From a bacterium (GTDB lineage: Bacteria > Patescibacteriota > Minisyncoccia > Phycocordibacterales > UBA9973), in contig JAKAKW010000004.1 in NCBI GenBank assembly GCA_021824345.1, positions 11,019-75,018 of the forward strand: DNA of 64,000 nucleotides, read 5' to 3'. The translations under genes were made by a program, and so were the position numbers. Of this stretch, positions 1-64,000 are shown one piece after another. A model generated the notes under the pieces. It saw only the letters and a list, made by a program, of their open reading frames with translations. It was not told the origin of the DNA and did no database searches. Position 1 is the first letter of the stretch, and the number at the start of each line of letters is the position of its first letter.

Positions 1-1023
1 GACTATGTTTCCGAACTAGCATTCGGGGAGAATGGAGGAAACATGGACGAGATCCTGGACGAAGCGGAGCATAAGGTTTTCAGTATTGTTTCCTCCCCTA
101 TCAATCAGAAATTCATAACCATTAAGGATGCCTTGCCGGAAGCCTTTGAGCGCATAGAAAAATTGCACGAGCACAAGGGAGATATCCGCGGACTCTCCAC
201 CGGATTCCGCGATTTAGACAATACTCTTTCCGGCCTGCAGAATTCCGATTTGGTAATTTTGGCCGCCCGGCCTTCCATGGGAAAAACCACTTTGGCCTTG
301 GACATCGCCCGGCTGGCCGCCACCATACACAAGAAATCCGTCGGCATATTCTCTCTGGAAATGTCCGCCCAGCAATTGATTGATCGTATGCTTTCCGCCG
401 AATCTAGAGTGGATGCTTGGAAAATACGCACCGGGAAAAATCTGCATATTGAAAGCGACTTTGGACGCATCCGAGATGCCATGCATAGGCTTTCCCAATC
501 CAATATTTACATAGACGACCAGGCCGGAAACTCCATCATCCGAATGAAGGCGGCCGCCAGGCGCTGGAAGGCTGAAAAGGGCCTGGATCTCATCGTGGTG
601 GACTATCTCCAGCTCATGAGCACCTCCAAGAGCTATGACTCGATGGTGAACCAAGTTACGGATATTTCCCGCTCACTGAAAGCCCTGGCCAAGGAGCTGG
701 ACGTGCCGGTGCTCGCCCTTTCCCAGCTTTCTCGAGCGGTTGAGTCACGCGGAGGCAAGCCCAGGCTTTCAGACCTTCGCGATTCCGGATCAATTGAACA
801 GGATGCGGACGTGGTGATGTTCATTCATCGCCCGGACTTCGGCAAGGACGAATCGGAAAAGACGAACATCGCTGAAATCCTGATTGAAAAGCACCGCAAC
901 GGTCCGACCGGAAAAGTAGAGTTGTATTTTGACGAGAAGACCACCACTTTCCTGAATATTGAAAAAAGCAATTTGAACGAGTTCGCCGCTCCGAGCGCGG
1001 GCGCGGGGTTGGAAGAATTTTAA
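1..1023 (+). CDS. dnaB: Replicative DNA helicase DnaB, C-terminal RecA-like ATPase domain; 5' partial, frame open to window edge
   Basis: Translation has Walker A 'ARPSMGKTTLALDIA', 'LIVVDYLQLM', 'GSIEQDADVV' and the Arg-finger region typical of DnaB. There is no stop between position 1 and the listed ATG at 43; TAA stop at 1021-1023. Confidence 0.85.
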   Translation, partial: DYVSELAFGENGGNMDEILDEAEHKVFSIVSSPINQKFITIKDALPEAFERIEKLHEHKGDIRGLSTGFRDLDNTLSGLQNSDLVILAARPSMGKTTLALDIARLAATIHKKSVGIFSLEMSAQQLIDRMLSAESRVDAWKIRTGKNLHIESDFGRIRDAMHRLSQSNIYIDDQAGNSIIRMKAAARRWKAEKGLDLIVVDYLQLMSTSKSYDSMVNQVTDISRSLKALAKELDVPVLALSQLSRAVESRGGKPRLSDLRDSGSIEQDADVVMFIHRPDFGKDESEKTNIAEILIEKHRNGPTGKVELYFDEKTTTFLNIEKSNLNEFAAPSAGAGLEEF

Positions 1024-1038
1024 ATACGTCGCAAGGGA

Positions 1039-1076
1039 GGGCCTTGCTTCCGAAAGGAAGCAAGGCCCTATTTTTA
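1039..1076 (+). terminator. Rho-independent terminator hairpin after dnaB: 13-bp stem GGGCCTTGCTTCC/GGAAGCAAGGCCC, GAAA loop, T-run
   Basis: Perfect inverted repeat followed by ATTTTTAT directly after the dnaB stop. It overlaps the longer upstream-extended recR ORF, which argues that recR starts at the downstream ATG. Confidence 0.7.
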
Positions 1077-1097
1077 TGGTATGATATCCTTAATATC

Positions 1098-1775
1098 ATG
1101 GACACCGCGGACAAGCTGGCAGAAATATTCAAGGAGTTTCCGGGAATCGGAGAACGGCAGGCGCGCAGGTTCGTGTATTTCTTGATGGCCAGAAATCCCG
1201 CCTATGTGGAAGGCCTCGCCAAACTGCTTTCCGAACTAAAAAAGGAAACAAGGCGTTGCAAAGAATGCTTCCGCTTCTTTGCAGACAACCCGCGCCGTTC
1301 CCCCGCCGCAAAGAGCGTGGAAATCTGCGAATTGTGCTCCGATCCGAACGCGGACCCGGAGCTTCTAATGGTGGTTGAAAAAGATTCGGACCTTGAAAGC
1401 ATCCGAAAAAGCGGAACTTACGGAGGAAAATATTTCGTGCTGGGCGGGCTGGTGCCCATAGTGGAAAAGGATACTCCGAAATTCGTGCGGATAAAGGAGC
1501 TGAAGGAAAGAATGTCGAGAAAGTGGGAGGCCTTGCCTCCCACGGGTGGGAGGCAAGGCCTCCCACGGGGTAATTCCCTGAAAGAGGTAATCCTGGCCTT
1601 TTCCCTTTCCCCTCAGGGCGATCACACTGATTTTTACATAAGAAACGAGCTGAAGGAATCAGCGGAAAAATTCGGCATAAAAATTTCCTCGCTCGGCCGG
1701 GGGCTCTCCACAGGCACCGAGCTCGAATATTCTGACAATGATACAATAAAGAACGCGCTGAAGAACAGGCAGTAG
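1098..1775 (+). CDS. recR: Recombination protein RecR, carrying an in-frame palindromic-repeat insertion
   Basis: HhH motif 'EFPGIGERQARR', C4 zinc finger 'CKECFRF...CELC', Toprim 'LLMVVEKDSDLESI' and RecR C-terminus '...GTELEYSDNDTIKNAL'. Start chosen at ATG 1098 (MDTADKLAE), downstream of the terminator hairpin. Confidence 0.85.
   Translation: MDTADKLAEIFKEFPGIGERQARRFVYFLMARNPAYVEGLAKLLSELKKETRRCKECFRFFADNPRRSPAAKSVEICELCSDPNADPELLMVVEKDSDLESIRKSGTYGGKYFVLGGLVPIVEKDTPKFVRIKELKERMSRKWEALPPTGGRQGLPRGNSLKEVILAFSLSPQGDHTDFYIRNELKESAEKFGIKISSLGRGLSTGTELEYSDNDTIKNALKNRQ
1523..1566. repeat. Two abutting copies of palindromic hairpin repeat family 1 (GTGGGAGGCCTTGCCTCCCAC and GTGGGAGGCAAGGCCTCCCAC) inside the recR coding frame
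   Basis: Each copy has a 9-bp perfect stem GTGGGAGGC/GCCTCCCAC with a 3-nt loop. The two copies differ only in the loop (CTT versus AAG) and are separated by GG. They translate in frame as 'KWEALPPTGGRQGLPRGNS'. The same hairpin recurs intergenically at 47697-47717. Confidence 0.85.
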
Positions 1776-1783
1776 CGCTGAAA

Positions 1784-3052
1784 ATGCTGGAACATATTTT
1801 AAGGAAGTTCAAGACTGATGACGTATCGCGCGGAGCCAAGGTTTTAACGGCCGCCACGGCCATCCGCTGGATAGGCTGGGGCTTTGCGGAAAACCTTATC
1901 CCGGTTTTTATTTTTTCCTTTTCGGCAAATTACGCTCAAGCCGGACTGCTGAAGTCGTCTTATGACCTCACTCTTATTTTAATCATGCCAATTCTCGGAA
2001 TCCTTGCCGATCGTTTTCGGGCATCCACTTTGATCCTGATCGGATATGCAATATACATTATCACCGGTTTCAGTTATCTTTTTGCCGGCATTACCGGTTT
2101 GGCTCTTTTTATCATCCTGGCGCGGGTATCCAACGCCTTCGGCTACGGCCTGGACGGAGTGGGCCGAGACGCATATTACCGGCGCAGTAATCCTCCTTCA
2201 AAGCTCGCCACCGTTTTCGGATATTTTGACAGCATCTCCAATTTCTGGTGGATAGCCGCTTCTCTGGTTGGAATATTTTTGCTGAAATATTTTTCCATAC
2301 CTTGGCTTTTGTTTATGATAGTGCCGACGGTTATGATTTCATTCTGGGTTGTATGGAAATGGAGGAAGAAAGGAGAAGAAGTGAAGACCGTCCCGGTCAA
2401 GCGAAAGCTGAATTACCGGGAGGTGCTCAAGGAGTTCGGGACTTGGAATTACGAGCTTCGGATGATCATGGTGCTGAATTTTTTCCTGATGATGAGCTGG
2501 GCGGTAATCGGATTTTTCCTGCCAATACAAATGTTTACCGAAGGGGCGGGTTATACCGTGATAATTCTGTTCGGGGTATTCACCACTGTTCCTTTTCTTT
2601 TCGGCCTGCTTTGGGGAAAATTTTTCGACAAAAAGGGGCCGCGGGTTTTCATATACGGCCTGCTTTCATACAGCGTACTTTTGTTCTTGCTGAGCGTATA
2701 CAAATCATATTTCCTTGTTATCACTTTCGCGACGCTCATCAGCATTATTCAGGAATTTGTATCCGTCGGAAAGGAAGAATTGATCACGGTTTATGCCGAC
2801 CCGGAGCACTTCGGCCGAGTGGACGGATTGATGCGCAGCGTCATGAATATGGGCACAATGATTGGACCGCTTCTTGCGGGAGTGATAATTGACGCTACCG
2901 GCGGAGAGAAAACTGTGTTTCTGGGACTATCAGCATGTATGATGATACTGACCTTGGGTTTTGCATTGGAAGGCAGGCGCCTGCATATGCGCAAGCTGAA
3001 GGCGGCAGCCTCTATTCCCGTCTTTCCTGAAAGCCGGGCGGGAGGAGAATAA
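1784..3052 (+). CDS. Major facilitator superfamily (MFS) transporter
   Basis: 422-aa polytopic membrane protein with about 12 hydrophobic segments and an MFS-like loop motif 'GILADRFR'. Confidence 0.6.
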   Translation: MLEHILRKFKTDDVSRGAKVLTAATAIRWIGWGFAENLIPVFIFSFSANYAQAGLLKSSYDLTLILIMPILGILADRFRASTLILIGYAIYIITGFSYLFAGITGLALFIILARVSNAFGYGLDGVGRDAYYRRSNPPSKLATVFGYFDSISNFWWIAASLVGIFLLKYFSIPWLLFMIVPTVMISFWVVWKWRKKGEEVKTVPVKRKLNYREVLKEFGTWNYELRMIMVLNFFLMMSWAVIGFFLPIQMFTEGAGYTVIILFGVFTTVPFLFGLLWGKFFDKKGPRVFIYGLLSYSVLLFLLSVYKSYFLVITFATLISIIQEFVSVGKEELITVYADPEHFGRVDGLMRSVMNMGTMIGPLLAGVIIDATGGEKTVFLGLSACMMILTLGFALEGRRLHMRKLKAAASIPVFPESRAGGE

Positions 3053-3100
3053 AATATATTTATCAAGAAAGGCATTCCGCCTGATTTACCGCACTCATAC

Positions 3101-3128
3101 AAAAAAATCCGGCTGGCCGGATTTTTTT
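3101..3128. terminator. Bidirectional intrinsic terminator between the convergent MFS gene and rplU
   Basis: AAAAAAATCCGGC-TG-GCCGGATTTTTTT: a 7-bp stem flanked by an A7 run and a T7 run, so it can terminate either strand. Confidence 0.7.
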
Positions 3129-3134
3129 GTATGT

Positions 3135-3473
3135 TTATTTAATAGAAGTAATCTTCACCTTGAAGTACGGCTGGCGGTGCTGATTGCGTTTCAGATAGCG
3201 GGACTTTTGCTTGTATTTCATCACCAGCACTTTTCTGGTGCGGCCTATTTCCGCAATTTCCGCCTCCACCTTCGCGCCATCAATATAGGGAGTGCCGATA
3301 GTGGTATTCTTTCCGTCGTCCACCAAGAGGACCTTGTCAAACAGCACTTTGTCCCCTTTCTTGTATTCCTCGTTTTTCGGCGAAGCGGAAGCCTTTATTT
3401 TTTCAATAGAAAAAACGTCCCCTTCCGAGACTTTGTACTGTTTTCCGCCCGTTTGTATGACCGCGAATTCCAT
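3135..3473 (-). CDS. rplU: 50S ribosomal protein L21
   Basis: 'MEFAVIQTGGKQYKVSEGDV...' and the C-terminal 'RNQHRQPYFKVKI' match the L21 signature. Confidence 0.9.
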   Translation of the reverse strand: MEFAVIQTGGKQYKVSEGDVFSIEKIKASASPKNEEYKKGDKVLFDKVLLVDDGKNTTIGTPYIDGAKVEAEIAEIGRTRKVLVMKYKQKSRYLKRNQHRQPYFKVKITSIK

Positions 3474-3530
3474 ACTTCGGATATTACCCTATACTTTGCA
3501 AAAAAGCAAGATTATCTATATAATTTCCTT

Positions 3531-4550
3531 ATGCACGGGAAAAACACTGAACGGTATTTTTTCTTCGGCCTGCTTGTGGCAACCGTCATTTTTACCTTTT
3601 TCATCTTCCAGCCCTTCTGGATAGTAATTGTCCTGGGCGCGTGCTTTGCGGTGGTCCTGCGGCCGGTTTACGAGATGTTCCGAAAAGTAAAGTTTCCGTC
3701 CTGGCTCTCTTCGCTCCTGACTGTAATTCTTTTTACCATACTGATTTGCGGACCGCTTTTCGGCCTATCCGTAATCATTTTCAACCAGTCCCAAAGCCTG
3801 TACAGCAGCCTGGTGCACGGCGGAGGAGCTTCTTTCCTAGATTCATTGAATCGCTCTATTCAGGAAGTCTTGCCGCATGGAGTAAATCTTGATTTGAACC
3901 AGAAAGCGAACGATCTTGTGGGAGTATTGTCCAATAATCTGGGAGAAATATTCAGTACCACCCTTTCCACCATTTTCTCGTTTATCCTCACCCTGCTCGC
4001 CGTTTTTTACTTTTTGAAAGACGGGGCGGAATGGAAAAGGTCCATTGTAAACTTAAGCCCCCTTTCGGACTCGGACAACCTTAAAATAATAGACAAGCTT
4101 TCACATGCCATAAAGGGAGTGATTCTTGGGTATCTTTTCGTAGCCGCGGTGCAAGGCACCCTCATGGGAATCGGTTTGACTATTTTCGGAGTTCCCAGCC
4201 CCGCCTTGTGGGGAGTTGTGGCGGCAATCGGATCCCTTACCCCCACCCTGGGTACCGCCATAGTTTCCATTCCCGCCGTAATTTATCTTCTGGCCACAGG
4301 GCACCCGGCCATGGCCATAGGGCTGGCCATCTGGTCCACTATCATAGTCGGAACCATAGACAACCTGCTGAACCCGTACATCGTGGGAAATCGCATCAAT
4401 ATTCCGCCATTCCTTATATTATTCTCGGTTCTGGGCGGAGCGGCCCTCCTCGGGCCGGTAGGCATTCTGATCGGCCCGCTTTCCGTAAGCTTGCTCTACA
4501 TACTTGTTTCCATTTATCGAGACGAGTTTCAAAAACAAAATGCCGATTAA
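3531..4550 (+). CDS. AI-2E family transporter (PerM/UPF0118-like)
   Basis: The listed long ORF (3177-4550) overlaps rplU on the opposite strand, so it is trimmed to ATG 3531 (MHGKNTERYFF). About 8 TM segments and a C-terminal G/P-rich 'GVPSPALWGVVAAIGSLTPTLGTAIVSIPAVIY' region typical of AI-2E proteins. Confidence 0.6.
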   Translation: MHGKNTERYFFFGLLVATVIFTFFIFQPFWIVIVLGACFAVVLRPVYEMFRKVKFPSWLSSLLTVILFTILICGPLFGLSVIIFNQSQSLYSSLVHGGGASFLDSLNRSIQEVLPHGVNLDLNQKANDLVGVLSNNLGEIFSTTLSTIFSFILTLLAVFYFLKDGAEWKRSIVNLSPLSDSDNLKIIDKLSHAIKGVILGYLFVAAVQGTLMGIGLTIFGVPSPALWGVVAAIGSLTPTLGTAIVSIPAVIYLLATGHPAMAIGLAIWSTIIVGTIDNLLNPYIVGNRINIPPFLILFSVLGGAALLGPVGILIGPLSVSLLYILVSIYRDEFQKQNAD

Positions 4551-5898
4551 ATTTTTCAACACCCTGGGGAGAAAGAAAGAAGTTTTTGAACCCATCGATC
4601 CGAAAGAGGTCCGAATGTACACCTGCGGACCTACGGTGTACAACTATCCGCACATAGGAAACTACCGAGCGTATACTTTCGCGGACATAATTAAGAGAGT
4701 TTTGACGTACGAGGGATACAAAGTGAAGCAGATAATGAACTTGACCGACGTGGACGACAAGACCATCCGCGACTCGCAGAAAGAAGGAAAACCCCTCAAG
4801 GAATTTACCGAGTTTTACACCGAGGAGTTTTACAAGGATGAAAAAATGATGAACATTCTCCCCGCCTCAAAATTTACCAGGGCAACCGATTTCATAAGGG
4901 AAATGGTTGAGATAATCCAAAAGCTGTTGGACAAGGGGTTGGCATACAAAAGCGAGGACGGAAGCATATATTTCGACATCAGAAAATTCAAAAATTACGG
5001 AAAATTGTCGGGCGCGGTACTGGCAGAACAGAAGGAAAATGCCTCCGGGCGAATAAAATCCGACGAGTATGAAAAAGACAACATGCAGGATTTCGCCTTG
5101 TGGAAAGCGTGGGATGAAGGCGACGGGAACGTGTTTTGGGAGACAAAGCTCGGCAAAGGCAGGCCGGGATGGCATATAGAATGTTCGGCTATGTCCATGG
5201 CGAACTTGGGCGAGCAGATTGATATTCATACCGGCGGAGTGGACAACATGTTTCCTCACCATGAAAACGAGATCGCCCAATCTGAAGGCGCCACCGGAAA
5301 AAGCCCTTTTGTGAAATACTGGATGCACAACGAGTGGGTCCTGGTAGACAAGAAAAAAATGGCCAAATCCTTTAAGAATTTTTATACCTTGAGGGATCTA
5401 TCGGAGAAAGGTATAAATCCTCTGGCCTATCGCTTATGGCTTTTAATGGCTCACTACAGAAGCAAGGCTAATTTCACCTGGGATGCCCTGGAAGGCGCGG
5501 AAACGGCCCTCAGTCGGCTATATAGACAATATTTGGACCTAGGCGAGGATAATGGTTCCGTCAACGAGGCATACAAGCAAAAATTCAAAGAATACCTTGA
5601 GGATGATCTGGATACGCCCAGAGCGCTTACGGTGGTTTGGGATCTTTTGAAGGACGAGAAAGTTTCCCCCGCCAACAAGCGCTCCACTTTGCTCGATTTT
5701 GATAAGGTACTTGGGCTCGGTTTGGCGGAACTGAAGGAAGAAGAGGTGCCGGATGAAATTACAAAACTGGCCAAAGAACGCGAGATTGCCCGCAAGAACA
5801 AGGACTTTAAAAAGTCGGACGATTTACGAGAGAAAATAAAACAGTTGGGCTACGAGGTAAAAGACATAGAAGGGGGATATAAAATAAGCAAGCTATAA
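4540..5898 (+). CDS. cysS: Cysteinyl-tRNA synthetase
   Basis: 'CGPTVYNYPHIGN' (HIGH motif) and 'KMAKSFKN' (KMSKS motif); the zinc-binding Cys and Cys-recognition residues are present. Start at ATG 4540 (MPIKFFN), overlapping the upstream transporter by 11 nt. Confidence 0.9.
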   Translation: MPIKFFNTLGRKKEVFEPIDPKEVRMYTCGPTVYNYPHIGNYRAYTFADIIKRVLTYEGYKVKQIMNLTDVDDKTIRDSQKEGKPLKEFTEFYTEEFYKDEKMMNILPASKFTRATDFIREMVEIIQKLLDKGLAYKSEDGSIYFDIRKFKNYGKLSGAVLAEQKENASGRIKSDEYEKDNMQDFALWKAWDEGDGNVFWETKLGKGRPGWHIECSAMSMANLGEQIDIHTGGVDNMFPHHENEIAQSEGATGKSPFVKYWMHNEWVLVDKKKMAKSFKNFYTLRDLSEKGINPLAYRLWLLMAHYRSKANFTWDALEGAETALSRLYRQYLDLGEDNGSVNEAYKQKFKEYLEDDLDTPRALTVVWDLLKDEKVSPANKRSTLLDFDKVLGLGLAELKEEEVPDEITKLAKEREIARKNKDFKKSDDLREKIKQLGYEVKDIEGGYKISKL

Positions 5899-5903
5899 TA
5901 ATT

Positions 5904-6785
5904 ATGACCCAAGGAATAATAAACACAGAGAATATTGATGAGGCGGACGTTGTGCTCCTGGAAGCCCCGTATGAAAAAACGGCCTCCTCGCACAAAGGCA
6001 CCGCACAGGGACCTGAGAAGGTAACGGAGATGCTGGACACCCAGCTTGAATTTTTCAGCCGGAAATTCAAGACAAATGTCAATGAACATGTGAAGATTGC
6101 CAAAATGAACGCGGGCGACTTGGAAAAGCTTTCTCCCGAAGAAACTCTGGCCGTTGTCAAAAAGGCGTACTCGGAACTTTTAAAAAATGAAAAATTTGTT
6201 TTTCTTCTTGGAGGAGAGCATTCCGTTTCCATCGGCGCTTTTCAATCGCTCGCCGAGAAATACAAGCCTGAAGACGTGACCATACTGCAGATAGACGCGC
6301 ACTGCGATTTGCGCCAGGATGACAGCGATTACAGCGAGAACCCGTCTTCCCTCGCCCATTCCACCGTGATGAGGCATGCGAGCGGACTCGGATTTCCAAT
6401 CGTACAGGCCGGCATCCGCACCTATTCCAAAGAAGAATACGAGTATTTCAGCGATCCGAAAAACAAGGTCGCCGTTTTTGAATGGGAGCTTGAAAGAATT
6501 CCGGTGGAAAAGATATTGGACGCAATTAAAACTAAATATTTATACATTACGGTAGATGTGGACGGGTTTGATCCCGCTTATATGCCCGGCACCGGCACGC
6601 CGGTGCCGGGCGGCCTCGCCTGGTACTACGGCCTTGATTTGCTTGAGAAAGCAGCGGAAAAATGCGAGCTTATCGGCGCTGATATCGTGGAAGTTTCCCC
6701 ACAGCCTGATACCGTGCTCACCGAATACGGCGCAGCCGAACTCTGCTACCGCATCATCGCCGAAAAATTCAGAGACCGCTTTTAA
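5904..6785 (+). CDS. Arginase/agmatinase-family ureohydrolase
   Basis: Mn-binding motifs of the arginase fold: 'GGEHSVS', 'DAHCD', 'DVDGFDPAYMPGTGTPVPGGL'. Confidence 0.8.
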   Translation: MTQGIINTENIDEADVVLLEAPYEKTASSHKGTAQGPEKVTEMLDTQLEFFSRKFKTNVNEHVKIAKMNAGDLEKLSPEETLAVVKKAYSELLKNEKFVFLLGGEHSVSIGAFQSLAEKYKPEDVTILQIDAHCDLRQDDSDYSENPSSLAHSTVMRHASGLGFPIVQAGIRTYSKEEYEYFSDPKNKVAVFEWELERIPVEKILDAIKTKYLYITVDVDGFDPAYMPGTGTPVPGGLAWYYGLDLLEKAAEKCELIGADIVEVSPQPDTVLTEYGAAELCYRIIAEKFRDRF

Positions 6786-6790
6786 AAAAT

Positions 6791-7903
6791 CTAGATTCCT
6801 TCTTCTTTTAGTTTTTCCACCAGTTCTTTTTCTTTCCGAGAAAGCTTGTTCGGCATGTTTATATTAAGCTTAATAAGCAGGTCTCCCCGCTTCTTGCCCC
6901 CCATGGGGACTCCCTTGCCCTTTATCCGAAGAATTTCATTTATAGATACGCCCTCGGGAACTTTTACGCTGATCTTTCCGTCCAGGGCGTCAATCTCCCG
7001 TTCAGTGCCAAGCAGAGCGTCGGAAAGCTTCAGATCTAAATTCATTACAAGATTGTTTCCTTCACGCCTAAAAATCGGATGCGGAGCAACATTTATTTTT
7101 ACATACAGGTCTCCGGGTGTTCCTTTTGACACCGCTTCCCCCATGCCGGAAAGGCGCATCATTTCTCCGTCGCGGATTCCGGCCGGTATATTCAAGGATA
7201 TTTCCGTTTCATTGCGAACCACTCCGCTGCCTTTGCAGTCGGAGCATTTTTCCGCCGGGACTTTGCCGCTGCCGCCGCAATCTTCGCATACTTTTGTAGT
7301 GGAAAAAGCGCCCAGGAACGATCTTCTGGTTTCGTGAATTTTCCCCTGGCCGTTGCAATGCTTGCAAGTTTCCATCTTGGTCCCAGGCTTCCCGCCGGTT
7401 CCTTGGCAGGTTTTACAGACGGATGTCTTGGTCATCAAAAATTTCCTGGTAGTGCCGAAAACGGAATCGCTGAAAGTAATTTCCATCTCGGTGGAAATAT
7501 CCCTGCCTCTTTTGCTCCCGCCCCTCTGACGTCCCATTCCCCCGCCGAAAAATTCTCCGAAAATGTCATTCAAATTGCCAAAGTCGAATTCCACTCCTCC
7601 GTTGCCGAATCCGGCGTTCTGAAAACCGGAAAAATCAAAACCGCCGAAGCCTCCCGGCCCGTATTGGCCTCCGGCCTGCCCCTGGCGCATGTTTTCAAAA
7701 CCGGGCCCGAACTGATCGTAATTCTGCCGTTTCTGGTCATCGGAAAGCACCTGGTAGGCTTCGTTCACTTCTTTAAACTTGCTCTCATCTCCTCCCTTTT
7801 TGTCGGGATGGTATTTGTGCGCCAATTTGTAAAACGCTTTTTTGATATCGTCCTTGGAAGCGCTTTTTTCAACGCCTAAAATTTTGTAGTAATCTTTTCC
7901 CAT
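6791..7903 (-). CDS. dnaJ: Chaperone DnaJ (Hsp40)
   Basis: J-domain 'DYYKILGV...HPD', G/F-rich region and four CxxCxGxG repeats ([32 protein letters not shown]). Confidence 0.92.
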
Positions 7904-7941
7904 AGTGGAACTATTATACTTACGACCCGCTTGCGGTCAAG

Positions 7942-9393
7942 TTAGATCATAGGCTCGGCTTCCTGGACTGGTTTGACGGCCTCTCCGGGCTTTTTGCCTT
8001 CAATTATGGCCTTTTCCTCGGCGCTGCGTATAATGGTGGCCTCTTCCTCGGCAATAAGCTTGGCAGCATCTTCTTTGGATATGGTGTATTTCCGCCTGGA
8101 AGCTTCCACTATCTCATTCCTATACGACGGATGGGTGGGAGGCAGGACTTTCAGGGATTCCGCGGAGAAAGGGTCGTATGACTCGCCGTCTATGGTCATT
8201 TTTATGAAAAATTCGGTAATGGCCAGGTTGATCATGTCTTTGATGTCGAAGACGGGCGCAAACTCAGGCTTCATTTTTACCGCGTCCTCGCCGCCGATGC
8301 GGAAGGAAATAATGCTCCCGCAATTACCGAGTACGGCGTGATGCACCCGCTCAATGATCTGCCCCACGAATTGGTGGGCGATGGTAAGGCACAGGCCGTA
8401 TTTGCGCGCTTCCGACAGAATGTTTTCAAAAGTCTGGGTCACCACGTTCTGGAACTCGTCCACGTACAGATAGAAATCGGTGCGCTTGTCTTCCGGTATG
8501 CTCGCGCGTTCCATTCCAGCTTGCTTGATTTTGGTCAGGAAAATGGACCCAAGGAATGAAGAGTTTTCTTCGCCCAGCCGGCCTTTGGAAAGATTGATCA
8601 GAATTATTTTCTTTTCTTCCATCAGCTTATGAATATCAATTTTGTTCTGCTTCTGTCCGAAAATATTGCGCAGAAGCGGATCGGAAAGAAATTGTCCGAG
8701 CTTGTTCACCAGCGGGATGATGGCGTCGGTATCGAATTTTTCCGACCAGTCGGCGAATTCAATGGCAAAGAATCTTTTTACCATATCGTCGGTGATATAT
8801 TCCACCACTTTCTGGCGGTAGTTTCGGTCCGTGAGCATGGAAATCATTCCGCGCATGGTGGCATGCGGATAGTCCAGAAGCGCGAGGCAGGTAAAGCGGA
8901 AGACGTGCTCCAAGCGCGGGGTCCAACTGGCTCCGAACTGCTTTTGAAAGACTTCTATCAGTCCCTGGGTCAATTGGAACTTGAACATCGGATCCACGTT
9001 TTGCAGAGGATTAAAGGAAGCAGGGTGTTCAAGATCGGTCGGATCAATAATGCATACGTCTTCCATGCGCTCTTTGGGGATATAGTCCAGCATGGCTTCT
9101 ATGACGTCTCCGTGCGGGTCAATAAGGCACAGGCCGTGGCCATAAGTCACGTCCTGGCGCAAAAGGAGCTCCATGAGCTTGGTCTTCCCAACTCCGGATT
9201 TGCCGATGATATAAAGATGCCGCCTGCGGTCTACTCGCTTGATGCCGAAAATAAATTTCTTCTCTTCAAGCGCGGCCACGTAATTGGTACGCCCTATAAA
9301 GGAAACTTCAGCCGGATCAATCCTGCCAAATACCGGGAGCTCCGGCGGCGGGGGGGCGTATTTGATTATCTGTACTCGATTGCCTCTGGGCAT
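7942..9393 (-). CDS. FtsK/HerA-superfamily P-loop ATPase (DUF87/HerA-like or T4SS coupling-protein-like), copy 1
   Basis: Walker A 'IIGKSGVGKTKL' followed by 'LIDPHGD'; Walker B 'FYLYVDEFQN'; 'LTIAHQ' sensor-like motif. Paralogous over its whole length to 20010-22241. Confidence 0.6.
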   Translation of the reverse strand: MPRGNRVQIIKYAPPPPELPVFGRIDPAEVSFIGRTNYVAALEEKKFIFGIKRVDRRRHLYIIGKSGVGKTKLMELLLRQDVTYGHGLCLIDPHGDVIEAMLDYIPKERMEDVCIIDPTDLEHPASFNPLQNVDPMFKFQLTQGLIEVFQKQFGASWTPRLEHVFRFTCLALLDYPHATMRGMISMLTDRNYRQKVVEYITDDMVKRFFAIEFADWSEKFDTDAIIPLVNKLGQFLSDPLLRNIFGQKQNKIDIHKLMEEKKIILINLSKGRLGEENSSFLGSIFLTKIKQAGMERASIPEDKRTDFYLYVDEFQNVVTQTFENILSEARKYGLCLTIAHQFVGQIIERVHHAVLGNCGSIISFRIGGEDAVKMKPEFAPVFDIKDMINLAITEFFIKMTIDGESYDPFSAESLKVLPPTHPSYRNEIVEASRRKYTISKEDAAKLIAEEEATIIRSAEEKAIIEGKKPGEAVKPVQEAEPMI

Positions 9394-9401
9394 ATAATCT
9401 T

Positions 9402-9410
9402 ATTTTACCA
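9402..9410 (-). promoter_or_regulatory. Extended -10 element TGGTAAAAT, 8 nt upstream of the ATPase copy-1 ATG (candidate leaderless promoter)
   Basis: The minus strand reads ...TGGTAAAATaagattatATG. The same TGGTAAAGT box sits at the same spacing before two family-gene starts (14737-14745 and 33613-33621). Confidence 0.4.
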
Positions 9411-9430
9411 TTATTCCCATTATTTTTATA

Positions 9431-9453
9431 GGGCGGAGGGTTACCCTCAGCCC
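9431..9453. repeat. Palindromic hairpin repeat family 2 (GGGCGGAGGGTTACCCTCAGCCC) between array A and ATPase copy 1
   Basis: Inverted repeat GGGCGGAGGG/CCCTC(A)GCCC. Related copies lie at 14765, 33641, 44638 and 54594/54625. Confidence 0.7.
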
Positions 9454-9492
9454 TTACCTTTCTACCTCAAAGTCTGCTTAGTTTTGCCGAAA

Positions 9493-11214
9493 TTAATACA
9501 CTTCCTTGTTGTAGCACTCTTCGCAGTATACGGTTTCGGGGCGGTCGGGGGCGAATGCGGTATCAAATTCGTTCAAACATTTGCCAGCGTGGCTGTGGCC
9601 GGCTTTCTGGCACATGCAAGAACGGTGCCAGAGCCTGCGCGGATTGCGGAGCAAAAACCGCTCCTGCCGCCTGCAAGAAAAGCATTTGTCCGGTATCGGA
9701 ATGTTCAGAATCCTGTATAAGGAAAGTTCAAGCGGGGTAATCTTAAAGGCTGTGGTGCATAGAGGATAATTTTTTGCTTCTTCCGGCGAATTCTGTGAAG
9801 AACACCCTATTACTTCATTGATAATGCCATCATTTGCTTCTGTGATAGTTTTCGGCATATTCTCACCGGCAAGAGTGATTTTATAATCTCTCTCAGGCCT
9901 CTCATACCATGAATATCCGGCCTTCACGGCCTCTTCTTTTGTCAGCGGGAAATAGTCCTGAGCCATAGATTCATTATAGGCGAAAGGCGAAACCTCAGCC
10001 GGGAAATATTCTCCCCACTCCCCTGTTTTTCGCATATGCTCTATTATTTTCTCTTTCAGTTCCGCATATTCTTCTTTTGAGTACTGCTTGTTCAATATGC
10101 AGTACTTCCCCTTCTCTAATCCGAAACAGCCGAAGCAGTCGCTGGTGCTGAAACACATATCGCAATAGCAGGAATCCACGATAGTGTTGAAGCAGCTGCG
10201 GATAAACATAGATCTGTGAGGAGAATCTACTCCCTGTATCTCATAGCATCTCTCACCTACTATAATTTCCGTACAATCCATGCAATCTTGAGTATCAAGC
10301 CACGCATCTTGCATATAGGCAGTGTCTTTGTTTTCTTTGCAATTAAATACTTCTTTCGCTCGCTGGCAATTCTCAATATAATCCCCGGTGGAATCTTCCA
10401 CTTGCGATCCGTGGTAATATTTCACTGGAATTTTTAATCGCAGTTTGTTCCTTTTTTCCTTTGCTTCGCGCACAGAATTCCTATCAAATGAAAAATCGCT
10501 TAATTTTTTTTCATACTCTTCCTTATTAAGCTTTTCATTAAACCAGCAATATTGCTTCTTTCTCAAACCCACGCAGCCGAAACAGTCCAAACACCCCTTG
10601 CAATCGTCACAGAACCAGAGTGATACGGAATCTGCGCAATCTCGGCACCAAGCGCACTTGGAGCAATGGTCAAGATTAATGCATTCGTAACAGAATTCGC
10701 TCTTGAAAACCATATAGCAATCACCGCAGAAATGGCTGTTTTGATTCCAGCTTCCATACATGCATTTCTCACACATTCCGCTGGTCACCAGCATGTAACA
10801 CTCCTTGTTGTCCTGAGATTGATTAGTGTATTCGCTATTTACGCTTCTGGAATTTACCATCGCCAGATGGGGCGCTTCTCTGCGCAACTCTTCATATTGT
10901 TCAAAAAATGGCCGATTAAAATCAAAATTCCGCCAGTACTCTTTGGCCTCAAAAGCGTCCGATTTCCAATATTCCTGCTCGTATACCGGAAAGGGCGCAT
11001 CCTCCCGATAAATGGAAATTATGGATTTTCCGGTAGCATCGCATTTCCGCTTGTAAAAATTGTACTCGTTTCGGTCCAAAAGCCGGCGAAGATATCGGCA
11101 ATCCGGACACAGGGTCGGCGGAGGCACGCCGATCTTTCCATAAAACCCGAAATCGTCCGGCTTTATCGCGAAATCTTTTTGACAATTTTTGCACTGTCTT
11201 TTTTCTTCCTTCAT
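9493..11214 (-). CDS. Cysteine-rich multi-zinc-ribbon family protein, array A copy 1 (unknown function)
   Basis: 573 aa. N-terminal module 'CKNCQKDFAIKPDDFGFYGKIGVPPPTLCPDCR'; core 'CDDCKGCLDCFGCVGLRKKQYCWFNEKLNKEEY' and '...CFGCFGLEKGKYCILNKQYSKEEY'; C-terminal 'PIPDKCFSCR...WHRSCMCQKAGHSHAGKC...YCEECYNKEVY'. Confidence 0.85.
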   Translation of the reverse strand: MKEEKRQCKNCQKDFAIKPDDFGFYGKIGVPPPTLCPDCRYLRRLLDRNEYNFYKRKCDATGKSIISIYREDAPFPVYEQEYWKSDAFEAKEYWRNFDFNRPFFEQYEELRREAPHLAMVNSRSVNSEYTNQSQDNKECYMLVTSGMCEKCMYGSWNQNSHFCGDCYMVFKSEFCYECINLDHCSKCAWCRDCADSVSLWFCDDCKGCLDCFGCVGLRKKQYCWFNEKLNKEEYEKKLSDFSFDRNSVREAKEKRNKLRLKIPVKYYHGSQVEDSTGDYIENCQRAKEVFNCKENKDTAYMQDAWLDTQDCMDCTEIIVGERCYEIQGVDSPHRSMFIRSCFNTIVDSCYCDMCFSTSDCFGCFGLEKGKYCILNKQYSKEEYAELKEKIIEHMRKTGEWGEYFPAEVSPFAYNESMAQDYFPLTKEEAVKAGYSWYERPERDYKITLAGENMPKTITEANDGIINEVIGCSSQNSPEEAKNYPLCTTAFKITPLELSLYRILNIPIPDKCFSCRRQERFLLRNPRRLWHRSCMCQKAGHSHAGKCLNEFDTAFAPDRPETVYCEECYNKEVY

Positions 11215-11219
11215 TTATT

Positions 11220-12980
11220 TCAGTATACCTCTTTTCTATAGCACGGCTCGCAGTAAATTTTCAGGTTCTTGGACGGGTCATATGTGGTCAATATTTCCTT
11301 TCCGCATTTGGAACATATGCGCTTCCATATTTTATATGGACTCCGCTTATGAAAACGCTTCATCAGCCGCGCTCGGGGACTTTTCGCAGGTAAAGGAATG
11401 GAATTTCGGCGGTAAAAATCAAGTTCGCTTTTTATTATCCTGAAAGGCCGGCCGGACTCCTGGCAGATTATAGCCATATTAAGAATATCATCCGTTGCGT
11501 CTTTTATATCATCCGTAAGATCCTTGCCAGAAATAACCTTCATGCCTTTTACATCCATGCTCACTTCGTAATCCCGAAGACGAGCGCCCAGTTTCCCTGC
11601 TTTTTCTTTGGAAACCGGCATCATAGCATACCCGTAAGTGTCGTGGTAATAGAAGAAAGAATCCTCCAGCCGCAAGAACTCCCCGTAATTTCCATCTGAA
11701 AGCATCTTTACTTTTATCTTATCCACCAGCTTCCAATATTCTTCGGGAGAGTATTGCTTATTCAGCACGCAGAAATTCTTCTTCTTTAAGCCGGAACACC
11801 CGAAGCAGTATTTACAATCCGAACATTCAAAGCAATATTCCACCTGCCGGCAATTACTGACGAAATATGAGGCAATGGCAAGATTGGAAAAAAGCCCTTC
11901 GGCAACATTGTAGCAAAGCTCGCCGGGGCCGAATATGGTCACGTCCATGCAATCGTGCGTGCCAATTATGTCGGAACTGTGCCGCACATTCTCATTCCGA
12001 TAGAAAGTTATCAAATATTTCATGCCGGAGGCATTGTATACATCCACGCAGTTTTTACTGTCTGATATGTGACTGCCGAGCGATCCGGGAGAGTTGCGTA
12101 TAATAAGATCCCGATGGATAGAGTCTTTTTCTATCATTTCCGAAAATTTACGCTTGTATTCTTCTGCCACCGATCTCCTGCCAAGATCTATTTCAGAAAT
12201 TTTTTGCATATACTCTTCTTTGGAAAACTGTTTATTGAGAAAACAATATTGTTTGCTCCGCAAGTTTGCGCACATAAAGCAGTCGTGACAATCATGGCAG
12301 TCAAACAAAAATTTTGAATTTATACAGCTTTTGCAATTTTGAATATATTGAGACTCATAGATGCGGTCGGAATCTAATATATCGTAGCAATGCTCTAAAT
12401 GGTCCACTCGCAGGACGTCTACGCAATCCTTAGCATATGCCGCCCATAGTCCATAGGACACGTCTTCGGAAACGCCTATCACGGAAGAAACATAGCAGTT
12501 TTTGACGTCCATGCTCTCCACGCTGTAATCACTGTTTATGATGTTCTTGTTGTATCTGGATATAGCCATATGGGGTACGTCGTGGAGCAATTTGTTCAGC
12601 TGTTCATAGAAAGATTCATTTGCATCATATACGCGACCGAATCCTGTTGCGTCCCAAGCATTCACATCCCACCAGTATTTGTTGTCATAAATTTTATATT
12701 GGCTTTTCGCGTCCAACTGGGAAATCAGGCTTTCCCCAGAATGAGCGGAGCATTCTTTTTTATAGAACTGGAAAATATTGGCAAGCATGGCCATGCGCCT
12801 GCGCGCCCGGCATTCCGGACATTCATTGAGAGGAGGAACTCTCAATTTTTTTAAATACGATATGTCCTCAGCGCTGATATCAAAAGAATTCCCGCAAGTT
12901 TCACAAGTGCGTTTTTGCGGAGAAAGATTTTCATATATCTTTTCCAGGGCTTCATCAAATTTCGGAGTTTTTGTCTGCAT
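11220..12980 (-). CDS. Cysteine-rich multi-zinc-ribbon family protein, array A copy 2
   Basis: The listed ORF extends to 13055, but the family-conserved start is MQTKTPKF at 12980, 1 nt after the stop of copy 3. Motifs 'CETCGNSFDISAEDISYLKKLRVPPLNECPECR', 'CHDCHDCFMCANLRSKQYCFLNKQFSKEEY' and C-terminal 'CSKCGKE...YCEPCYRKEVY'. TGA stop. Confidence 0.8.
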   Translation of the reverse strand: MQTKTPKFDEALEKIYENLSPQKRTCETCGNSFDISAEDISYLKKLRVPPLNECPECRARRRMAMLANIFQFYKKECSAHSGESLISQLDAKSQYKIYDNKYWWDVNAWDATGFGRVYDANESFYEQLNKLLHDVPHMAISRYNKNIINSDYSVESMDVKNCYVSSVIGVSEDVSYGLWAAYAKDCVDVLRVDHLEHCYDILDSDRIYESQYIQNCKSCINSKFLFDCHDCHDCFMCANLRSKQYCFLNKQFSKEEYMQKISEIDLGRRSVAEEYKRKFSEMIEKDSIHRDLIIRNSPGSLGSHISDSKNCVDVYNASGMKYLITFYRNENVRHSSDIIGTHDCMDVTIFGPGELCYNVAEGLFSNLAIASYFVSNCRQVEYCFECSDCKYCFGCSGLKKKNFCVLNKQYSPEEYWKLVDKIKVKMLSDGNYGEFLRLEDSFFYYHDTYGYAMMPVSKEKAGKLGARLRDYEVSMDVKGMKVISGKDLTDDIKDATDDILNMAIICQESGRPFRIIKSELDFYRRNSIPLPAKSPRARLMKRFHKRSPYKIWKRICSKCGKEILTTYDPSKNLKIYCEPCYRKEVY

Positions 12981-12981
12981 A

Positions 12982-14730
12982 TTAATACACCTCCTTGTTG
13001 TAACAATCCTCGCAGTATACGGTTTCGGGGCGGTCGGGGGCGAATGCGGTATCAAATTCGTTCAAACATTTGCCAGCGTGGCTGTGGACGGCTTTCTGGC
13101 ACATGCAAGAACGGTGCCAGAGCTTCATGGGATTGCGTTTGGCAAGGCGCGCTTCGTGCCGGCAGAAGAAGCATAGATGCGGGAGCGGAACACCGAGTTT
13201 TTTATACAGCTTCAGTTCCCCGTCGGTTATCTTGAATGCCCCGCGGCAACGCCCGCCGGAATTATTCCGATTCGCGCATCCTATTACTTCGGAAAGAATC
13301 GAATCCCGCACATCGCCCAATCTGTCCGGCAGATCTTTCGCCTCAATGGTGAGGGAATACTCGTTCTGCTTTTTGTCCCGCCACCTGTACCCCCTCGAGA
13401 GAGCCTCCTCCTTGGTCAAAGGAAAATAATCCTGGGCCTGGGTTTCGTTATAACAGAATGGAGAAAGTTCCGCCGGGAAGAATTCGCCGTACTTGTATGT
13501 CAAACCATTCCTGTCCACATAAGGCATATTCATCATATGCTCTTTGATTTTTGGAACCAACGCTTCATACTCCTCCTTTGAATATTCCTTGTTTAAAATG
13601 CAATGCTTCTTATTCCTTATTCCAATACAGCCGAATAAATCGGAACAGCCGTGGCAATTGAACGAATATTCCACGTTATTTGAGCTGTACACCACGCTGG
13701 TGAATAAGTTGCGGTAATTTCCAATGCCGGTATCAAATGCTTCATACGCCAGCTCTGCGTCCCCCAGACCCGGTCCAATATCGTAGCCGTCTTTTACCAC
13801 ATGGGCCACCCAATGCGCGAACTTGCAGTCTTCTATGTTGCCATTTCCGTCAAAAATAATATGGCAATTTTTTACCCCGTCCAAATTATCTCCGGTGGAA
13901 TTTATACTCCTAATCTGGTTTGCAAATCTATTGACGGCTCCGAGTACAAGCTTGTCAAATTTTTCTTTTAATTTTGAAATTTCGGCATAGCTTGTGAGAT
14001 CGATTTCAGACAAGCGCTTAGTGTATTCTTCCTTGCTTAATGGTTCATTCCACATGCAATATGATTTGTTGCGCTGGTTTGTACAGCCCAAACAATTGGT
14101 ACAGCCATGGCAATCGTAAAGAAAATATGAATCCACGCAGGCCTTGCATTTCATGGAATACATAAGGCGATAGCAGTCTTCGCAAAACATATCCTCGTAA
14201 CAGAGTTCTGATTTGTGAGTCACATAAGTGTCTGAGCAGTCTTTGGTCTCGGAGATGCGATTGGAATAGAAAGTACGCTCAATTTTCCATGACCCGGAAG
14301 ACATGTAGCTTTCTCTTGAATCCTCCGCCACATTGCAGTAATCGCTGTTTACGGCATGGATGTTAGAAAGAGCCTGTTGGGGAAAATCCCTATATAACTC
14401 GCTCCATTGCTGAAAAAATGGTTTTGAAAAATCATAGTCCCGCCCGTAAGAAAGTTGGTCCCAATTGTCGCTCCACCAATAACTTGAATCATATGTTTTC
14501 AGCTTTTCATCCGGCGGATACATGCTGATTATGTCCTCGTCGTGCCCCGGCGCGTCACATTTGCGCCTGAAAAGAGACATTTCGTTGCGCCAGCTTATGC
14601 GTCGAACAGTACGGCAATCGGGGCAAAAAGTCGGCGGGGGCACGCCGATTTTCTTGTAGAAATTAAAATCCTCCGGCTCAATAGCGAAGCTCTGCTTGCA
14701 ATTCTGGCATTGCCGGGTTTCGGATTGCAT
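12982..14730 (-). CDS. Cysteine-rich multi-zinc-ribbon family protein, array A copy 3
   Basis: 582 aa with 'MQSETRQCQNCKQSFAIEPEDFNFYKKIGVPPPTFCPDCR'. Its C-terminus is nucleotide-identical over about 115 bp to copy 1. Confidence 0.85.
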   Translation of the reverse strand: MQSETRQCQNCKQSFAIEPEDFNFYKKIGVPPPTFCPDCRTVRRISWRNEMSLFRRKCDAPGHDEDIISMYPPDEKLKTYDSSYWWSDNWDQLSYGRDYDFSKPFFQQWSELYRDFPQQALSNIHAVNSDYCNVAEDSRESYMSSGSWKIERTFYSNRISETKDCSDTYVTHKSELCYEDMFCEDCYRLMYSMKCKACVDSYFLYDCHGCTNCLGCTNQRNKSYCMWNEPLSKEEYTKRLSEIDLTSYAEISKLKEKFDKLVLGAVNRFANQIRSINSTGDNLDGVKNCHIIFDGNGNIEDCKFAHWVAHVVKDGYDIGPGLGDAELAYEAFDTGIGNYRNLFTSVVYSSNNVEYSFNCHGCSDLFGCIGIRNKKHCILNKEYSKEEYEALVPKIKEHMMNMPYVDRNGLTYKYGEFFPAELSPFCYNETQAQDYFPLTKEEALSRGYRWRDKKQNEYSLTIEAKDLPDRLGDVRDSILSEVIGCANRNNSGGRCRGAFKITDGELKLYKKLGVPLPHLCFFCRHEARLAKRNPMKLWHRSCMCQKAVHSHAGKCLNEFDTAFAPDRPETVYCEDCYNKEVY

Positions 14731-14736
14731 ATATAA

Positions 14737-14745
14737 ACTTTACCA
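14737..14745 (-). promoter_or_regulatory. Extended -10 box TGGTAAAGT, 6 nt upstream of the copy-3 ATG (internal, leaderless-type promoter)
   Basis: The minus strand reads GGGCGGAGGGATACCCTCCGCCC-TAGAATTTTTACGCAAACG-TGGTAAAGT-TTATAT-ATG. The same cassette repeats upstream of array B at 33613-33663. Confidence 0.45.
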
Positions 14746-14764
14746 CGTTTGCGTAAAAATTCTA

Positions 14765-14787
14765 GGGCGGAGGGTATCCCTCCGCCC
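14765..14787. repeat. Palindromic hairpin repeat family 2 (GGGCGGAGGGTATCCCTCCGCCC) in the only sizeable intergenic gap of array A; on the minus strand it is followed by a T5 run (terminator-like)
   Basis: Perfect 10-bp stem. On the transcribed (minus) strand it is followed by TAGAATTTTTACG. Confidence 0.7.
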
Positions 14788-14834
14788 TCCCTCGGCCCTT
14801 CTCCGCCTTGGCTTCCAAATTAAAACCATTGCCG

Positions 14835-16577
14835 CTAATATACTTCTTTCTGATAGCAAGATTCGCAATACACTGTCTCCGGTTTATCGGGCGCATAGCT
14901 GGTTTCAAATTCATTTGGGCATTTGTCTCGGTGTCCGTGATTGGATTTTTCGCACATGCAAGAACGGCTCCAAAGCTTCATGGGATTGCGCTTGGCAAGC
15001 CTGCCGTAATGCCGGCAATTTGAACACAGGCGCGGAAGAGGCAAGCCGAGTCTGCGGTAAAATCCCAGCTCGTCCGGAATAATGCGAAACGCTTCGGTGC
15101 ACTGTTCGTTACATTTTCCTTTGTGCGCGCACTCAACAGACTTGTTTAATATATCGTCTTTTACATCGCTTATATCGTCCGGCAATTCCTCATTTTTTAT
15201 TTCAATTTCGTAGTTTTTCGATTCTTTTTCTTTCCATCCGTATCCCCTTTCCCGCGCCTCCTCTTGAGTCAAAGGGAAGTATTCTTGGGCAATGGTTTCG
15301 TTATATGCCCAGGGAGAAATTTCCATCGGGAAAAAATCGCCGTAGACATAAGCCCTGCCTTTCGCGTCAATATACGGCTTTTCCGCCATTTGCTTCACGA
15401 TTTCATCCTTTAGTTTGTTGTACTCCTCTTTTGTATATTGCTTGTTTAATATGCAGTATTCTTTTCCGCGCAATCCTATGCAACCGAACAAGTTCGAAGA
15501 TGCCTGACAAGAAAAACAATACGCGCAATTGTTGGAACTATAGGTGGTAATGATGGCAAGATCGTTCATTCCCACGTCGGTATCCACTCCTTCGTAGCAC
15601 AGCTCGGTTTTGTAATTGCCGTAAACGTCATAATTTTCCTTGATAAAAAGCGAATGAGCGGAAAATCGGCAATTTTCCGCCTCGTCTGATATATCAAAGC
15701 AATTATGGGAATTTTTGGATTTGGTAATGTTATGTCCCGTGCAATTCTCGCATTTTACGATGTTGGCATAGCGGCGAATGGCTTTTCCGCGTATTTCACT
15801 TTCATATTTTTCTCTTATTTTTTCTCTGTTTGCATAGCTGGATAGTTTCAAAGATTTTAGTTTGTTTTCATAATCATCTTTAGTCAGCTGTTCATTGAAA
15901 TAACAATATGACTTGCTGACCAGATTAGAACAGGCAAAGCAGTTATTGCAATTTCGGCATCCGTATAGATACGAAGAATTCACGCAAGAGGTGCAGCTTT
16001 CGCTCCCCATCACGCTGAAACATTCTTGGCAATCCAGAATATCGTAGCAGAGTTCATTGTGAGGAGAAGTAAGCATATCTTGAGAATCTTTTGAAAAATT
16101 GCTTCGGTTCGAATACCGTACGTTTTCGTCATATCCGCACCCGAACACGAGATAGCAATTCTTGTTACCGTCCACATAATTCGTGTATTGAGAGTTCACG
16201 GAATTGATGGTTTGGAGGGCCGGCAAGGGCGTTTTCTTCCACAACTTGTCATATTGCTCAAAGAAAGGTCTGGACGGGTCATATTCAATGCCGTAATCAG
16301 TCGGATCCCATTTGTCGCTCCACCAGTACTCCTTATCATACACAGTGTAGGGAGAATCCGGCGCGTACATGCTTAGCATCTCCTCGCTTCTGCCGGGCGC
16401 ATTGTTTTTTCTTTTATACAGCGACCGTTCATTCCGGAAAGCCATCCTCCTGACAATTCTGCATTCCGGACACCACGTCGGCGCCGGCACCTTTATGCGC
16501 TCGTAAAACCCGAAATCATCCGGCTCTATGACGAAGTCCTTTTTGCAATTTTGACATTGCCAGGTTTCGGATTGCAT
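14835..16577 (-). CDS. Cysteine-rich multi-zinc-ribbon family protein, array A copy 4
   Basis: 580 aa: 'MQSETWQCQNCKKDFVIEPDDFGFYERIKVPAPTWCPECR', 'CRNCNNCFACSNLVSKSYCYFNEQLTKDDY', 'CAYCFSCQASSNLFGCIGLRGKEYCILNKQYTKEEY', C-terminal '...YCESCYQKEVY'. Confidence 0.85.
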   Translation of the reverse strand: MQSETWQCQNCKKDFVIEPDDFGFYERIKVPAPTWCPECRIVRRMAFRNERSLYKRKNNAPGRSEEMLSMYAPDSPYTVYDKEYWWSDKWDPTDYGIEYDPSRPFFEQYDKLWKKTPLPALQTINSVNSQYTNYVDGNKNCYLVFGCGYDENVRYSNRSNFSKDSQDMLTSPHNELCYDILDCQECFSVMGSESCTSCVNSSYLYGCRNCNNCFACSNLVSKSYCYFNEQLTKDDYENKLKSLKLSSYANREKIREKYESEIRGKAIRRYANIVKCENCTGHNITKSKNSHNCFDISDEAENCRFSAHSLFIKENYDVYGNYKTELCYEGVDTDVGMNDLAIITTYSSNNCAYCFSCQASSNLFGCIGLRGKEYCILNKQYTKEEYNKLKDEIVKQMAEKPYIDAKGRAYVYGDFFPMEISPWAYNETIAQEYFPLTQEEARERGYGWKEKESKNYEIEIKNEELPDDISDVKDDILNKSVECAHKGKCNEQCTEAFRIIPDELGFYRRLGLPLPRLCSNCRHYGRLAKRNPMKLWSRSCMCEKSNHGHRDKCPNEFETSYAPDKPETVYCESCYQKEVY

Positions 16578-16589
16578 AAGATTATCTTG

Positions 16590-18296
16590 CTATAATACTT
16601 CTTTTATATAGCACTTGCTACAAAATATTCTTGGAGCGTCTTCCTTCCGGTAATGAGTTCTGAATATTACTCCGCAATTATCACACGATCTTTCCCCTAG
16701 CGTCATTTGCCACGCCCATCTTTTTATCTTTTCATCAATCCTGCAAAACGGACAACGCCGAGGCAATGGCAAATTGTGTTTCTTTAAAAATTGAATCTCC
16801 TGGTGGATTATCTTAAATCCCCGACTGCATGTAGCACATTGTATGGATTCTTCAGTTATATTTTCAGGCGCATCCTTAGAATTATCCGGCAAATCGCCTG
16901 ATTTCATAGTAATGGAATATTCCCTTGAATCAGGTTCCAGCCATGATAGATGCTTTTTAACTGTCTCCTCCTTTGATTTTGGAAAGAAAAGCGAAGCAAG
17001 GGTATCGTTATATGCGTGAGGAGACATGGTTATGGGAAAAAATTCCCCGTATCCATACTCTAAGCCATTCTCGCTTTTGTACGGCATTTCGGCCATCTGC
17101 TTAATTATTTTTTCCCTTATCTTAAAATATTCTTCTTTTGGATACTGCTTGTTTAATATGCAATATTTGCCGTTCCTTAAGCCCACGCACCCGAATAAAT
17201 CAGAGCCGCCAAAGCACAAGATTGTATAGTCCGAGGAATGCAATCCATGGCCTCCGTCCTGGCTGAATTTCACATTTTCTGTTTCAGAGCCGACAGTTAC
17301 GCATTCGTACATATTTTCTGCGGCTGTCCATCCATCCATATAGTCATATGAATTTTTCACTATTCCGTTTTTTATCAGCATTAGAAATTTAGAGTCCTCC
17401 GACAGTGTGACGTCGTAACATTCCCGGCAGTTTTTTGACTGGAAAACATAGTTGCCCGTGACGTTTTTGGAGAAATCGTCATAAATCGGGCGCGGCAGAT
17501 TTGATTTCCAGAAATCGCGCACTTTTTCTCGCATGGATTCGTAAGTGGAATATGAACCCAAATCTATTTCGCTTAATTTTTTCTCATACTCTTCTTTTGC
17601 AAGCTGTTCATTAAAAAAACAGTAGGACTTATTGCGCAAATTCACGCATCCAAAACAATTGTTGCAGTTGCGACAGTCTTTTATGAAATAGCAGTCCATA
17701 CAGCTGATAGTATTGCCCTCCGCGGTGAAAATGTTATAGCTTTTAAAACCATTCGTAACGTCAAACGTGTTTTCGCATTCCCAAGTCATGGAAGAATCAT
17801 ATATTCTTTTGCTTCTCTTTAAGAAGAAGCCGTAAGCCGTATCTTCGCACCCTTCGGTGAAAAATACGAGGTAGCAATTTTTGCACCATCCGGCAAAGTT
17901 GGTATATGGAGAAAGCTTGCGCGTAATCTGATCAATAGGCTGGGCTCTAAGAGGAACCTGTTCAAACAGTTTTGTAAATTGCTCAAAAAATGGCCTAGAG
18001 AAGTCGTATTCTATCGCATATTTTTTTGGATCCCATTTATCGCCCCACCAGCAATCATGGCAATAAATACGATATTTATTCTCCGGCGAGTACATGGAAA
18101 TGCCTTCCTCTCCGCATAAATCGCATTTGCGTTTGAAAAGTTTGGTGGATTTCATCCACACTAGGCGCCTTTGAAGACGACATCTCGGACAGAACGTCGG
18201 CGGAGGCACTTTGATTTTTTCGTAAAACCCGAAATCATCCGGCTCTATGACGAAGTCTTTCTTGCAGTTTTGGCATTGTTTGGTAGCGGATTCCAT
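16590..18296 (-). CDS. Cysteine-rich multi-zinc-ribbon family protein, array A copy 5
   Basis: The listed ORF extends to 18395; the conserved start MESATKQCQNC at 18296 lies 2 nt after the stop of copy 6. N-module with a second ribbon 'CDLCGEEGISMYSPENKYRIYCHDCWWGDKWD'; C-terminal 'CDNCGVIFRTHYRKEDAPRIFCSKCYIKEVL'. Confidence 0.8.
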   Translation of the reverse strand: MESATKQCQNCKKDFVIEPDDFGFYEKIKVPPPTFCPRCRLQRRLVWMKSTKLFKRKCDLCGEEGISMYSPENKYRIYCHDCWWGDKWDPKKYAIEYDFSRPFFEQFTKLFEQVPLRAQPIDQITRKLSPYTNFAGWCKNCYLVFFTEGCEDTAYGFFLKRSKRIYDSSMTWECENTFDVTNGFKSYNIFTAEGNTISCMDCYFIKDCRNCNNCFGCVNLRNKSYCFFNEQLAKEEYEKKLSEIDLGSYSTYESMREKVRDFWKSNLPRPIYDDFSKNVTGNYVFQSKNCRECYDVTLSEDSKFLMLIKNGIVKNSYDYMDGWTAAENMYECVTVGSETENVKFSQDGGHGLHSSDYTILCFGGSDLFGCVGLRNGKYCILNKQYPKEEYFKIREKIIKQMAEMPYKSENGLEYGYGEFFPITMSPHAYNDTLASLFFPKSKEETVKKHLSWLEPDSREYSITMKSGDLPDNSKDAPENITEESIQCATCSRGFKIIHQEIQFLKKHNLPLPRRCPFCRIDEKIKRWAWQMTLGERSCDNCGVIFRTHYRKEDAPRIFCSKCYIKEVL

Positions 18297-18298
18297 GA

Positions 18299-20005
18299 CT
18301 ATATTATTTCTTTCTGGTAACACTCTACGCAATATACTATTTCCGGCCTTTCGGGAGAATACGGAGTTTCCATTTCCTTTCCGCAATTGTCGCACTTGCG
18401 CTTGAAAAATTTTCTTGGAAGAGTTCTACCGATGCGAGTATTGTGTCTGGCAAGAGGAGCACTACGAGGTATCGGTAGGCCGACTTTTCTGTAAAAGGAA
18501 AGCTCCATTGGGATTATTTTATACGCCTTGCCTGTTTCTTCGCATTTTAAAACCTTGTCAAGAATATCGTCGCCTACATCTTTTATATCGTCCGGTATCA
18601 AATAATCAGAAAATTCATATGTGGTATCGGATTTGTAATCGCTCCAGACAAAGCCCCTTTCAATGGCCTCTTCTTTTGAAAGAGGAAAATATTCGCAGGC
18701 CGCAGTTTCATTGTATCCGTGAGGGGCGAAACCAGCCGGAAAAAATTCTCCGTATCCATATACCTTTCCAGATTCGTCAATAAAAGGCATATCGTTCATG
18801 TGTTTCTTTATTTTCGCCAACAGTTTATCATATTCCTCTTTAGAATATTTTTTATTTAGAATCACATATTCCCCTCCCCTTATCCCGGAACATCCGAAGC
18901 AATAGCTGGAACTGGTAGTCATATAAGAGTATTCCACATTGGCAATTGTCATTTTCTTCAACGGGTCGCTGGAAGTGCATCCGAGAAGGGCTTTAGAATT
19001 ATATGCTCCGCCGCTGTGGGCGGACTCGTACACCAGTTCGGCGGCGCCGAAGCAGGAGCAATCCCAGCAGTCTCGTATCCAGCCTCCAATATAGATATTC
19101 TTTGAATCCTCAATTTTTGTTACTTGCCAGCAATTCTTCGCATTTTTGCATTCTGAAAGCTCATTGCCGGTTGAATTTACCGTTTTAATTATAAAATTTT
19201 CCCTGTGAGGTTGCTTTTCCCAGACAAGACTGCTTTGTTTCTTCCACCATTCAAGGCCGTTATGGGAAGAATACGGATACTCCGCGATAAATTTTTCATA
19301 GGCTTCCTTTGAATATTGCTCGTTCATTATGCAATATTGCTTGTTCCGTAGGCCCGCACAAGCAATGCAGTTGCTGCAATTATGGCAGTCGTAACAAAGA
19401 ATTGAATTGAGGCAGTTCTCGCATTCTTCGGAGAAATGGGTAAAGTAACATCTTTCGCAATGTATATCAAAAGAGCAATATTCCGGATTTATCGCCCAGC
19501 AGTTGTCAAAACTATTTTTGCCGTAAAGCTCGTATGTATTGTATGCCGAATCTTCATTATAATGTCCTCCTACATTTAAATAGCAATTTTTGTCGTCCGC
19601 CTCCTGATTTACCCAATCGCTATTGACGCAATTCAAGTTATATATAGAGATATGAGGGACTTTGAAAAACAATTCTCTCCATTGCTCAAAAAATGGCCTT
19701 GAAAAATCGTATTCCTGTCCGTAAGAATAGGGATCCCATTTGTCGCCCCACCAGCAATTGGTGCAGTACATGGGATATTTTTTATCCGGAGAAACCCTTG
19801 ATACCACTTCCTTTCCGCACAAATCGCACTTGCGCTTGTACAAGTGCCTTTCATTGCGAAATGCCAGCCGGCGCTGTTCCCTGCAATCTACACAGAACGT
19901 CGGCGGAGGCACTTTGATTTTTTCGTAAAAAGATAAATCTTCCGGCTCAATAGCGAAGCTCTGCTTGCAGTTCTGGCATATTCGCTTCTCATTCTTATCA
20001 TCCAT
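18299..20005 (-). CDS. Cysteine-rich multi-zinc-ribbon family protein, array A copy 6
   Basis: 568 aa: 'CQNCKQSFAIEPEDLSFYEKIKVPPPTFCVDCR', second ribbon 'CDLCGKEVVSRVSPDKKYPMYCTNCWWGDKWD', core 'CYDCHNCSNCIACAGLRNKQYCIMNEQYSKEAY', C-terminal 'CDNCGKEMETPYSPERPEIVYCVECYQKEII'. Confidence 0.85.
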   Translation of the reverse strand: MDDKNEKRICQNCKQSFAIEPEDLSFYEKIKVPPPTFCVDCREQRRLAFRNERHLYKRKCDLCGKEVVSRVSPDKKYPMYCTNCWWGDKWDPYSYGQEYDFSRPFFEQWRELFFKVPHISIYNLNCVNSDWVNQEADDKNCYLNVGGHYNEDSAYNTYELYGKNSFDNCWAINPEYCSFDIHCERCYFTHFSEECENCLNSILCYDCHNCSNCIACAGLRNKQYCIMNEQYSKEAYEKFIAEYPYSSHNGLEWWKKQSSLVWEKQPHRENFIIKTVNSTGNELSECKNAKNCWQVTKIEDSKNIYIGGWIRDCWDCSCFGAAELVYESAHSGGAYNSKALLGCTSSDPLKKMTIANVEYSYMTTSSSYCFGCSGIRGGEYVILNKKYSKEEYDKLLAKIKKHMNDMPFIDESGKVYGYGEFFPAGFAPHGYNETAACEYFPLSKEEAIERGFVWSDYKSDTTYEFSDYLIPDDIKDVGDDILDKVLKCEETGKAYKIIPMELSFYRKVGLPIPRSAPLARHNTRIGRTLPRKFFKRKCDNCGKEMETPYSPERPEIVYCVECYQKEII

Positions 20006-20009
20006 TAAT

Positions 20010-22241
20010 TCAAGAATCGAGCATTTTCCTTAATATGTCTTCCGGCACCTCTTTCACCTTTTTGGAATACGGCGGAACGGGAATCTCATTTTTTCCCGAA
20101 GTAGAGATTGTTTCGATATCGTTTTCCGGAGTTGATTCCGATCCGGGATCACTCTGTATCGGTTCATCTTTCTGTTCCGGTTGCGGTTCCTGTTCCGGCT
20201 CTGATTCTGGTTCTGGTTCTGGTTCCGACATATCAGGTTCCGCCGGAGAAACCGGTTCCAAAACATCCTTGGCGGGTTCCTCCTCTTTTTTCTCCGGCAT
20301 TGCTTCAAAAATCAAATCTTTAAGCTTATTCATATCTTCTGCGCTGGCTGCCCGATCTTCTTTTTTAGGCTTTTCAGCTTCAGCGGAATGCTTTTCCTCT
20401 TTAAGAGATTCAAGTGAAATTGGTTCCGGCCCAGGATCCTTTGGGCGCTCTTCGCTTTGAATTTTTTCTTCTTTTGGAACAGGTGGAATATTGTCATTCA
20501 AGGTCTTGTTCAGTATTTCTCTCAAAGCAGAGGTATCTCTTTCTTTTTTTGCCGGCGGTTCCTCCTTCTTTTGCTGAAACTTTTTTCCGTTCTGGTTTTT
20601 CTTAAAAACCGCCTTAAGCGAAGAAAAGCCGTTTGTTTTTTTGCCATTGTTCGGCACAGAGCTCGGCTCTTCCTTGAATTCTATTCCCAAATCCGCCAGA
20701 GGCTTGAAAAACCTTCCTTCATCTCGGCCGGAGCCGGTATTGGAGGAGCCGGACAAGGGCTTCAATTCCCCCGCTTTTATTTTGGCAATGCAATCCCGGC
20801 AATATATGGGCCTGCCGGGCTCGGGTCTGAAAGGCACCTTGGTCGGCTGTCCGCATATCGAGCACACCGCGTCAAACTTCTCCACTCCGGTAGTGGAACC
20901 GGAAGAGCTTGCGTCATCTTCTCCAAGAGACATTCCGCTCCAGTCATTTATCTCCTTTTCAACCGTATCGCGAGGACGGCAGTACAGTTCCCTGGACTTT
21001 CTTATGACCTCCGCTTCCGCTTCCGGATTTTCGCCTATTTTCACCATGGGCGGAAGCGTCCGGGCAGAAAACGGGCGGGAGGTGACTCCGTCTATCATCA
21101 GCTTGATGTATATCTTGTAGTTCGGGAGATTCACTATGTCCTCGGGGGTGAATTCCGGTTCAAATTCTTTTTCCAGAAATTCAGCGTCGTCCGCTCCCAC
21201 TCGAAACACGATCATGGTGCCGATGTTGCCGAAAATGGCGTCCCGAACCGAAGAGCTTTCCTTGGTGACAAGCTGGGCGGTGTATTGGTGCGCCACGGTA
21301 AGGTTTAAGCGATATTTTCGCGCTTCGGAAAGAATGCCGGCGAAGGCATCGGTAACGAAGTTTTGAAATTCGTCTACGTACAAATAAAAGTCCTTGCGTT
21401 CTTCCTCGGGTATGCGCACCCGTTCCATGGCGGCCAGCTGGATTTTGGTAATGATCATTCCGCCGAGAAGCGCGGAGTTGTCTTCGCCTATGCGACCCTT
21501 GGAAACGTTCACCAGGAAAATTTTCCCTTGGTTCATTAAGTCAAAAATATTGATGGTGCTCTTGGACTGCCCCACGATATTGCGGATGATAGAGGTGGAA
21601 AGAAATTGGCCGACTTTGTTTTGAATGGGAGCAATGGCTTCATTGCGGAACTTATCCTGCCACTCTTCGTACTCGTGCACCCAGAAAGCCTTAATGACCG
21701 GATCTTTCAGGTTGCTGATGATTTTTTGCCGATAGTCTTTGTCCACCAGCATCCTGGGAATGCCGAGCATGGTTGTGCCGGGAGTATCAAGAAGCGCGAG
21801 AATTGCATTGTTCAAAATGTATTCCATTCGGGCGCTCCAGGCGTTGGCCCAAATTTTTGTGAAAATGCCCATGAGGCCGGATGCCACCAGGTGCTTGTAT
21901 TTCGGATCAGGCAATTCCAAAACATTGAATCCGATGTGATACTCGGTGTCCGCCGGGTTGAAATACACCACATCTTTCAAGCGATGCTGGGGAATGGCGG
22001 AAAGCACCGCTTCCACGTTTTCCCCGTGCGGGTCCACCAAGCAGACGCCGTCGCCGTTCTTGATGTTCTGAATGATCATGTTGAACATGAGCACCGATTT
22101 ACCGGTGCCGGACTTTCCGAGAATATACACGTGCTGGCGCCTATCCTTCCGCTTTATGCCGAAGAGCTTGTTTTGGTCGCGAAAAGTGGTTTGGCCCAGG
22201 TATGTTAAATCCTTGTTATATGGGAGTTCCGTAGCGTCCAT
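20010..22241 (-). CDS. FtsK/HerA-superfamily P-loop ATPase, copy 2, with a C-terminal zinc-ribbon and acidic low-complexity extension
   Basis: Walker A 'ILGKSGTGKSVL' then 'LVDPHGEN'; Walker B 'FYLYVDEFQNF'. The roughly 330-aa C-terminal tail carries 'CSICGQPTKVPFRPEPGRPIYCRDCIAKI' and a 'PEPEPESEPEQEPQPEQ' stretch. Its stop lies 4 nt from the start of array copy 6. Confidence 0.6.
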   Translation of the reverse strand: MDATELPYNKDLTYLGQTTFRDQNKLFGIKRKDRRQHVYILGKSGTGKSVLMFNMIIQNIKNGDGVCLVDPHGENVEAVLSAIPQHRLKDVVYFNPADTEYHIGFNVLELPDPKYKHLVASGLMGIFTKIWANAWSARMEYILNNAILALLDTPGTTMLGIPRMLVDKDYRQKIISNLKDPVIKAFWVHEYEEWQDKFRNEAIAPIQNKVGQFLSTSIIRNIVGQSKSTINIFDLMNQGKIFLVNVSKGRIGEDNSALLGGMIITKIQLAAMERVRIPEEERKDFYLYVDEFQNFVTDAFAGILSEARKYRLNLTVAHQYTAQLVTKESSSVRDAIFGNIGTMIVFRVGADDAEFLEKEFEPEFTPEDIVNLPNYKIYIKLMIDGVTSRPFSARTLPPMVKIGENPEAEAEVIRKSRELYCRPRDTVEKEINDWSGMSLGEDDASSSGSTTGVEKFDAVCSICGQPTKVPFRPEPGRPIYCRDCIAKIKAGELKPLSGSSNTGSGRDEGRFFKPLADLGIEFKEEPSSVPNNGKKTNGFSSLKAVFKKNQNGKKFQQKKEEPPAKKERDTSALREILNKTLNDNIPPVPKEEKIQSEERPKDPGPEPISLESLKEEKHSAEAEKPKKEDRAASAEDMNKLKDLIFEAMPEKKEEEPAKDVLEPVSPAEPDMSEPEPEPESEPEQEPQPEQKDEPIQSDPGSESTPENDIETISTSGKNEIPVPPYSKKVKEVPEDILRKMLDS

Positions 22242-22249
22242 ATGGGAAA

Positions 22250-22278
22250 ATTATACCCTTTCAAAGAGGTTTTATCAA
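22250..22278 (-). promoter_or_regulatory. Sigma-70-type promoter for ATPase copy 2 and the downstream array: -35 TTGATA, 17-bp spacer, -10 TATAAT, 8 nt before the ATG
   Basis: The minus strand reads TTGATAaaacctctttgaaagggTATAATtttcccATG; the short distance to the ATG implies a leaderless or near-leaderless transcript. Confidence 0.55.
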
Positions 22279-22280
22279 AC

Positions 22281-22307
22281 AAAAAACCGGCTCAAGACCG
22301 GTTTTTT
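22281..22307. terminator. Bidirectional intrinsic terminator downstream of dnaK
   Basis: AAAAAACCGG-CTCAAGA-CCGGTTTTTT: a 5-6-bp stem with flanking A and T runs. Confidence 0.6.
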
Positions 22308-22325
22308 GTCCACTTACGTGAATTT

Positions 22326-24263
22326 TTACTGTTTGGGCTGTTCCCCTTCGGGCTTATCCCCTTCCTTGAATTCCGCGTCGCGGACTTCGGGGCCTTGCTC
22401 TTCCGGAGTTTTAGCCTCTCCAGCGCCAGGGTTTGCTCCCGGCTGTCCGGCACCCGGCTGGCCTTGCTGATTCATGGCCTGGCCGATTTTGGACATCTCG
22501 CTGGAAAGCTCTTCTGTGGCCTTCTTGATTGCTTCGGCATCAGTGCCGTCTTTCACGCCTCGCAGGGCCGTAATCTTATCGTTTACGCTCTTCTTTACGT
22601 CTTCGGGAATCTTGGCCTCGTTGTCTTTCACAGCCTTCTCTGCGGTGTAAATCATCATTTCGGCGGTATTTTTTACATCCACGATTTCTTTCTTTTTCTT
22701 GTCTTCATCTGCGTGAGCTTCCGCATCAGCTTGCATTTTCTTAATGTCTTCATCCTTTAAGCCGGAACTTGCCTCTATGCGGATGGACTGCTCCTTGCCG
22801 GAAGCCTTGTCTTTGGCTTTTACGTTCAGAATACCATTGGCATCCACATCAAAAGTGACCTCCACCTGCGGAATTCCGCGAGGCGCCGGAGGAATGCCGT
22901 CCAATATGAACCGGCCGAGAGATTTGTTGTCGGCTGCCATAGGACGTTCCCCTTGCACGATGTGAATTTCAACGGAAGTTTGATTGTCTGCCGCAGTGGA
23001 AAATACCTGCGATTTGGAAGCCGGGATAGTGGTATTTTTATCAATCAGTTTTGTAGCTACGCCTCCCAGAGTCTCAATGCCCAAGGAAAGCGGAATAACA
23101 TCAAGAAGCAGAACATCGCGGACATCTCCCTGCAAAACTCCGGCCTGCACGGCGGCTCCGAGAGCCACCACCTCGTCGGGATTTATGGACATATTCGGCT
23201 GTCTGCCAAAAAGATTTTTTACCGCCTCAATAATGGCCGGCATGCGAGTTTGTCCGCCCACCATGATAATCTCGTTTATTTCGTTCATCTTAAACGGCGA
23301 CGCTTCAAGAGCGCGCTTGGTAATTTCAATGGAACGGTCGATAAGATCTTTGGCCAGAGTCTCCAAAGTGGCCCTGCTCATCTTCAGGAGCAGGTGTTTT
23401 GGACCGCTTGAATCGGAAGTGACGAATGGAATATTAATTTCCGCCTCAAGGGTGGTGGAAAGCTCATGTTTGGCCTTCTCGGCCGCTTCGCGCAAGCGCT
23501 GGTTGGCCAAAGGATCCTTGGTAACATCTATTCCGGATTCTTTCTTAAACTCATCCGCTATCCATTGCACCATTCTGCGGTCAATGTCGCCTCCTCCCAT
23601 GTGGCTGTCTCCGTCGGTAGATTTCACTTCAATCACATCTTCTCCGATTTCCAACACGGAAACGTCAAAAGTTCCGCCTCCGAAGTCGTATACCACTATC
23701 TTTTCATTTTTCTTTTTATCAAAACCGTATGCGAGAGCGGCGGCGGTGGGTTCATTTATGATGCGCTTCACATCCAAGCCCGCGATAGCTCCGGCGTCCT
23801 TAGTCGCTTTTCTCTGGGAATCGTTGAAGTAAGCCGGAACGGTAATCACCGCTTCAGTAATCTTTTCTCCAAGCTTAGCTTCCACATCGGACTTAATCTT
23901 CTGAAGAATCATGGCGGAAATTTCTTCCGGACGATAGAATTTGTCACCCATCTTTACCTGCACTCCGCCATCTTGTCCCGCTTGAATCTTGAATGAAGCG
24001 GACTTTAAGTCATTCTGCACTCCGGGATCGTCAAAGCGATGTCCCATGTAGCGCTTGATTTCAGAAATGGTATTTTCCGGGTTAGTTACCGCCTGGCGCT
24101 TGGCAAGAAGCCCCACGAGCCTATCGCCGTTTTTGGTCTGCGCAACCACCGAAGGAGTAGTGCGATTGCCCTCCACATTTTCAACAATCTTCGGCGCTCC
24201 GCCCTCAATTATTGCAACCGCAGAGTTTGTAGTTCCTAAGTCAATTCCTATAATTTTACTCAT
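22326..24263 (-). CDS. dnaK: Chaperone DnaK (Hsp70)
   Basis: '[14 protein letters not shown]', '[10 protein letters not shown]' and the substrate-binding domain with a charged lid; 645 aa. Confidence 0.95.
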
Positions 24264-24290
24264 GATATTAATTTAATTATTTGTAATGCT

Positions 24291-24465
24291 AAGTTCCTGA
24301 AAAAATATTCTTTGAGAAATGCCTTGCGCAGGAGCTTAGAAAATTAGGGAAGAAACATGACGGGTGTCATGTTTCCGACCATAATTTTCTTCGAGTGATG
24401 AGCAGAGCGGACGGCCAGCAGGCCGGAACGCGTGCATTTCGAGAAGAATGATTTTTCAGGAACTC
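24291..24465. repeat. Inverted repeat AAGTTCCTGAAAAA / TTTTTCAGGAACT bracketing about 150 bp of the dnaK-regulator divergent intergenic region
   Basis: Left arm 24291-24304 and right arm 24452-24465 are exact reverse complements over 13 nt. Confidence 0.6.
24352..24375. promoter_or_regulatory. Perfect 10-bp palindrome GAAACATGAC-N4-GTCATGTTTC upstream of dnaK (candidate operator; not a CIRCE or HAIR site)
   Basis: Exact dyad read from the sequence between the divergent dnaK and wHTH-regulator genes. Confidence 0.5.
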
Positions 24466-24527
24466 ACTATTCCGACATTATATACTAATGCTATAATTTT
24501 GACAAGTTTTTCGTGGTCGCAAAAAGC

Positions 24528-24555
24528 TTGTCAAAAGGTATAATAATGCTATAAT
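24528..24555 (+). promoter_or_regulatory. Sigma-70 promoter for the PaaX-like gene: -35 TTGTCA, extended -10 TGcTATAAT ending 6 nt before the ATG (leaderless)
   Basis: A second TGcTATAAT copy lies at 24489-24497, followed directly by TTGACA (24499-24504). Confidence 0.55.
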
Positions 24556-24561
24556 TCTTAT

Positions 24562-25080
24562 ATGTCAAGAAAACCGAGCTATTCCCAAAAAATCCTTAAA
24601 ATATTGGCTCAAAAACCGGCTATTTCTGTTAAATCTATAAAGGAAGATAAGAGCTCAAAGGAAAACTACGCATTGGCAAGATCGGTCAAGAGCCTCATAG
24701 ATTCCGGTTGTATTGAGGTGGTTTCCTCAGACAATCAAAAGTACTTAAAAATCACAAAAAAGGGTCGGAACAAGCTGAATTGTCTGAAGCTGGAAGGCCA
24801 GGAGGCGCTTGTGTCCTTTGCATGGGATGGATTGTGGAGATTTATAATTTTGGACTTGCCGGAAGAGCGGAAAAGCGAACGAGAAGCCTTGCGCTATCTC
24901 TTGAAAAAGGCGAATTTCGTATGCGTTAAAAACGCTGTGTGGGCCTCCCCCCACCCTTACGAGCACCTGTTCGGAAGCATTAAAAAGGACTTAGGGCTTG
25001 GCGCCGAGATGATGATAATGGTAACAGACTCGGTGGACGAAGACACCAAGAAACTTTTGTTTGAGTCCTTCGGAAAGTAA
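24562..25080 (+). CDS. PaaX-family-like transcriptional regulator (N-terminal winged helix plus PaaX_C-like domain)
   Basis: N-terminal wHTH-like 'ILKILAQKPAISVKSI...LIDSGCIE'. C-terminal 'WDGLWRFIILDLPEERKSEREALRYLLKKANFVCVKNAVWASPHP' resembles the PaaX C-terminal signature (W.G.W..V.F..PE..R..R..LR..L...GF..L...VW..P). Confidence 0.5.
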   Translation: MSRKPSYSQKILKILAQKPAISVKSIKEDKSSKENYALARSVKSLIDSGCIEVVSSDNQKYLKITKKGRNKLNCLKLEGQEALVSFAWDGLWRFIILDLPEERKSEREALRYLLKKANFVCVKNAVWASPHPYEHLFGSIKKDLGLGAEMMIMVTDSVDEDTKKLLFESFGK

Positions 25081-26793
25081 TCAATATACCTCCTTTTGGT
25101 AGCATGATTCGCAGTATACTATCTCCGGCCTCTCCGGCGCGTAGCTTGTCTCAAATTCGTTCGAACACTTTCCTTCGTGGCCGTGGTTTCCCTTGTCACA
25201 CATGCAGGAGCGGTGCCAGAGCCTTAGCGGCGTTTTCATTTTTATCCGTTCCATATGCCGGCAGAGCGGGCAAAGGCGTGGCAATGGAATTTTATTTTTC
25301 TTATAAAACTTAATTTCGGAATCTATCAGTCGGAATGCCGTCGCACACTGATCGTTGCACTTGCCTCTATGCGCACATTCAATAACTTCTTCGGTAAATG
25401 AATCCGGAACGTCTGATATATTGTCCGGGATTTCTTCCGTTCGGATCGAAATTTCATACTTTTTCTCTTCCGATTCGCGCCATTCGTAGCCTTTTTCCAG
25501 AATTTCCTCTTTTGATTTCGGAAAATAGTCCTGAGCCAAGGTTTCGTTATAGCAGAAAGGATAATCGCTTGTCGGGAAAAATTCCCCGTACTCCCCTACC
25601 TTTTTCATTGATTCAATAATTTTTTCGGTCAGTTTTGCGTATTCCTCCTTCGTATATTGCCTATTTAAAATGCAATATGATTTGTTCCGCAGGCCGATGC
25701 ACCCGAAAATATTGTTGCAATCGTAGCAATTATAGGAATATAGGACGTCAAAGCCTCCCCAAATGAAGGCAGAAAAGAATATCCTCTGCCCGGAAATGCT
25801 TACCGCTTCATAAAACACTTCAGCTTTATCCCAGGCAATAAAGGCGTCTTGGCCGTCTTTGGAATTATCATGAACCCGAAAAGAATACTTGCAGTCTTCA
25901 ACGTTGCCTCTTAAGTTAAAGCATTGCTTGCAATTTTTTGCTTCCATTATGTCGTCCCCGGTCACATTTACCGATTTATTGATTATCGCGTATTTCCTGG
26001 GAGTTTTAAGCTTTAGTTTCTCAAACTTTTCTTTTGCTTCCAAAAGCTTGGAATAACTGCCATTTCTATATTCCTCGATCTTTTCCGCATATTCCTCCTT
26101 ACTATATTGCGTATTGAAAATGCAATTATTTTTTCCCCGCAAGCCCACGCATCCGAAGCAATTTGTGCAATTCCGGCAATCATACATGAGCATAGAGTCT
26201 ACACACGCCTCACAGCTTTGTCCGAAAAAAAAGTGGTTTGATTTTTGGGAATCGACAAGTTCATAGCAAAATTCGCATTCGGGAGACTGATGCAAATCAA
26301 GGCAATTCTTTATTCTGAGAAGCCCGCCGAAAATGTAGGCATTGTCCTCGCCCGTGACGCAGCCGGCGCAAAAATAGCAGTTCTTCAGATTTACCGTGTA
26401 ATTTGAATATTTGCTGTTCACATTGTTCTTCTGCACAAGATTCGGGTGCGGAACGTCTGAAAACAGCTTTTTAAATTGCACAAAGAATTTTTTAGAAAAA
26501 TCATATTCTCTGCCGTGCTCCAAGGGATCCCAAGCGTCGCTCTTCCAATATTCGTTGTCGTACACTTTTAAGGGAGAATCGGCGGGATACATGGAAAGTA
26601 TTGATTGGCCTGTAGCATCGCATTTCCTGTGGTACCAATTGCGTTCGTTTCTCCATAAAAGCCTGCGAATGGTCCGGCATTCCGGGCACCATGTCGGCGG
26701 AGGAACTTTGATTTTCTCATAAAAAGAGAAATCTTCCGGCTCAATGGTAAAGTCCTTTTGGCAATTCTGACATTGTTTGGTTTCGGGTTGCAT
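25081..26793 (-). CDS. Cysteine-rich multi-zinc-ribbon family protein, array B copy 1
   Basis: 570 aa: 'MQPETKQCQNCQKDFTIEPEDFSFYEKIKVPPPTWCPECR', 'CRNCTNCFGCVGLRGKNNCIFNTQYSKEEY', 'CYDCNNIFGCIGLRNKSYCILNRQYTKEEY', C-terminal 'WHRSCMCDKGNHGHEGKCSNEFETSYAPERPEIVYCESCYQKEVY'. Its stop abuts the stop of the convergent PaaX-like gene. Confidence 0.85.
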   Translation of the reverse strand: MQPETKQCQNCQKDFTIEPEDFSFYEKIKVPPPTWCPECRTIRRLLWRNERNWYHRKCDATGQSILSMYPADSPLKVYDNEYWKSDAWDPLEHGREYDFSKKFFVQFKKLFSDVPHPNLVQKNNVNSKYSNYTVNLKNCYFCAGCVTGEDNAYIFGGLLRIKNCLDLHQSPECEFCYELVDSQKSNHFFFGQSCEACVDSMLMYDCRNCTNCFGCVGLRGKNNCIFNTQYSKEEYAEKIEEYRNGSYSKLLEAKEKFEKLKLKTPRKYAIINKSVNVTGDDIMEAKNCKQCFNLRGNVEDCKYSFRVHDNSKDGQDAFIAWDKAEVFYEAVSISGQRIFFSAFIWGGFDVLYSYNCYDCNNIFGCIGLRNKSYCILNRQYTKEEYAKLTEKIIESMKKVGEYGEFFPTSDYPFCYNETLAQDYFPKSKEEILEKGYEWRESEEKKYEISIRTEEIPDNISDVPDSFTEEVIECAHRGKCNDQCATAFRLIDSEIKFYKKNKIPLPRLCPLCRHMERIKMKTPLRLWHRSCMCDKGNHGHEGKCSNEFETSYAPERPEIVYCESCYQKEVY

Positions 26794-26797
26794 AACT

Positions 26798-28510
26798 CTA
26801 ATATACTTCTTTATTGTAATGTTCTGTGCAAACTACTTTTTCAGGGCCACCTTCGGAGACGGGAGGAAAAGTGGTATCCACTTCCTTGTCCCCAAAAAAG
26901 CACATGCGCTTATGCAACTTCATCGGATTGCGGATCCTGAGCCTGGCATTATGCCTCTCGTCTGGGTGGACAGATGGTAAAGGAAGATTCATCCTTTTAT
27001 AAAAAGAAAACTCTTGCTCTGTTATTCTGTATGGCCTGCCGGTAATTTCGCAAGCTATAGTTTTTTCCAGAATTGAATTGTCCGCTTCTAAAATGGTGTC
27101 AGGTAAATCCGATCCATTAATATCCGTTGTATATATTCCGGATTCATATTCCCGCCACAAGTATCCTTTTTCCTCCGCAGTCTCCTTTTTTAATGGAAAA
27201 TAGTCCTGTGCAACCGTTTCATTATAGGCATACGGCGATATTTCCGGCGGAAAATACTCTCCAAATCTATAAATTTTTCCCTTTTTATCTTCAAATGGCA
27301 CGTCCATCATATGCTGAATGACCTTCGGCAAAAGATTTTCATATTCTTCTTTTGTATATTGCTTGTTCAGTATGCAATATTGTTTTCCGTTTAGTTCCGC
27401 ACAGCCGAAGCAGTCCTTGCAATTATTCATCATGTAGCTGTAATGCACATTATTGGAATACCAAATTATGGAACCGAGCAGGCAATAATTGTTATGCACC
27501 CCTATACTTATCCCTTCATAAGTCAATTCCGATCCCCCTCCGGAACCCGGCCCGACGTCGTATGAATCTCGCAATCCTTTCGTGCCTCAATTTGCATATT
27601 TTACATTCTCAAAATCCCCTTCGGCGTCAAACACTTTGTAACAATTTTTTGAATTAAATACGTGGTCCCCCACTACATTCACGTCGTTTAATAATTTTAG
27701 GTCGCGGTGTATAGCATTTTCCCATACTTCCTTGAATTCTGCTTTTGCTGACGCCAGTCCTTTTATTGAATCCAGCCTTAACTTCTTCTTTTTTTCTTCG
27801 TATTCTTCTTTTGAATACTGTATATTTTTTATGCAGTAGTTTTTGTTCCTCAAATTGGAACATAAAATGCAATTGGAGCAATTTCTGCAATCATATAGAA
27901 AGTATGAATCAAGACAATTTTCGCTTTCCAGGGAAAAGAAAAGCCTACTTGAGTCCCGGCAATAAACATTTTCATATCCAAACTCCGTGTTGTAGCAAAC
28001 GTGCGAATCAACGGTGTATTTGCACCCTGATACCCTATTACAATACATGGAGTCTTCGCATGTCCAAGCCGCCGTCACCAAATAGCAGTTTTTCATTTCC
28101 ACTGTAATATTGCAAAACCTTGCATTGGATGATTTGGAATCGAAAAGAGTAATGTGTGGAACTCGTTCCATAAGCTCCTTGAACTGCAGAAAAAATGGTT
28201 TGGAAAAATCATATTCTCTTCCATACTCAAGCGGATTCCATTTATCGCTCCACCACATGTCCTTGTCGTAGACAGTCATCTTTGCGTCGGGGTGATATAT
28301 AGAAATCAAAGTTTCTTCCTCCTTTCCCGGAGCGCCGTTCGGGCAGCGAAAAAGAGAGTGCTCATTGCGCCACATTAATCTTCTAAGAAGCCGGCACTCC
28401 GGGCAAAACGTCGGCGCGGGAACCTTGATTTTCTCATAAAAAGAGAAATCATCCGGCTCGACGATGAAGCTCTTCTGGCAATTCTGGCATTTTCGGGTTT
28501 CGGGTTGCAT
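26798..28510 (-). pseudogene. Cysteine-rich family member, array B copy 2, interrupted by an in-frame TGA (the complement of 27587-27589)
   Basis: The two listed ORFs (27587-28546 and 26798-27574) are collinear with the family. The minus strand reads ...ENVKYAN-TGA-GTKGLRDSYDVGPG in one frame with no frameshift. The stop aligns with W in copy A3 ('KFAHWVAHVV'). TGA is a genuine stop in this genome (used by copy A2 at 11220). The C-terminal module has lost its conserved Cys pair ('PLPSVHPDERH'). Confidence 0.6.
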
Positions 28511-28512
28511 AA

Positions 28513-30207
28513 TCAATACACCTCTTTTTGATAGCAACTTTCGCAATATATTATCTCCGGCCTCTCCGGCGCGTAGCTTGTTTCAAATTCGTTCGAACAC
28601 TTTCCTTCGTGGCCGTGGTTTCCCTTGTCACACATGCACTGGCGAAACCACGACTGTCTTGGAAGACGAAGAGAAAATCTTCTTCGATATCTGCAATCAG
28701 GACATTTCCTGGGCAAAGGAATGTTTTCTCTCTTGTAGAAGGCAAGTTCGTCAGGGATAATGTTGTAGTTTTTAGAACATGAGACGCATTTCAAAGCGGC
28801 AGAAAATATATCTTCATTAACATCTTTAATATTGTCCGCCAAGTCCTCCGGCTGTATCGTTTCTTTCCCGAATATTCCGGGTATTTCATCCTCCCAAAGC
28901 CATCCCCTATCCAGCACTTCTTCTTTGGATAAGGGCATATAGTAATTTCCCTGGGTTTCGTTGTAACACACGGGGGCGATCGGGGGCGGAAAGAATTCTC
29001 CGTACTCCCCCGTTTTTTTCATATGTTCAATAATTTGATTTCGCAGTTTAATATACTCCTCCTTGCTGTATTTTCTGTTGAATATCATGTATTCTCCTTT
29101 TTTAATTGATATGCATCCGAATAGATTCTGGCTGTTCTGGCACGAATCGCAATATTGGATATGAGAATTGTCGTAACAAAGATGGGAAAAGAAAGCATCA
29201 TATACTCTTGTGCATCCGTGATCTTCATATGCCAGTTCAGTATTAAAGCCCACGTGATAGCAATCCATCACGCTTTTCATATCAACTGCTGAAAATATAT
29301 TCTTGGCGTCATACATTTTATTTACATCAAAGCAGTGTATCGTATTTTTGCTGTTAAATATGAAATTACCGGAAGAATTTACGCTTCTTTCGCTTACCAT
29401 ATATTTATGTATGGAGTTTTCCTGATATAATTTTGAAAATTCTTCCATAAACTTTTCCCTGGCCGCATGCGATCCGAGATTGCATTCCTCTATTTTCTTT
29501 GCGTACTCCTCCTTGCTGTATTGTTTATTTTTAAAACAGAAACTCTTATTCCTTAGGTTGGAACATAGGAAGCAATCATTGCAATTTCGACAATCGTATG
29601 AATAAAAACAGTTTACGCAATTCTCTAAAAGTACGGAAAATTGGCATCCGAAACCATTATTGGAATCTATGCATTCATAAAGCCTTTCTCCGTGTTTAAT
29701 TATATAAGAACAATCCATAGAACCTCTTGATTCCATCACATAAGTGGAATATGACACGTCTTCAGTGTCAAAACAGCAAAAAGACATATATGTATTCTTG
29801 TTGTCTCCGGAGTGATTGGTGTATTCCGATTTTACGCTGTTCTTGCTGAGCACTGCCATGCGGGGAACTTCCAGCATAAGTTCCTTGAATTGTTCAAAAA
29901 ACGGCCTGTTAAAATCAAAATCTCGCCCGTATTTTGCCGGGTCCCATCCGTCTCCCCACCAGCAAGACAGGCAATATACCTTGTATGGCTTATTCGGTGA
30001 ATATATTGTAACCGTGCTCTTTCCGCACAAGTCGCAGTTTCTTCTGTATAAAGTTCTTTCATTCCTCCATGCGTATCGTCTCTGCTGTCGGCATTCCACG
30101 CACAACGTCGGCGGAGGAACCTTGATTTTCTCATAAAAAGAGAAATCATCCGGCTCGACGATGAAGCTCTTCTGGCAATTCTGGCATTTTCGGGTTTCGG
30201 GTTGCAT
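28513..30207 (-). CDS. Cysteine-rich multi-zinc-ribbon family protein, array B copy 3
   Basis: 564 aa. Its 5' end (about 90 bp) is identical to copy B2 and its 3' end (about 88 bp) to copy B1. Second ribbon 'CDLCGKSTVTIYSPNKPYKVYCLSCWWGDGWD'. Confidence 0.85.
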   Translation of the reverse strand: MQPETRKCQNCQKSFIVEPDDFSFYEKIKVPPPTLCVECRQQRRYAWRNERTLYRRNCDLCGKSTVTIYSPNKPYKVYCLSCWWGDGWDPAKYGRDFDFNRPFFEQFKELMLEVPRMAVLSKNSVKSEYTNHSGDNKNTYMSFCCFDTEDVSYSTYVMESRGSMDCSYIIKHGERLYECIDSNNGFGCQFSVLLENCVNCFYSYDCRNCNDCFLCSNLRNKSFCFKNKQYSKEEYAKKIEECNLGSHAAREKFMEEFSKLYQENSIHKYMVSERSVNSSGNFIFNSKNTIHCFDVNKMYDAKNIFSAVDMKSVMDCYHVGFNTELAYEDHGCTRVYDAFFSHLCYDNSHIQYCDSCQNSQNLFGCISIKKGEYMIFNRKYSKEEYIKLRNQIIEHMKKTGEYGEFFPPPIAPVCYNETQGNYYMPLSKEEVLDRGWLWEDEIPGIFGKETIQPEDLADNIKDVNEDIFSAALKCVSCSKNYNIIPDELAFYKRENIPLPRKCPDCRYRRRFSLRLPRQSWFRQCMCDKGNHGHEGKCSNEFETSYAPERPEIIYCESCYQKEVY

Positions 30208-30211
30208 AACT

Positions 30212-31948
30212 CTAATATACCTCTTTATTATAGCAGTCTTCGCAATATACTATATCCGGCAAATTGGGACTGTAACTGGTTTCAAATTCGTTTGGGCATT
30301 TTCCTTTGTGATTATGGCCTTTCTCTTTGCACATGCAGGAACGGTGGTAGAACTTGCTGGAATGCCTGTGGGCAATTCTTCTCTCGTGCCGGCAATCCAC
30401 ACACAGGCGCGGCAGTGGCACATTCGTCTGCTTAAGAAAAGACAGTTCCGGCGCTATTATCCTGTAGGCCCTGCCGCAACCAGCGCAGGAAATGACCTCC
30501 CTCAATATGCTCCCCGTGACATCGCTGACAGAATCAGGAAGATCTGACGCGGAAATTGTTATATCATATTTGTTCGGATCAGAATCGTCAAAACGCATGC
30601 CGAGCTGTTCAGCCTCTTCCTTGCCTTTTGGAAAATGTTCCGAAGCGATTGTGTGGTTATAGGCAAAAGGAGAAAACTCCGGCGGAAAAAATTCTCCGTA
30701 TTTATAGACTCTTCCTTTCTTGTCAGTATACGGCATATCGTTCATATGCCTCTTTATTTTCTCCTTCAGGGCAAAATATTCCTCTTTTGAGTACTGTTTG
30801 TTCAAAATGCAATATTTCTGCTTCATTATTCCGATACAGCCGAAAAGATCGGACGCCATGTGTCCGCAAAACATGCAATATTCAAATCCGCTGCCCCCGT
30901 CCCAGCACTCCATGCAGAACCTCATATCGGAGCTTCGCCACCCGCAGACCGAGCATTCATACAAAAGTTCCGTCTTGTTTCCTATGATCGTCGCGTCCAT
31001 GCAATCCTTACTGGAAGGAACTTGGGAATATTGCACATATTTTAAATTTTCACACTCGCGAATGAGGTAGCTCTCTTTTACGTTTTTTGAATTGGATATA
31101 TACTCCCCCGTTACATTCTGGTTGTGAGTGCCTTCCATGAATTTATTCGGAAATTTAAGCCAGAACTCTTCGGCTTTTTTCCGCGCCAAAGAAAAATTGC
31201 TCCATTTTTTAAGTTCCATTTCTTCCAGTTTTTCCTCATATTCTTCCTTTGTATATTGCTCGTTCCAAATGCAATAGCTTTTAGAACGCAAGTTGGCACA
31301 GCCAAAGCAGTGTTGGCAATCCCGACAATTTTTCAAAAACCACGACGAAAGGCAATTTTCACACTGCGCGGAAAAATGGGTTTCATAGCAGTTGGTAAGC
31401 CAAAAGGAATCATAACACCGCTCGGATTTTTGAATGTGAGAAACATCAAAGCAGTTCCGGCAATAATCCACTCCATTGCCATACGAACAATCCTCCGTGA
31501 AGTTTGAATTAAACAACAAGTAACAATTCCGCAAGTCTTCGGCATTGGCTGAGTAATCGCTGTTTACCATTTTTGAAGCGGTTACGGCCCGGCTGTATTT
31601 TGGAACCTTTTTTGACAATTCAAATATTTGCTCAAAAAAAGTCCTGGCGGGATCAAAATCCATTCCATATGATAATGGATCCCATTTCTCTTGATTCCAC
31701 CAGTCGCTGTCATTGTAAATCGTATATCCTGATTCCGGAGAATAAAGGGAAAAAATAGTTTTGCCGGTAAGGCCTTCTTTTTGCCTAAAAAGCTTTCTTT
31801 CATTCCTGAAAACCATCCGCCTTTCCTTCCGGCATTCTGGGCACCATGTGGGAGCCGGCACTTTGAATCTTTCATATTGGGAGAAGTCTTCCGGCTCTAT
31901 CGTAAAGTCATTCTGGCAATTCTGACATTTTCGGGTTTCGGATTGCAT
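30212..31948 (-). CDS. Cysteine-rich multi-zinc-ribbon family protein, array B copy 4
   Basis: The listed ORF extends to 32050; the conserved start MQSETRKCQNC lies at 31948. Motifs 'CRDCQHCFGCANLRSKSYCIWNEQYTKEEY', 'CILNKQYSKEEY' and C-terminal 'CVDCRHERRIAHRHSSKFYHRSCMCKEKGHNHKGKCPNEFETSYSPNLPDIVYCEDCYNKEVY'. Confidence 0.8.
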   Translation of the reverse strand: MQSETRKCQNCQNDFTIEPEDFSQYERFKVPAPTWCPECRKERRMVFRNERKLFRQKEGLTGKTIFSLYSPESGYTIYNDSDWWNQEKWDPLSYGMDFDPARTFFEQIFELSKKVPKYSRAVTASKMVNSDYSANAEDLRNCYLLFNSNFTEDCSYGNGVDYCRNCFDVSHIQKSERCYDSFWLTNCYETHFSAQCENCLSSWFLKNCRDCQHCFGCANLRSKSYCIWNEQYTKEEYEEKLEEMELKKWSNFSLARKKAEEFWLKFPNKFMEGTHNQNVTGEYISNSKNVKESYLIRECENLKYVQYSQVPSSKDCMDATIIGNKTELLYECSVCGWRSSDMRFCMECWDGGSGFEYCMFCGHMASDLFGCIGIMKQKYCILNKQYSKEEYFALKEKIKRHMNDMPYTDKKGRVYKYGEFFPPEFSPFAYNHTIASEHFPKGKEEAEQLGMRFDDSDPNKYDITISASDLPDSVSDVTGSILREVISCAGCGRAYRIIAPELSFLKQTNVPLPRLCVDCRHERRIAHRHSSKFYHRSCMCKEKGHNHKGKCPNEFETSYSPNLPDIVYCEDCYNKEVY

Positions 31949-31950
31949 AA

Positions 31951-33606
31951 CTAATTTATATTCTGCTTGTAACACTCCTCGCAGGCAATGTTTTTGTATC
32001 CCCATTCGGGCGGGTAATATGCCATGATATCTTTCCGGCAGTAATGGCATTTATACGGAAAAGGGTGCAGAACGGTCAGGTATTTGAGCGCATTCCTGGT
32101 CCGCAGATCAAAATGCAGGCGCGGCAGAGGGATATTATTCTCTCTATGAAAAGAAAGTTCATTTTGGGCGATATTGAAACGCCAGCCGGTCTCCGGGCAG
32201 ACGAGCGGTTGGGTAATGATTGAATCTGGCGCGTCCTTGATATTGTCCGGCAATTCGCCGGCGGGCATGCCTTCCGCTTTTTCTGTGTTCGGATCTTCCC
32301 AATACCCGCCCAAAGCCAAGACATCTTCTTTTTTTGCTTCCGGAAAATACAATATGCTTGTGGAAAGGTTGAAAGGACCGGCGCTCATTGAATAGGGCAA
32401 GAATTGCCCGTATTCTCCCCGCTTTTTCATGTCAGACACTATTTCCATCCGGAGTTTTTCATATTCTTCTTTCTCATACTGTTTGTTCAGAATGCAATAT
32501 TTTTTCTTCTTCAGTCCTACGCAACCAAAACAATATTCGCATTCTATGCACAAGTCCAGATACTCGGAATACCTGGAGGATGACCAGTTGCTGTATTTCT
32601 GCGCATAAGCGTTAACGCAGCTGGCGCAATTGCCCAAGAGCTCGGAATACCAGCAACCATTCGCGTCAATGTCGGACTTGTGCCGAAGCCCGCGATTGCA
32701 GTTCCAAGAATCCTCAGAGTCGCTTATCGTGTTGCAATTATGGCAATTCTTCGTATCCATCAAGTAGTTTCCGTCGGAATCATATACCCTATAATTGAAA
32801 TTGGGCCGGTGCACCGCTTTGTCCTTGGCAATATTTTCAAATTTTTCCTTCAGCTTCTGTGCGGCGGAATACGAACCGAGATCGTATGATTCGAGTTTGG
32901 CCTCGTACTCTTCCTTGGAATATTGCACATTCTCTATGCAGTGCGTTTTTCCCCGAAGGTTCCAGCACATGAAGCAACTTTGGCAATTACGGCAATCGTA
33001 CAAAAAAGACGAATCAATGCAGTCTCGGCAGTGCCGAGAATAGAAAAGGCGGAAAGAATTGTAGCAGTCGCTCGAATCGTAGCATTTCTCCGAATCAAAC
33101 AGCACATGCACGTCTATGGAATTCCTGACCCGCAGGTTTCGATATGAATAATAAAGTTCTTCGCAATTTTCCATGGAGCGGGCCAGGTAACAGTTCTTTG
33201 AATTCCACACGTCGTCGCACCAGTCGCAATTCGTATTCTTGATCCCGTTCTGGTGCGGATGCGGCACTTTTTCCTGAAGTTCCTTAAGCTGATCAAAAAA
33301 AGGGCGGACGGGATCGTAATCCTGCCCGAATTCCATCGGATCCCATTTATCGCTGTACCATTCGGAAGTCTTGTAGATCGGGTACCGGCTATTTTCCGGC
33401 ATGACCGTGATCAGGCTTTCGCCGGACAAATCCGATTTCCCTTTTCGAAACCGGCCGAAGAGCCAGAACGAGAAATGTTGCTTCAGCCTGCAGTCGGAGC
33501 AAATGACCGGAATCTCAGTGCCGGTTTTTTCGTATAAAGCAAGTTCTCCAGGCTCTATGCTGAACTTTGACTTACAGTGCTCGCACGTGCGAGCTTCACT
33601 TTGCAT
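31951..33606 (-). CDS. Cysteine-rich multi-zinc-ribbon family protein, array B copy 5 (first gene of array B, divergent member)
   Basis: 551 aa: 'MQSEARTCEHCKSKFSIEPGELALYEKTGTEIPVICSDCR', 'CRNCQSCFMCWNLRGKTHCIENVQYSKEEY', 'CFGCVGLKKKKYCILNKQYEKEEY', C-terminal 'YKCHYCRKDIMAYYPPEWGYKNIACEECYKQNIN'. Confidence 0.8.
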   Translation of the reverse strand: MQSEARTCEHCKSKFSIEPGELALYEKTGTEIPVICSDCRLKQHFSFWLFGRFRKGKSDLSGESLITVMPENSRYPIYKTSEWYSDKWDPMEFGQDYDPVRPFFDQLKELQEKVPHPHQNGIKNTNCDWCDDVWNSKNCYLARSMENCEELYYSYRNLRVRNSIDVHVLFDSEKCYDSSDCYNSFRLFYSRHCRDCIDSSFLYDCRNCQSCFMCWNLRGKTHCIENVQYSKEEYEAKLESYDLGSYSAAQKLKEKFENIAKDKAVHRPNFNYRVYDSDGNYLMDTKNCHNCNTISDSEDSWNCNRGLRHKSDIDANGCWYSELLGNCASCVNAYAQKYSNWSSSRYSEYLDLCIECEYCFGCVGLKKKKYCILNKQYEKEEYEKLRMEIVSDMKKRGEYGQFLPYSMSAGPFNLSTSILYFPEAKKEDVLALGGYWEDPNTEKAEGMPAGELPDNIKDAPDSIITQPLVCPETGWRFNIAQNELSFHRENNIPLPRLHFDLRTRNALKYLTVLHPFPYKCHYCRKDIMAYYPPEWGYKNIACEECYKQNIN

Positions 33607-33612
33607 ACAATA

Positions 33613-33621
33613 ACTTTACCA
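33613..33621 (-). promoter_or_regulatory. Extended -10 box TGGTAAAGT, 6 nt upstream of the first array-B gene (leaderless-type promoter)
   Basis: The minus strand reads ...GGGCGGAGGGTACCCCTCCGCCC-TATATTTTTTACGCAAGTG-TGGTAAAGT-TATTGT-ATG, nearly identical to the cassette at 14737-14787. Confidence 0.45.
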
Positions 33622-33640
33622 CACTTGCGTAAAAAATATA

Positions 33641-33663
33641 GGGCGGAGGGGTACCCTCCGCCC
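33641..33663. repeat. Palindromic hairpin repeat family 2 (GGGCGGAGGGGTACCCTCCGCCC) between grpE and array B, followed by a partial extra half-copy
   Basis: 10-bp stem; on the minus strand it is followed by a T6 run, making it a plausible grpE terminator. Confidence 0.7.
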
Positions 33664-33683
33664 TACCTTCCGCCCTACAGGTT

Positions 33684-34289
33684 TTATTCTCCGCCCCCCG
33701 CTTCGTATTCAAACACGTTTACCCGGGCCGGGCGAAGAACTCGCTCGCCCAGTTTATAACCTTTTTGAATTACCTGCGCGATTTTATGGTCAAGATCCTT
33801 CTTGTCTGTCTTCATTGAATCCACGCTATGGTGTAAATTAGGATCAAAAGCGTCGCCGTCTTCTCCGAATTCCTTTACCCCGTATTCCTCAAAAACCGAA
33901 TTCATTTGCGAATGGATGTATTCCACTCCCTTGCGCCAATTTTCGTCCACCTTGTTCCAGGCATCTTTGTTGGCAAAAGCCATCTGAAAGCTGTCCATCA
34001 CTGACAAAAACCTGGTAAGAATCCTTTCCCGCACCGATTCGGAAAAACTGGCTCTGCGCATCTCCTCTTCTTTTTTGTAATTGGCGAAATCAGCCCGCTC
34101 TTTTTGCCAGCCTGTAAGGTATTCTTCTTTTTCCTTTTTGCAAATTTTGAGTTCCTCCCGAAGCTTTTTAACGGTCTTTTTCAGATCCTCTTCCCCGTCG
34201 GCATTATATTCAAATTCCAAGACCTCCGAATCGTCATTTTTCGGAAGCTCCGGCTCTTTATTTTCGTCTTTTTGCTCTTCGTCTTTCAT
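33684..34289 (-). CDS. grpE: Nucleotide exchange factor GrpE
   Basis: Coiled-coil N-terminus and C-terminal 'HHSVDSMKTDKKDLDHKIAQVIQKGYKLGERVLRPARVNVFE' (GrpE beta-sheet domain signature). Confidence 0.85.
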   Translation of the reverse strand: MKDEEQKDENKEPELPKNDDSEVLEFEYNADGEEDLKKTVKKLREELKICKKEKEEYLTGWQKERADFANYKKEEEMRRASFSESVRERILTRFLSVMDSFQMAFANKDAWNKVDENWRKGVEYIHSQMNSVFEEYGVKEFGEDGDAFDPNLHHSVDSMKTDKKDLDHKIAQVIQKGYKLGERVLRPARVNVFEYEAGGGE

Positions 34290-34506
34290 GCCAACATATT
34301 AGCATAGATTATTGATAATTTTAATGCCGGAGCCCGCTCACACTTCCGAGGACAGCCGAGGACTTGTCTGAGCACCCGGAAATTTCTGGATATTTTGCCG
34401 GCGTTATTGAGTTAGACCCGGCGACGGTGAAATATCCGTGAAATTCTCCGGGTGTGAGTTCCGCAGGCGTCCGAGGAAGTGGTGAGCGGGCGGAGGTTTT
34501 AGATGT

Positions 34507-34953
34507 TTATCGCTTGGACCACTGAGGAGCTTTGCGGGCCTTTTTCAATCCAAACTTCCGGCGCTCCTTGGAGCGGGGATCCCGTTTCAAAAATCCAAGT
34601 TCTTTCATGTTGTGGCGCAATTGTTCGTTGGAAGCCACAAGCGCTCTGGCCAGCCCGTGCCGGACCGCTTCCGCCTGGGAATGCATGCCTCCGCCGGACA
34701 CTTTTGCCTCCACTTTCCACTTTTCCGTCGTCTTCCCTTCCTCCGCATCAAGGCCCTTGGCCAGCGGATCGTGCGAAAGGAGACGCTCGTCTTCGGTCTG
34801 GAAGTACTCTTTTGCATCTTTGCCGTTTACGGTAAAGCTTGCTTTTCCTGCCGGAAAGATGCGCACTCGCGCTGTGGAAGTTTTTCTCCGCCCTACGGCC
34901 TCCACGTATTTTTCCTTCGATTTTTCCTTGGTATTTTTTATATCTTTCGGCAT
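34507..34953 (-). CDS. rpsI: 30S ribosomal protein S9
   Basis: 'VEAVGRRKTSTARVRI', 'SGGGMHSQAEAVRHGLARAL' and the C-terminal 'RKFGLKKARKAPQWSKR'. Confidence 0.92.
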   Translation of the reverse strand: MPKDIKNTKEKSKEKYVEAVGRRKTSTARVRIFPAGKASFTVNGKDAKEYFQTEDERLLSHDPLAKGLDAEEGKTTEKWKVEAKVSGGGMHSQAEAVRHGLARALVASNEQLRHNMKELGFLKRDPRSKERRKFGLKKARKAPQWSKR

Positions 34954-34958
34954 CTTGT

Positions 34959-35336
34959 TTATTCCTCTATTGTTAAATTTTTCATCATTTCTCTTCTGAG
35001 TTTATTGCCAGGAAGCATTTGATGAACGGCGTGCTTTACAAGCTCTTTATATCCCTTTTTTTCCGCCACCTCCGTTCCAGATAGTTCCTTAAGGCCTCCG
35101 GGATATCCGGAATACTTTTTATGCGTTATGCTTTCCAGTTTTTCTTCGGTTATGCGAATTTTTTTCACATTCACTATTTTTAAGGGGGAACCGGAATATA
35201 TATGCCTTTCGTACGAAGGATTGTCTTTCCCGGAGAGAATCACGGCAGCCATGCTCGCCAGGCGCCCCAATGTCTTCCCGCTCGCATCCAGCACTTTCTC
35301 TTCTTTCTTTTCTTTTGTATTTTTGGCTTTTTTCAT
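34959..35336 (-). CDS. rplM: 50S ribosomal protein L13
   Basis: 'VLDASGKTLGRLAS', 'KYSGYPGGLK' and 'AVHQMLPGNKL'. Confidence 0.85.
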   Translation of the reverse strand: MKKAKNTKEKKEEKVLDASGKTLGRLASMAAVILSGKDNPSYERHIYSGSPLKIVNVKKIRITEEKLESITHKKYSGYPGGLKELSGTEVAEKKGYKELVKHAVHQMLPGNKLRREMMKNLTIEE

Positions 35337-35356
35337 AAAAAATTTCTTCCTTTCGC

Positions 35357-35716
35357 TTATTTCTCCAGAAACTCAATCCTCGCCATTTCCGCGCCGTCTG
35401 AAACTCGCGGACCGAGCTTAAATATTCTGGTGTATCCGCCGTTCCTTTCTTCGTATCGCGGGGCAATTACCTCGAAAAGCTTCTTTGTGCACTTCTTGTC
35501 GTTGAAAAGGCGCGCGGAAATTATTTTTCTTGAGGATAGGTTGTCTTTTTTCGCCCTGGTAACCAATTTTTCCACGTAGGGGCGCAACTCCTTCGCCTTG
35601 GGCAAAGTGGTCTTTATCTTCTCCCGGACAATCAGATTCATCGCCAAAGACTTCAAGAGAGCATTTCTCTGATTCTTTGACCTTCCGAATTTTCTGTTCG
35701 CGTTATGGTGTCTCAT
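35357..35716 (-). CDS. rplQ: 50S ribosomal protein L17
   Basis: 'MRHHNANRKFGRSKNQRNALLKSLAMNLI', 'GGYTRIFKLGPR'. Confidence 0.9.
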   Translation of the reverse strand: MRHHNANRKFGRSKNQRNALLKSLAMNLIVREKIKTTLPKAKELRPYVEKLVTRAKKDNLSSRKIISARLFNDKKCTKKLFEVIAPRYEERNGGYTRIFKLGPRVSDGAEMARIEFLEK

Positions 35717-35722
35717 CTCAAG

Positions 35723-36703
35723 TTATTCCTTCAGATTAAGCCCGAAAGAAGCAAGCACTTTCTTTATTTCGGAAATTCCTTTCTCGCCAATGCCTTCCAC
35801 CTCCAAAAGGTCTTCCATCTTCTTCCGAGCCAATCCTCCGAGAGTCCGGATATTGGCCGCAGAAAGGGCATTTTGAGTCCTGGTGGAAAGATTCAGCATG
35901 TCAGTGCGAGTCTTCAAGGCTTCCGTGAGGTCTTCCGTTTTTTTGCCTTCTTCTTTCTTCCCTTTTACTTCAATCTCCTCTTCTGTCTTTTCCTCTTCCT
36001 CTTCCGGTTCTTTGAAATCAATGATGCCGGAAAGTTGGTTTATCATTATCTCTATGGATTGAAGAAACGCCTGGCGCGGCGTAAGCGTGCCGTCCGTTTC
36101 AATGGTCATGCGCAGGCGATTGTAGTTTATTTTGTCGCCTACTCGCATGTTCTCAACTTCGTACGCCACCCGGCGAATGGGAGTAAAGATCGCATCCACC
36201 GCAATGGTTCCGATATCCACTTTTTCTTTCTGTACGATTTCCTTCGGCACGAATCCAAGGCCTTTTTCAAGGCGCATTTCAATGTTTAAATTGGTCTTTC
36301 CGGTAATTGAAGCGATATGCACTTCCGGAGTAAGTATTTCAACCTGTCCGCCGGCCTTTATGTCAGCGGCGGTCACATCCTTGGGTCCTTTTACGGAAAG
36401 AGTGACGGTTTGCGGGTCGTCGGAAAGCATTTTGAAGCGGATCTTTTTTAGATTCAGGATGATCATGATCACATCCTCCTTGATACCTTCCACTGTCTCG
36501 AATTCATGGGAAACCCCTTCTATTTTCACATGGGTAATGCTTGCTCCCGGCAAGGAAGAAAGAATTATTCTGCGCAGGCTGTTGCCGAGAGTATGCCCAT
36601 AGCCTGGATACAGGCCGTCTATTTCAAACACGCCCTTGTCGCCATCCTCGGAAACGATACGGGGCTTGGAAGGCGTTATTATTTTATATTTGTTTTCGGG
36701 CAT
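35723..36703 (-). CDS. rpoA: DNA-directed RNA polymerase alpha subunit
   Basis: N-terminal domain 'GHTLGNSLRRILLSSLPGASIT' and a C-terminal domain with an HhH; 326 aa; it sits in the alpha-operon context. Confidence 0.92.
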   Translation of the reverse strand: MPENKYKIITPSKPRIVSEDGDKGVFEIDGLYPGYGHTLGNSLRRIILSSLPGASITHVKIEGVSHEFETVEGIKEDVIMIILNLKKIRFKMLSDDPQTVTLSVKGPKDVTAADIKAGGQVEILTPEVHIASITGKTNLNIEMRLEKGLGFVPKEIVQKEKVDIGTIAVDAIFTPIRRVAYEVENMRVGDKINYNRLRMTIETDGTLTPRQAFLQSIEIMINQLSGIIDFKEPEEEEEKTEEEIEVKGKKEEGKKTEDLTEALKTRTDMLNLSTRTQNALSAANIRTLGGLARKKMEDLLEVEGIGEKGISEIKKVLASFGLNLKE

Positions 36704-36757
36704 ATCTTTAAAAAATTAATTATTAAAATTTATAAAAAAAATTAAAGCGCATTTAAA

Positions 36758-37363
36758 TCAGCGGCTGTAGAACTCAAGCACCGCATTCAAATCAAAAAAG
36801 GTGTCAGTTTTTTTCGGTTTGGCAAGAATCTTGCCCCGCATGGCGGACGGATCAAAGTTGACCCAACCCGGGAACACATAATCCTTCATCTTATCGGGAA
36901 GCCCGTTCCATATTTTTTTGCCCTTTGATCCCTCGCGGATTTCGATTGCATCGCCGGGCTTCACGGTAAAGGATGGCACGGTTACCTTTCGGCCGTTCAC
37001 CATGAAATGTCCGTGAGAGACCATCTGCCTGGCAGCTCTCCTGGAGGGCGCAAGCCCCATGCGGTAAACGGAATTGTCAAGGCGAAGCTCAAGTTCCTCG
37101 TAGAATTTTTCCGCCGCGCCGGATCCTTTGACCAATTCTGCCTTGCGCACGTAATTGGACAGCTGGCGCTCCGTAATGCCGTAGGAAAAACGGACTTTCT
37201 GTTTTTCTATCAGCTGGGTGCCGTATTCAGAGAGCCCTCTCGGGCGCCGCCCTCTCGCGGCGCCGAATTTACCGGAAGCGGCCGAAAACTTCGGGGTCTG
37301 GCACTTGTCGTACACTCCCGCTCCCAGTCTTCTGCCTATTTTAAATTTTGGTTTGGAAATCAT
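36758..37363 (-). CDS. rpsD: 30S ribosomal protein S4
   Basis: 'RLDNSVYRMGLAPSRRAARQMVSHGHFMVNGRKVTVPSFTVKPGD' (S4 domain). Confidence 0.9.
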   Translation of the reverse strand: MISKPKFKIGRRLGAGVYDKCQTPKFSAASGKFGAARGRRPRGLSEYGTQLIEKQKVRFSYGITERQLSNYVRKAELVKGSGAAEKFYEELELRLDNSVYRMGLAPSRRAARQMVSHGHFMVNGRKVTVPSFTVKPGDAIEIREGSKGKKIWNGLPDKMKDYVFPGWVNFDPSAMRGKILAKPKKTDTFFDLNAVLEFYSR

Positions 37364-37389
37364 AATTTAAATCAATTTAATCAAACGAC

Positions 37390-37857
37390 TTATACTCTGC
37401 GCGGCTTCTTGGGTTTGGGCCCGTTATGCGGGACCGGCGTCCTGTCTTTGACGGAGGTTATCTCCATGCCGTGCGCCATTATTGCTCGAATGGTGGGTTC
37501 TCTGCCGGACCCGATTCCTTTAACTATTACATCAATGTCTTTCACTCCCATCGCTTCCATTTTAGTTCCGATTATGTCCCCCACTTTCGAAGCGGCAAAG
37601 GGCGTGCCCTTCTTCGCTCCCTTGAATCCCAGAGCTCCGGAGCTTCCTGAAAAAAGCGCGTTGCCCAGCTTGTCTGTGAAAAGAACTTTGGTATTGTTAA
37701 AAGTCGCTTCAATGTGCACAATGCCGGAAGTGATCTTTTTCTTGGACGACCTGCCGGCCGTTTTCTTTTCCTTGCTTTCTTCCTCATGCAAAGCTTCCTC
37801 GGTTTTTGTTCCGTTCTCGGCTTCGTCCTCTTTGATTGTAATTTTTGTCTTTCCCAT
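37390..37857 (-). CDS. rpsK: 30S ribosomal protein S11 with a charged N-terminal extension
   Basis: 'GIVHIEATFNNTKVLFTDKLGNALFSGSSGALGFKGAKKGTPFAA', 'GSGREPTIRAI'. Confidence 0.9.
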   Translation of the reverse strand: MGKTKITIKEDEAENGTKTEEALHEEESKEKKTAGRSSKKKITSGIVHIEATFNNTKVLFTDKLGNALFSGSSGALGFKGAKKGTPFAASKVGDIIGTKMEAMGVKDIDVIVKGIGSGREPTIRAIMAHGMEITSVKDRTPVPHNGPKPKKPRRV

Positions 37858-37860
37858 ATT

Positions 37861-38241
37861 TTATGTCTTGCTTTCTTTCCTTCTGCCGGAGGACATCGTT
37901 TTGCGAACGTTGCCTCTGATGGTTCTTGAATTTGTCTTGGTCCGCTGTCCGCGCACAGGCAGGCGCTTCATGTGCCTGGTTCCGCGATAAGATTTGATGT
38001 CTTTCAGGCGCTTGATGTTTCCGGCGATCTCCCGCTTCAAGTTTCCTTCAATTTTCATGCTCTCGATGATGCCTCTGATTTTGTTTTCTTCCTCCTCGCT
38101 CAGGTCTGGGGCTTTCTTGCCGCGCGGAACATTCACCTGGTCCAGAATCTTTCGGGCAGTGGAAATGCCTATGCCGTAGAGGCAAGTAAGGGCGATTTCC
38201 AGTCTTTTTTCGTTTGGTACGGTGATTCCTAAAACTCTCAT
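37861..38241 (-). CDS. rpsM: 30S ribosomal protein S13
   Basis: 'MRVLGITVPNEKRLEIALTCLYGIGISTARKIL', 'YRGTRHMKRLPVRGQRTKTNSRT'. Confidence 0.9.
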   Translation of the reverse strand: MRVLGITVPNEKRLEIALTCLYGIGISTARKILDQVNVPRGKKAPDLSEEEENKIRGIIESMKIEGNLKREIAGNIKRLKDIKSYRGTRHMKRLPVRGQRTKTNSRTIRGNVRKTMSSGRRKESKT

Positions 38242-38243
38242 AA

Positions 38244-38354
38244 TTATTGTTTCTGCTTATGCTTAGGGTTTTCGCAAATCACCCGCAGATGTTTTCCGCG
38301 CTTCACTATTTTGCATTTTGCGCAAATCTTTTTTACGGATGCTTTTATCTTCAT
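38244..38354 (-). CDS. rpmJ: 50S ribosomal protein L36
   Basis: Not in the ORF track because it is under 60 aa. The reverse complement translates to [36 protein letters not shown] (the CxxC...C...H zinc-ribbon signature of L36). It sits between rpsM and infA as in canonical operons. Confidence 0.8.
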
Positions 38355-38486
38355 ATCTTTGATAATTTTATAAAAAAATGCCGGCCCGTTCCGCAACAAG
38401 ACAAAAACAAGGGGAAAACCCTTATTTTTCTCTCGTTATCTGGTTATGGCAAACAGTACTGTGTATTATACACGACCCAAAAAAAA

Positions 38487-38720
38487 TTACAACCTCCGGG
38501 TAATTCTCCCCTTTCCTCCATAAGGATCAAGAAGGACTTCCACTTTGTCGCCCACGAGCACCTTTATGCGGTGCATTCTCATTTTGCCCGACAAGTAGGC
38601 CAGGATTTCTTTTTCCTCCGGTCCCTCTCCGACGTGAATTCGCACACGAAAGAGCGTGGAAGGTAGAGCCTCGCTGACCATTCCGCGAACCGTAGGGTTT
38701 TCGTTTTCCTGACCGCTCAT
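38487..38720 (-). CDS. infA: Translation initiation factor IF-1
   Basis: S1-like 'VRGMVSEALPSTLFRVRIHVGEGPEEKEILAYLSGKMRMHRIKVLVGDKVEV'. Confidence 0.9.
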   Translation of the reverse strand: MSGQENENPTVRGMVSEALPSTLFRVRIHVGEGPEEKEILAYLSGKMRMHRIKVLVGDKVEVLLDPYGGKGRITRRL

Positions 38721-38758
38721 CTTAAATCAGAGTAACTATATCAAATGAAACGCTAAAG

Positions 38759-40114
38759 TCAATTGGAAGCGGGGTAATTTACCTTTACCGTTATCTCTGA
38801 CGCTCTTTCCGGGAAACTTTGCCGCCAGACCGGCTGGATAGACAAATCCGCGGAAGCCACGTGCGGATACTTGGACATTATTTGTTTAAAGTCGCTCTTG
38901 TTCCTTCCAAGAACGTCCGATATCAGTTTGTTTGAATCAAATTTGTACACCGCCGAAGGCGACCCGGAAAGAGAAAATGAAATGGTGCCGGCTGTGGCAA
39001 AGTCCACGCTTCCGGCATTGGCAAGAGAAAATGACAGATCCTTCAGATTTGAAATATTCACATCGCTCCCGTCGTAATCAGACATGGTTTTTTGCACGAT
39101 TTCTTTGGTGATTTCCGCTTCCGGAAACAGGAATCCGTACAATGTTCCGTGAAGGGTGTATGTTGCGGATCCCTGGCTGTCCGCAGGCTTCAGGTCTTCG
39201 CCCGTTTCCTCCAAGAAAACCGCGTCTTTCCATAATATGAATCCAGCCGGGATTTGCCCGCTCGCCTTCTTCAATAGGCTCGCCTTGAGCGAATCTTTCA
39301 TCTCCGCCAAGGCGGCGGATTTTTGTCCGTCGGAAATCGCAACGGAGGTTCCTTGGAAACCGCCGGATATTTGGCCTTTGGATCGGCCGTAAAATTTGTC
39401 ATATTTCGGACTTCCTTTGAATCCCACTATTTTGAAATCAAGCGGGGAACTGTTGTAATCGGCGCCCGGCATAGAAGCATGAATGCCCACTTCCACGCTG
39501 CCGGGAGCGCCTGCAGACAAGCCCGGAACTGTGATTTTTTTGTCCGTTTTATATATCTTGCCATTGGACCCTTCAAGGCGCGTGTTTACATCAAGAGTTT
39601 GAGGAGACGCGCTGTAATCGTTATAAATTAGCACGGTTCCCGCAGCCGGAACGGAAACCTGCTTTTCTTCACCTCCTTGGAGAACCTTGCTCTCGTCACC
39701 GGACAAGCTGACCAGGTCAAAGGAAAGTCCGGCGGCAGACTTATCTTTGGAAGCTGAGAAATTCCCGTTCAAGGAAAGAGTTTCCGTTTCAGGCTTTATG
39801 GTAATTTCAGCCTTGGAAAAAAGAAGCGAAACCGCGAAAAAAAGGAAAATCAGCGCAATTCCGGCCAGCAGCCAAAGCCCGTAGCGTGAACGCGCTTTTT
39901 TTCGGGAAGAAAAGCCGCGCTTCTTGAATTTCTTTTCGGTTTTTTCTATCTCGGGAATCCATTCCGGGGATATTTCCATCTCTTCCGGCTCTTCTTCCTC
40001 CGGAGGGCGGCGAAGCGGGGCGGCGGGGCGCTCCGGGCTAACGGAAACCCTGCCCGGCGTCATGCGCTGACTGCGTTTCCCTTTCGCCATATCTTCAAAA
40101 AATTTCTTTGGCAT
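38759..40114 (-). CDS. Hypothetical single-pass membrane protein with a basic/Pro-rich cytoplasmic N-terminus and a large extracytoplasmic domain
   Basis: 451 aa with one TM ('LWLLAGIALIFLFFAVSLLF') about 90 aa from the N-terminus. It lies immediately downstream of the PilM/FtsA-like gene; PilN/PilO-like topology, but no recognisable motifs. Confidence 0.5.
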   Translation of the reverse strand: MPKKFFEDMAKGKRSQRMTPGRVSVSPERPAAPLRRPPEEEEPEEMEISPEWIPEIEKTEKKFKKRGFSSRKKARSRYGLWLLAGIALIFLFFAVSLLFSKAEITIKPETETLSLNGNFSASKDKSAAGLSFDLVSLSGDESKVLQGGEEKQVSVPAAGTVLIYNDYSASPQTLDVNTRLEGSNGKIYKTDKKITVPGLSAGAPGSVEVGIHASMPGADYNSSPLDFKIVGFKGSPKYDKFYGRSKGQISGGFQGTSVAISDGQKSAALAEMKDSLKASLLKKASGQIPAGFILWKDAVFLEETGEDLKPADSQGSATYTLHGTLYGFLFPEAEITKEIVQKTMSDYDGSDVNISNLKDLSFSLANAGSVDFATAGTISFSLSGSPSAVYKFDSNKLISDVLGRNKSDFKQIMSKYPHVASADLSIQPVWRQSFPERASEITVKVNYPASN

Positions 40115-40128
40115 AGTACTTTATTTTA

Positions 40129-41277
40129 TCAAACAAAACGGCGCAGATAAAGCGAGTGCAGCGCTTCCTTGCTGAAAAAAACGGTTTTGAACTTTGATTC
40201 AGACCAGTCATATTGATGCGATTGTTCCCTGCCTATAGCGCGCTGGAAAAATCCGCTGTATCTTGGATCGGTAACAACCACCACCGAGGATGGGGCGGCC
40301 ACGTCGTCGGAAATGTCGGACAACGCCCGCTCGAATTCGGAAAGCCAGGCATCACCGGCTCCCTTTAAGGCCGGCGCCATGCGCCTGCCGAGCAATCTTT
40401 CGGCGTGTCCTCGAACATGCAATGACACCAAGGAAGCCGCTTCTATGCGGGAAGAGCCGAAATTTCTGGCCAAATGTCGGGAAAGGAATCCGGAACCGAT
40501 GGGAAAAGACAGAAAACCGGAAAGTTCTCCTTTCTTTACCATGGATAAATCGGTTGTTTCTCCGCCGATTTCCACAAGAAGATAGTCGTTTTCAGAAAAC
40601 AAATCCCGGGTTGCCGAAAATGAGGCGAAACACGAGGACATGAATTTTAAGCTCGGATTGTGAAAATATCCATTTACCGCGCTTCTCATTTTTTCAAGGA
40701 TATCACTCGGAGCAGCGGAAATGTAAACTGAGACCTCGAGCTCTTTGGCTTTTTTGCCGAGAGGCGAAGCGGCCGCATAACCGTTCAACAAAGTTCTCAT
40801 GGTTTTGAGTTCGATCGGTTCCATTCCTTCTCCGGATCGGTTTCCGTATTCCGCCATATATCGGCTTTCCAAGAGCTCCGCTTCCTTGCGCAGAAGTTCA
40901 TCCGCCAATTTGGCGGTAAAGACGAAAGGAACATTCTTTGCCATTTTAATTTTTCGGATTTCAGAAACATACCATGGAGAAGAGAGAAGGCAAAAAATTT
41001 TGTCCGGGGCGGGCATGTGCAGGGCAAATACCTCGCCGAGGGCCGCCTTTAGGGAGCGAAGGGTGGCGGCAAGGAAGCGTTCAGGGTCTCCTTCTTCCAT
41101 GTCTATCGGCTCTCGAACGGAAAAAACATCTCTAGTGCCCGCTTCGCTTGATTCAAGAACCGAAGCTCCTATGAAAGAAGAATCTATATCCAATATCAGT
41201 ACCCTCTCCGTATCCTTTTTTTCCCGAGAAAAAATTCCCATGGAAGTATTATACAACAGATGCACAGAGGCGGGCAA
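40129..41277 (-). CDS. Actin-fold (ASKHA) protein, PilM/FtsA-like
   Basis: Phosphate-1-like 'VLILDIDSSFIGASVLE' and phosphate-2-like 'LLVEIGGETTDLSMV' motifs. Confidence 0.5.
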   Translation of the reverse strand: MPASVHLLYNTSMGIFSREKKDTERVLILDIDSSFIGASVLESSEAGTRDVFSVREPIDMEEGDPERFLAATLRSLKAALGEVFALHMPAPDKIFCLLSSPWYVSEIRKIKMAKNVPFVFTAKLADELLRKEAELLESRYMAEYGNRSGEGMEPIELKTMRTLLNGYAAASPLGKKAKELEVSVYISAAPSDILEKMRSAVNGYFHNPSLKFMSSCFASFSATRDLFSENDYLLVEIGGETTDLSMVKKGELSGFLSFPIGSGFLSRHLARNFGSSRIEAASLVSLHVRGHAERLLGRRMAPALKGAGDAWLSEFERALSDISDDVAAPSSVVVVTDPRYSGFFQRAIGREQSHQYDWSESKFKTVFFSKEALHSLYLRRFV

Positions 41278-41382
41278 TGAACACTGGTCGAAGGGGGTTT
41301 CGAGCGCGACGGCGAGAGAACTTCAGGGATTTTTTCAGCAGAAAAAATCCCGTACCCGGAGACCCGTGTTTATTGCCCGCCT

Positions 41383-43044
41383 TTAGGATTGTTGCGAAAG
41401 AGAAGCTTTTATGCGGCGCACTCCGGCAGAAACAGCTTCTTCTTTCAGTATCTTAAACACGCCCAGTTCTCCGGTGTTATCCGCATGGGGCCCGCCGCAG
41501 AATTCTTTTGAAATAATATTCCCTTCATTATCTTGAATGAAATACACGGAAACTACTTCAGGATATTTGGCGCCGAATTCCATTTCCGCTCCGAGCTTTT
41601 CGGCTTCGGCAAGGGGCATTTTCTTTCGTATCACCGACAATTTATTGCCAATTTGCTCATTCACCCATTCTTCCGTTTTTTTCTTTTCCTCATCCGTAAG
41701 CTTGTGATCGCATACGAAGTCCATGCGCAGGCGCTCATGGTTTATATTGCTGCCCCGTTGTTTTACGGACGGCCCCACCACGCGCTGGAGAGCGGCCAAA
41801 AGCAAGTGGTGCGCGGTGTGCAATTTTACGGTTTCCGGTTCATGGTCGGCCAACCCCCCTTTGAACATTCCGGCGGCGGCCGTCTGGGAAAGCTTTTGAT
41901 GTTCAGCCATTTTTCTATCGAATTCCTCCCGGTTGATTTTTTGCCCTTTCTCCGCAGCCAATTCCTCCGTAAGTTCTATCGGGAATCCGTAAGTGGTAAA
42001 GAGAATGAAAGGATCGGTCCCCTTTTCAAATTCTTTCATCCCCCTGGAGAGGGTTTCTCTGAATTTTTCTTCTTCTCTTTTTATTTCTCCCTTGTCATCA
42101 AGTTCATATACGCCTTCGTATACTTTCTTTATTTTCCGGATCAGATCCTCAAGCGGTTCATTGGAAAAGCGCACTGCCCGGCGGATCAGCCTGCGCACTA
42201 TATATCCCCTGCCGGTGTTGTCGGGCTTGGCGCCGTCCGAAATCATAAAAAGGGCCGCTTTCACGTGATCAGCGACAATTCTTTTCTCCTTGGTGTTTTC
42301 TTCAAAAAATACGTCCGTATCAAAAATGCTTTTTTTATTCTGTACCGTCGCCAGCAGGCGCTCAAAGCCCATGCCGGTATCTATCCCGAGAGTCTCAAGC
42401 TTTCGAAGGTTCGCCTCTCCCCGGTCAAGTTTTTCTCTTGATCCGTCGCAAAAGAATTCGTTAAAAACGATGTTCCATATTTCCACATCCTCACCGGAAG
42501 CGTTCTTGCAATAAACCTCCGTGGTCGGCCCGCACGGACCGTTATCTCCGGTTGGGCCCCAAAATACCGCATCCATGCCTTCTTCCCTTATGTCTCCAAC
42601 TCCGAGATCCTTCCAGTATTTTTTTGATTCTTCATCCTTCGGCACGGCATCAGACCCTTCAAAAACCGTTACGTAAGAAATGGCCAGGCCCAGCTCCTTT
42701 GTAATAAATTCATAAGCGTATTTTATGGCCTCCTTCTTGCCGTATCCTCCGAAGGAAAAATTTCCGAGCATTTCAAAAAAAGTAAGGTGCGTGTTGTCCC
42801 CCACCTCTTCTATGTCCGGCGTGCGAATGCACTTCTGCACCGTAACGGTATTTTTGCCTCCAAAATCACGAACGGCGTTATTCGGAGCGGTATAGTACGG
42901 CTTGAACTGCTGCATGCCGGCGGTAGTAAAAAGAACCGTCGGATCATTCTCCGGCACCAAGGAAGAAGAAGCCACCTTTTTGTGGCCGTTCTTTTCAAAA
43001 TATTCCAGAAATTTTTTCCTAAGTTCTCTTGAATCCATATCCAT
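41383..43044 (-). CDS. alaS: Alanyl-tRNA synthetase, short form (553 aa, lacking the C-terminal C-Ala domain)
   Basis: Class II catalytic core 'FTTAGMQQFKPYY', 'GNFSFGGYGKKEAI', 'TGMGFERL'; editing-domain 'HTAHHLLLAALQRV' and 'CGGPHADNTGELG'. It ends shortly after the editing domain. Confidence 0.85.
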   Translation of the reverse strand: MDMDSRELRKKFLEYFEKNGHKKVASSSLVPENDPTVLFTTAGMQQFKPYYTAPNNAVRDFGGKNTVTVQKCIRTPDIEEVGDNTHLTFFEMLGNFSFGGYGKKEAIKYAYEFITKELGLAISYVTVFEGSDAVPKDEESKKYWKDLGVGDIREEGMDAVFWGPTGDNGPCGPTTEVYCKNASGEDVEIWNIVFNEFFCDGSREKLDRGEANLRKLETLGIDTGMGFERLLATVQNKKSIFDTDVFFEENTKEKRIVADHVKAALFMISDGAKPDNTGRGYIVRRLIRRAVRFSNEPLEDLIRKIKKVYEGVYELDDKGEIKREEEKFRETLSRGMKEFEKGTDPFILFTTYGFPIELTEELAAEKGQKINREEFDRKMAEHQKLSQTAAAGMFKGGLADHEPETVKLHTAHHLLLAALQRVVGPSVKQRGSNINHERLRMDFVCDHKLTDEEKKKTEEWVNEQIGNKLSVIRKKMPLAEAEKLGAEMEFGAKYPEVVSVYFIQDNEGNIISKEFCGGPHADNTGELGVFKILKEEAVSAGVRRIKASLSQQS

Positions 43045-43536
43045 TCAACTGTCTCCGCCGTCCCTGATAACTCGGCTGGAATCTCTGTTGTCTATCCTTC
43101 TGCGAAGCGGTTTCTCAAGCATGTTTATTATAATAATTACCAAGAGCACCAGCACGGTGGAAATAGAGGCAAGAATTAAAAGTCCGAAGCCGGCCGCTGT
43201 GCCAATGCCGGCCGTGACCCAAAGCCCGCCGGCGGTCGTCAGACCGGACAGTTTACCGCCGTGCACAATGATCGTTCCGGCTCCAAGAAAGCCTATACCC
43301 ACCACTATCTGCGACGCTATCTTGGACGGATCAAGACTTGAGACCCCCGCATATTTTTGAGTAAGAATTTCGGAAACGATCACGAAAAGAGCGGAACCCA
43401 TTGCCACCATGGCGTGCGTACCCATGCCGGCTTCTTTATGGGCAAAAACCCGTTCCGCGCCGATAAGCATTCCAAGGAGAAGAGCCACTACCAATCTCCA
43501 TATTATCCCGCCGTTTTGTATAAGAAAATCTTGCAT
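43045..43536 (-). CDS. MgtC/SapB-family membrane protein
   Basis: 'RLVVALLLGMLIGAER', 'GMGTHAMVAMGSALF', 'AGGLWVTAGIGTAAGFG'. Confidence 0.8.
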   Translation of the reverse strand: MQDFLIQNGGIIWRLVVALLLGMLIGAERVFAHKEAGMGTHAMVAMGSALFVIVSEILTQKYAGVSSLDPSKIASQIVVGIGFLGAGTIIVHGGKLSGLTTAGGLWVTAGIGTAAGFGLLILASISTVLVLLVIIIINMLEKPLRRRIDNRDSSRVIRDGGDS

Positions 43537-43543
43537 TTAATGA

Positions 43544-44590
43544 TTATACGATAACGCCTCCGCCCATGCAAACATCTCCGTCATATATAACGCAGGATTG
43601 TCCCGATGCGAATGCCGCTTCCTTATCAAGCAAAATACAGGCGGTTCCGCGCTTATGGACGGCCGCTTTGCACGGCAGAAATTCCCCATGATACCTGATC
43701 TGGGCTGAATATTTTTTTTCTTTCTTGGGGGTTTGGAAAATCCAATTTACATCGCGCAAATAAATATTTTTCCCCGACGGTTTTTTTTGAGAAGATACCG
43801 TCAGGGTATTTTTTTTAGCGTTCTTTCCTATAACATAATATCTTCCGTCATCCGGGCTTTTCTCGGTAATGACAAACCCGTGACGTTCCCCCAGCGTATA
43901 TAAATTGGCTCCTTTATGCCAGCCGATTGTTTTCCCCTCTTCATTCAGCACCTTGCCTTTTTGGGGCTTAATGTAATGTTCCAAAAATTTTTTCAAATCC
44001 ACTTCGCCCAAGAAGCAAATGCCTTGGCTGTCCTTCTTATCCGCCACCGGCAAATTAAATTTTTTCGCCAAAGCGCGCACCTCCGATTTTTTCATTTCTC
44101 CCACCGGAAACAAAATTTTTGAAAGCTGTTTTTTCGTCAGCGTCCAAAGAAAATAACTTTGGTCCTTTGCCGGGTCTGCGCCTTTTTTCAGATTCCCATT
44201 TTCATTTATGGCATAATGCCCGGTTGCCACGCGGTCCGCTCCCATGGAAACGGCCTTGTTTAGAAATGCGCCGAATTTCACTTCTTTATTGCACATTACG
44301 TCCGGGTTCGGGGTCCGGCCGGCCCGGTATTCCCGAATCATATAGTCTGCTACCGCCTTTTTGTATTCACTCTCAAAATCAAAGGTAAGGAAAGGAATGC
44401 CCAGGCGCGCCGCGACGCGCATGGCATCGCGGCGCTCTTCCTCTTCCGTGCAGGGAAGAAAATCAGGATGCCAGGTGCGCATAAATACTCCCGCCACCTC
44501 ATATCCCTGTCTTTTGAGCAAAGCGGCGCTAAGCGCCGAGTCCACTCCGCCTGAAAGGCCGACAAATACGGTTTTGCCGTTCTTTTTCAT
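43544..44590 (-). CDS. mnmA: tRNA-specific 2-thiouridylase MnmA
   Basis: PP-loop 'VFVGLSGGVDSALSA', 'MCNKEVKFGAFL', 'ATGHYA', catalytic Cys 'SQGICFLG'. Confidence 0.88.
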   Translation of the reverse strand: MKKNGKTVFVGLSGGVDSALSAALLKRQGYEVAGVFMRTWHPDFLPCTEEEERRDAMRVAARLGIPFLTFDFESEYKKAVADYMIREYRAGRTPNPDVMCNKEVKFGAFLNKAVSMGADRVATGHYAINENGNLKKGADPAKDQSYFLWTLTKKQLSKILFPVGEMKKSEVRALAKKFNLPVADKKDSQGICFLGEVDLKKFLEHYIKPQKGKVLNEEGKTIGWHKGANLYTLGERHGFVITEKSPDDGRYYVIGKNAKKNTLTVSSQKKPSGKNIYLRDVNWIFQTPKKEKKYSAQIRYHGEFLPCKAAVHKRGTACILLDKEAAFASGQSCVIYDGDVCMGGGVIV

Positions 44591-44637
44591 AAAGAAATAC
44601 TATATCATTTTTATCTAATCGGAAAAGCCTAAGGAAG

Positions 44638-44661
44638 GCGGAGGGGCACCCTCCGCTTTTT
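44638..44661. terminator. Family-2-type hairpin GCGGAGGG-GCA-CCCTCCGC with a T5 run, between mnmA and the exonuclease gene
   Basis: 8-bp perfect stem followed by TTTTT, with an A/G-rich stretch on the other side. Confidence 0.55.
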
Positions 44662-45226
44662 ATAACTCCATTAGCTTCTTATAAAGTTCAAAGGTGGCCC
44701 TGGCGTCGGAAAGAGCAGTGTGAGCGTTCTTATTTTCAATGCCGAATTCTTCGCAAAGGCTGCGAAGGGAAAAATGATTAATGTCCTCCCGTCCGTGCAG
44801 CTTGGCAAAAGCGATGGAAATGGTGTCCAGCTTATGGTAATGCATTTTGTTTTCCACTCCGGCGGAGCGAAAGGCCTTTTCCAAAAACATGTAATCGAAA
44901 GCGATATTGTGGGAAACCATGATGGCATCCTTTGTCTTATTGGAAAGAATTTTCATGGCCTCCGGCAAGCTGTATGCGAATACCCAGTCGGCAGGGTCAT
45001 ACTTGTTTACCCGCAAAGACACCGGATCGGCGTCTTTAATCCGTTCCGGCTTTATCTTCAGTTCAAATTCTTCGGTTGTTTCAAAAACAGGATGTTCTTT
45101 TGTCCAATCCTGGCTTACTAGAACCACTCCGACAGAAATCAGTTCATGCCTGTCGGGATCCAGGCCGGTTGACTCGGTATCAATAAAAGCCAAGACATGC
45201 TTCTTCATATTATTGCATTGTACCAC
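44660..45226 (-). CDS. DEDDh 3'-5' exonuclease (DNA polymerase III epsilon-like)
   Basis: 'FIDTESTGLDP' (Exo I), 'MVSHNIAFDYMFL' (Exo II), 'HTALSDARAT' (Exo III). The true start may be MKKHVLAF at 45208. Confidence 0.8.
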   Translation of the reverse strand: MVQCNNMKKHVLAFIDTESTGLDPDRHELISVGVVLVSQDWTKEHPVFETTEEFELKIKPERIKDADPVSLRVNKYDPADWVFAYSLPEAMKILSNKTKDAIMVSHNIAFDYMFLEKAFRSAGVENKMHYHKLDTISIAFAKLHGREDINHFSLRSLCEEFGIENKNAHTALSDARATFELYKKLMEL

Positions 45227-45268
45227 AACAGGCAGAGAGGCGTGATCTGTTCCGGAACCGGCGCGCTT

Positions 45269-46189
45269 TTATTTGAGATATTTTCTTATATTCGCCTCGT
45301 GTTCGGAAAAAGTGGCGGCAAAATGCGCTATCCCTTCTTTGTCGTGCAAATAGTAAAGATACGGGGAGCTCTCCGGATAAATGGCATCCTTTATGGATCC
45401 CAATCCCGGATTCCCTATCGGTTCGGAAGGCAAGCCTTTCCTCTTGTACGTACCCGGCGCCACATCCGCCTGCAAAGGCATGCCCATTGAAAGGCGTTTC
45501 CAAAGAATGCCGGAAATTATCGGCCTGTCTTCTTTTCCTTTGGCTTCTTTCTCCAAAAGCGATGCCATTATGATTATATCTCCCTCCGAATGCCCGGAAG
45601 ATTTAATGGCGGGAAGCAGCGAACTTATCCGTTTTGAAAAATTTTCCTCCATCGCCCTCAGTACGTCTTCTTCGGTATCCGGACTGAAAAAAAAGTATGT
45701 GTCCGGAAAAAGATATCCTTCTTTATCGGAGGCTTCTGCCAAAAATTTTGTCTTGTCAAAATTTGGAAGCTTGGCGGAAAAAATTTCCGCAATCTGTTTA
45801 AGATTCGTGCCTTCAGGAATCGTGATTTTTTCCGGAACAAGATGCCTGTCCCCCATGGCCAGCCGCAGGCTGATGTTATAAACCGGAGTCTTTCTGTCAA
45901 ACAGATAATACCCATCCTTGATGCGTCGATCCCCTCCGGATAGAGTAACAAAAAATTCAAAGGCGGAGCGCGAACGGATCAGATGAAGATCATAAAGATC
46001 GGCGGATATTTTTTCCAGAGAGCTCCCTTCTGCCACCTTGTAAAGAGTGTTGGGCGGAAAATTATCAGGCGCGGGAAAAACAAAAAAGAAAAGCCATGCA
46101 AAAACAGCCGCCGCCGCGGGCAAAACCCAAAAAACCGGCCGGCGGACGGTTTTTAGGAATTTTCCAAAAAAAGAAGCGGAACTTTCCAT
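45269..46189 (-). CDS. mltG: Endolytic murein transglycosylase MltG (YceG-like)
   Basis: N-terminal TM; 'LLEKEAKGKEDRPIISGILWKRLSMGMPLQADV' with the catalytic Glu context; 'YLYYLHDKEGIAHFAATFSEHEANIRKY'. Confidence 0.8.
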   Translation of the reverse strand: MESSASFFGKFLKTVRRPVFWVLPAAAAVFAWLFFFVFPAPDNFPPNTLYKVAEGSSLEKISADLYDLHLIRSRSAFEFFVTLSGGDRRIKDGYYLFDRKTPVYNISLRLAMGDRHLVPEKITIPEGTNLKQIAEIFSAKLPNFDKTKFLAEASDKEGYLFPDTYFFFSPDTEEDVLRAMEENFSKRISSLLPAIKSSGHSEGDIIIMASLLEKEAKGKEDRPIISGILWKRLSMGMPLQADVAPGTYKRKGLPSEPIGNPGLGSIKDAIYPESSPYLYYLHDKEGIAHFAATFSEHEANIRKYLK

Positions 46190-46195
46190 AAGTTA

Positions 46196-47623
46196 TTAAA
46201 TAGGCAGATTCGGAGGAGGCGAAGCTTCTTTCGATTCGATGCGTTCGAGAGTGGGCACCCGAAGAATTCGGCCCGGGAAATGCCACAGAGTGGCCAGCTC
46301 TTCGGTATTCATTACCATGGTGTGATGGTGAAAGAAGTTAGGGAATACCAAAGGAGAAATCGGCCAGGGAAGCTTTATCCTATGGCGCATCGGGGGGTGA
46401 AAAAATTCCCTCTCGCGGTATTCCTGGAGCATGCGGTCAGCCAAGCGCAATATTTTCTTTTGAGAAAGAGGAAAGAAGCTGGCAATTTTATTCACCCCGA
46501 AGGCATCCGCTTGAGTCGAATTAAAGCGCCAAAGCTGATTGGACATAGGAGCCGCGTACTGCCGCCAAATGAGGCGAAGATTTCGGCGATGCCCCATATC
46601 GAAGTTTTCTTTCTTTGCGACATAAATCACTCTTATGCCCGTATCAAAACCGACTTTCATCATTTTTTTTGAAGCGCTTTTGGTGGATTCGCCCAAGAAA
46701 TCCGGGGGGCGTATTTCTTTTCCAAAACCTCCGGCCGGATCACCCGGGGCCCTGGCTCTCGAACCCGTAAATTCCTTTAGAAGCTCTCTGATCGTCAACT
46801 CGCTTTCTTTGACCCAATCATGCCACTTAAACCATTTTTCTCCGGTTCTGAATTTCTTTTTGGACGGCGTAATAACTATTTGTGACCACATTTGTTCTCC
46901 CTTGCCTAAAGAGCCGAAAAGTTCTATGACCGGAGCAATAGGATCCACCTTCTCTTCTTCTTTCGGATTCTTGTCCAGTCCGAAATCCACATACGTCTTA
47001 ATCGGAAACGCGTCCGGTTCCTTGTATTTAAATTCGCATCCCCACAAGTTCCACTTGCTGTCCGGAGTAATCTTGTCCACCGCAAGGGTATAATCTTCCA
47101 CTTCCCTGATCTGAGCTTGGGGATATTGGGAATACATCTCCACTTCTATCAGTTCTTTTACTCGAGACGGCGCGTGAATGTAAAAATGCACTTGCCCTTC
47201 TATGGAAGCGATTTCAAGGGAAAACCAAAACCATACCGCTCCCTGCCAATATGTCTCCAATCCGGATTTCTCGCTCCAGTGATATAGGGCATTCGTCAGA
47301 AAAAGTTCCATTGCTTGAGGAGATCGGAGAACTTCCCGCGGGGGTATTATTTCAAGCGTCACCCAAGTAATGCCGGAAATGAAGCGAGCCTGCACATAGT
47401 GCAGCCAGAACATGTGGGCGGTGTAGACCAAAACAATGGCGGCCGCCACCGGCAAAAGAGTGAGCAGCCCCTTGTACAAATAATAGAATACGAAGCTTAT
47501 TACATTGGCGTCGCTGGATAACACCACCGCCAGTGATGGAAAAATAGAGGACAAAAACAAGTAAGCCAGAAGCGCGACAATTAAAACCTCAAACCATTTG
47601 AACGGCTTTTGCTCGTGTTCCAT
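46196..47623 (-). CDS. Hypothetical membrane protein (475 aa, 2-3 N-terminal TM helices plus a large soluble domain)
   Basis: Long ORF with no recognisable motifs and hydrophobic N-terminal segments. Confidence 0.5.
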   Translation of the reverse strand: MEHEQKPFKWFEVLIVALLAYLFLSSIFPSLAVVLSSDANVISFVFYYLYKGLLTLLPVAAAIVLVYTAHMFWLHYVQARFISGITWVTLEIIPPREVLRSPQAMELFLTNALYHWSEKSGLETYWQGAVWFWFSLEIASIEGQVHFYIHAPSRVKELIEVEMYSQYPQAQIREVEDYTLAVDKITPDSKWNLWGCEFKYKEPDAFPIKTYVDFGLDKNPKEEEKVDPIAPVIELFGSLGKGEQMWSQIVITPSKKKFRTGEKWFKWHDWVKESELTIRELLKEFTGSRARAPGDPAGGFGKEIRPPDFLGESTKSASKKMMKVGFDTGIRVIYVAKKENFDMGHRRNLRLIWRQYAAPMSNQLWRFNSTQADAFGVNKIASFFPLSQKKILRLADRMLQEYREREFFHPPMRHRIKLPWPISPLVFPNFFHHHTMVMNTEELATLWHFPGRILRVPTLERIESKEASPPPNLPI

Positions 47624-47691
47624 GCTTGTATTTTAATATATATGGCCGATAAAGAAAAGCGCAAACGGAAAAAGCTCTAAAATATGGGAGT

Positions 47692-47722
47692 AAAAAGTGG
47701 GAGGCAAGGCCTCCCACTTTTT
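47692..47722. repeat. Palindromic hairpin repeat family 1 (GTGGGAGGCAAGGCCTCCCAC) flanked by an A5 run and a T5 run: bidirectional terminator between the convergent 3' ends of the preceding and following features (the 46196-47623 membrane protein and the 47767-48807 HTH gene)
   Basis: The same 21-mer appears in inverted form twice within recR (1523-1566). Confidence 0.7.
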
Positions 47723-47766
47723 ACTCTCGCTTGCCTCCCGCTTTTGAACCAAGCGCTTTTGAGTAT

Positions 47767-48807
47767 TTACGCCAAAGAATAAAGCCCCGCCTTCGTCCGC
47801 TTGAAATATTTTGAATTCACCAGATTTACCAAAATAGTGTTCCGTTTGAAATAGCGCTCTTTCATTACCCGTTCTATTATGTCTTCCTTGGAAAGAGGGC
47901 CTTCTTTCTTTAAGATGTCGCGTATAACTTCCCGGGCAATGCCGGCCTTGTATCCCCATTCAGCCAGAGCATACAGCCCTCTGCCCACCAATACGAATCG
48001 GGGGTCCTTGATCAATTCATTGTGGCAAGTGGCATAATGAGTCTTCTTTCCGAACTGCTTGGTAATGGCATCCGCCACTTCACGAAAATGCATAGGCGAA
48101 CCGTGCTTGCGCATAATGAGGTACGCGTAATCCTTCACTCCGCGGGTGCGGATATTGTGCGAAGTATATTTTCCCCATTCGCCCAGCGGATTCTTGGCTA
48201 TGGTCTTGGATATCGCGAGCCATCTCTTGGCGATTTCCTCATCGCGGTAACTGTCGGAAATATCCTTCATGCGTTCCAGGAATTTTTTTACCATCTCGCT
48301 TTCGGGAATAATATCTTCGTCATTCAAACTGGCATAAAGATTCTTCAGAGCCTCGTGCACCTTGTCCGCCATTTTGTCGTCCACGCTCCAGCGCGACTTG
48401 AAATGGTGATCTTCGGAATGTTTTTTAAAGTAGTCTCCAAGCTCCAAGAAAAACTGGACGTGGTTCTGCACCGACTTGTCCTTGGAAATATGATGCAGAA
48501 GATCGTGCTCCGAAACAATGGCTCCCAGGGAATGGATAAGCTCTTTCAGTTCATCAAAAACCTCCACTTCCTCTTTGAAAGCGTCGGATTTCTTTATCAT
48601 ATTCAAAGCCACATTCTCTATTTGGCGCACCCGCTCCCGGGTAATCCCGTATTTTTTCCCTATCTCTTCAAGAGTTTTCTTTTTGGCATCTGAAGTCAGG
48701 CCGTAACGATTCAAGATTACGTCCTTAACGCGATCTCCCAGATGTGAAGTTATTTTCTTTGTAACTTGCTTGGGTTTGAAAGATATATTTGACATAAAAT
48801 TGCTCAA
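47767..48807 (-). CDS. DNA-binding protein with an N-terminal sigma-70 region-4-type HTH and a C-terminal HARE-HTH-like winged helix
   Basis: 'LNRYGLTSDAKKKTLEEIGKKYGITRERVRQIENVALNMI' has the classic region 4.2 pattern. C-terminal 'PRFVLVGRGLYALAEWGY' resembles the HARE-HTH motif (G.YgL.eW). Confidence 0.5.
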   Translation of the reverse strand: MSNFMSNISFKPKQVTKKITSHLGDRVKDVILNRYGLTSDAKKKTLEEIGKKYGITRERVRQIENVALNMIKKSDAFKEEVEVFDELKELIHSLGAIVSEHDLLHHISKDKSVQNHVQFFLELGDYFKKHSEDHHFKSRWSVDDKMADKVHEALKNLYASLNDEDIIPESEMVKKFLERMKDISDSYRDEEIAKRWLAISKTIAKNPLGEWGKYTSHNIRTRGVKDYAYLIMRKHGSPMHFREVADAITKQFGKKTHYATCHNELIKDPRFVLVGRGLYALAEWGYKAGIAREVIRDILKKEGPLSKEDIIERVMKERYFKRNTILVNLVNSKYFKRTKAGLYSLA

Positions 48808-48864
48808 AAAAGATATGCGTGTTTGTATATTTTATACGTTTCCCGGGCGCTTGTCAAACAAGGT

Positions 48865-50670
48865 TCATTTCTCCCTGTTTGCCCGCACTCGGTCAAGCTC
48901 AGTCAGGTATTTTTTGCGCAAACGCACCGAATGAGGGGTAATTTCCAGATATTCATCCTCGTTCATTACCTCCAAACCCCTTTCTATATTCAACACAAAA
49001 ACGGGATTCAGATATATGGCCTCGTCGCTCCCGGAGGCGCGCATGTTTGAAAGCTGCTTGCCTTTGGTGGGGTTTACTGCCATTTCATCCCCCTTTAAAA
49101 CATTGCCGACGACCATTCCTTCGTAAACTTCCGTACCGTGACCTATGTATAATATACCACGTTCTTGTAAATTTGCAAGAGCAAAAGCCACCGCCTTGCC
49201 GCTGGTCATTGAAGCCATGGATCCATACTCCTTTCTCTTTACCTCCCCGGCGTATTCTCTGAACCCTATAAAGCGGGAGGAAAGGATCCCTTCGCCTTTG
49301 GTATCAACGATAAATTCGTTTCTGTAGCCCAAAAGGCCGCGGGTCGGAATCTCAAAAACGATCCGCGCGGTATTTTCTTTCTGGGACATATCTTTCATAA
49401 TTCCTCGGCGTTTCCCCAGCTTTTCTATCACCGTTCCTGAATACTCGTTGGGCACATCAATGATTGTTTCCTCATAAGGCTCCTTTTTAACGCCTGCCTC
49501 TTCTTTGATTATCACCTCCGGCTGAGATACTTGCATTTCGAATCCTTCCCGGCGCATGTTTTCCAAAAGCACCGCCAGGTGCAGTTCGCCCCGGCCGTAT
49601 ATTTTGAAAAAGGACGGGCCGGAATGCGTTCCTTGTTCCGGAGAAAAATCCACTTTCAGCCCGACGTTCACCTCCAGCTCCTTTTCCAACCGCTCTTTCA
49701 GCTGGCGGGAAGTGACAAACTTTCCTTCCCTGCCGGCGAAGGGTGAATCGTTCACCAACAGATTCAGCGACATGGTCGGCTCGTCTATGGCGATGGCCGG
49801 CATGGCGAGGACTGATTCGTCTTCACATACCGTTTCTCCGATAAAAATATCCGGAATGCCGGCTATCATGACTATGTCCCCGGATTCGGCGGAGGGAACC
49901 TCCTTTCGGCTCACTCCCTCAAAACTGAACAATTTTGTAATCTTTCCCTTTCTGGATCCTTTTTCATTTTTTATATAAACTTGAGAACCGGACAGAATTT
50001 TCCCGGAATATATCCGGACTATCGCCATGCGTCCGAGAAAGTTATCATATGCCAAATTAAAAACCTGGGCGGACATTTTTTCATCCTCCCTCCCGGAAGC
50101 AGGCGGAACTTTTTTCAGTATTGAATCCAAGAGAGGAGAAAGATCCGTTGAGGCATCTTCCAGCTTCCGCTTGGCAATGCCGTCCCTCCCGACGGCATAA
50201 ACCGTTTCAAAATCAGCCTGCTCGTCAGTGGCGCCAAGCTCCAAAAACAGTTCGAAAATCTCTTCGTGCACTCTGGCCGGGTCCGCCGCGGGCTTGTCTA
50301 TTTTATTTATTACGACTATCGGCTTAATGCCCAGCTCCAGAGATTTCTTAAGCACGAAACGGGTTTGAGGCATGGGGCCCTCCGCCGCATCCACCAAAAG
50401 GAGAACAGAGTCTATTGCTCGCAGCACTCGTTCCACCTCCGAGCCGAAATCCGCGTGCCCCGGGGTATCTACTATGTTTATCTTGGTGCCTTTGTAATAT
50501 ATTGAAGTGTTTTTGGAATAAATGGTGATGCCGCGTTCCTTTTCCAAAGCATTTGTGTCCATGGTAAAACCCTCTTCTTCGGTTGCGCCGTTTTGGCGCA
50601 TTAAAGCGTCGGTCAAGGTTGTCTTGCCGTGATCCACGTGCGCAATTATTGCGATGTTTCTGATTTCCAT
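48865..50670 (-). CDS. typA: Translational GTPase TypA/BipA
   Basis: '[22 protein letters not shown]', 'DTPGHADF', 'NKIDKP', EF-G-like domains. The listed ORF extends to 50718; start chosen at MEIRNIAII. Confidence 0.9.
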
Positions 50671-50741
50671 GCTTGCTAAATAGAAAAAGCCTTCCGGCTT
50701 TTTCTCATAATAACACAATTGAAGAAAAAATAATAGCTTTG

Positions 50742-50813
50742 TGACTCCGGCAGGAATCGGACCTGCATCATAAGTTCCGGAAACTTACGTTCTATCCATT
50801 GAACTACGGAGCC
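50742..50813 (-). tRNA. tRNA-Arg (anticodon CCG), 72 nt, no encoded CCA, unusual T-loop TCCGATT
   Basis: Hand-folded from the reverse complement: acceptor GGCTCCG/CGGAGTC, D-arm GTTC-AATGGATA-GAAC, anticodon arm TAAGT-TTCCGGA-ACTTA, T-arm GCAGG-TCCGATT-CCTGC. Confidence 0.6.
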
Positions 50814-50823
50814 GGGATGCTTG

Positions 50824-50907
50824 TGCGCCGGGTAGGATTCGAACCTACGTAGCCCGAAGGGCGATTGATTTACAGTCAATTGCAATTGACCACTCTGCCA
50901 CCGACGC
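50824..50907 (-). tRNA. tRNA-Tyr (anticodon GTA), class II with a long variable arm
   Basis: Acceptor GCGTCGG/CCGGCGC, anticodon arm ATTGA-CTGTAAA-TCAAT, variable arm CGCCCTTCGGGCTAC, T-arm GTAGG-TTCGAAT-CCTAC. Confidence 0.75.
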
Positions 50908-50968
50908 ATTATCCGCCGTTTTAAAGGACGGATATAAAATACCACAAAAAATGTTTTCTAACAATCCA

Positions 50969-53668
50969 CTAAGGAATTGATTTTATCGGAATGGCGCTTT
51001 TGGTGCGCCCGTGTTTCGCTTCAATTGAGAGCTCCCCTCCGCGTACGTGCACGAATATAGTATCACCGCTTGCTACTCCGTTTGAAATGATATAGGAAGC
51101 CACCGGGTTCAGAATCTTGTTCTGAATCAGGCGGTTCAACGGCCTGGCCCCGTAATGAGGATCGTATCCTTCCTTGGCCAGAAGCGACAGCGCTTCTTCT
51201 GAAATCTTCAGACCGATGCCTTTCTGCCCCAGCCGGTCTCCCACCACCTTGATGCGCAAGCCGACGATTTCCTTGATTGATTTTTCCGACAAGAGGTCAA
51301 AGACAATGGTCTCGTCTATGCGGTTCAAAAACTCCGGGCGGAAATGGTCTTTAAGCGTTTCTAAAATTTTGTCTTTCATCTGATTGTAGTCCTGCTCCGC
51401 TTTGTTGTTGGAAAAACCGATGGACTCCATCCTTTCCACGAAGTGAGAACCTATATTGGAGGTCAGAATGATAATGGCATTCTTGAAGTTCACCATCCTC
51501 CCTTTGCCGTCCGTCAAACGGCCTTCGTCTATCACCTGAAGGAGCATATTAAAAACTTCCGGATGGGCTTTTTCAATTTCGTCAAAAAGCACCACGGCAT
51601 ACGGGCGATGGCGGATTGCTTCGGTCAGCTGGCCGGATTCTTCGTAACCCACGTATCCGGGAGGAGAACCGATTAGTTTGGAAACGGAATGGCGTTCCAT
51701 GTACTCGGACATGTCCACCCGAATCAGGGCGCTTTCGTCGTTAAACATGAATTGAGCCAGCGCTTTGGTAAGCTCTGTCTTGCCAACTCCCGTCGGACCC
51801 AAGAAGATGAAGGAGCCGATGGGCCTGTTCGGATCCGAAATGCCGGCCCTGGAACGCCGGATTACATCCGAGATCCGCTTAATGGCGTTGTCCTGTCCGA
51901 CAACTCTCTTTCCGAGCTCATCTTCCATGTGCTCGAGCTTGGCTCTGTCTTCTTCAAGCATCTTGGTTAGAGGAATTCCGGTCCAGCGCGAAACCACTTC
52001 CGCCACATCTTCGGAATTCACTTCTTCCTTCAGCACTCGGTGGGATTTCTGAAGTTTCTTTAATCGAGAAAGCTTGATGTCGAGCTCCTTCTTCAAGGAA
52101 GGTATCTTTCCATAGCGTATTTCCGCCGCTTTGGACAGATCTGAACGCATCTCCGCGTTTTCCGCCTCAAGGCGCATGGATTCCAGCTCTTTCTTTATGG
52201 AACGTATTTCCATCACTATTCCCTTTTCGTTTTGCCACTTCAGCTCAAGCTCTTTCGTCTTTTCCCGCAGATCGGCAATTTCTTTGTCGATATTTTTCAC
52301 TCTTTCCTTAATTACCTTTTGTTTGTGCTTTTCCTCCGCGGTCAAGATTCCGCTAAAAGCGGAAATTTCATTTTTTAACGCTTCCTTTTCCACTTCAAGC
52401 CGCATGATCTTCCGGTGGGTTTCTTCCAAAACCGGCGGCTTGTTTTCAAGAGCAATTTTCAGAGAAGAAGAAGCTTCGTCAATAAGGTCCACCGCTTTAT
52501 CCGGCAAAAACCTGTTGGTAATATAGCGGGTGGAAAGATTCACCGCCGCCACAATAGCATCGTCCGTAATGCGTACGCCATGGAAAAGCTCGTACTTTTC
52601 CTTTAATCCGCGCAAAATGGTAATCGTATCTTCAATGTTCGGCTCATCTATGTAAACGGGCTGAAAACGCCTGGCCAAAGCGGGGTCCTTTTCAATGTAT
52701 TTCTGATATTCGCGCAAAGTGGTGGCGCCAATGGCCCGCAGTTCCCCCCGGGAAAGAGCAGGCTTTAACATATTGGAAGCATCCATGGTGCCTTCGGTCC
52801 CTCCGGCTCCCACTATCGTATGTATTTCGTCGATAAAAAGAATGACTTTCCCTTCGGCGCGCTCTATTTCCTTCATGATACCTTTCAGTCTCTCTTCAAA
52901 TTCTCCGCGGTATTTTGTGCCGGCGATAAGAAGCCCGAGGTCAAGGGATACTATCTCCTTGTCTTTCAAAGATTCGCTTACATTGCTTTTGACGATGCGC
53001 TCTGCCAGGCCTTCCACTACCGCCGTCTTGCCGGTACCCGCTTCTCCTATCAGAATCGGATTATTTTTTGTGCGCCGGGAAAGAATCTGCATTATGCGGG
53101 TAATTTCATTGTCCCGCCCGATTACCGGGTCAAGCTTGTCCTCCTTGGCAAGCTTGGTCAAGTTGCGAGTATATTTTTGGAGGAGGCGGAATTTTTTCGG
53201 TTCGCTCACATCGGTAATATTTTGATTGCGCAGCTCTTCCAGCACTTTCATCACCGCATCCTTTTGGATTCGATACCTTGAAAGAACTTCCCTCGCTTCG
53301 CTTGGAACTTCCAACATGGCTATGAACAAATGTTCGGTAGACACAAAGTCATCCTTCATGAATTCGGCCAGTTTTACCGAGTGCTCAATGACCTGGGCCA
53401 AATCGGGATTCAGATATATCTGGTAAGAGGGAGTGAGAGTGCTGTGGGCCTCCGGCAACTCTATGGCCTCCAATATGGAGTCTGACAGCAACACCGTGTC
53501 CACTTCCAACTTGTCCAGGATGGAATTCACCATGCTTTCTTCCTGCAAAAGCAGAGCGGCAAGAAGATGCGCCGAAGAAACGTGGTTTTGTCCGCGCTCT
53601 ATGGCCAGCTCGTGAGCTTTTTTGATGGCCTCCCTTGATTTGGCTGTAAATTTGTGAAGTGGTGGCAT
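50969..53668 (-). CDS. clpB: Chaperone ClpB (Hsp100 disaggregase)
   Basis: Two AAA+ modules ('[15 protein letters not shown]', '[15 protein letters not shown]'), a middle coiled-coil domain and a Clp N-domain; 899 aa. Confidence 0.92.
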
Positions 53669-53689
53669 AAATTTGTATAAATTAAATTG

Positions 53690-54466
53690 TTATATGTTTT
53701 GTATCGAATTAAGGACGCTATTCACCGCCGAAAGAGGAACAAATCCGGCCCCGGGAAAAGCAAAACCGATAACTTCCCCGTTTAAATCCAAGACTATCGA
53801 ATCCCCGAAGCTTCCCGCTTGTCCGAAACCGTCGGCGCCCATATCCAGGCTGGGGCTTCCGTTATATATGAAAGAAGAAATATTATCCCCCAAAAGCACT
53901 ATTTTTTGTCCGGCTTTCAAGCTGCTCAAATCAGCTTGTTTCATCTTTGGAAAAGAAAGCTTGTCCGTTCCATTTACCGGCGCCCCTATTTTCAAAAGAG
54001 AAAATTTGTTCTGGCCGCTGGGAATGAAACTTGCCGTAAATTTTCCGCTCTGGTTTTCCACGAAATATGTTCCGTCACTGGGCACCTCTGAAGCGTTTGC
54101 CGCTATTATTCCCTTGTCCGACACTGCGAATCCGTCTCCGAGTCTCGTTTCAATAATTTTTCCGTCAGCGCCGGACGTTCCCATGCTGATGGAAAACATT
54201 TCCGGCTTGTTGTCCGCCACGGCGCTTACCACCAAGTCTTCCTCCTTTACCACTACGGTATTGACCACCGGCTTCCCGTCCTGCGGCACTATTTTGTCCA
54301 CCGTCTCTCTCACTACCCGGTTTATGGGAACCGTAACCGACTGCGGGGCCTGCTGCATCAGAGTGACGGTGGTAATACCCGTGGCCAGCGAGGTCACAAA
54401 CGACAGAAGAAGCGCCAGGAGTATCAGCTGGGATCTGCTTAAATCTTTTATGTCCATTGGGGTCAA
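53690..54466 (-). CDS. Membrane-anchored trypsin-like (HtrA/S1C-like) domain protein, possibly catalytically degenerate
   Basis: N-terminal TM. 'GFAVSDKGIIAANASEV' and 'GSFGDSIVLDLNGEVIGFAF' resemble HtrA 'GSGF...TNAHV' and 'GNSGGPL.N..GEVIGIN', but the GNSGG serine box reads GSFGDS. The opposite-strand ORF 53673-54512 was rejected. Confidence 0.45.
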   Translation of the reverse strand: MTPMDIKDLSRSQLILLALLLSFVTSLATGITTVTLMQQAPQSVTVPINRVVRETVDKIVPQDGKPVVNTVVVKEEDLVVSAVADNKPEMFSISMGTSGADGKIIETRLGDGFAVSDKGIIAANASEVPSDGTYFVENQSGKFTASFIPSGQNKFSLLKIGAPVNGTDKLSFPKMKQADLSSLKAGQKIVLLGDNISSFIYNGSPSLDMGADGFGQAGSFGDSIVLDLNGEVIGFAFPGAGFVPLSAVNSVLNSIQNI

Positions 54467-55665
54467 TTATACCACTTTTTCAGTTTTTTCAAAACTTCTG
54501 AAACCGCTTTAAAGGCATAATCAACTTCTCCTTTTTTTACTCCGGGTCCGAAGGAAAAACGCAGGGATCCCATATTGGCCGCACCGGCAGTATGAGCGGA
54601 GGGTAACCCTCCGCCTCTTTTAACGAGCGGAGGGTTACCCTCCGCTTTGCGTATCGCCCGGATCACGTGCGACGCTTTTTTATCGCCCGATTTGCAAGCG
54701 CTCTTCTCCGAAACCATTACTCCGCGTTCGGATAGCTCTATCACCATAAGATCGCTCGGCATATTCGGAAAAGTGACATTTAAATTGTTCGGCAATCTGT
54801 TTTCAATGCTTCCGTTCACTATTACGTCCTTTCCGAGAATATCTTTCGCGGATTTGGCGATTCCGCGCAGAAAATAATCGCGAAGGCCTGCGATCCGCTT
54901 CGCCTCTTTTTTCGATCTGCCTCGCGCGGACTCAAGAGCCTTCGCAAACTTTGATATTTCAAAAAGGTTCTCCGTTCCCGGACGCAAGCCGTGCTCTTGC
55001 CCGCCCCCGCCAAAAACCGGAGAAAGAGGCGTTGATTTTCTCTTAAAAAGAACTCCAATTCGCCCGGCTCCGGAAATCTTTGCTCCGGAAACGGTCATCA
55101 TGTCCACGCCGAGGCGTTCCACATTCAAATCCAAATAGTTTGCAGCCTGCACTGCATCCGTATGAAAATACGGAAGAAGGCTTTTTTCACGCTTGCGCCA
55201 ATGCCTTATTTCCTTGGCGATTTCCCGGATAGGCTCCACTGTGCCTATTTCATTGTTTGCATACATGACTGAGACGAGAACGGTGTTTTTTTTGATCGCT
55301 TTCTTCACTTTTTTCGGATCTATCCTTCCATCCGCCTCCGCCGGAACGACTGAAACCTCCGCTAACTTTCTTTTCTTCAACATATCGGCGGTCTCAAGCA
55401 CGGAAGGATGCTCAATATTCGTGGTAACGATATGCGGCATCTTTTTGGAAAAAGCCAATACTGCCCCCTGTACCGCCAGATTATTGCTTTCGGTTCCTCC
55501 GCTCGTGAATATTATTTCTTCCTCCCTCGCCCCCAAAATACCCGCCGTAATTTTCCTGGCTTTCTTCAGTTTCTTCTTCGCTTCACTGCCGGCCTCATGA
55601 ATGGAACTCGGATTCGGTTCGGCGGAGGAAGCGTAATCCATATATATTTTCCTTGATTTGGGCAT
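54463..55665 (-). CDS. Cysteine desulfurase (IscS/NifS-like class V aminotransferase) carrying an in-frame double palindromic-repeat insertion
   Basis: 'IYMDYASSAEPNP', 'FTSGGTESNNLAV', 'SGAKISGAGRIG' (PLP-Lys region) and C-terminal '...LRFSFG'. Start chosen at MPKSRKIY (the listed ORF extends to 55707). Confidence 0.85.
   Translation of the reverse strand: MPKSRKIYMDYASSAEPNPSSIHEAGSEAKKKLKKARKITAGILGAREEEIIFTSGGTESNNLAVQGAVLAFSKKMPHIVTTNIEHPSVLETADMLKKRKLAEVSVVPAEADGRIDPKKVKKAIKKNTVLVSVMYANNEIGTVEPIREIAKEIRHWRKREKSLLPYFHTDAVQAANYLDLNVERLGVDMMTVSGAKISGAGRIGVLFKRKSTPLSPVFGGGGQEHGLRPGTENLFEISKFAKALESARGRSKKEAKRIAGLRDYFLRGIAKSAKDILGKDVIVNGSIENRLPNNLNVTFPNMPSDLMVIELSERGVMVSEKSACKSGDKKASHVIRAIRKAEGNPPLVKRGGGLPSAHTAGAANMGSLRFSFGPGVKKGEVDYAFKAVSEVLKKLKKWYN
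54594..54645. repeat. Two direct copies (31-bp period) of hairpin repeat family 2 (GAGCGGAGGGTAACCCTCCGC and GAGCGGAGGGTTACCCTCCGC) inside the cysteine desulfurase reading frame
   Basis: On the coding strand they translate in frame as 'AEGNPPLVKRGGGLPSAH', lying between the conserved 'SHVIRA' and 'SLRFSFG' segments, where canonical IscS/NifS has only a short loop. Confidence 0.85.
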
Positions 55666-55689
55666 GGAAATAGTATATATTGAACCAGC

Positions 55690-56145
55690 ATGAATACAAA
55701 ACTCCAAATCGTTCTTTTCGCCGTTCTTGCCCTGATAATTCTTCTGGAGACCGGCTGGATGATAAAGACGGAAAAGCGCCTGAAGCGGATTTTCCTTGGA
55801 AAGAAAGGAAAAGATTTAGAAGAATCGATTGAAGACATGCAAAGAAAGATTTCCGTTCTTGAAGAAGCGAAGAAAAATCTAGAAAAAGAAACCGGGACGA
55901 TCAACGCGAAGTTGAAGAAAAGCATCCGAGGGCTAGAGACCGTGCGCTTCACTCCTTTTCGGGGCGAAGGCGGCAATCAAAGTTTTGCCATCGGCATGTT
56001 GGACGAAGAAGGAGACGGAGTGGTTATTTCCAGCCTGTATTCCCGCGAACGTATGAGCGTGTTCGCCAAGCCCGTAAAAAAGGGGCGCGCGGAATATGAA
56101 TTGACAGCGGAAGAAAAAGAAGCGCTGGAAAAAGCGAAAGTGTAG
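55690..56145 (+). CDS. DUF4446-like protein (N-terminal TM, coiled coil, conserved C-terminal domain)
   Basis: 'VRFTPFRGEGGNQSFAIGMLDEEGDGVVISSLYSRERMSVFAKPV' resembles the DUF4446 core from memory. Confidence 0.35.
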   Translation: MNTKLQIVLFAVLALIILLETGWMIKTEKRLKRIFLGKKGKDLEESIEDMQRKISVLEEAKKNLEKETGTINAKLKKSIRGLETVRFTPFRGEGGNQSFAIGMLDEEGDGVVISSLYSRERMSVFAKPVKKGRAEYELTAEEKEALEKAKV

Positions 56146-56205
56146 CGAACCCCGGGGGCTCCGTACCCGGAAAAGATTATACCAAAGGGAGCGTCCCGTA
56201 TTTTT

Positions 56206-57768
56206 TTGTTAAGAGCTTCAAAGAAAGCCATGGAAAAGAAAAGCGACAATTTAATAGAGCGTCCGCCGGTTGTGGCCGTGATGGGACACATTGACCACGG
56301 CAAAAGCACCCTGCTTGACTATATAAGGAAAACGAATGTGGTGGAAAAAGAAGCGGGCGGCATAACTCAGGCTATTTCCGCATACGAGGTAATGCACAAG
56401 GATGAAGAAGGCAAGGACAGGAAAATAACTTTTCTGGATACTCCCGGCCATGCGTCCTTTTCAAAGATGCGCGAACGCGGCGCCCAGGTGGCGGATATAG
56501 CCATTCTTATTGTCTCGGCCGAGGACGGAGTGAAGCCCCAGACCATAGAGGCAAAGAATACCATTGAGGAAAGCGGAACCCCCTACCTTGTGGTCATCAA
56601 TAAAATAGACAAGCCGGGCGCCAACATAGAAAAAACCAAACAAGAGCTTGCGGAAAACGAAGTATATCTTGAAAACTATGGCGGAAAGATTCCTTGCGCC
56701 GAAATCTCCGCAAAAACGGGCGAAGGAGTGGACAATCTTCTTTCCCTTATCAACATTATGGCTTTGATGGAAAATTTTACCGGCGATCCCGGGAAGGAAG
56801 CTGCCGGATTCGTGATAGAAGCGAATTTGGATCCGAGACGAGGAATAGAAGCCACCCTGATCATTAAGGACGGCACTTTAAGGAAAGGAATGTGCGCTGC
56901 TTGCGGAGAAAGCGTGGGATCTACCAATATCATGGAAAATTTCCTGGGGAAATCTGTAAGCGAAGCGAGCTTCTCTTCCCCTGTCCGCCTTGTGGGTTGG
57001 AGCAAACTGCCGGCGGTTGGATCCCAATTCAAATCCTTCTCCAGCAAGCGGGAAGCGGAAAAATGCGCCACGGAGGAAAAAAGCAAGATGGACGAGGCGA
57101 GAAAAAAAGAAAACGGCCTGGCCGCTTCTTCTGAAACGGAAGAAGGCGCGGACGCGTCGAATAAAAAAATCATTCCAATCGTCTTAAAAGCCGATACGCT
57201 CGGAAGCATAGAAGCGATAGAGAAAGAAATCGCCGGCATCAAGCGGGACGGCGCAGAGTTTAGAATAGTGCAAAAAGGAGTGGGGCCGATATCCGAATTC
57301 GATATCAAAACGGTATCATTTCCGGAAAATACTTTAGTGGTCGGATTCAATGTAAAAACGGACAAAAGCGCCATGGAGATATCCCAGCAAAAAGGAATAA
57401 AAATTTCCCTTTTTGACATAATTTACAAGCTTACCGAATGGCTGGAAACGGAAATTAGCGAGAGAGAACCCAAAAAAGACGCGGAAGAAATACTCGGCAG
57501 GGCTAAGGTGCTGAAAATTTTCAGCCGGACCAAAGAAAAGCAAGTGCTGGGCGGCAAGGTATTGGAAGGAAAAATTTCCGCGAACGGCGCGATTCGGATC
57601 ATGCGCCGAGATTTTGAAATCGGACGGGGAAGAGTGGCCAACCTGGAGAAAAACAGGGCAAAAACGGGCGAGGTGGAGGAAGGAGCGGAATTCGGAATGA
57701 TGCTCGATTCAAAAACGGAAATCGCTTCGGGAGATATTTTGGAATTTTTCTCCGTTAACGCCAGATAA
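56206..57768 (+). CDS. infB: Translation initiation factor IF-2, short form lacking the N-terminal domains
   Basis: G-domain '[17 protein letters not shown]', 'DTPGHASF', 'NKIDK', beta-barrel domains. 520 aa; the start may be MEKKSDN at 56230. Confidence 0.88.
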
Positions 57769-57775
57769 AAAATAC

Positions 57776-58099
57776 ATGCCAGGAAAAAGAAATGAAAAAA
57801 TGGCCAGTTTTGTAAAAAGCGCCGGCGCGGAGCTTTTGGAAACAGAAAGCAACGGCGAGGCTCTGATCACGGTAACCTCCTGCAACGTATCCCCCGACCT
57901 CAAAAACGCTACTCTGTACATAAGCGTACTGCCGGAGGAGAAGGAAAACGCCGCTCTCGGGTTTTGCAAGCGCCGGCGGGCGAAGCTGCGCCAGGCGCTG
58001 AAAAAGAATCTCCATACTAAAGTCGTCCCTTTCGTGGACATTGAGCTCGATATGGGAGAAAAAAACCGCAGGAGAATTGACGAACTCTTGCGGGATTAG
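57776..58099 (+). CDS. rbfA: Ribosome-binding factor A
   Basis: KH-like 'ITVTSCNVSPDLKNATLYISVL' with a C-terminal basic region; its position after infB is canonical. Confidence 0.8.
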   Translation: MPGKRNEKMASFVKSAGAELLETESNGEALITVTSCNVSPDLKNATLYISVLPEEKENAALGFCKRRRAKLRQALKKNLHTKVVPFVDIELDMGEKNRRRIDELLRD

Positions 58100-58152
58100 T
58101 TATTTTTACTTTTTTCTTGCAAGATAGGATTTTACCACTTATAATTTAATAT

Positions 58153-58893
58153 GTGGGAGTTAAATATAATGTAAATGAAAAGTTTTTTGAAAAATGGTCT
58201 TCAAGCATGGCTTATGTATTAGGGTATATATACGCTGACGGAACTTTGATAAATGCTCCTTATATGAGAGGAAAATATATAAGCCTAACAAGCAAAGATA
58301 AGGATTCTTTACTAAGAGTTAGGGGATGGCTGGACTCCGAGCATAGAATTGTAAAAAAAAGGACTTCCGGTTTCATAAAAATGAACGTTATATATTTACT
58401 GAGAATAGGAAGCCACAAAATATATGACGATTTGGTAAAACGAGGTCTATTTCAAAATAAATCCTTAACAGTAGGTTTTCCCAAGGTTCCCCAAAAATAT
58501 TTAGGGCATTTCGTAAGAGGATATTTTGACGGAGATGGGTGCATTAATTTTCAGAAAGGGATTGGCAGTAAGAATCAAGTAATTATAAAAAGGATTCGAA
58601 CTATATTTACATGCGGAAGTAAAAAATTTTTAACAGGATTAATGGAAAATCTTGAAGAAAATGGAGTTAAGAATGGAAAAATTTATTTCAGTCAGAGAGC
58701 TTATCAATTAAAGTACCCAAATGGCGATTCTATAAACCTTTTTAAGGTAATGTATGGAAATGCTGGCACAAATTCATTTTTTATGCGAAAATTCAGCATA
58801 TTCAAAGAATACTTTGAATTAAGACCGCAAAGGGTTGATTTAAAAATAAAAAAAATATTAAGTTATCATTCAAATGGCCACGTGGTGAAGTAG
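58153..58893 (+). CDS. Free-standing double-motif LAGLIDADG homing endonuclease
   Basis: Two LAGLIDADG motifs, 'YVLGYIYADGTL' and 'FVRGYFDGDGCI'. The gene and its flanks are markedly AT-rich relative to the rest of the window. Its last 18 nt overlap the downstream tRNA-like gene. Confidence 0.8.
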   Translation: MGVKYNVNEKFFEKWSSSMAYVLGYIYADGTLINAPYMRGKYISLTSKDKDSLLRVRGWLDSEHRIVKKRTSGFIKMNVIYLLRIGSHKIYDDLVKRGLFQNKSLTVGFPKVPQKYLGHFVRGYFDGDGCINFQKGIGSKNQVIIKRIRTIFTCGSKKFLTGLMENLEENGVKNGKIYFSQRAYQLKYPNGDSINLFKVMYGNAGTNSFFMRKFSIFKEYFELRPQRVDLKIKKILSYHSNGHVVK

Positions 58894-58948
58894 CTAACAC
58901 AGCGGTCTGCAAAACCGTCATTCGCGGGTGCAAATCCCGCCGTGGCCT
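58876..58948 (+). tRNA. tRNA-Cys-like (anticodon GCA) with atypical D-loop and T-loop (TGCAAAT); possibly degenerate
   Basis: Acceptor GGCCACG/CGTGGCC, anticodon arm GCGGT-CTGCAAA-ACCGT, T-arm GCGGG-TGCAAAT-CCCGC; the D-loop lacks the canonical GG. It overlaps the 3' end of the endonuclease ORF. Confidence 0.45.
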
Positions 58949-58973
58949 CATGTGCCCGGTAATTTGAAAATCC

Positions 58974-59057
58974 GCTCGAGTGCCGGAACTGGTATACGGA
59001 ATCGACTTAAAATCGATCGGGCGAAAGCCCTTGTGGGTTCGACTCCCACCTCGAGCA
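58974..59057 (+). tRNA. tRNA-Leu (anticodon TAA), class II
   Basis: Acceptor GCTCGAG/CTCGAGC, anticodon arm ATCGA-CTTAAAA-TCGAT, long variable arm CGGGCGAAAGCCCTT, T-arm GTGGG-TTCGACT-CCCAC. Confidence 0.75.
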
Positions 59058-59112
59058 CAGAAAGATTGTTGAAGCAATCTTTTAAAAATGATATAAATTG
59101 TCAGTGACATAT

Positions 59113-59185
59113 CCGCCCATAGCTCAGCTGGTAGAGCACTCGCCTCTTAAGCGATTGGTCCCAGGTTCGAACCCTGGTGGGCGGA
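59113..59185 (+). tRNA. tRNA-Lys (anticodon CTT)
   Basis: Acceptor CCGCCCA/TGGGCGG, D-arm GCTC-AGCTGGTA-GAGC, anticodon loop CTCTTAA, T-arm CCAGG-TTCGAAC-CCTGG. Confidence 0.75.
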
Positions 59186-59215
59186 CAAGGAAAAGGTTAG
59201 ACAGGAAATATTCTT

Positions 59216-59297
59216 GCTGGGGTGGTGAAATTGGTAGACACGTCAGTTTTAGGAACTGATGCCGAAAGGCTTGGGAGTTCAAGTCTCCCCCCCAGCA
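59216..59297 (+). tRNA. tRNA-Leu (anticodon TAG), class II
   Basis: Acceptor GCTGGGG/CCCCAGC, anticodon arm TCAGT-TTTAGGA-ACTGA, variable arm TGCCGAAAGGCTT, T-arm GGGAG-TTCAAGT-CTCCC. Confidence 0.75.
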
Positions 59298-59366
59298 CAA
59301 AATCGCCAAATATGAAAAAGTTCATCATGACTTGACAATTTTGTTCAAAAGTGCTATACTGGCGCA

Positions 59367-60263
59367 ATGAATAAAATTATGAAAAACCAAATAAATAAAG
59401 GATGGAATGCGGTTCTGGGAATCATTGGAATTTTGGCCTTATCGGCCGTTATTCTGGCGGGCATCCCTAACACTGCAAGCGCCTATATGACTTTTTACTC
59501 TCCGGCGCCTTTTTCCAACACTGTTGATTACACCAACAGCTACGGCACTTATAACAACGGCTATAGTTATAACAATAACTACAACAACGGCAATCAGGGA
59601 AACAATTACAACAGCAATTACAATAATTATAATAACAATTACAATAATCCCTCCCCTTACATCAACAGCATAACCCCTAGCACCACCACCGCTGGCGCGG
59701 GAGGCGCGGTAATTACCATTAAAGGAAACGGCTTTGTCTCCACTTCCATCGCTCAGTTTGACGGAACAAACTATCCGACTACTTACGTAAGCTCCAGCGA
59801 GCTTCGGATGGATGTTTCTTCCGCTGCCATCAGCAATTCCGGGCGCTATTATGTTTCCGTCAGCAACCCCGCTCCGGGCGGAGGATTCTCCAATCCTGTT
59901 CCTTTTACGGTAAATAAGCCGGTCGCGGTAAATTCTTCCGCTTCATCTTATACCGGATCTTCCACCGCCGGGTATGCCAATACTTCGTCTTATAATTCTT
60001 CCAATAATTCATATTACGGAGCCAGCGCCGGAACCGCTTATCGCAATAACTATGGATATGCCGGAACGAACTTCGCGGATACCTCCGGAGAAAGCGCGGC
60101 GGCTCTGACCTCCAACGCCATCTTCGGATCCGACAGTTTCTTGCCTACCGGAATTCTACAGTGGATACTTTTCATCATCCTGGTACTGGCCATCATCTTC
60201 ATTTGGCGCCGATTTTTCGGAAGCACGGCCAAATACCACGCCACTCCCTTGAAGCACGCGTAA
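59367..60263 (+). CDS. Cell-surface protein: signal peptide, Asn/Tyr-rich low-complexity region, IPT/TIG-like Ig domain, Ser/Thr/Asn-rich stalk, C-terminal TM anchor
   Basis: Signal-peptide-like 'AVLGIIGILALSAVILAGIPNTASA'; 'NNGYSYNNNYNNGNQGNNYNSNYNNYNNNYNN'; IPT-like 'ITPSTTTAGAGGAVITIKGNGFVS...YVSVSNPAPGGGFSNPVPFTV'; C-terminal 'ILQWILFIILVLAIIFIWRRF'. Confidence 0.6.
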   Translation: MNKIMKNQINKGWNAVLGIIGILALSAVILAGIPNTASAYMTFYSPAPFSNTVDYTNSYGTYNNGYSYNNNYNNGNQGNNYNSNYNNYNNNYNNPSPYINSITPSTTTAGAGGAVITIKGNGFVSTSIAQFDGTNYPTTYVSSSELRMDVSSAAISNSGRYYVSVSNPAPGGGFSNPVPFTVNKPVAVNSSASSYTGSSTAGYANTSSYNSSNNSYYGASAGTAYRNNYGYAGTNFADTSGESAAALTSNAIFGSDSFLPTGILQWILFIILVLAIIFIWRRFFGSTAKYHATPLKHA

Positions 60264-60338
60264 GAAAAACGTAGAATGTAAAAAGAAAAACCATCTTATG
60301 AAAGATGGTTTTTCTTTCATAAGATGGTTTTATTGATT

Positions 60339-60923
60339 TTATTTTTCCGCCTTTTTCCTTAAGAGATATTCTTTATTATAGCTCTTTAAAGGCTCTACCT
60401 GGCTGAAATGGGGCAATCTACTTTCTAATTCTGGCAATACCTGCAACGCAAATTTTCTATATTCTGACCAGGTTAGTTTGCAATCATGAGCAGCTTCATC
60501 CCAATCATCAGGAAAATACCCTGAAGGCGAAAAATAATAATGGTATTTATGAGTATCAAGACTTGAAACTTTTACATTTCTATTTTTTTTGTCCTGATTT
60601 ACACAAGCCTCTGCCGTAAAATACGCTAACAAGTTTACTATCCGCACAATTTCATCTTGGGAATGACTTTCATGTATTGAATCTAAGCTTACTCCAAATT
60701 TTTTTTTGCAAAAGTAATCTAATTTTTTTGTCGTTTTTTGCTCCATTTGTTGCTCAAAAGAATTTTCACTTTTTTTCATTATCTTCTCCCATTCTAATCT
60801 TTTCCTGGAAGAAAATGGACGCAAAAGATATACTCTTTCCCTTGGACCACCAAGTAGAAAAGACAAGGCGTACATTAATGCAAAAAAAAGTATTAATGGA
60901 ATAATAATTGCTATTATTTCCAT
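60339..60923 (-). CDS. Hypothetical protein with an N-terminal TM helix (AT-rich gene)
   Basis: 194-aa ORF with no recognisable motifs; low GC like its neighbours. Confidence 0.4.
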   Translation of the reverse strand: MEIIAIIIPLILFFALMYALSFLLGGPRERVYLLRPFSSRKRLEWEKIMKKSENSFEQQMEQKTTKKLDYFCKKKFGVSLDSIHESHSQDEIVRIVNLLAYFTAEACVNQDKKNRNVKVSSLDTHKYHYYFSPSGYFPDDWDEAAHDCKLTWSEYRKFALQVLPELESRLPHFSQVEPLKSYNKEYLLRKKAEK

Positions 60924-61362
60924 AACATTTTTCCTTTCCGATGTTCAACATCGAATTTCTGTATCTGAATTGGTACAGGCCTGGAAATGTTCTTCATTGC
61001 CAGGCATAAAGCACAGATGCCTTATGTCTGGCAATGAATTATATTGTCAAGTTGCTTATTGTTAATACAATACAATTTTTAATGATTAGTCAATAGCTTG
61101 ACTTATTTATATTTTATGTTATACTACCTATTAAATTAAGCTCACTGACAAAAGTTATTTTTCAGTTTGTTTATTTGCGACATAAGGCGAGAGAAATATA
61201 TAAGCTTGCTTATATATTTCCTAGCCGAGGAACGAATATAGTTTCCGCAGCAATGCGCAAATCTAAAATTTTGTTGTCTGTGATTTGCTGCGGGAACTAT
61301 ATTATAGCGCCCGAAAAGTTTAAATAAAAAACTAAAATAATAACAAATAAAAGGAACGCAAA

Positions 61363-62406
61363 ATGGTAACTGCATTGATAATACTAGGAATTGTCCTGGC
61401 AGTAATGTTCTGGGCGGCTGGTACTATTCTCGAAATCAAAAAACTAGCCAAAAAAGACACGCACCTTACCACAATCATGCCCGAAACGGGCAAATTGGTA
61501 AAATTAGGGGAAGACATAGTAAAAGTCCTAACCAATATGAGAGACGGACACTATAACGATAAGGGAGACTGGCGTCCGGTACCTAAATCACTCGGTCATC
61601 TTTTTAAAGAACTTGGAGTAGTATTTTTTGGAATATCACCTATATACGAGATATATAAATTTGATTTCCGGTTTTCTGAATACGTCGAAAAAGAATCTCA
61701 GGAAGTGACGGGAATGACGTATAAAATCGTACACAGGAAGGAGACGGTTGATTCTTTCAAAAGATACTATACTCACGCAGTGGAAAATAAAAAGATTGAA
61801 CTCAATGACGGATCAAAAATAGATATGGTTGTATTGGTAACTTTTGAAATCTTAAATATCATAAAAGTTATATTTAAGATAAAACCTGATGGTATTATTC
61901 TTGCCCAAGCTGAGGCAGGCATTCAGTCGGCGATAAATGATGAGATGAGAAAAGAAAGCTATCAGACTTTTCGAAATACTCTTGATAAAAGCAATCCTGA
62001 TTCAGGGTTCGTGAAAGAGGTTATTAGCAGGGCTAATAATATCATTGAGAGAGAGTTCCATCTCCGTGTTCTTTTAATTGAAGTTAAGTATTACGATTTA
62101 TCTGAGGGAGAACCTGGGGATAAAGAATTCATCCAGGCTCAAAAATCAGTGGAACTTGCAAGATTAACAGGGGAAGCAAAAGTTGAAGCAGCAAAACAAA
62201 GACTGCAAGCTAGAACTATTGATGCAGCGGCCGACGCACATTACTTTGATTCAATTAAAAAAATAGTTGGAGAAAAAAACATAGGAGAATATGCAAACTT
62301 GGAACAGGTAAAAAATACAAAGCTCCTTGTTTATAATTCTCCAGAAACTGCCCTGGTATTAGACCCAAGTAAAGCAAGCGGAGGTCAAGATGATAAAATT
62401 TCTTAA
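61363..62406 (+). CDS. SPFH/band-7-like membrane protein (tentative)
   Basis: N-terminal TM; central beta-rich region; C-terminal Ala/Glu-rich coiled coil 'VELARLTGEAKVEAAKQRLQARTIDAAADA', as in stomatin/flotillin-type proteins. Confidence 0.4.
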   Translation: MVTALIILGIVLAVMFWAAGTILEIKKLAKKDTHLTTIMPETGKLVKLGEDIVKVLTNMRDGHYNDKGDWRPVPKSLGHLFKELGVVFFGISPIYEIYKFDFRFSEYVEKESQEVTGMTYKIVHRKETVDSFKRYYTHAVENKKIELNDGSKIDMVVLVTFEILNIIKVIFKIKPDGIILAQAEAGIQSAINDEMRKESYQTFRNTLDKSNPDSGFVKEVISRANNIIEREFHLRVLLIEVKYYDLSEGEPGDKEFIQAQKSVELARLTGEAKVEAAKQRLQARTIDAAADAHYFDSIKKIVGEKNIGEYANLEQVKNTKLLVYNSPETALVLDPSKASGGQDDKIS

Positions 62407-62968
62407 ATTCTTGGCATATATTCCAAATGTGATTATTGGAATATTTTCCAACGGTTCTTCAACAAAAGGAGAAGAAACTGGAGAGCAGGAAAAGAAGGAT
62501 ATTACCCACTCTTCTGGCAAGCACACAAAAAAATCCAAGCTCGGAACTACTGTAACAATATTCGGCATCATCGCCGGCATTCTATTCATTATATGGTTGG
62601 GAACCGGCGTAGTAAGTTTTGTTAAATACATACTGACTCCTTCTCCAAAATACTGTTTTGAGGAGCAGTATGTTCCAGTAGATTCAGGGTTTGTAAAACC
62701 TGGCACTAGCTGGATTACTTCCGAAATAAACTACAAATTCAGGTTCGGAAGCACGGGGAATGCTCACAACTTTTTCGTCCAGTTCACCTCCCAAAAAGGC
62801 GGCTGGACAGATTCATTATTGCTAAGGGCGCATGAATTCAATCCAAACATGCTAGCGCCCTACATGACTCAAGGTCCCGCCAGAGTGACCGCGGGACCGG
62901 AAGAAAAAGAAGGTTTTATGGTCACATTGTACAAACAGACCGTGGTCCGAGTGGCCGCGGTAAAATAG
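62390..62968 (+). CDS. Hypothetical membrane protein (N-terminal hydrophobic segment, internal TM, Cys-containing ectodomain)
   Basis: 192-aa ORF overlapping the upstream gene by 17 nt; no known motifs. Confidence 0.4.
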   Translation: MIKFLKFLAYIPNVIIGIFSNGSSTKGEETGEQEKKDITHSSGKHTKKSKLGTTVTIFGIIAGILFIIWLGTGVVSFVKYILTPSPKYCFEEQYVPVDSGFVKPGTSWITSEINYKFRFGSTGNAHNFFVQFTSQKGGWTDSLLLRAHEFNPNMLAPYMTQGPARVTAGPEEKEGFMVTLYKQTVVRVAAVK

Positions 62969-63051
62969 AAAGGAAAAATTAAACGCAAGAGGGAAATTTT
63001 GCTAAAGCAAAATTTCCCTCTTTTTTATTTCCGTACTTTTTCCCGAACCTT

Positions 63052-63405
63052 CTAAGGCGTCCCGACCGGCGGAATCTGGGGATTATAGCTGTTCAGATGA
63101 ACTGTCCCCTGCTCCGGGGTAATTCCCTGGATACTGAAAGTATTCAGAATTATGTTCATAATTGCCCACACGCCGATCATAATAGTCATTCCAATTATTC
63201 CCCAAAGCACATGGTTCTTTCCTTCGGTCCTTTTTTCTTCATTGTCCGCATTCGCCACGAACTGAAATACCCCATAGAGGAAGAAAACCGTAGCCAGCGC
63301 GAAAAGAAGCACTATCAGCGGATTTATGATCAAGGTATCCACCTTGGTCATGAAATCGCCCAGCTTGTCGGCATAAGCCACGTTCGGGGAAAAAAGGTCA
63401 AACAT
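63052..63405 (-). CDS. Small two-TM membrane protein, paralog 1 (pilin/TrbC-like topology)
   Basis: 117 aa: 'LIVLLFALATVFFLYGVFQFV...EEKRTEGKNHVLWGIIGMTIMIGVWAIMNIILNTF'. Same pattern as the adjacent gene. Confidence 0.5.
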   Translation of the reverse strand: MFDLFSPNVAYADKLGDFMTKVDTLIINPLIVLLFALATVFFLYGVFQFVANADNEEKRTEGKNHVLWGIIGMTIMIGVWAIMNIILNTFSIQGITPEQGTVHLNSYNPQIPPVGTP

Positions 63406-63417
63406 GTATAAAGTCTT

Positions 63418-63798
63418 TTAGTAAGGCAGGGCCGGAGGAGCTACTGTTGCGGAAGTGTTCAATCCGAAAGTATTGGTAACGATTCTAACGATTCCCCACA
63501 AGGCGATAATAACCGCCAAGCCGATGATGCCGTAGATCATTTTGTCCCTTCCGCGAGTCTTTGCCTCTTCATCTTGAGAAATCACGAACTGCACCACGCC
63601 CCAGACGAACAGAATCACGCCTAATGCGATCAATACAGGAAGAAGAACTCCCAGGATATTGCTCACAACGCAGATGATTGACTGAATGGTGCTAGGCTGA
63701 ATGCTCGGATCAGAACAAGATATCTGCGCCGAAGCGGCGAATGGAATCACGCTCAAACCGACCAAAGAAGCTGATAATACTGCTAATTTGCTTTTCAT
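63418..63798 (-). CDS. Small secreted two-TM membrane protein, paralog 2 (pilin/TrbC-like topology)
   Basis: Signal peptide 'AVLSASLVGLSVIPFAASA', then 'VLLPVLIALGVILFVWGVVQFV...EEAKTRGRDKMIYGIIGLAVIIALWGIVRIVTNTF'. Confidence 0.5.
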   Translation of the reverse strand: MKSKLAVLSASLVGLSVIPFAASAQISCSDPSIQPSTIQSIICVVSNILGVLLPVLIALGVILFVWGVVQFVISQDEEAKTRGRDKMIYGIIGLAVIIALWGIVRIVTNTFGLNTSATVAPPALPY

Positions 63799-64000
63799 AA
63801 TTATTCCCTAATTAAGGGATTAATGATAATGTCCGCCGGCATTTGCCGTAGCGGAAAGCGACCTTATAACTTCACTTATTAATTTCAAAGCCCTGTTTAA
63901 GCTTTTTACAATTATATCATAAAAATAAGGACGGAAGCGAATGCTGTGGATTACTCTCAGATGCTTTTACTGGTTTTTTACTTGCGGTAAGGCATATTCA

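Follow-up and report, generated by a model that had tools for sequence, protein, structure and literature searches.

A REPIN-like pair of inverted palindromes, in frame within a cysteine desulfurase gene of a Patescibacteria genome

How does a pair of GC-rich palindromes come to lie in the coding sequence of a cysteine desulfurase, and what allows it to stay there? The question arises in a 64,000-nucleotide stretch of a Patescibacteria genome, called the window below, where GCGGAGGGTWACCCTCCGC is present twice (54596-54614 and 54627-54645) within a cysteine desulfurase gene on the minus strand (54463-55707).

Anatomy of the insert and of its host

Each of the two copies is an odd-length palindrome of 19 nt in which the central base alone is asymmetric, an A in one copy and a T in the other. 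Copy 1, GCGGAGGGTAACCCTCCGC (54596-54614), has an 8-bp stem and a 3-nt loop and folds as single-stranded DNA into a hairpin of -9.9 kcal/mol (computed fold). It is followed by a 12-nt centre, CTCTTTTAACGA on the plus strand (54615-54626), and by copy 2, GCGGAGGGTTACCCTCCGC (54627-54645), which is the reverse complement of copy 1. The repeats can also be read as GAGCGGAGGGTAACCCTCCGC at 54594-54614 and GAGCGGAGGGTTACCCTCCGC at 54625-54645, with a period of 31 bp. The initial annotation had reported a repeat occurring twice, 31 bp apart, in the desulfurase, together with its translation, all of which the sequence and the ORF translation confirm. It had also described two direct copies. In fact, with A against T at the centre, the copies are inverted rather than direct repeats, an orientation that within the window hangs on this one base. 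Together they build a REPIN-like nested palindrome (54595-54646) with 20-nt arms, each a palindrome in itself, around the 12-nt centre. Folding this interval as RNA, a check proposed in the initial annotation, gives a single, stable long hairpin (MFE -57.5 kcal/mol, z -7.0); as single-stranded DNA it reaches -27.5 kcal/mol (z -9.9). On the coding strand the insert lies between CGCAAA and TCATAC, flanks without a common direct repeat, and this missing target-site duplication fits the RAYT/Y1 transposase class.

The host gene is an IscS/NifS-type cysteine desulfurase, with the aminotransferase class V fold, the conserved PLP lysine and the catalytic cysteine of that type. Its 414-aa ORF matches Pfam Aminotran_5 at 2.8e-52, its best PDB matches (down to 3.6e-62) are IscS/NifS-type cysteine desulfurases, and every residue invariant across 110 orthologues is kept, K210 and C338 included. 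In the PDB alignments the match runs out at about residue 353, directly ahead of the insert. Translation and orthologue alignment assign codons A355-A371, AEGNPPLVKRGGGLPSA (54595-54645, minus strand), to the repeat pair: the insert is in frame, contains no stop codon and would add 17 residues, and the translation around it reads ...SHVIRAIRKAEGNPPLVKRGGGLPSAHTAGAANMGSLRFSFG..., as in the initial annotation. An AlphaFold2 model of the protein has a mean pLDDT of 84; in it the insert falls between helix 347-355 and strand 382-385 and residues 363-377 score below 50, so that the insert is predicted to form a disordered loop.

We aligned 120 orthologues over the segment that runs from the catalytic-cysteine motif to just past the LRFSxG strand (query residues 333-396). 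These are true orthologues, since the order IF2, DUF4446, desulfurase, hypothetical gene and ClpB is conserved around them. The segment measures 42-46 aa in about 70% of the 120 sequences against 64 aa here, and none of the 120 carries the identical 18-aa segment, a finding that leaves standing the initial view of this stretch as an insert. That view had also placed the insert between SHVIRA and SLRFSFG, in what is normally a short loop. The loop is indeed short in about 70% of the orthologues, but it is not uniformly so: insertions recur at four hot spots in the desulfurase orthologues, this loop being one of them, and other lineages have palindromic inserts of their own at the same codon. 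Several other insert families each recur at more than one of the four hot spots. The nearest desulfurase is 62% identical, too distant to bracket the age of the insertion. The names of the homologues point to Patescibacteria as the group of the organism, among Paceibacteria or Nomurabacteria-like lineages.

A repeat family in the window and in relatives

We searched the window for the stem of the desulfurase pair as GCGGAGGG-N3-6-CCCTCCGC (family 2), with 100 shuffles as a control. There are five exact matches against 0.00 expected, and six at up to three mismatches against 0.01 expected (9433, 14767, 33643, 44638, 54596 and 54627). The last two are the desulfurase pair, and the four single copies are all intergenic, between minus-strand ORFs. 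The copy at 9433-9451, with one stem mismatch, lies between an ORF ending at 9493 and an ORF starting at 9393; that at 14765-14787 has an 11-bp stem; that at 33641-33663 lies downstream of grpE; and that at 44638-44656 lies 3 nt past the stop of an exonuclease gene (44660-45226). Identical public contigs extended the window by 9.8 kb past its 3' end and by 8.2 kb before its 5' end, and revealed a seventh copy, again intergenic, 6 kb upstream of the window in this genome. The initial annotation had seen the same hairpin between genes at 9431, 14765, 33641 and 44638, where the pattern search finds it too, and over these 82 kb the repeat census that it called for yields six copies in the window, against 0.01 expected, and one more in the 18 kb of flanks. 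All the extending contigs are 100% identical, and among them no strain variation was seen. The same sequence occurs in GCA_027428315.1 as well as in assemblies from ENA and Logan; as these assemblies are independent (NCBI, ENA and Logan) and identical, we rejected an assembly artefact.

A second stem with the same design occurs in the window as family 1, of which there are three copies where shuffling predicts none. Two of them form an in-frame inverted pair on the plus strand (1523-1566) within RecR (1044-1775), laid out as GTGGGAGGC-CTT-GCCTCCCAC gg GTGGGAGGC-AAG-GCCTCCCAC and encoding KWEALPPTGGRQGLP; the alignment of this protein with the PDB RecR 3vdp shows a 17-aa gap exactly at the pair. 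The two loops, CTT and AAG, make the inverted orientation unambiguous here and so back the inverted reading of the desulfurase pair. The third copy (47696-47718) is single. It follows a sigma-factor gene (47767-48807), with an A-run on one side and a T-run on the other; it resembles a terminator in either direction and is the strongest such site of its region. Thus, in the window, both doublets are intragenic and all single copies are intergenic.

Three of these single copies (14765-14787, 33641-33663 and 47696-47718) combine a GC-rich stem with a T-run directly after a stop codon. They coincide with the top terminator-like sites of the minus strand (14788-14764, 33666-33638 and 47726-47688), which is the coding strand of the upstream genes, and by their shape they look like intrinsic terminators. 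The earlier suggestion that the intergenic copies serve as terminators or spacers therefore holds in part: the copies at 14767 and 33643 are terminator-like on the minus strand, and those at 9433 and 44638 are not among the terminator-like sites listed. About 70 nt of DNA are common to the neighbourhoods of the copies at 9433, 14767 and 33643. A segmental duplication carrying these three was considered and rejected, for the genes downstream of them are non-paralogous or only 33% identical.

Doublets of this kind are not confined to the window. Scanning one genome per species for pairs of CGGARG-N5-CYTCCG yielded at least 119 loci. Matches in GC-rich genomes (Streptomyces, Burkholderia and similar) were set aside, being for the most part direct repeats in coding sequence that lack palindromic units. 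The low-GC genomes, mostly Patescibacteria of several classes, hold 50 pairs with truly palindromic units, 38 of them inverted, 11 direct and one ambiguous among the matches listed, a preponderance that again backs the inverted reading of the desulfurase pair. Among the same matches, 31 of the 50 nested doublets sit well within ORFs of 150 aa or more, and others also lie between genes. Pfam confirms TopA, AtpG, LigA, GAPDH, MiaA, Fmt, TsaD, UvrC, ThrRS and an ABC transporter as hosts, their domain matches spanning the insert or flanking it on both sides; IleRS is a further host, and one desulfurase gene (L001) was hit twice. The doublet of another desulfurase (L002), GCGGAAGCCTTGCTTCCGC-N-GCGGAAGCAAGGCTTCCGC, recurs identically, centre included, in an ABC transporter gene (L094), and its REP is also found in frame in TopA (L046, L091), AtpG (L009) and GAPDH (L072). 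As identical doublets occur in unrelated genes, the element moves between unrelated genes.

The same codons can be occupied by different elements. Three desulfurase orthologues from another clade (L001, L002 and L007; proteins about 80% identical) carry an inverted pair of their own at one codon, two residues past a conserved 'AI'. The arms are GCGGAGGCAATGCCTCCGC and GCGGAGGCATTGCCTCCGC around the centre tagtaa in L001, GCGGAAGCCTTGCTTCCGC and GCGGAAGCAAGGCTTCCGC around taatta in L002, and GCGGAGGAATTGCCTCCGC and CGGAGGCAATTCCTCCG around gagttca in L007. The flanks are common to all three (CATTCT before and AGA after the insert), and the arms are perfect yet different (GGAGGC, GGAAGC and GGAGGAATTG). 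In the closest relative of the window's desulfurase (L004) the same loop contains an unrelated hairpin, its stem 15 bp long, and two further orthologues (L005 and L006) have decayed remnants there; in the smallest clade that contains the insert-bearing desulfurase genes, 8 of 22 sequences have the insert. In fact, perfect doublets with differing inner sequences at one codon are found in orthologues 71-85% identical of TopA (four genomes), AtpG (three), GAPDH (two), MiaA (two) and the desulfurase (three), and one AtpG doublet (L093) is a chimera whose two REPs belong to different families.

Transposase genes and the origin of the doublets

What could move such an element? By motif scan and tblastn, 8 of about 50 doublet loci among the matches listed have a Y1/HUH transposase gene within 8 kb (L018, L022, L023, L028, L053, L094, L097 and L101). 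The encoded proteins, of about 220-230 aa, contain the HUH (NHxHxL) and Tyr (YxHxNP) motifs and score above the Pfam Y1_Tnp gathering score. Their best NCBIfam model is that of the REP-associated tyrosine transposase, NF047646, at 46 and 36 bits, which is below its equivalog cut-off of 80; the IS200 model scores them far lower, at 17 bits. At six of the eight loci the locus's own palindrome flanks the transposase on both sides within 9-54 bp; one of the remaining two is flanked on the sole side that the contig covers and the other is unflanked. A metagenome scan with the window's own stem as a pair (GCGGAGGG...CCCTCCGC) returned only two overlapping contigs (L127/L128), and there a RAYT-like gene is flanked by this pair together with two more copies, and has GCGGAGGGGAACCCTCCGC, with exactly the window's 8-bp stem, on both sides. 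Its protein is 50% identical to that of L097 and matches Pfam Y1_Tnp at 4e-9. Palindrome-flanked Y1 genes are the defining REP-RAYT arrangement, and it is in these relatives and in the metagenome that the putative RAYT genes display it. No RAYT gene was found in 82 kb of the present genome, made up of the 64-kb window (motif scan, tblastn) and 18 kb of flanks; the relatives suggest that this organism would have one.

We think that the desulfurase feature is probably a REP doublet of the REPIN type, mobile through a RAYT-type enzyme, roughly neutral and tolerated in a disordered loop. The two inverted 19-nt palindromes would then be one doublet of a GC-rich repeat family scattered through this Patescibacteria genome. 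A RAYT-type Y1 (HUH) transposase, to judge from IS200/IS605 and RAYT enzymes, would recognise the hairpins in single-stranded DNA and cut and paste them without target duplication. One doublet may have landed in the desulfurase loop between the helix that follows the catalytic cysteine and the next strand; with the frame kept and no stop codon introduced, translation would continue across it and add 17 residues, small or flexible, that leave the invariant residues intact, and the doublet would persist since it is nearly harmless and not since the enzyme needs it. Single intergenic copies would come to rest just past stop codons, in the shape of intrinsic terminators. For this genome we infer that a RAYT mobilises these repeats and that the insert, besides being translated, is neutral. 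The original notion of one small repeat family tolerated as a coding insert thus held up, with the amendment that the family is of the REP/REPIN type and that relatives carry palindrome-flanked RAYT-like genes. Against the REP doublet reading stand the different perfect doublets at one codon in orthologues, which simple insertion and decay does not predict, as well as the lack of a RAYT in the 82 kb, the RAYT-like scores below the equivalog cut-off and the absence of the GTAG/CGTC tag.

A different idea is that the doublet is actively maintained and maybe co-opted: it could, for instance, be a site of dsRNA processing or stability, make translation pause, or be a DNA site rewritten in place by a RAYT. 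A perfect palindrome would then be kept at one codon in diverged orthologues, with a sequence that tracks the REP variant current in each genome. Diverged orthologues of the desulfurase, TopA, AtpG, GAPDH and MiaA do hold perfect palindromes of different sequence at the same codon, the chimeric L093 doublet is what copy-by-copy replacement predicts, and the long hairpin is very stable. Yet the insert is patchy, being present in 8 of 22 sequences of the smallest insert-bearing desulfurase clade and missing from about 70% of orthologues; the host genes are functionally unrelated, some inserts in the same loop have decayed (L005, L006), and repeated insertion by or into an earlier REP would yield the same picture with no function involved. 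We therefore consider active maintenance unlikely. Two accounts fit the differing doublets at one codon, repeated REP insertion into or beside old ones and in-place rewriting or homogenisation, and the data do not separate them. We can tentatively envision, as an idea on which we would not count, that the intragenic doublets of Patescibacteria are long-lived residents of fixed housekeeping codons whose arms are kept palindromic and rewritten copy-wise to the resident REP variant. If so, there would be in-place replacement or homogenisation driven by a RAYT, or selection on the hairpin itself, and a mobile population living mostly within the coding sequence of some of the smallest bacterial genomes.

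Could the doublets have arisen without a transposase, by template-switching, hairpin-primed inverted duplication or gene conversion that mirrors terminator stems into coding DNA? Many doublets are perfectly palindromic with their centres included (TAATTA, CCAGCTGG, GAAGCTTC, TTTAAA), a signature of fold-back synthesis; the single copies of the window are all intergenic and terminator-like while both doublets are in genes, and no RAYT was seen in the 82 kb. Such an origin is nevertheless quite improbable in our judgement, given that the L002 desulfurase and L094 ABC transporter doublets are identical, centre included, in different genomes, that doublets occur between genes too, that palindrome-flanked RAYT-like genes lie near 8 of about 50 doublet loci among the matches listed, and that the sole metagenome matches to the window stem flank a RAYT. 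It is more improbable still, to the point where we give it hardly any credence, that the 17 extra residues are adaptive, for instance as a partner-binding loop, with the nucleotide palindrome incidental. The residues in the frame used are mild (Ala, Glu, Gly, Pro, Leu, Ser, Lys), and the AEALLP...GSKASA frame recurs across hosts, but purifying selection acting on random insertions would leave just such a frame bias; the exact nucleotide palindrome is common to non-coding copies, the same peptide turns up in unrelated enzymes, the loop is modelled as disordered and most orthologues do without the insert.

With the REP doublet reading, a puzzling coding insert is explained by a known mechanism, and REP/RAYT-type elements exist in Patescibacteria. 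Lying mostly inside essential genes, they are a notable burden on genomes of about 1 Mb. Their inserts lengthen CPR proteins and break local alignments, and they are a possible source of error in annotation, phylogeny and structure prediction. The differing REP variants at one site in orthologues offer a concrete handle on the turnover of REP populations.

Comparison with known systems

REP/REPIN-RAYT systems have reportedly been described in E. coli and Pseudomonas, in work attributed to Nunvar in 2010 and to Bertels and Rainey in 2011. Like them, the elements studied here are dispersed short GC-rich palindromes, frequently paired in inverted orientation to form a single long hairpin, with a palindrome-flanked Y1/HUH gene (here in relatives), no target duplication and single copies just downstream of genes. 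They differ in being smaller (REPs of 17-23 nt, doublets of 40-52 nt), in RAYT-like proteins of about 220-230 aa that score under the NCBIfam equivalog cut-off, in their Patescibacteria host and in the location of the doublets, which among the matches listed are mostly in genes (31 of 50) and not between them. RAYTs and REPtrons are described in PMC3733652 and PMC5581495. Taken literally, a REP is extragenic, and both doublets of the window lie within ORFs; exceptions to the extragenic location are documented (PMC3733652). The GTAG/CGTC tag of most described REP families (PMC3733652) was absent from the flanks read, and the L028 copies have xTAC at their 5' end. In the literature searched we found no report of a REP or RAYT from CPR/Patescibacteria.

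Small GC-rich hairpins are also known from other AT-rich compact genomes: the GC clusters and double-hairpin elements of fungal mitochondria sometimes lie in frame in protein genes. These are organellar and, to our knowledge, have no HUH transposase partner, so that their likeness to the desulfurase doublet is one of analogy only. Unlike intrinsic terminators, the single copies share their stem with intragenic copies and with the repeats flanking the RAYT of another organism, which is not expected of terminators that arose independently. Several other classes were rejected: a MITE, for there is no target-site duplication and the arms are themselves hairpins, which is atypical of TIRs; CRISPR, as there are just two repeats, set 12 nt apart within a gene; an RNA intron of the bulge-helix-bulge type, as the hairpin has no bulges and the frame is kept in all sampled cases; and a DGR target hairpin, as the hosts are housekeeping genes and template repeats are absent.

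Intragenic REPs have been described by Di Nocera et al. (2013) in Opitutus terrae, in Thioalkalivibrio and, as RPE-4 and RPE-6, in Rickettsia conorii, where these two families are equated with intragenic REPs (PMC3733652). More than half of those intragenic REPs are dimers encoding 20-30 aa, many lie in replication and repair genes and in tRNA synthetase genes, and some genes were hit twice (PMC3733652). The hosts found here are similar (RecR, UvrC, LigA, TopA, ThrRS and IleRS), and the desulfurase of L001 was likewise hit twice; the sequence families and the taxa are others, and orthologous sites here hold different REP variants. A further relative in kind is RPE-1 of Rickettsia (Ogata et al. 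2000, as cited in PMC3733652). Like RPE-1, the doublets are palindromic selfish DNA in frame in housekeeping genes of a reduced genome, where they add a surface peptide. RPE-1 elements measure about 100-150 bp and belong to a family specific to Rickettsiales, and we know of no RAYT partner for them. The Patescibacteria elements, at about 50 bp and in another host, have no sequence kinship with Rickettsia palindromic elements; they work similarly and are not RPEs. Thus, intragenic REP dimers were already known, and the present ones differ in their smaller size, their lack of the GTAG/CGTC tag and their occurrence in Patescibacteria.

In-frame REP pairs in other genes and other genomes

The desulfurase is not the only gene of the window to hold REPs, the short GC-rich palindromes that pair, mostly inverted, into doublets. 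A second REP family, with the stem GTGGGAGGC-N3-GCCTCCCAC, forms an inverted pair at 1523-1566, in frame within RecR (1044-1775, plus strand), where it accounts for a 17-aa insert relative to RecR in the PDB. A lone copy of the same family lies at 47696-47718, 3' of a sigma-factor gene, as a hairpin that is terminator-like in both directions.

Further doublets were found in loci from other genomes (coordinates are those of each locus). A second site of the L001 cysteine desulfurase gene carries an in-frame inverted pair, AACAGGC-AAG/CTT-GCCTGTT (676-721), and the ClpB gene of L002 carries another, TCCGCC-AGA/TTT-GGCGGA (13986-14019); the stems of these two pairs differ from those of the others. 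In L093, the doublet in AtpG (1111-1149) is chimeric: its two REPs, CGGAAGTCCGACTTCCG and CGGAAGCAAGGCTTCCG, belong to different families.

Aligned cysteine desulfurase orthologues (P0002-P0120) show four recurrent insertion hot spots, at consensus positions of about 78, 170, 281 and 346-349. Several further families of insert, among them FFRSSVPGVPIPARPFK, LHGLAGVGDPGNRGPGKKIF, PLSLIRRGVGERC and QHPLLNKERVGE, each occur at more than one site across different genomes, and the two that were examined as DNA are imperfect hairpins.

Single copies and their shared flank

Single copies of family 2, the REP family of the desulfurase pair, have about 45 nt past the hairpin in common at 14717-14842 and 33593-33691, and also at 9380-9500. 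This flank, CCCTAnAnTTTTTACGCAAnnGTGGTAAAGTT, is followed by an ATG some 7 nt further on, an arrangement that resembles an extended -10 element coupled to a near-leaderless start. Because the genes downstream are only 33% identical, what is repeated may extend beyond the REP itself.

Ten tandem paralogues of 550-612 aa occupy the minus strand at 9493-33606. They share 31-49% pairwise identity and have no Pfam match; two genes for VirD4/TraG-like coupling ATPases (7942-9393 and 20010-22241) are interspersed with them.

RAYT-like genes and other candidate elements

RAYT-like ORFs, Y1 transposase genes closest to REP-associated tyrosine transposases, themselves hold a REP copy in L028 (2440-2456), L053 (5933-5949), L094 (2274-2290) and L101 (5902-5918). 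Each copy lies in a variable region ahead of the HUH motif; that of L028 is read through in frame as YGGRSSA.

In L007, 52-bp inverted repeats of three consecutive hairpins apiece (16077-16128 and 17933-17984) bracket a 1.8-kb segment with small HTH genes, and together these may constitute a separate mobile or invertible element. Directly past the 3' end of the window, in a contig of the same genome (L129), precomputed Pfam marks place an intein-splicing domain in GyrA (1899-5540) and a LAGLIDADG-like ORF at 14906-15646, which indicates, at the level of domain matches, that this genome carries additional in-frame selfish insertions.
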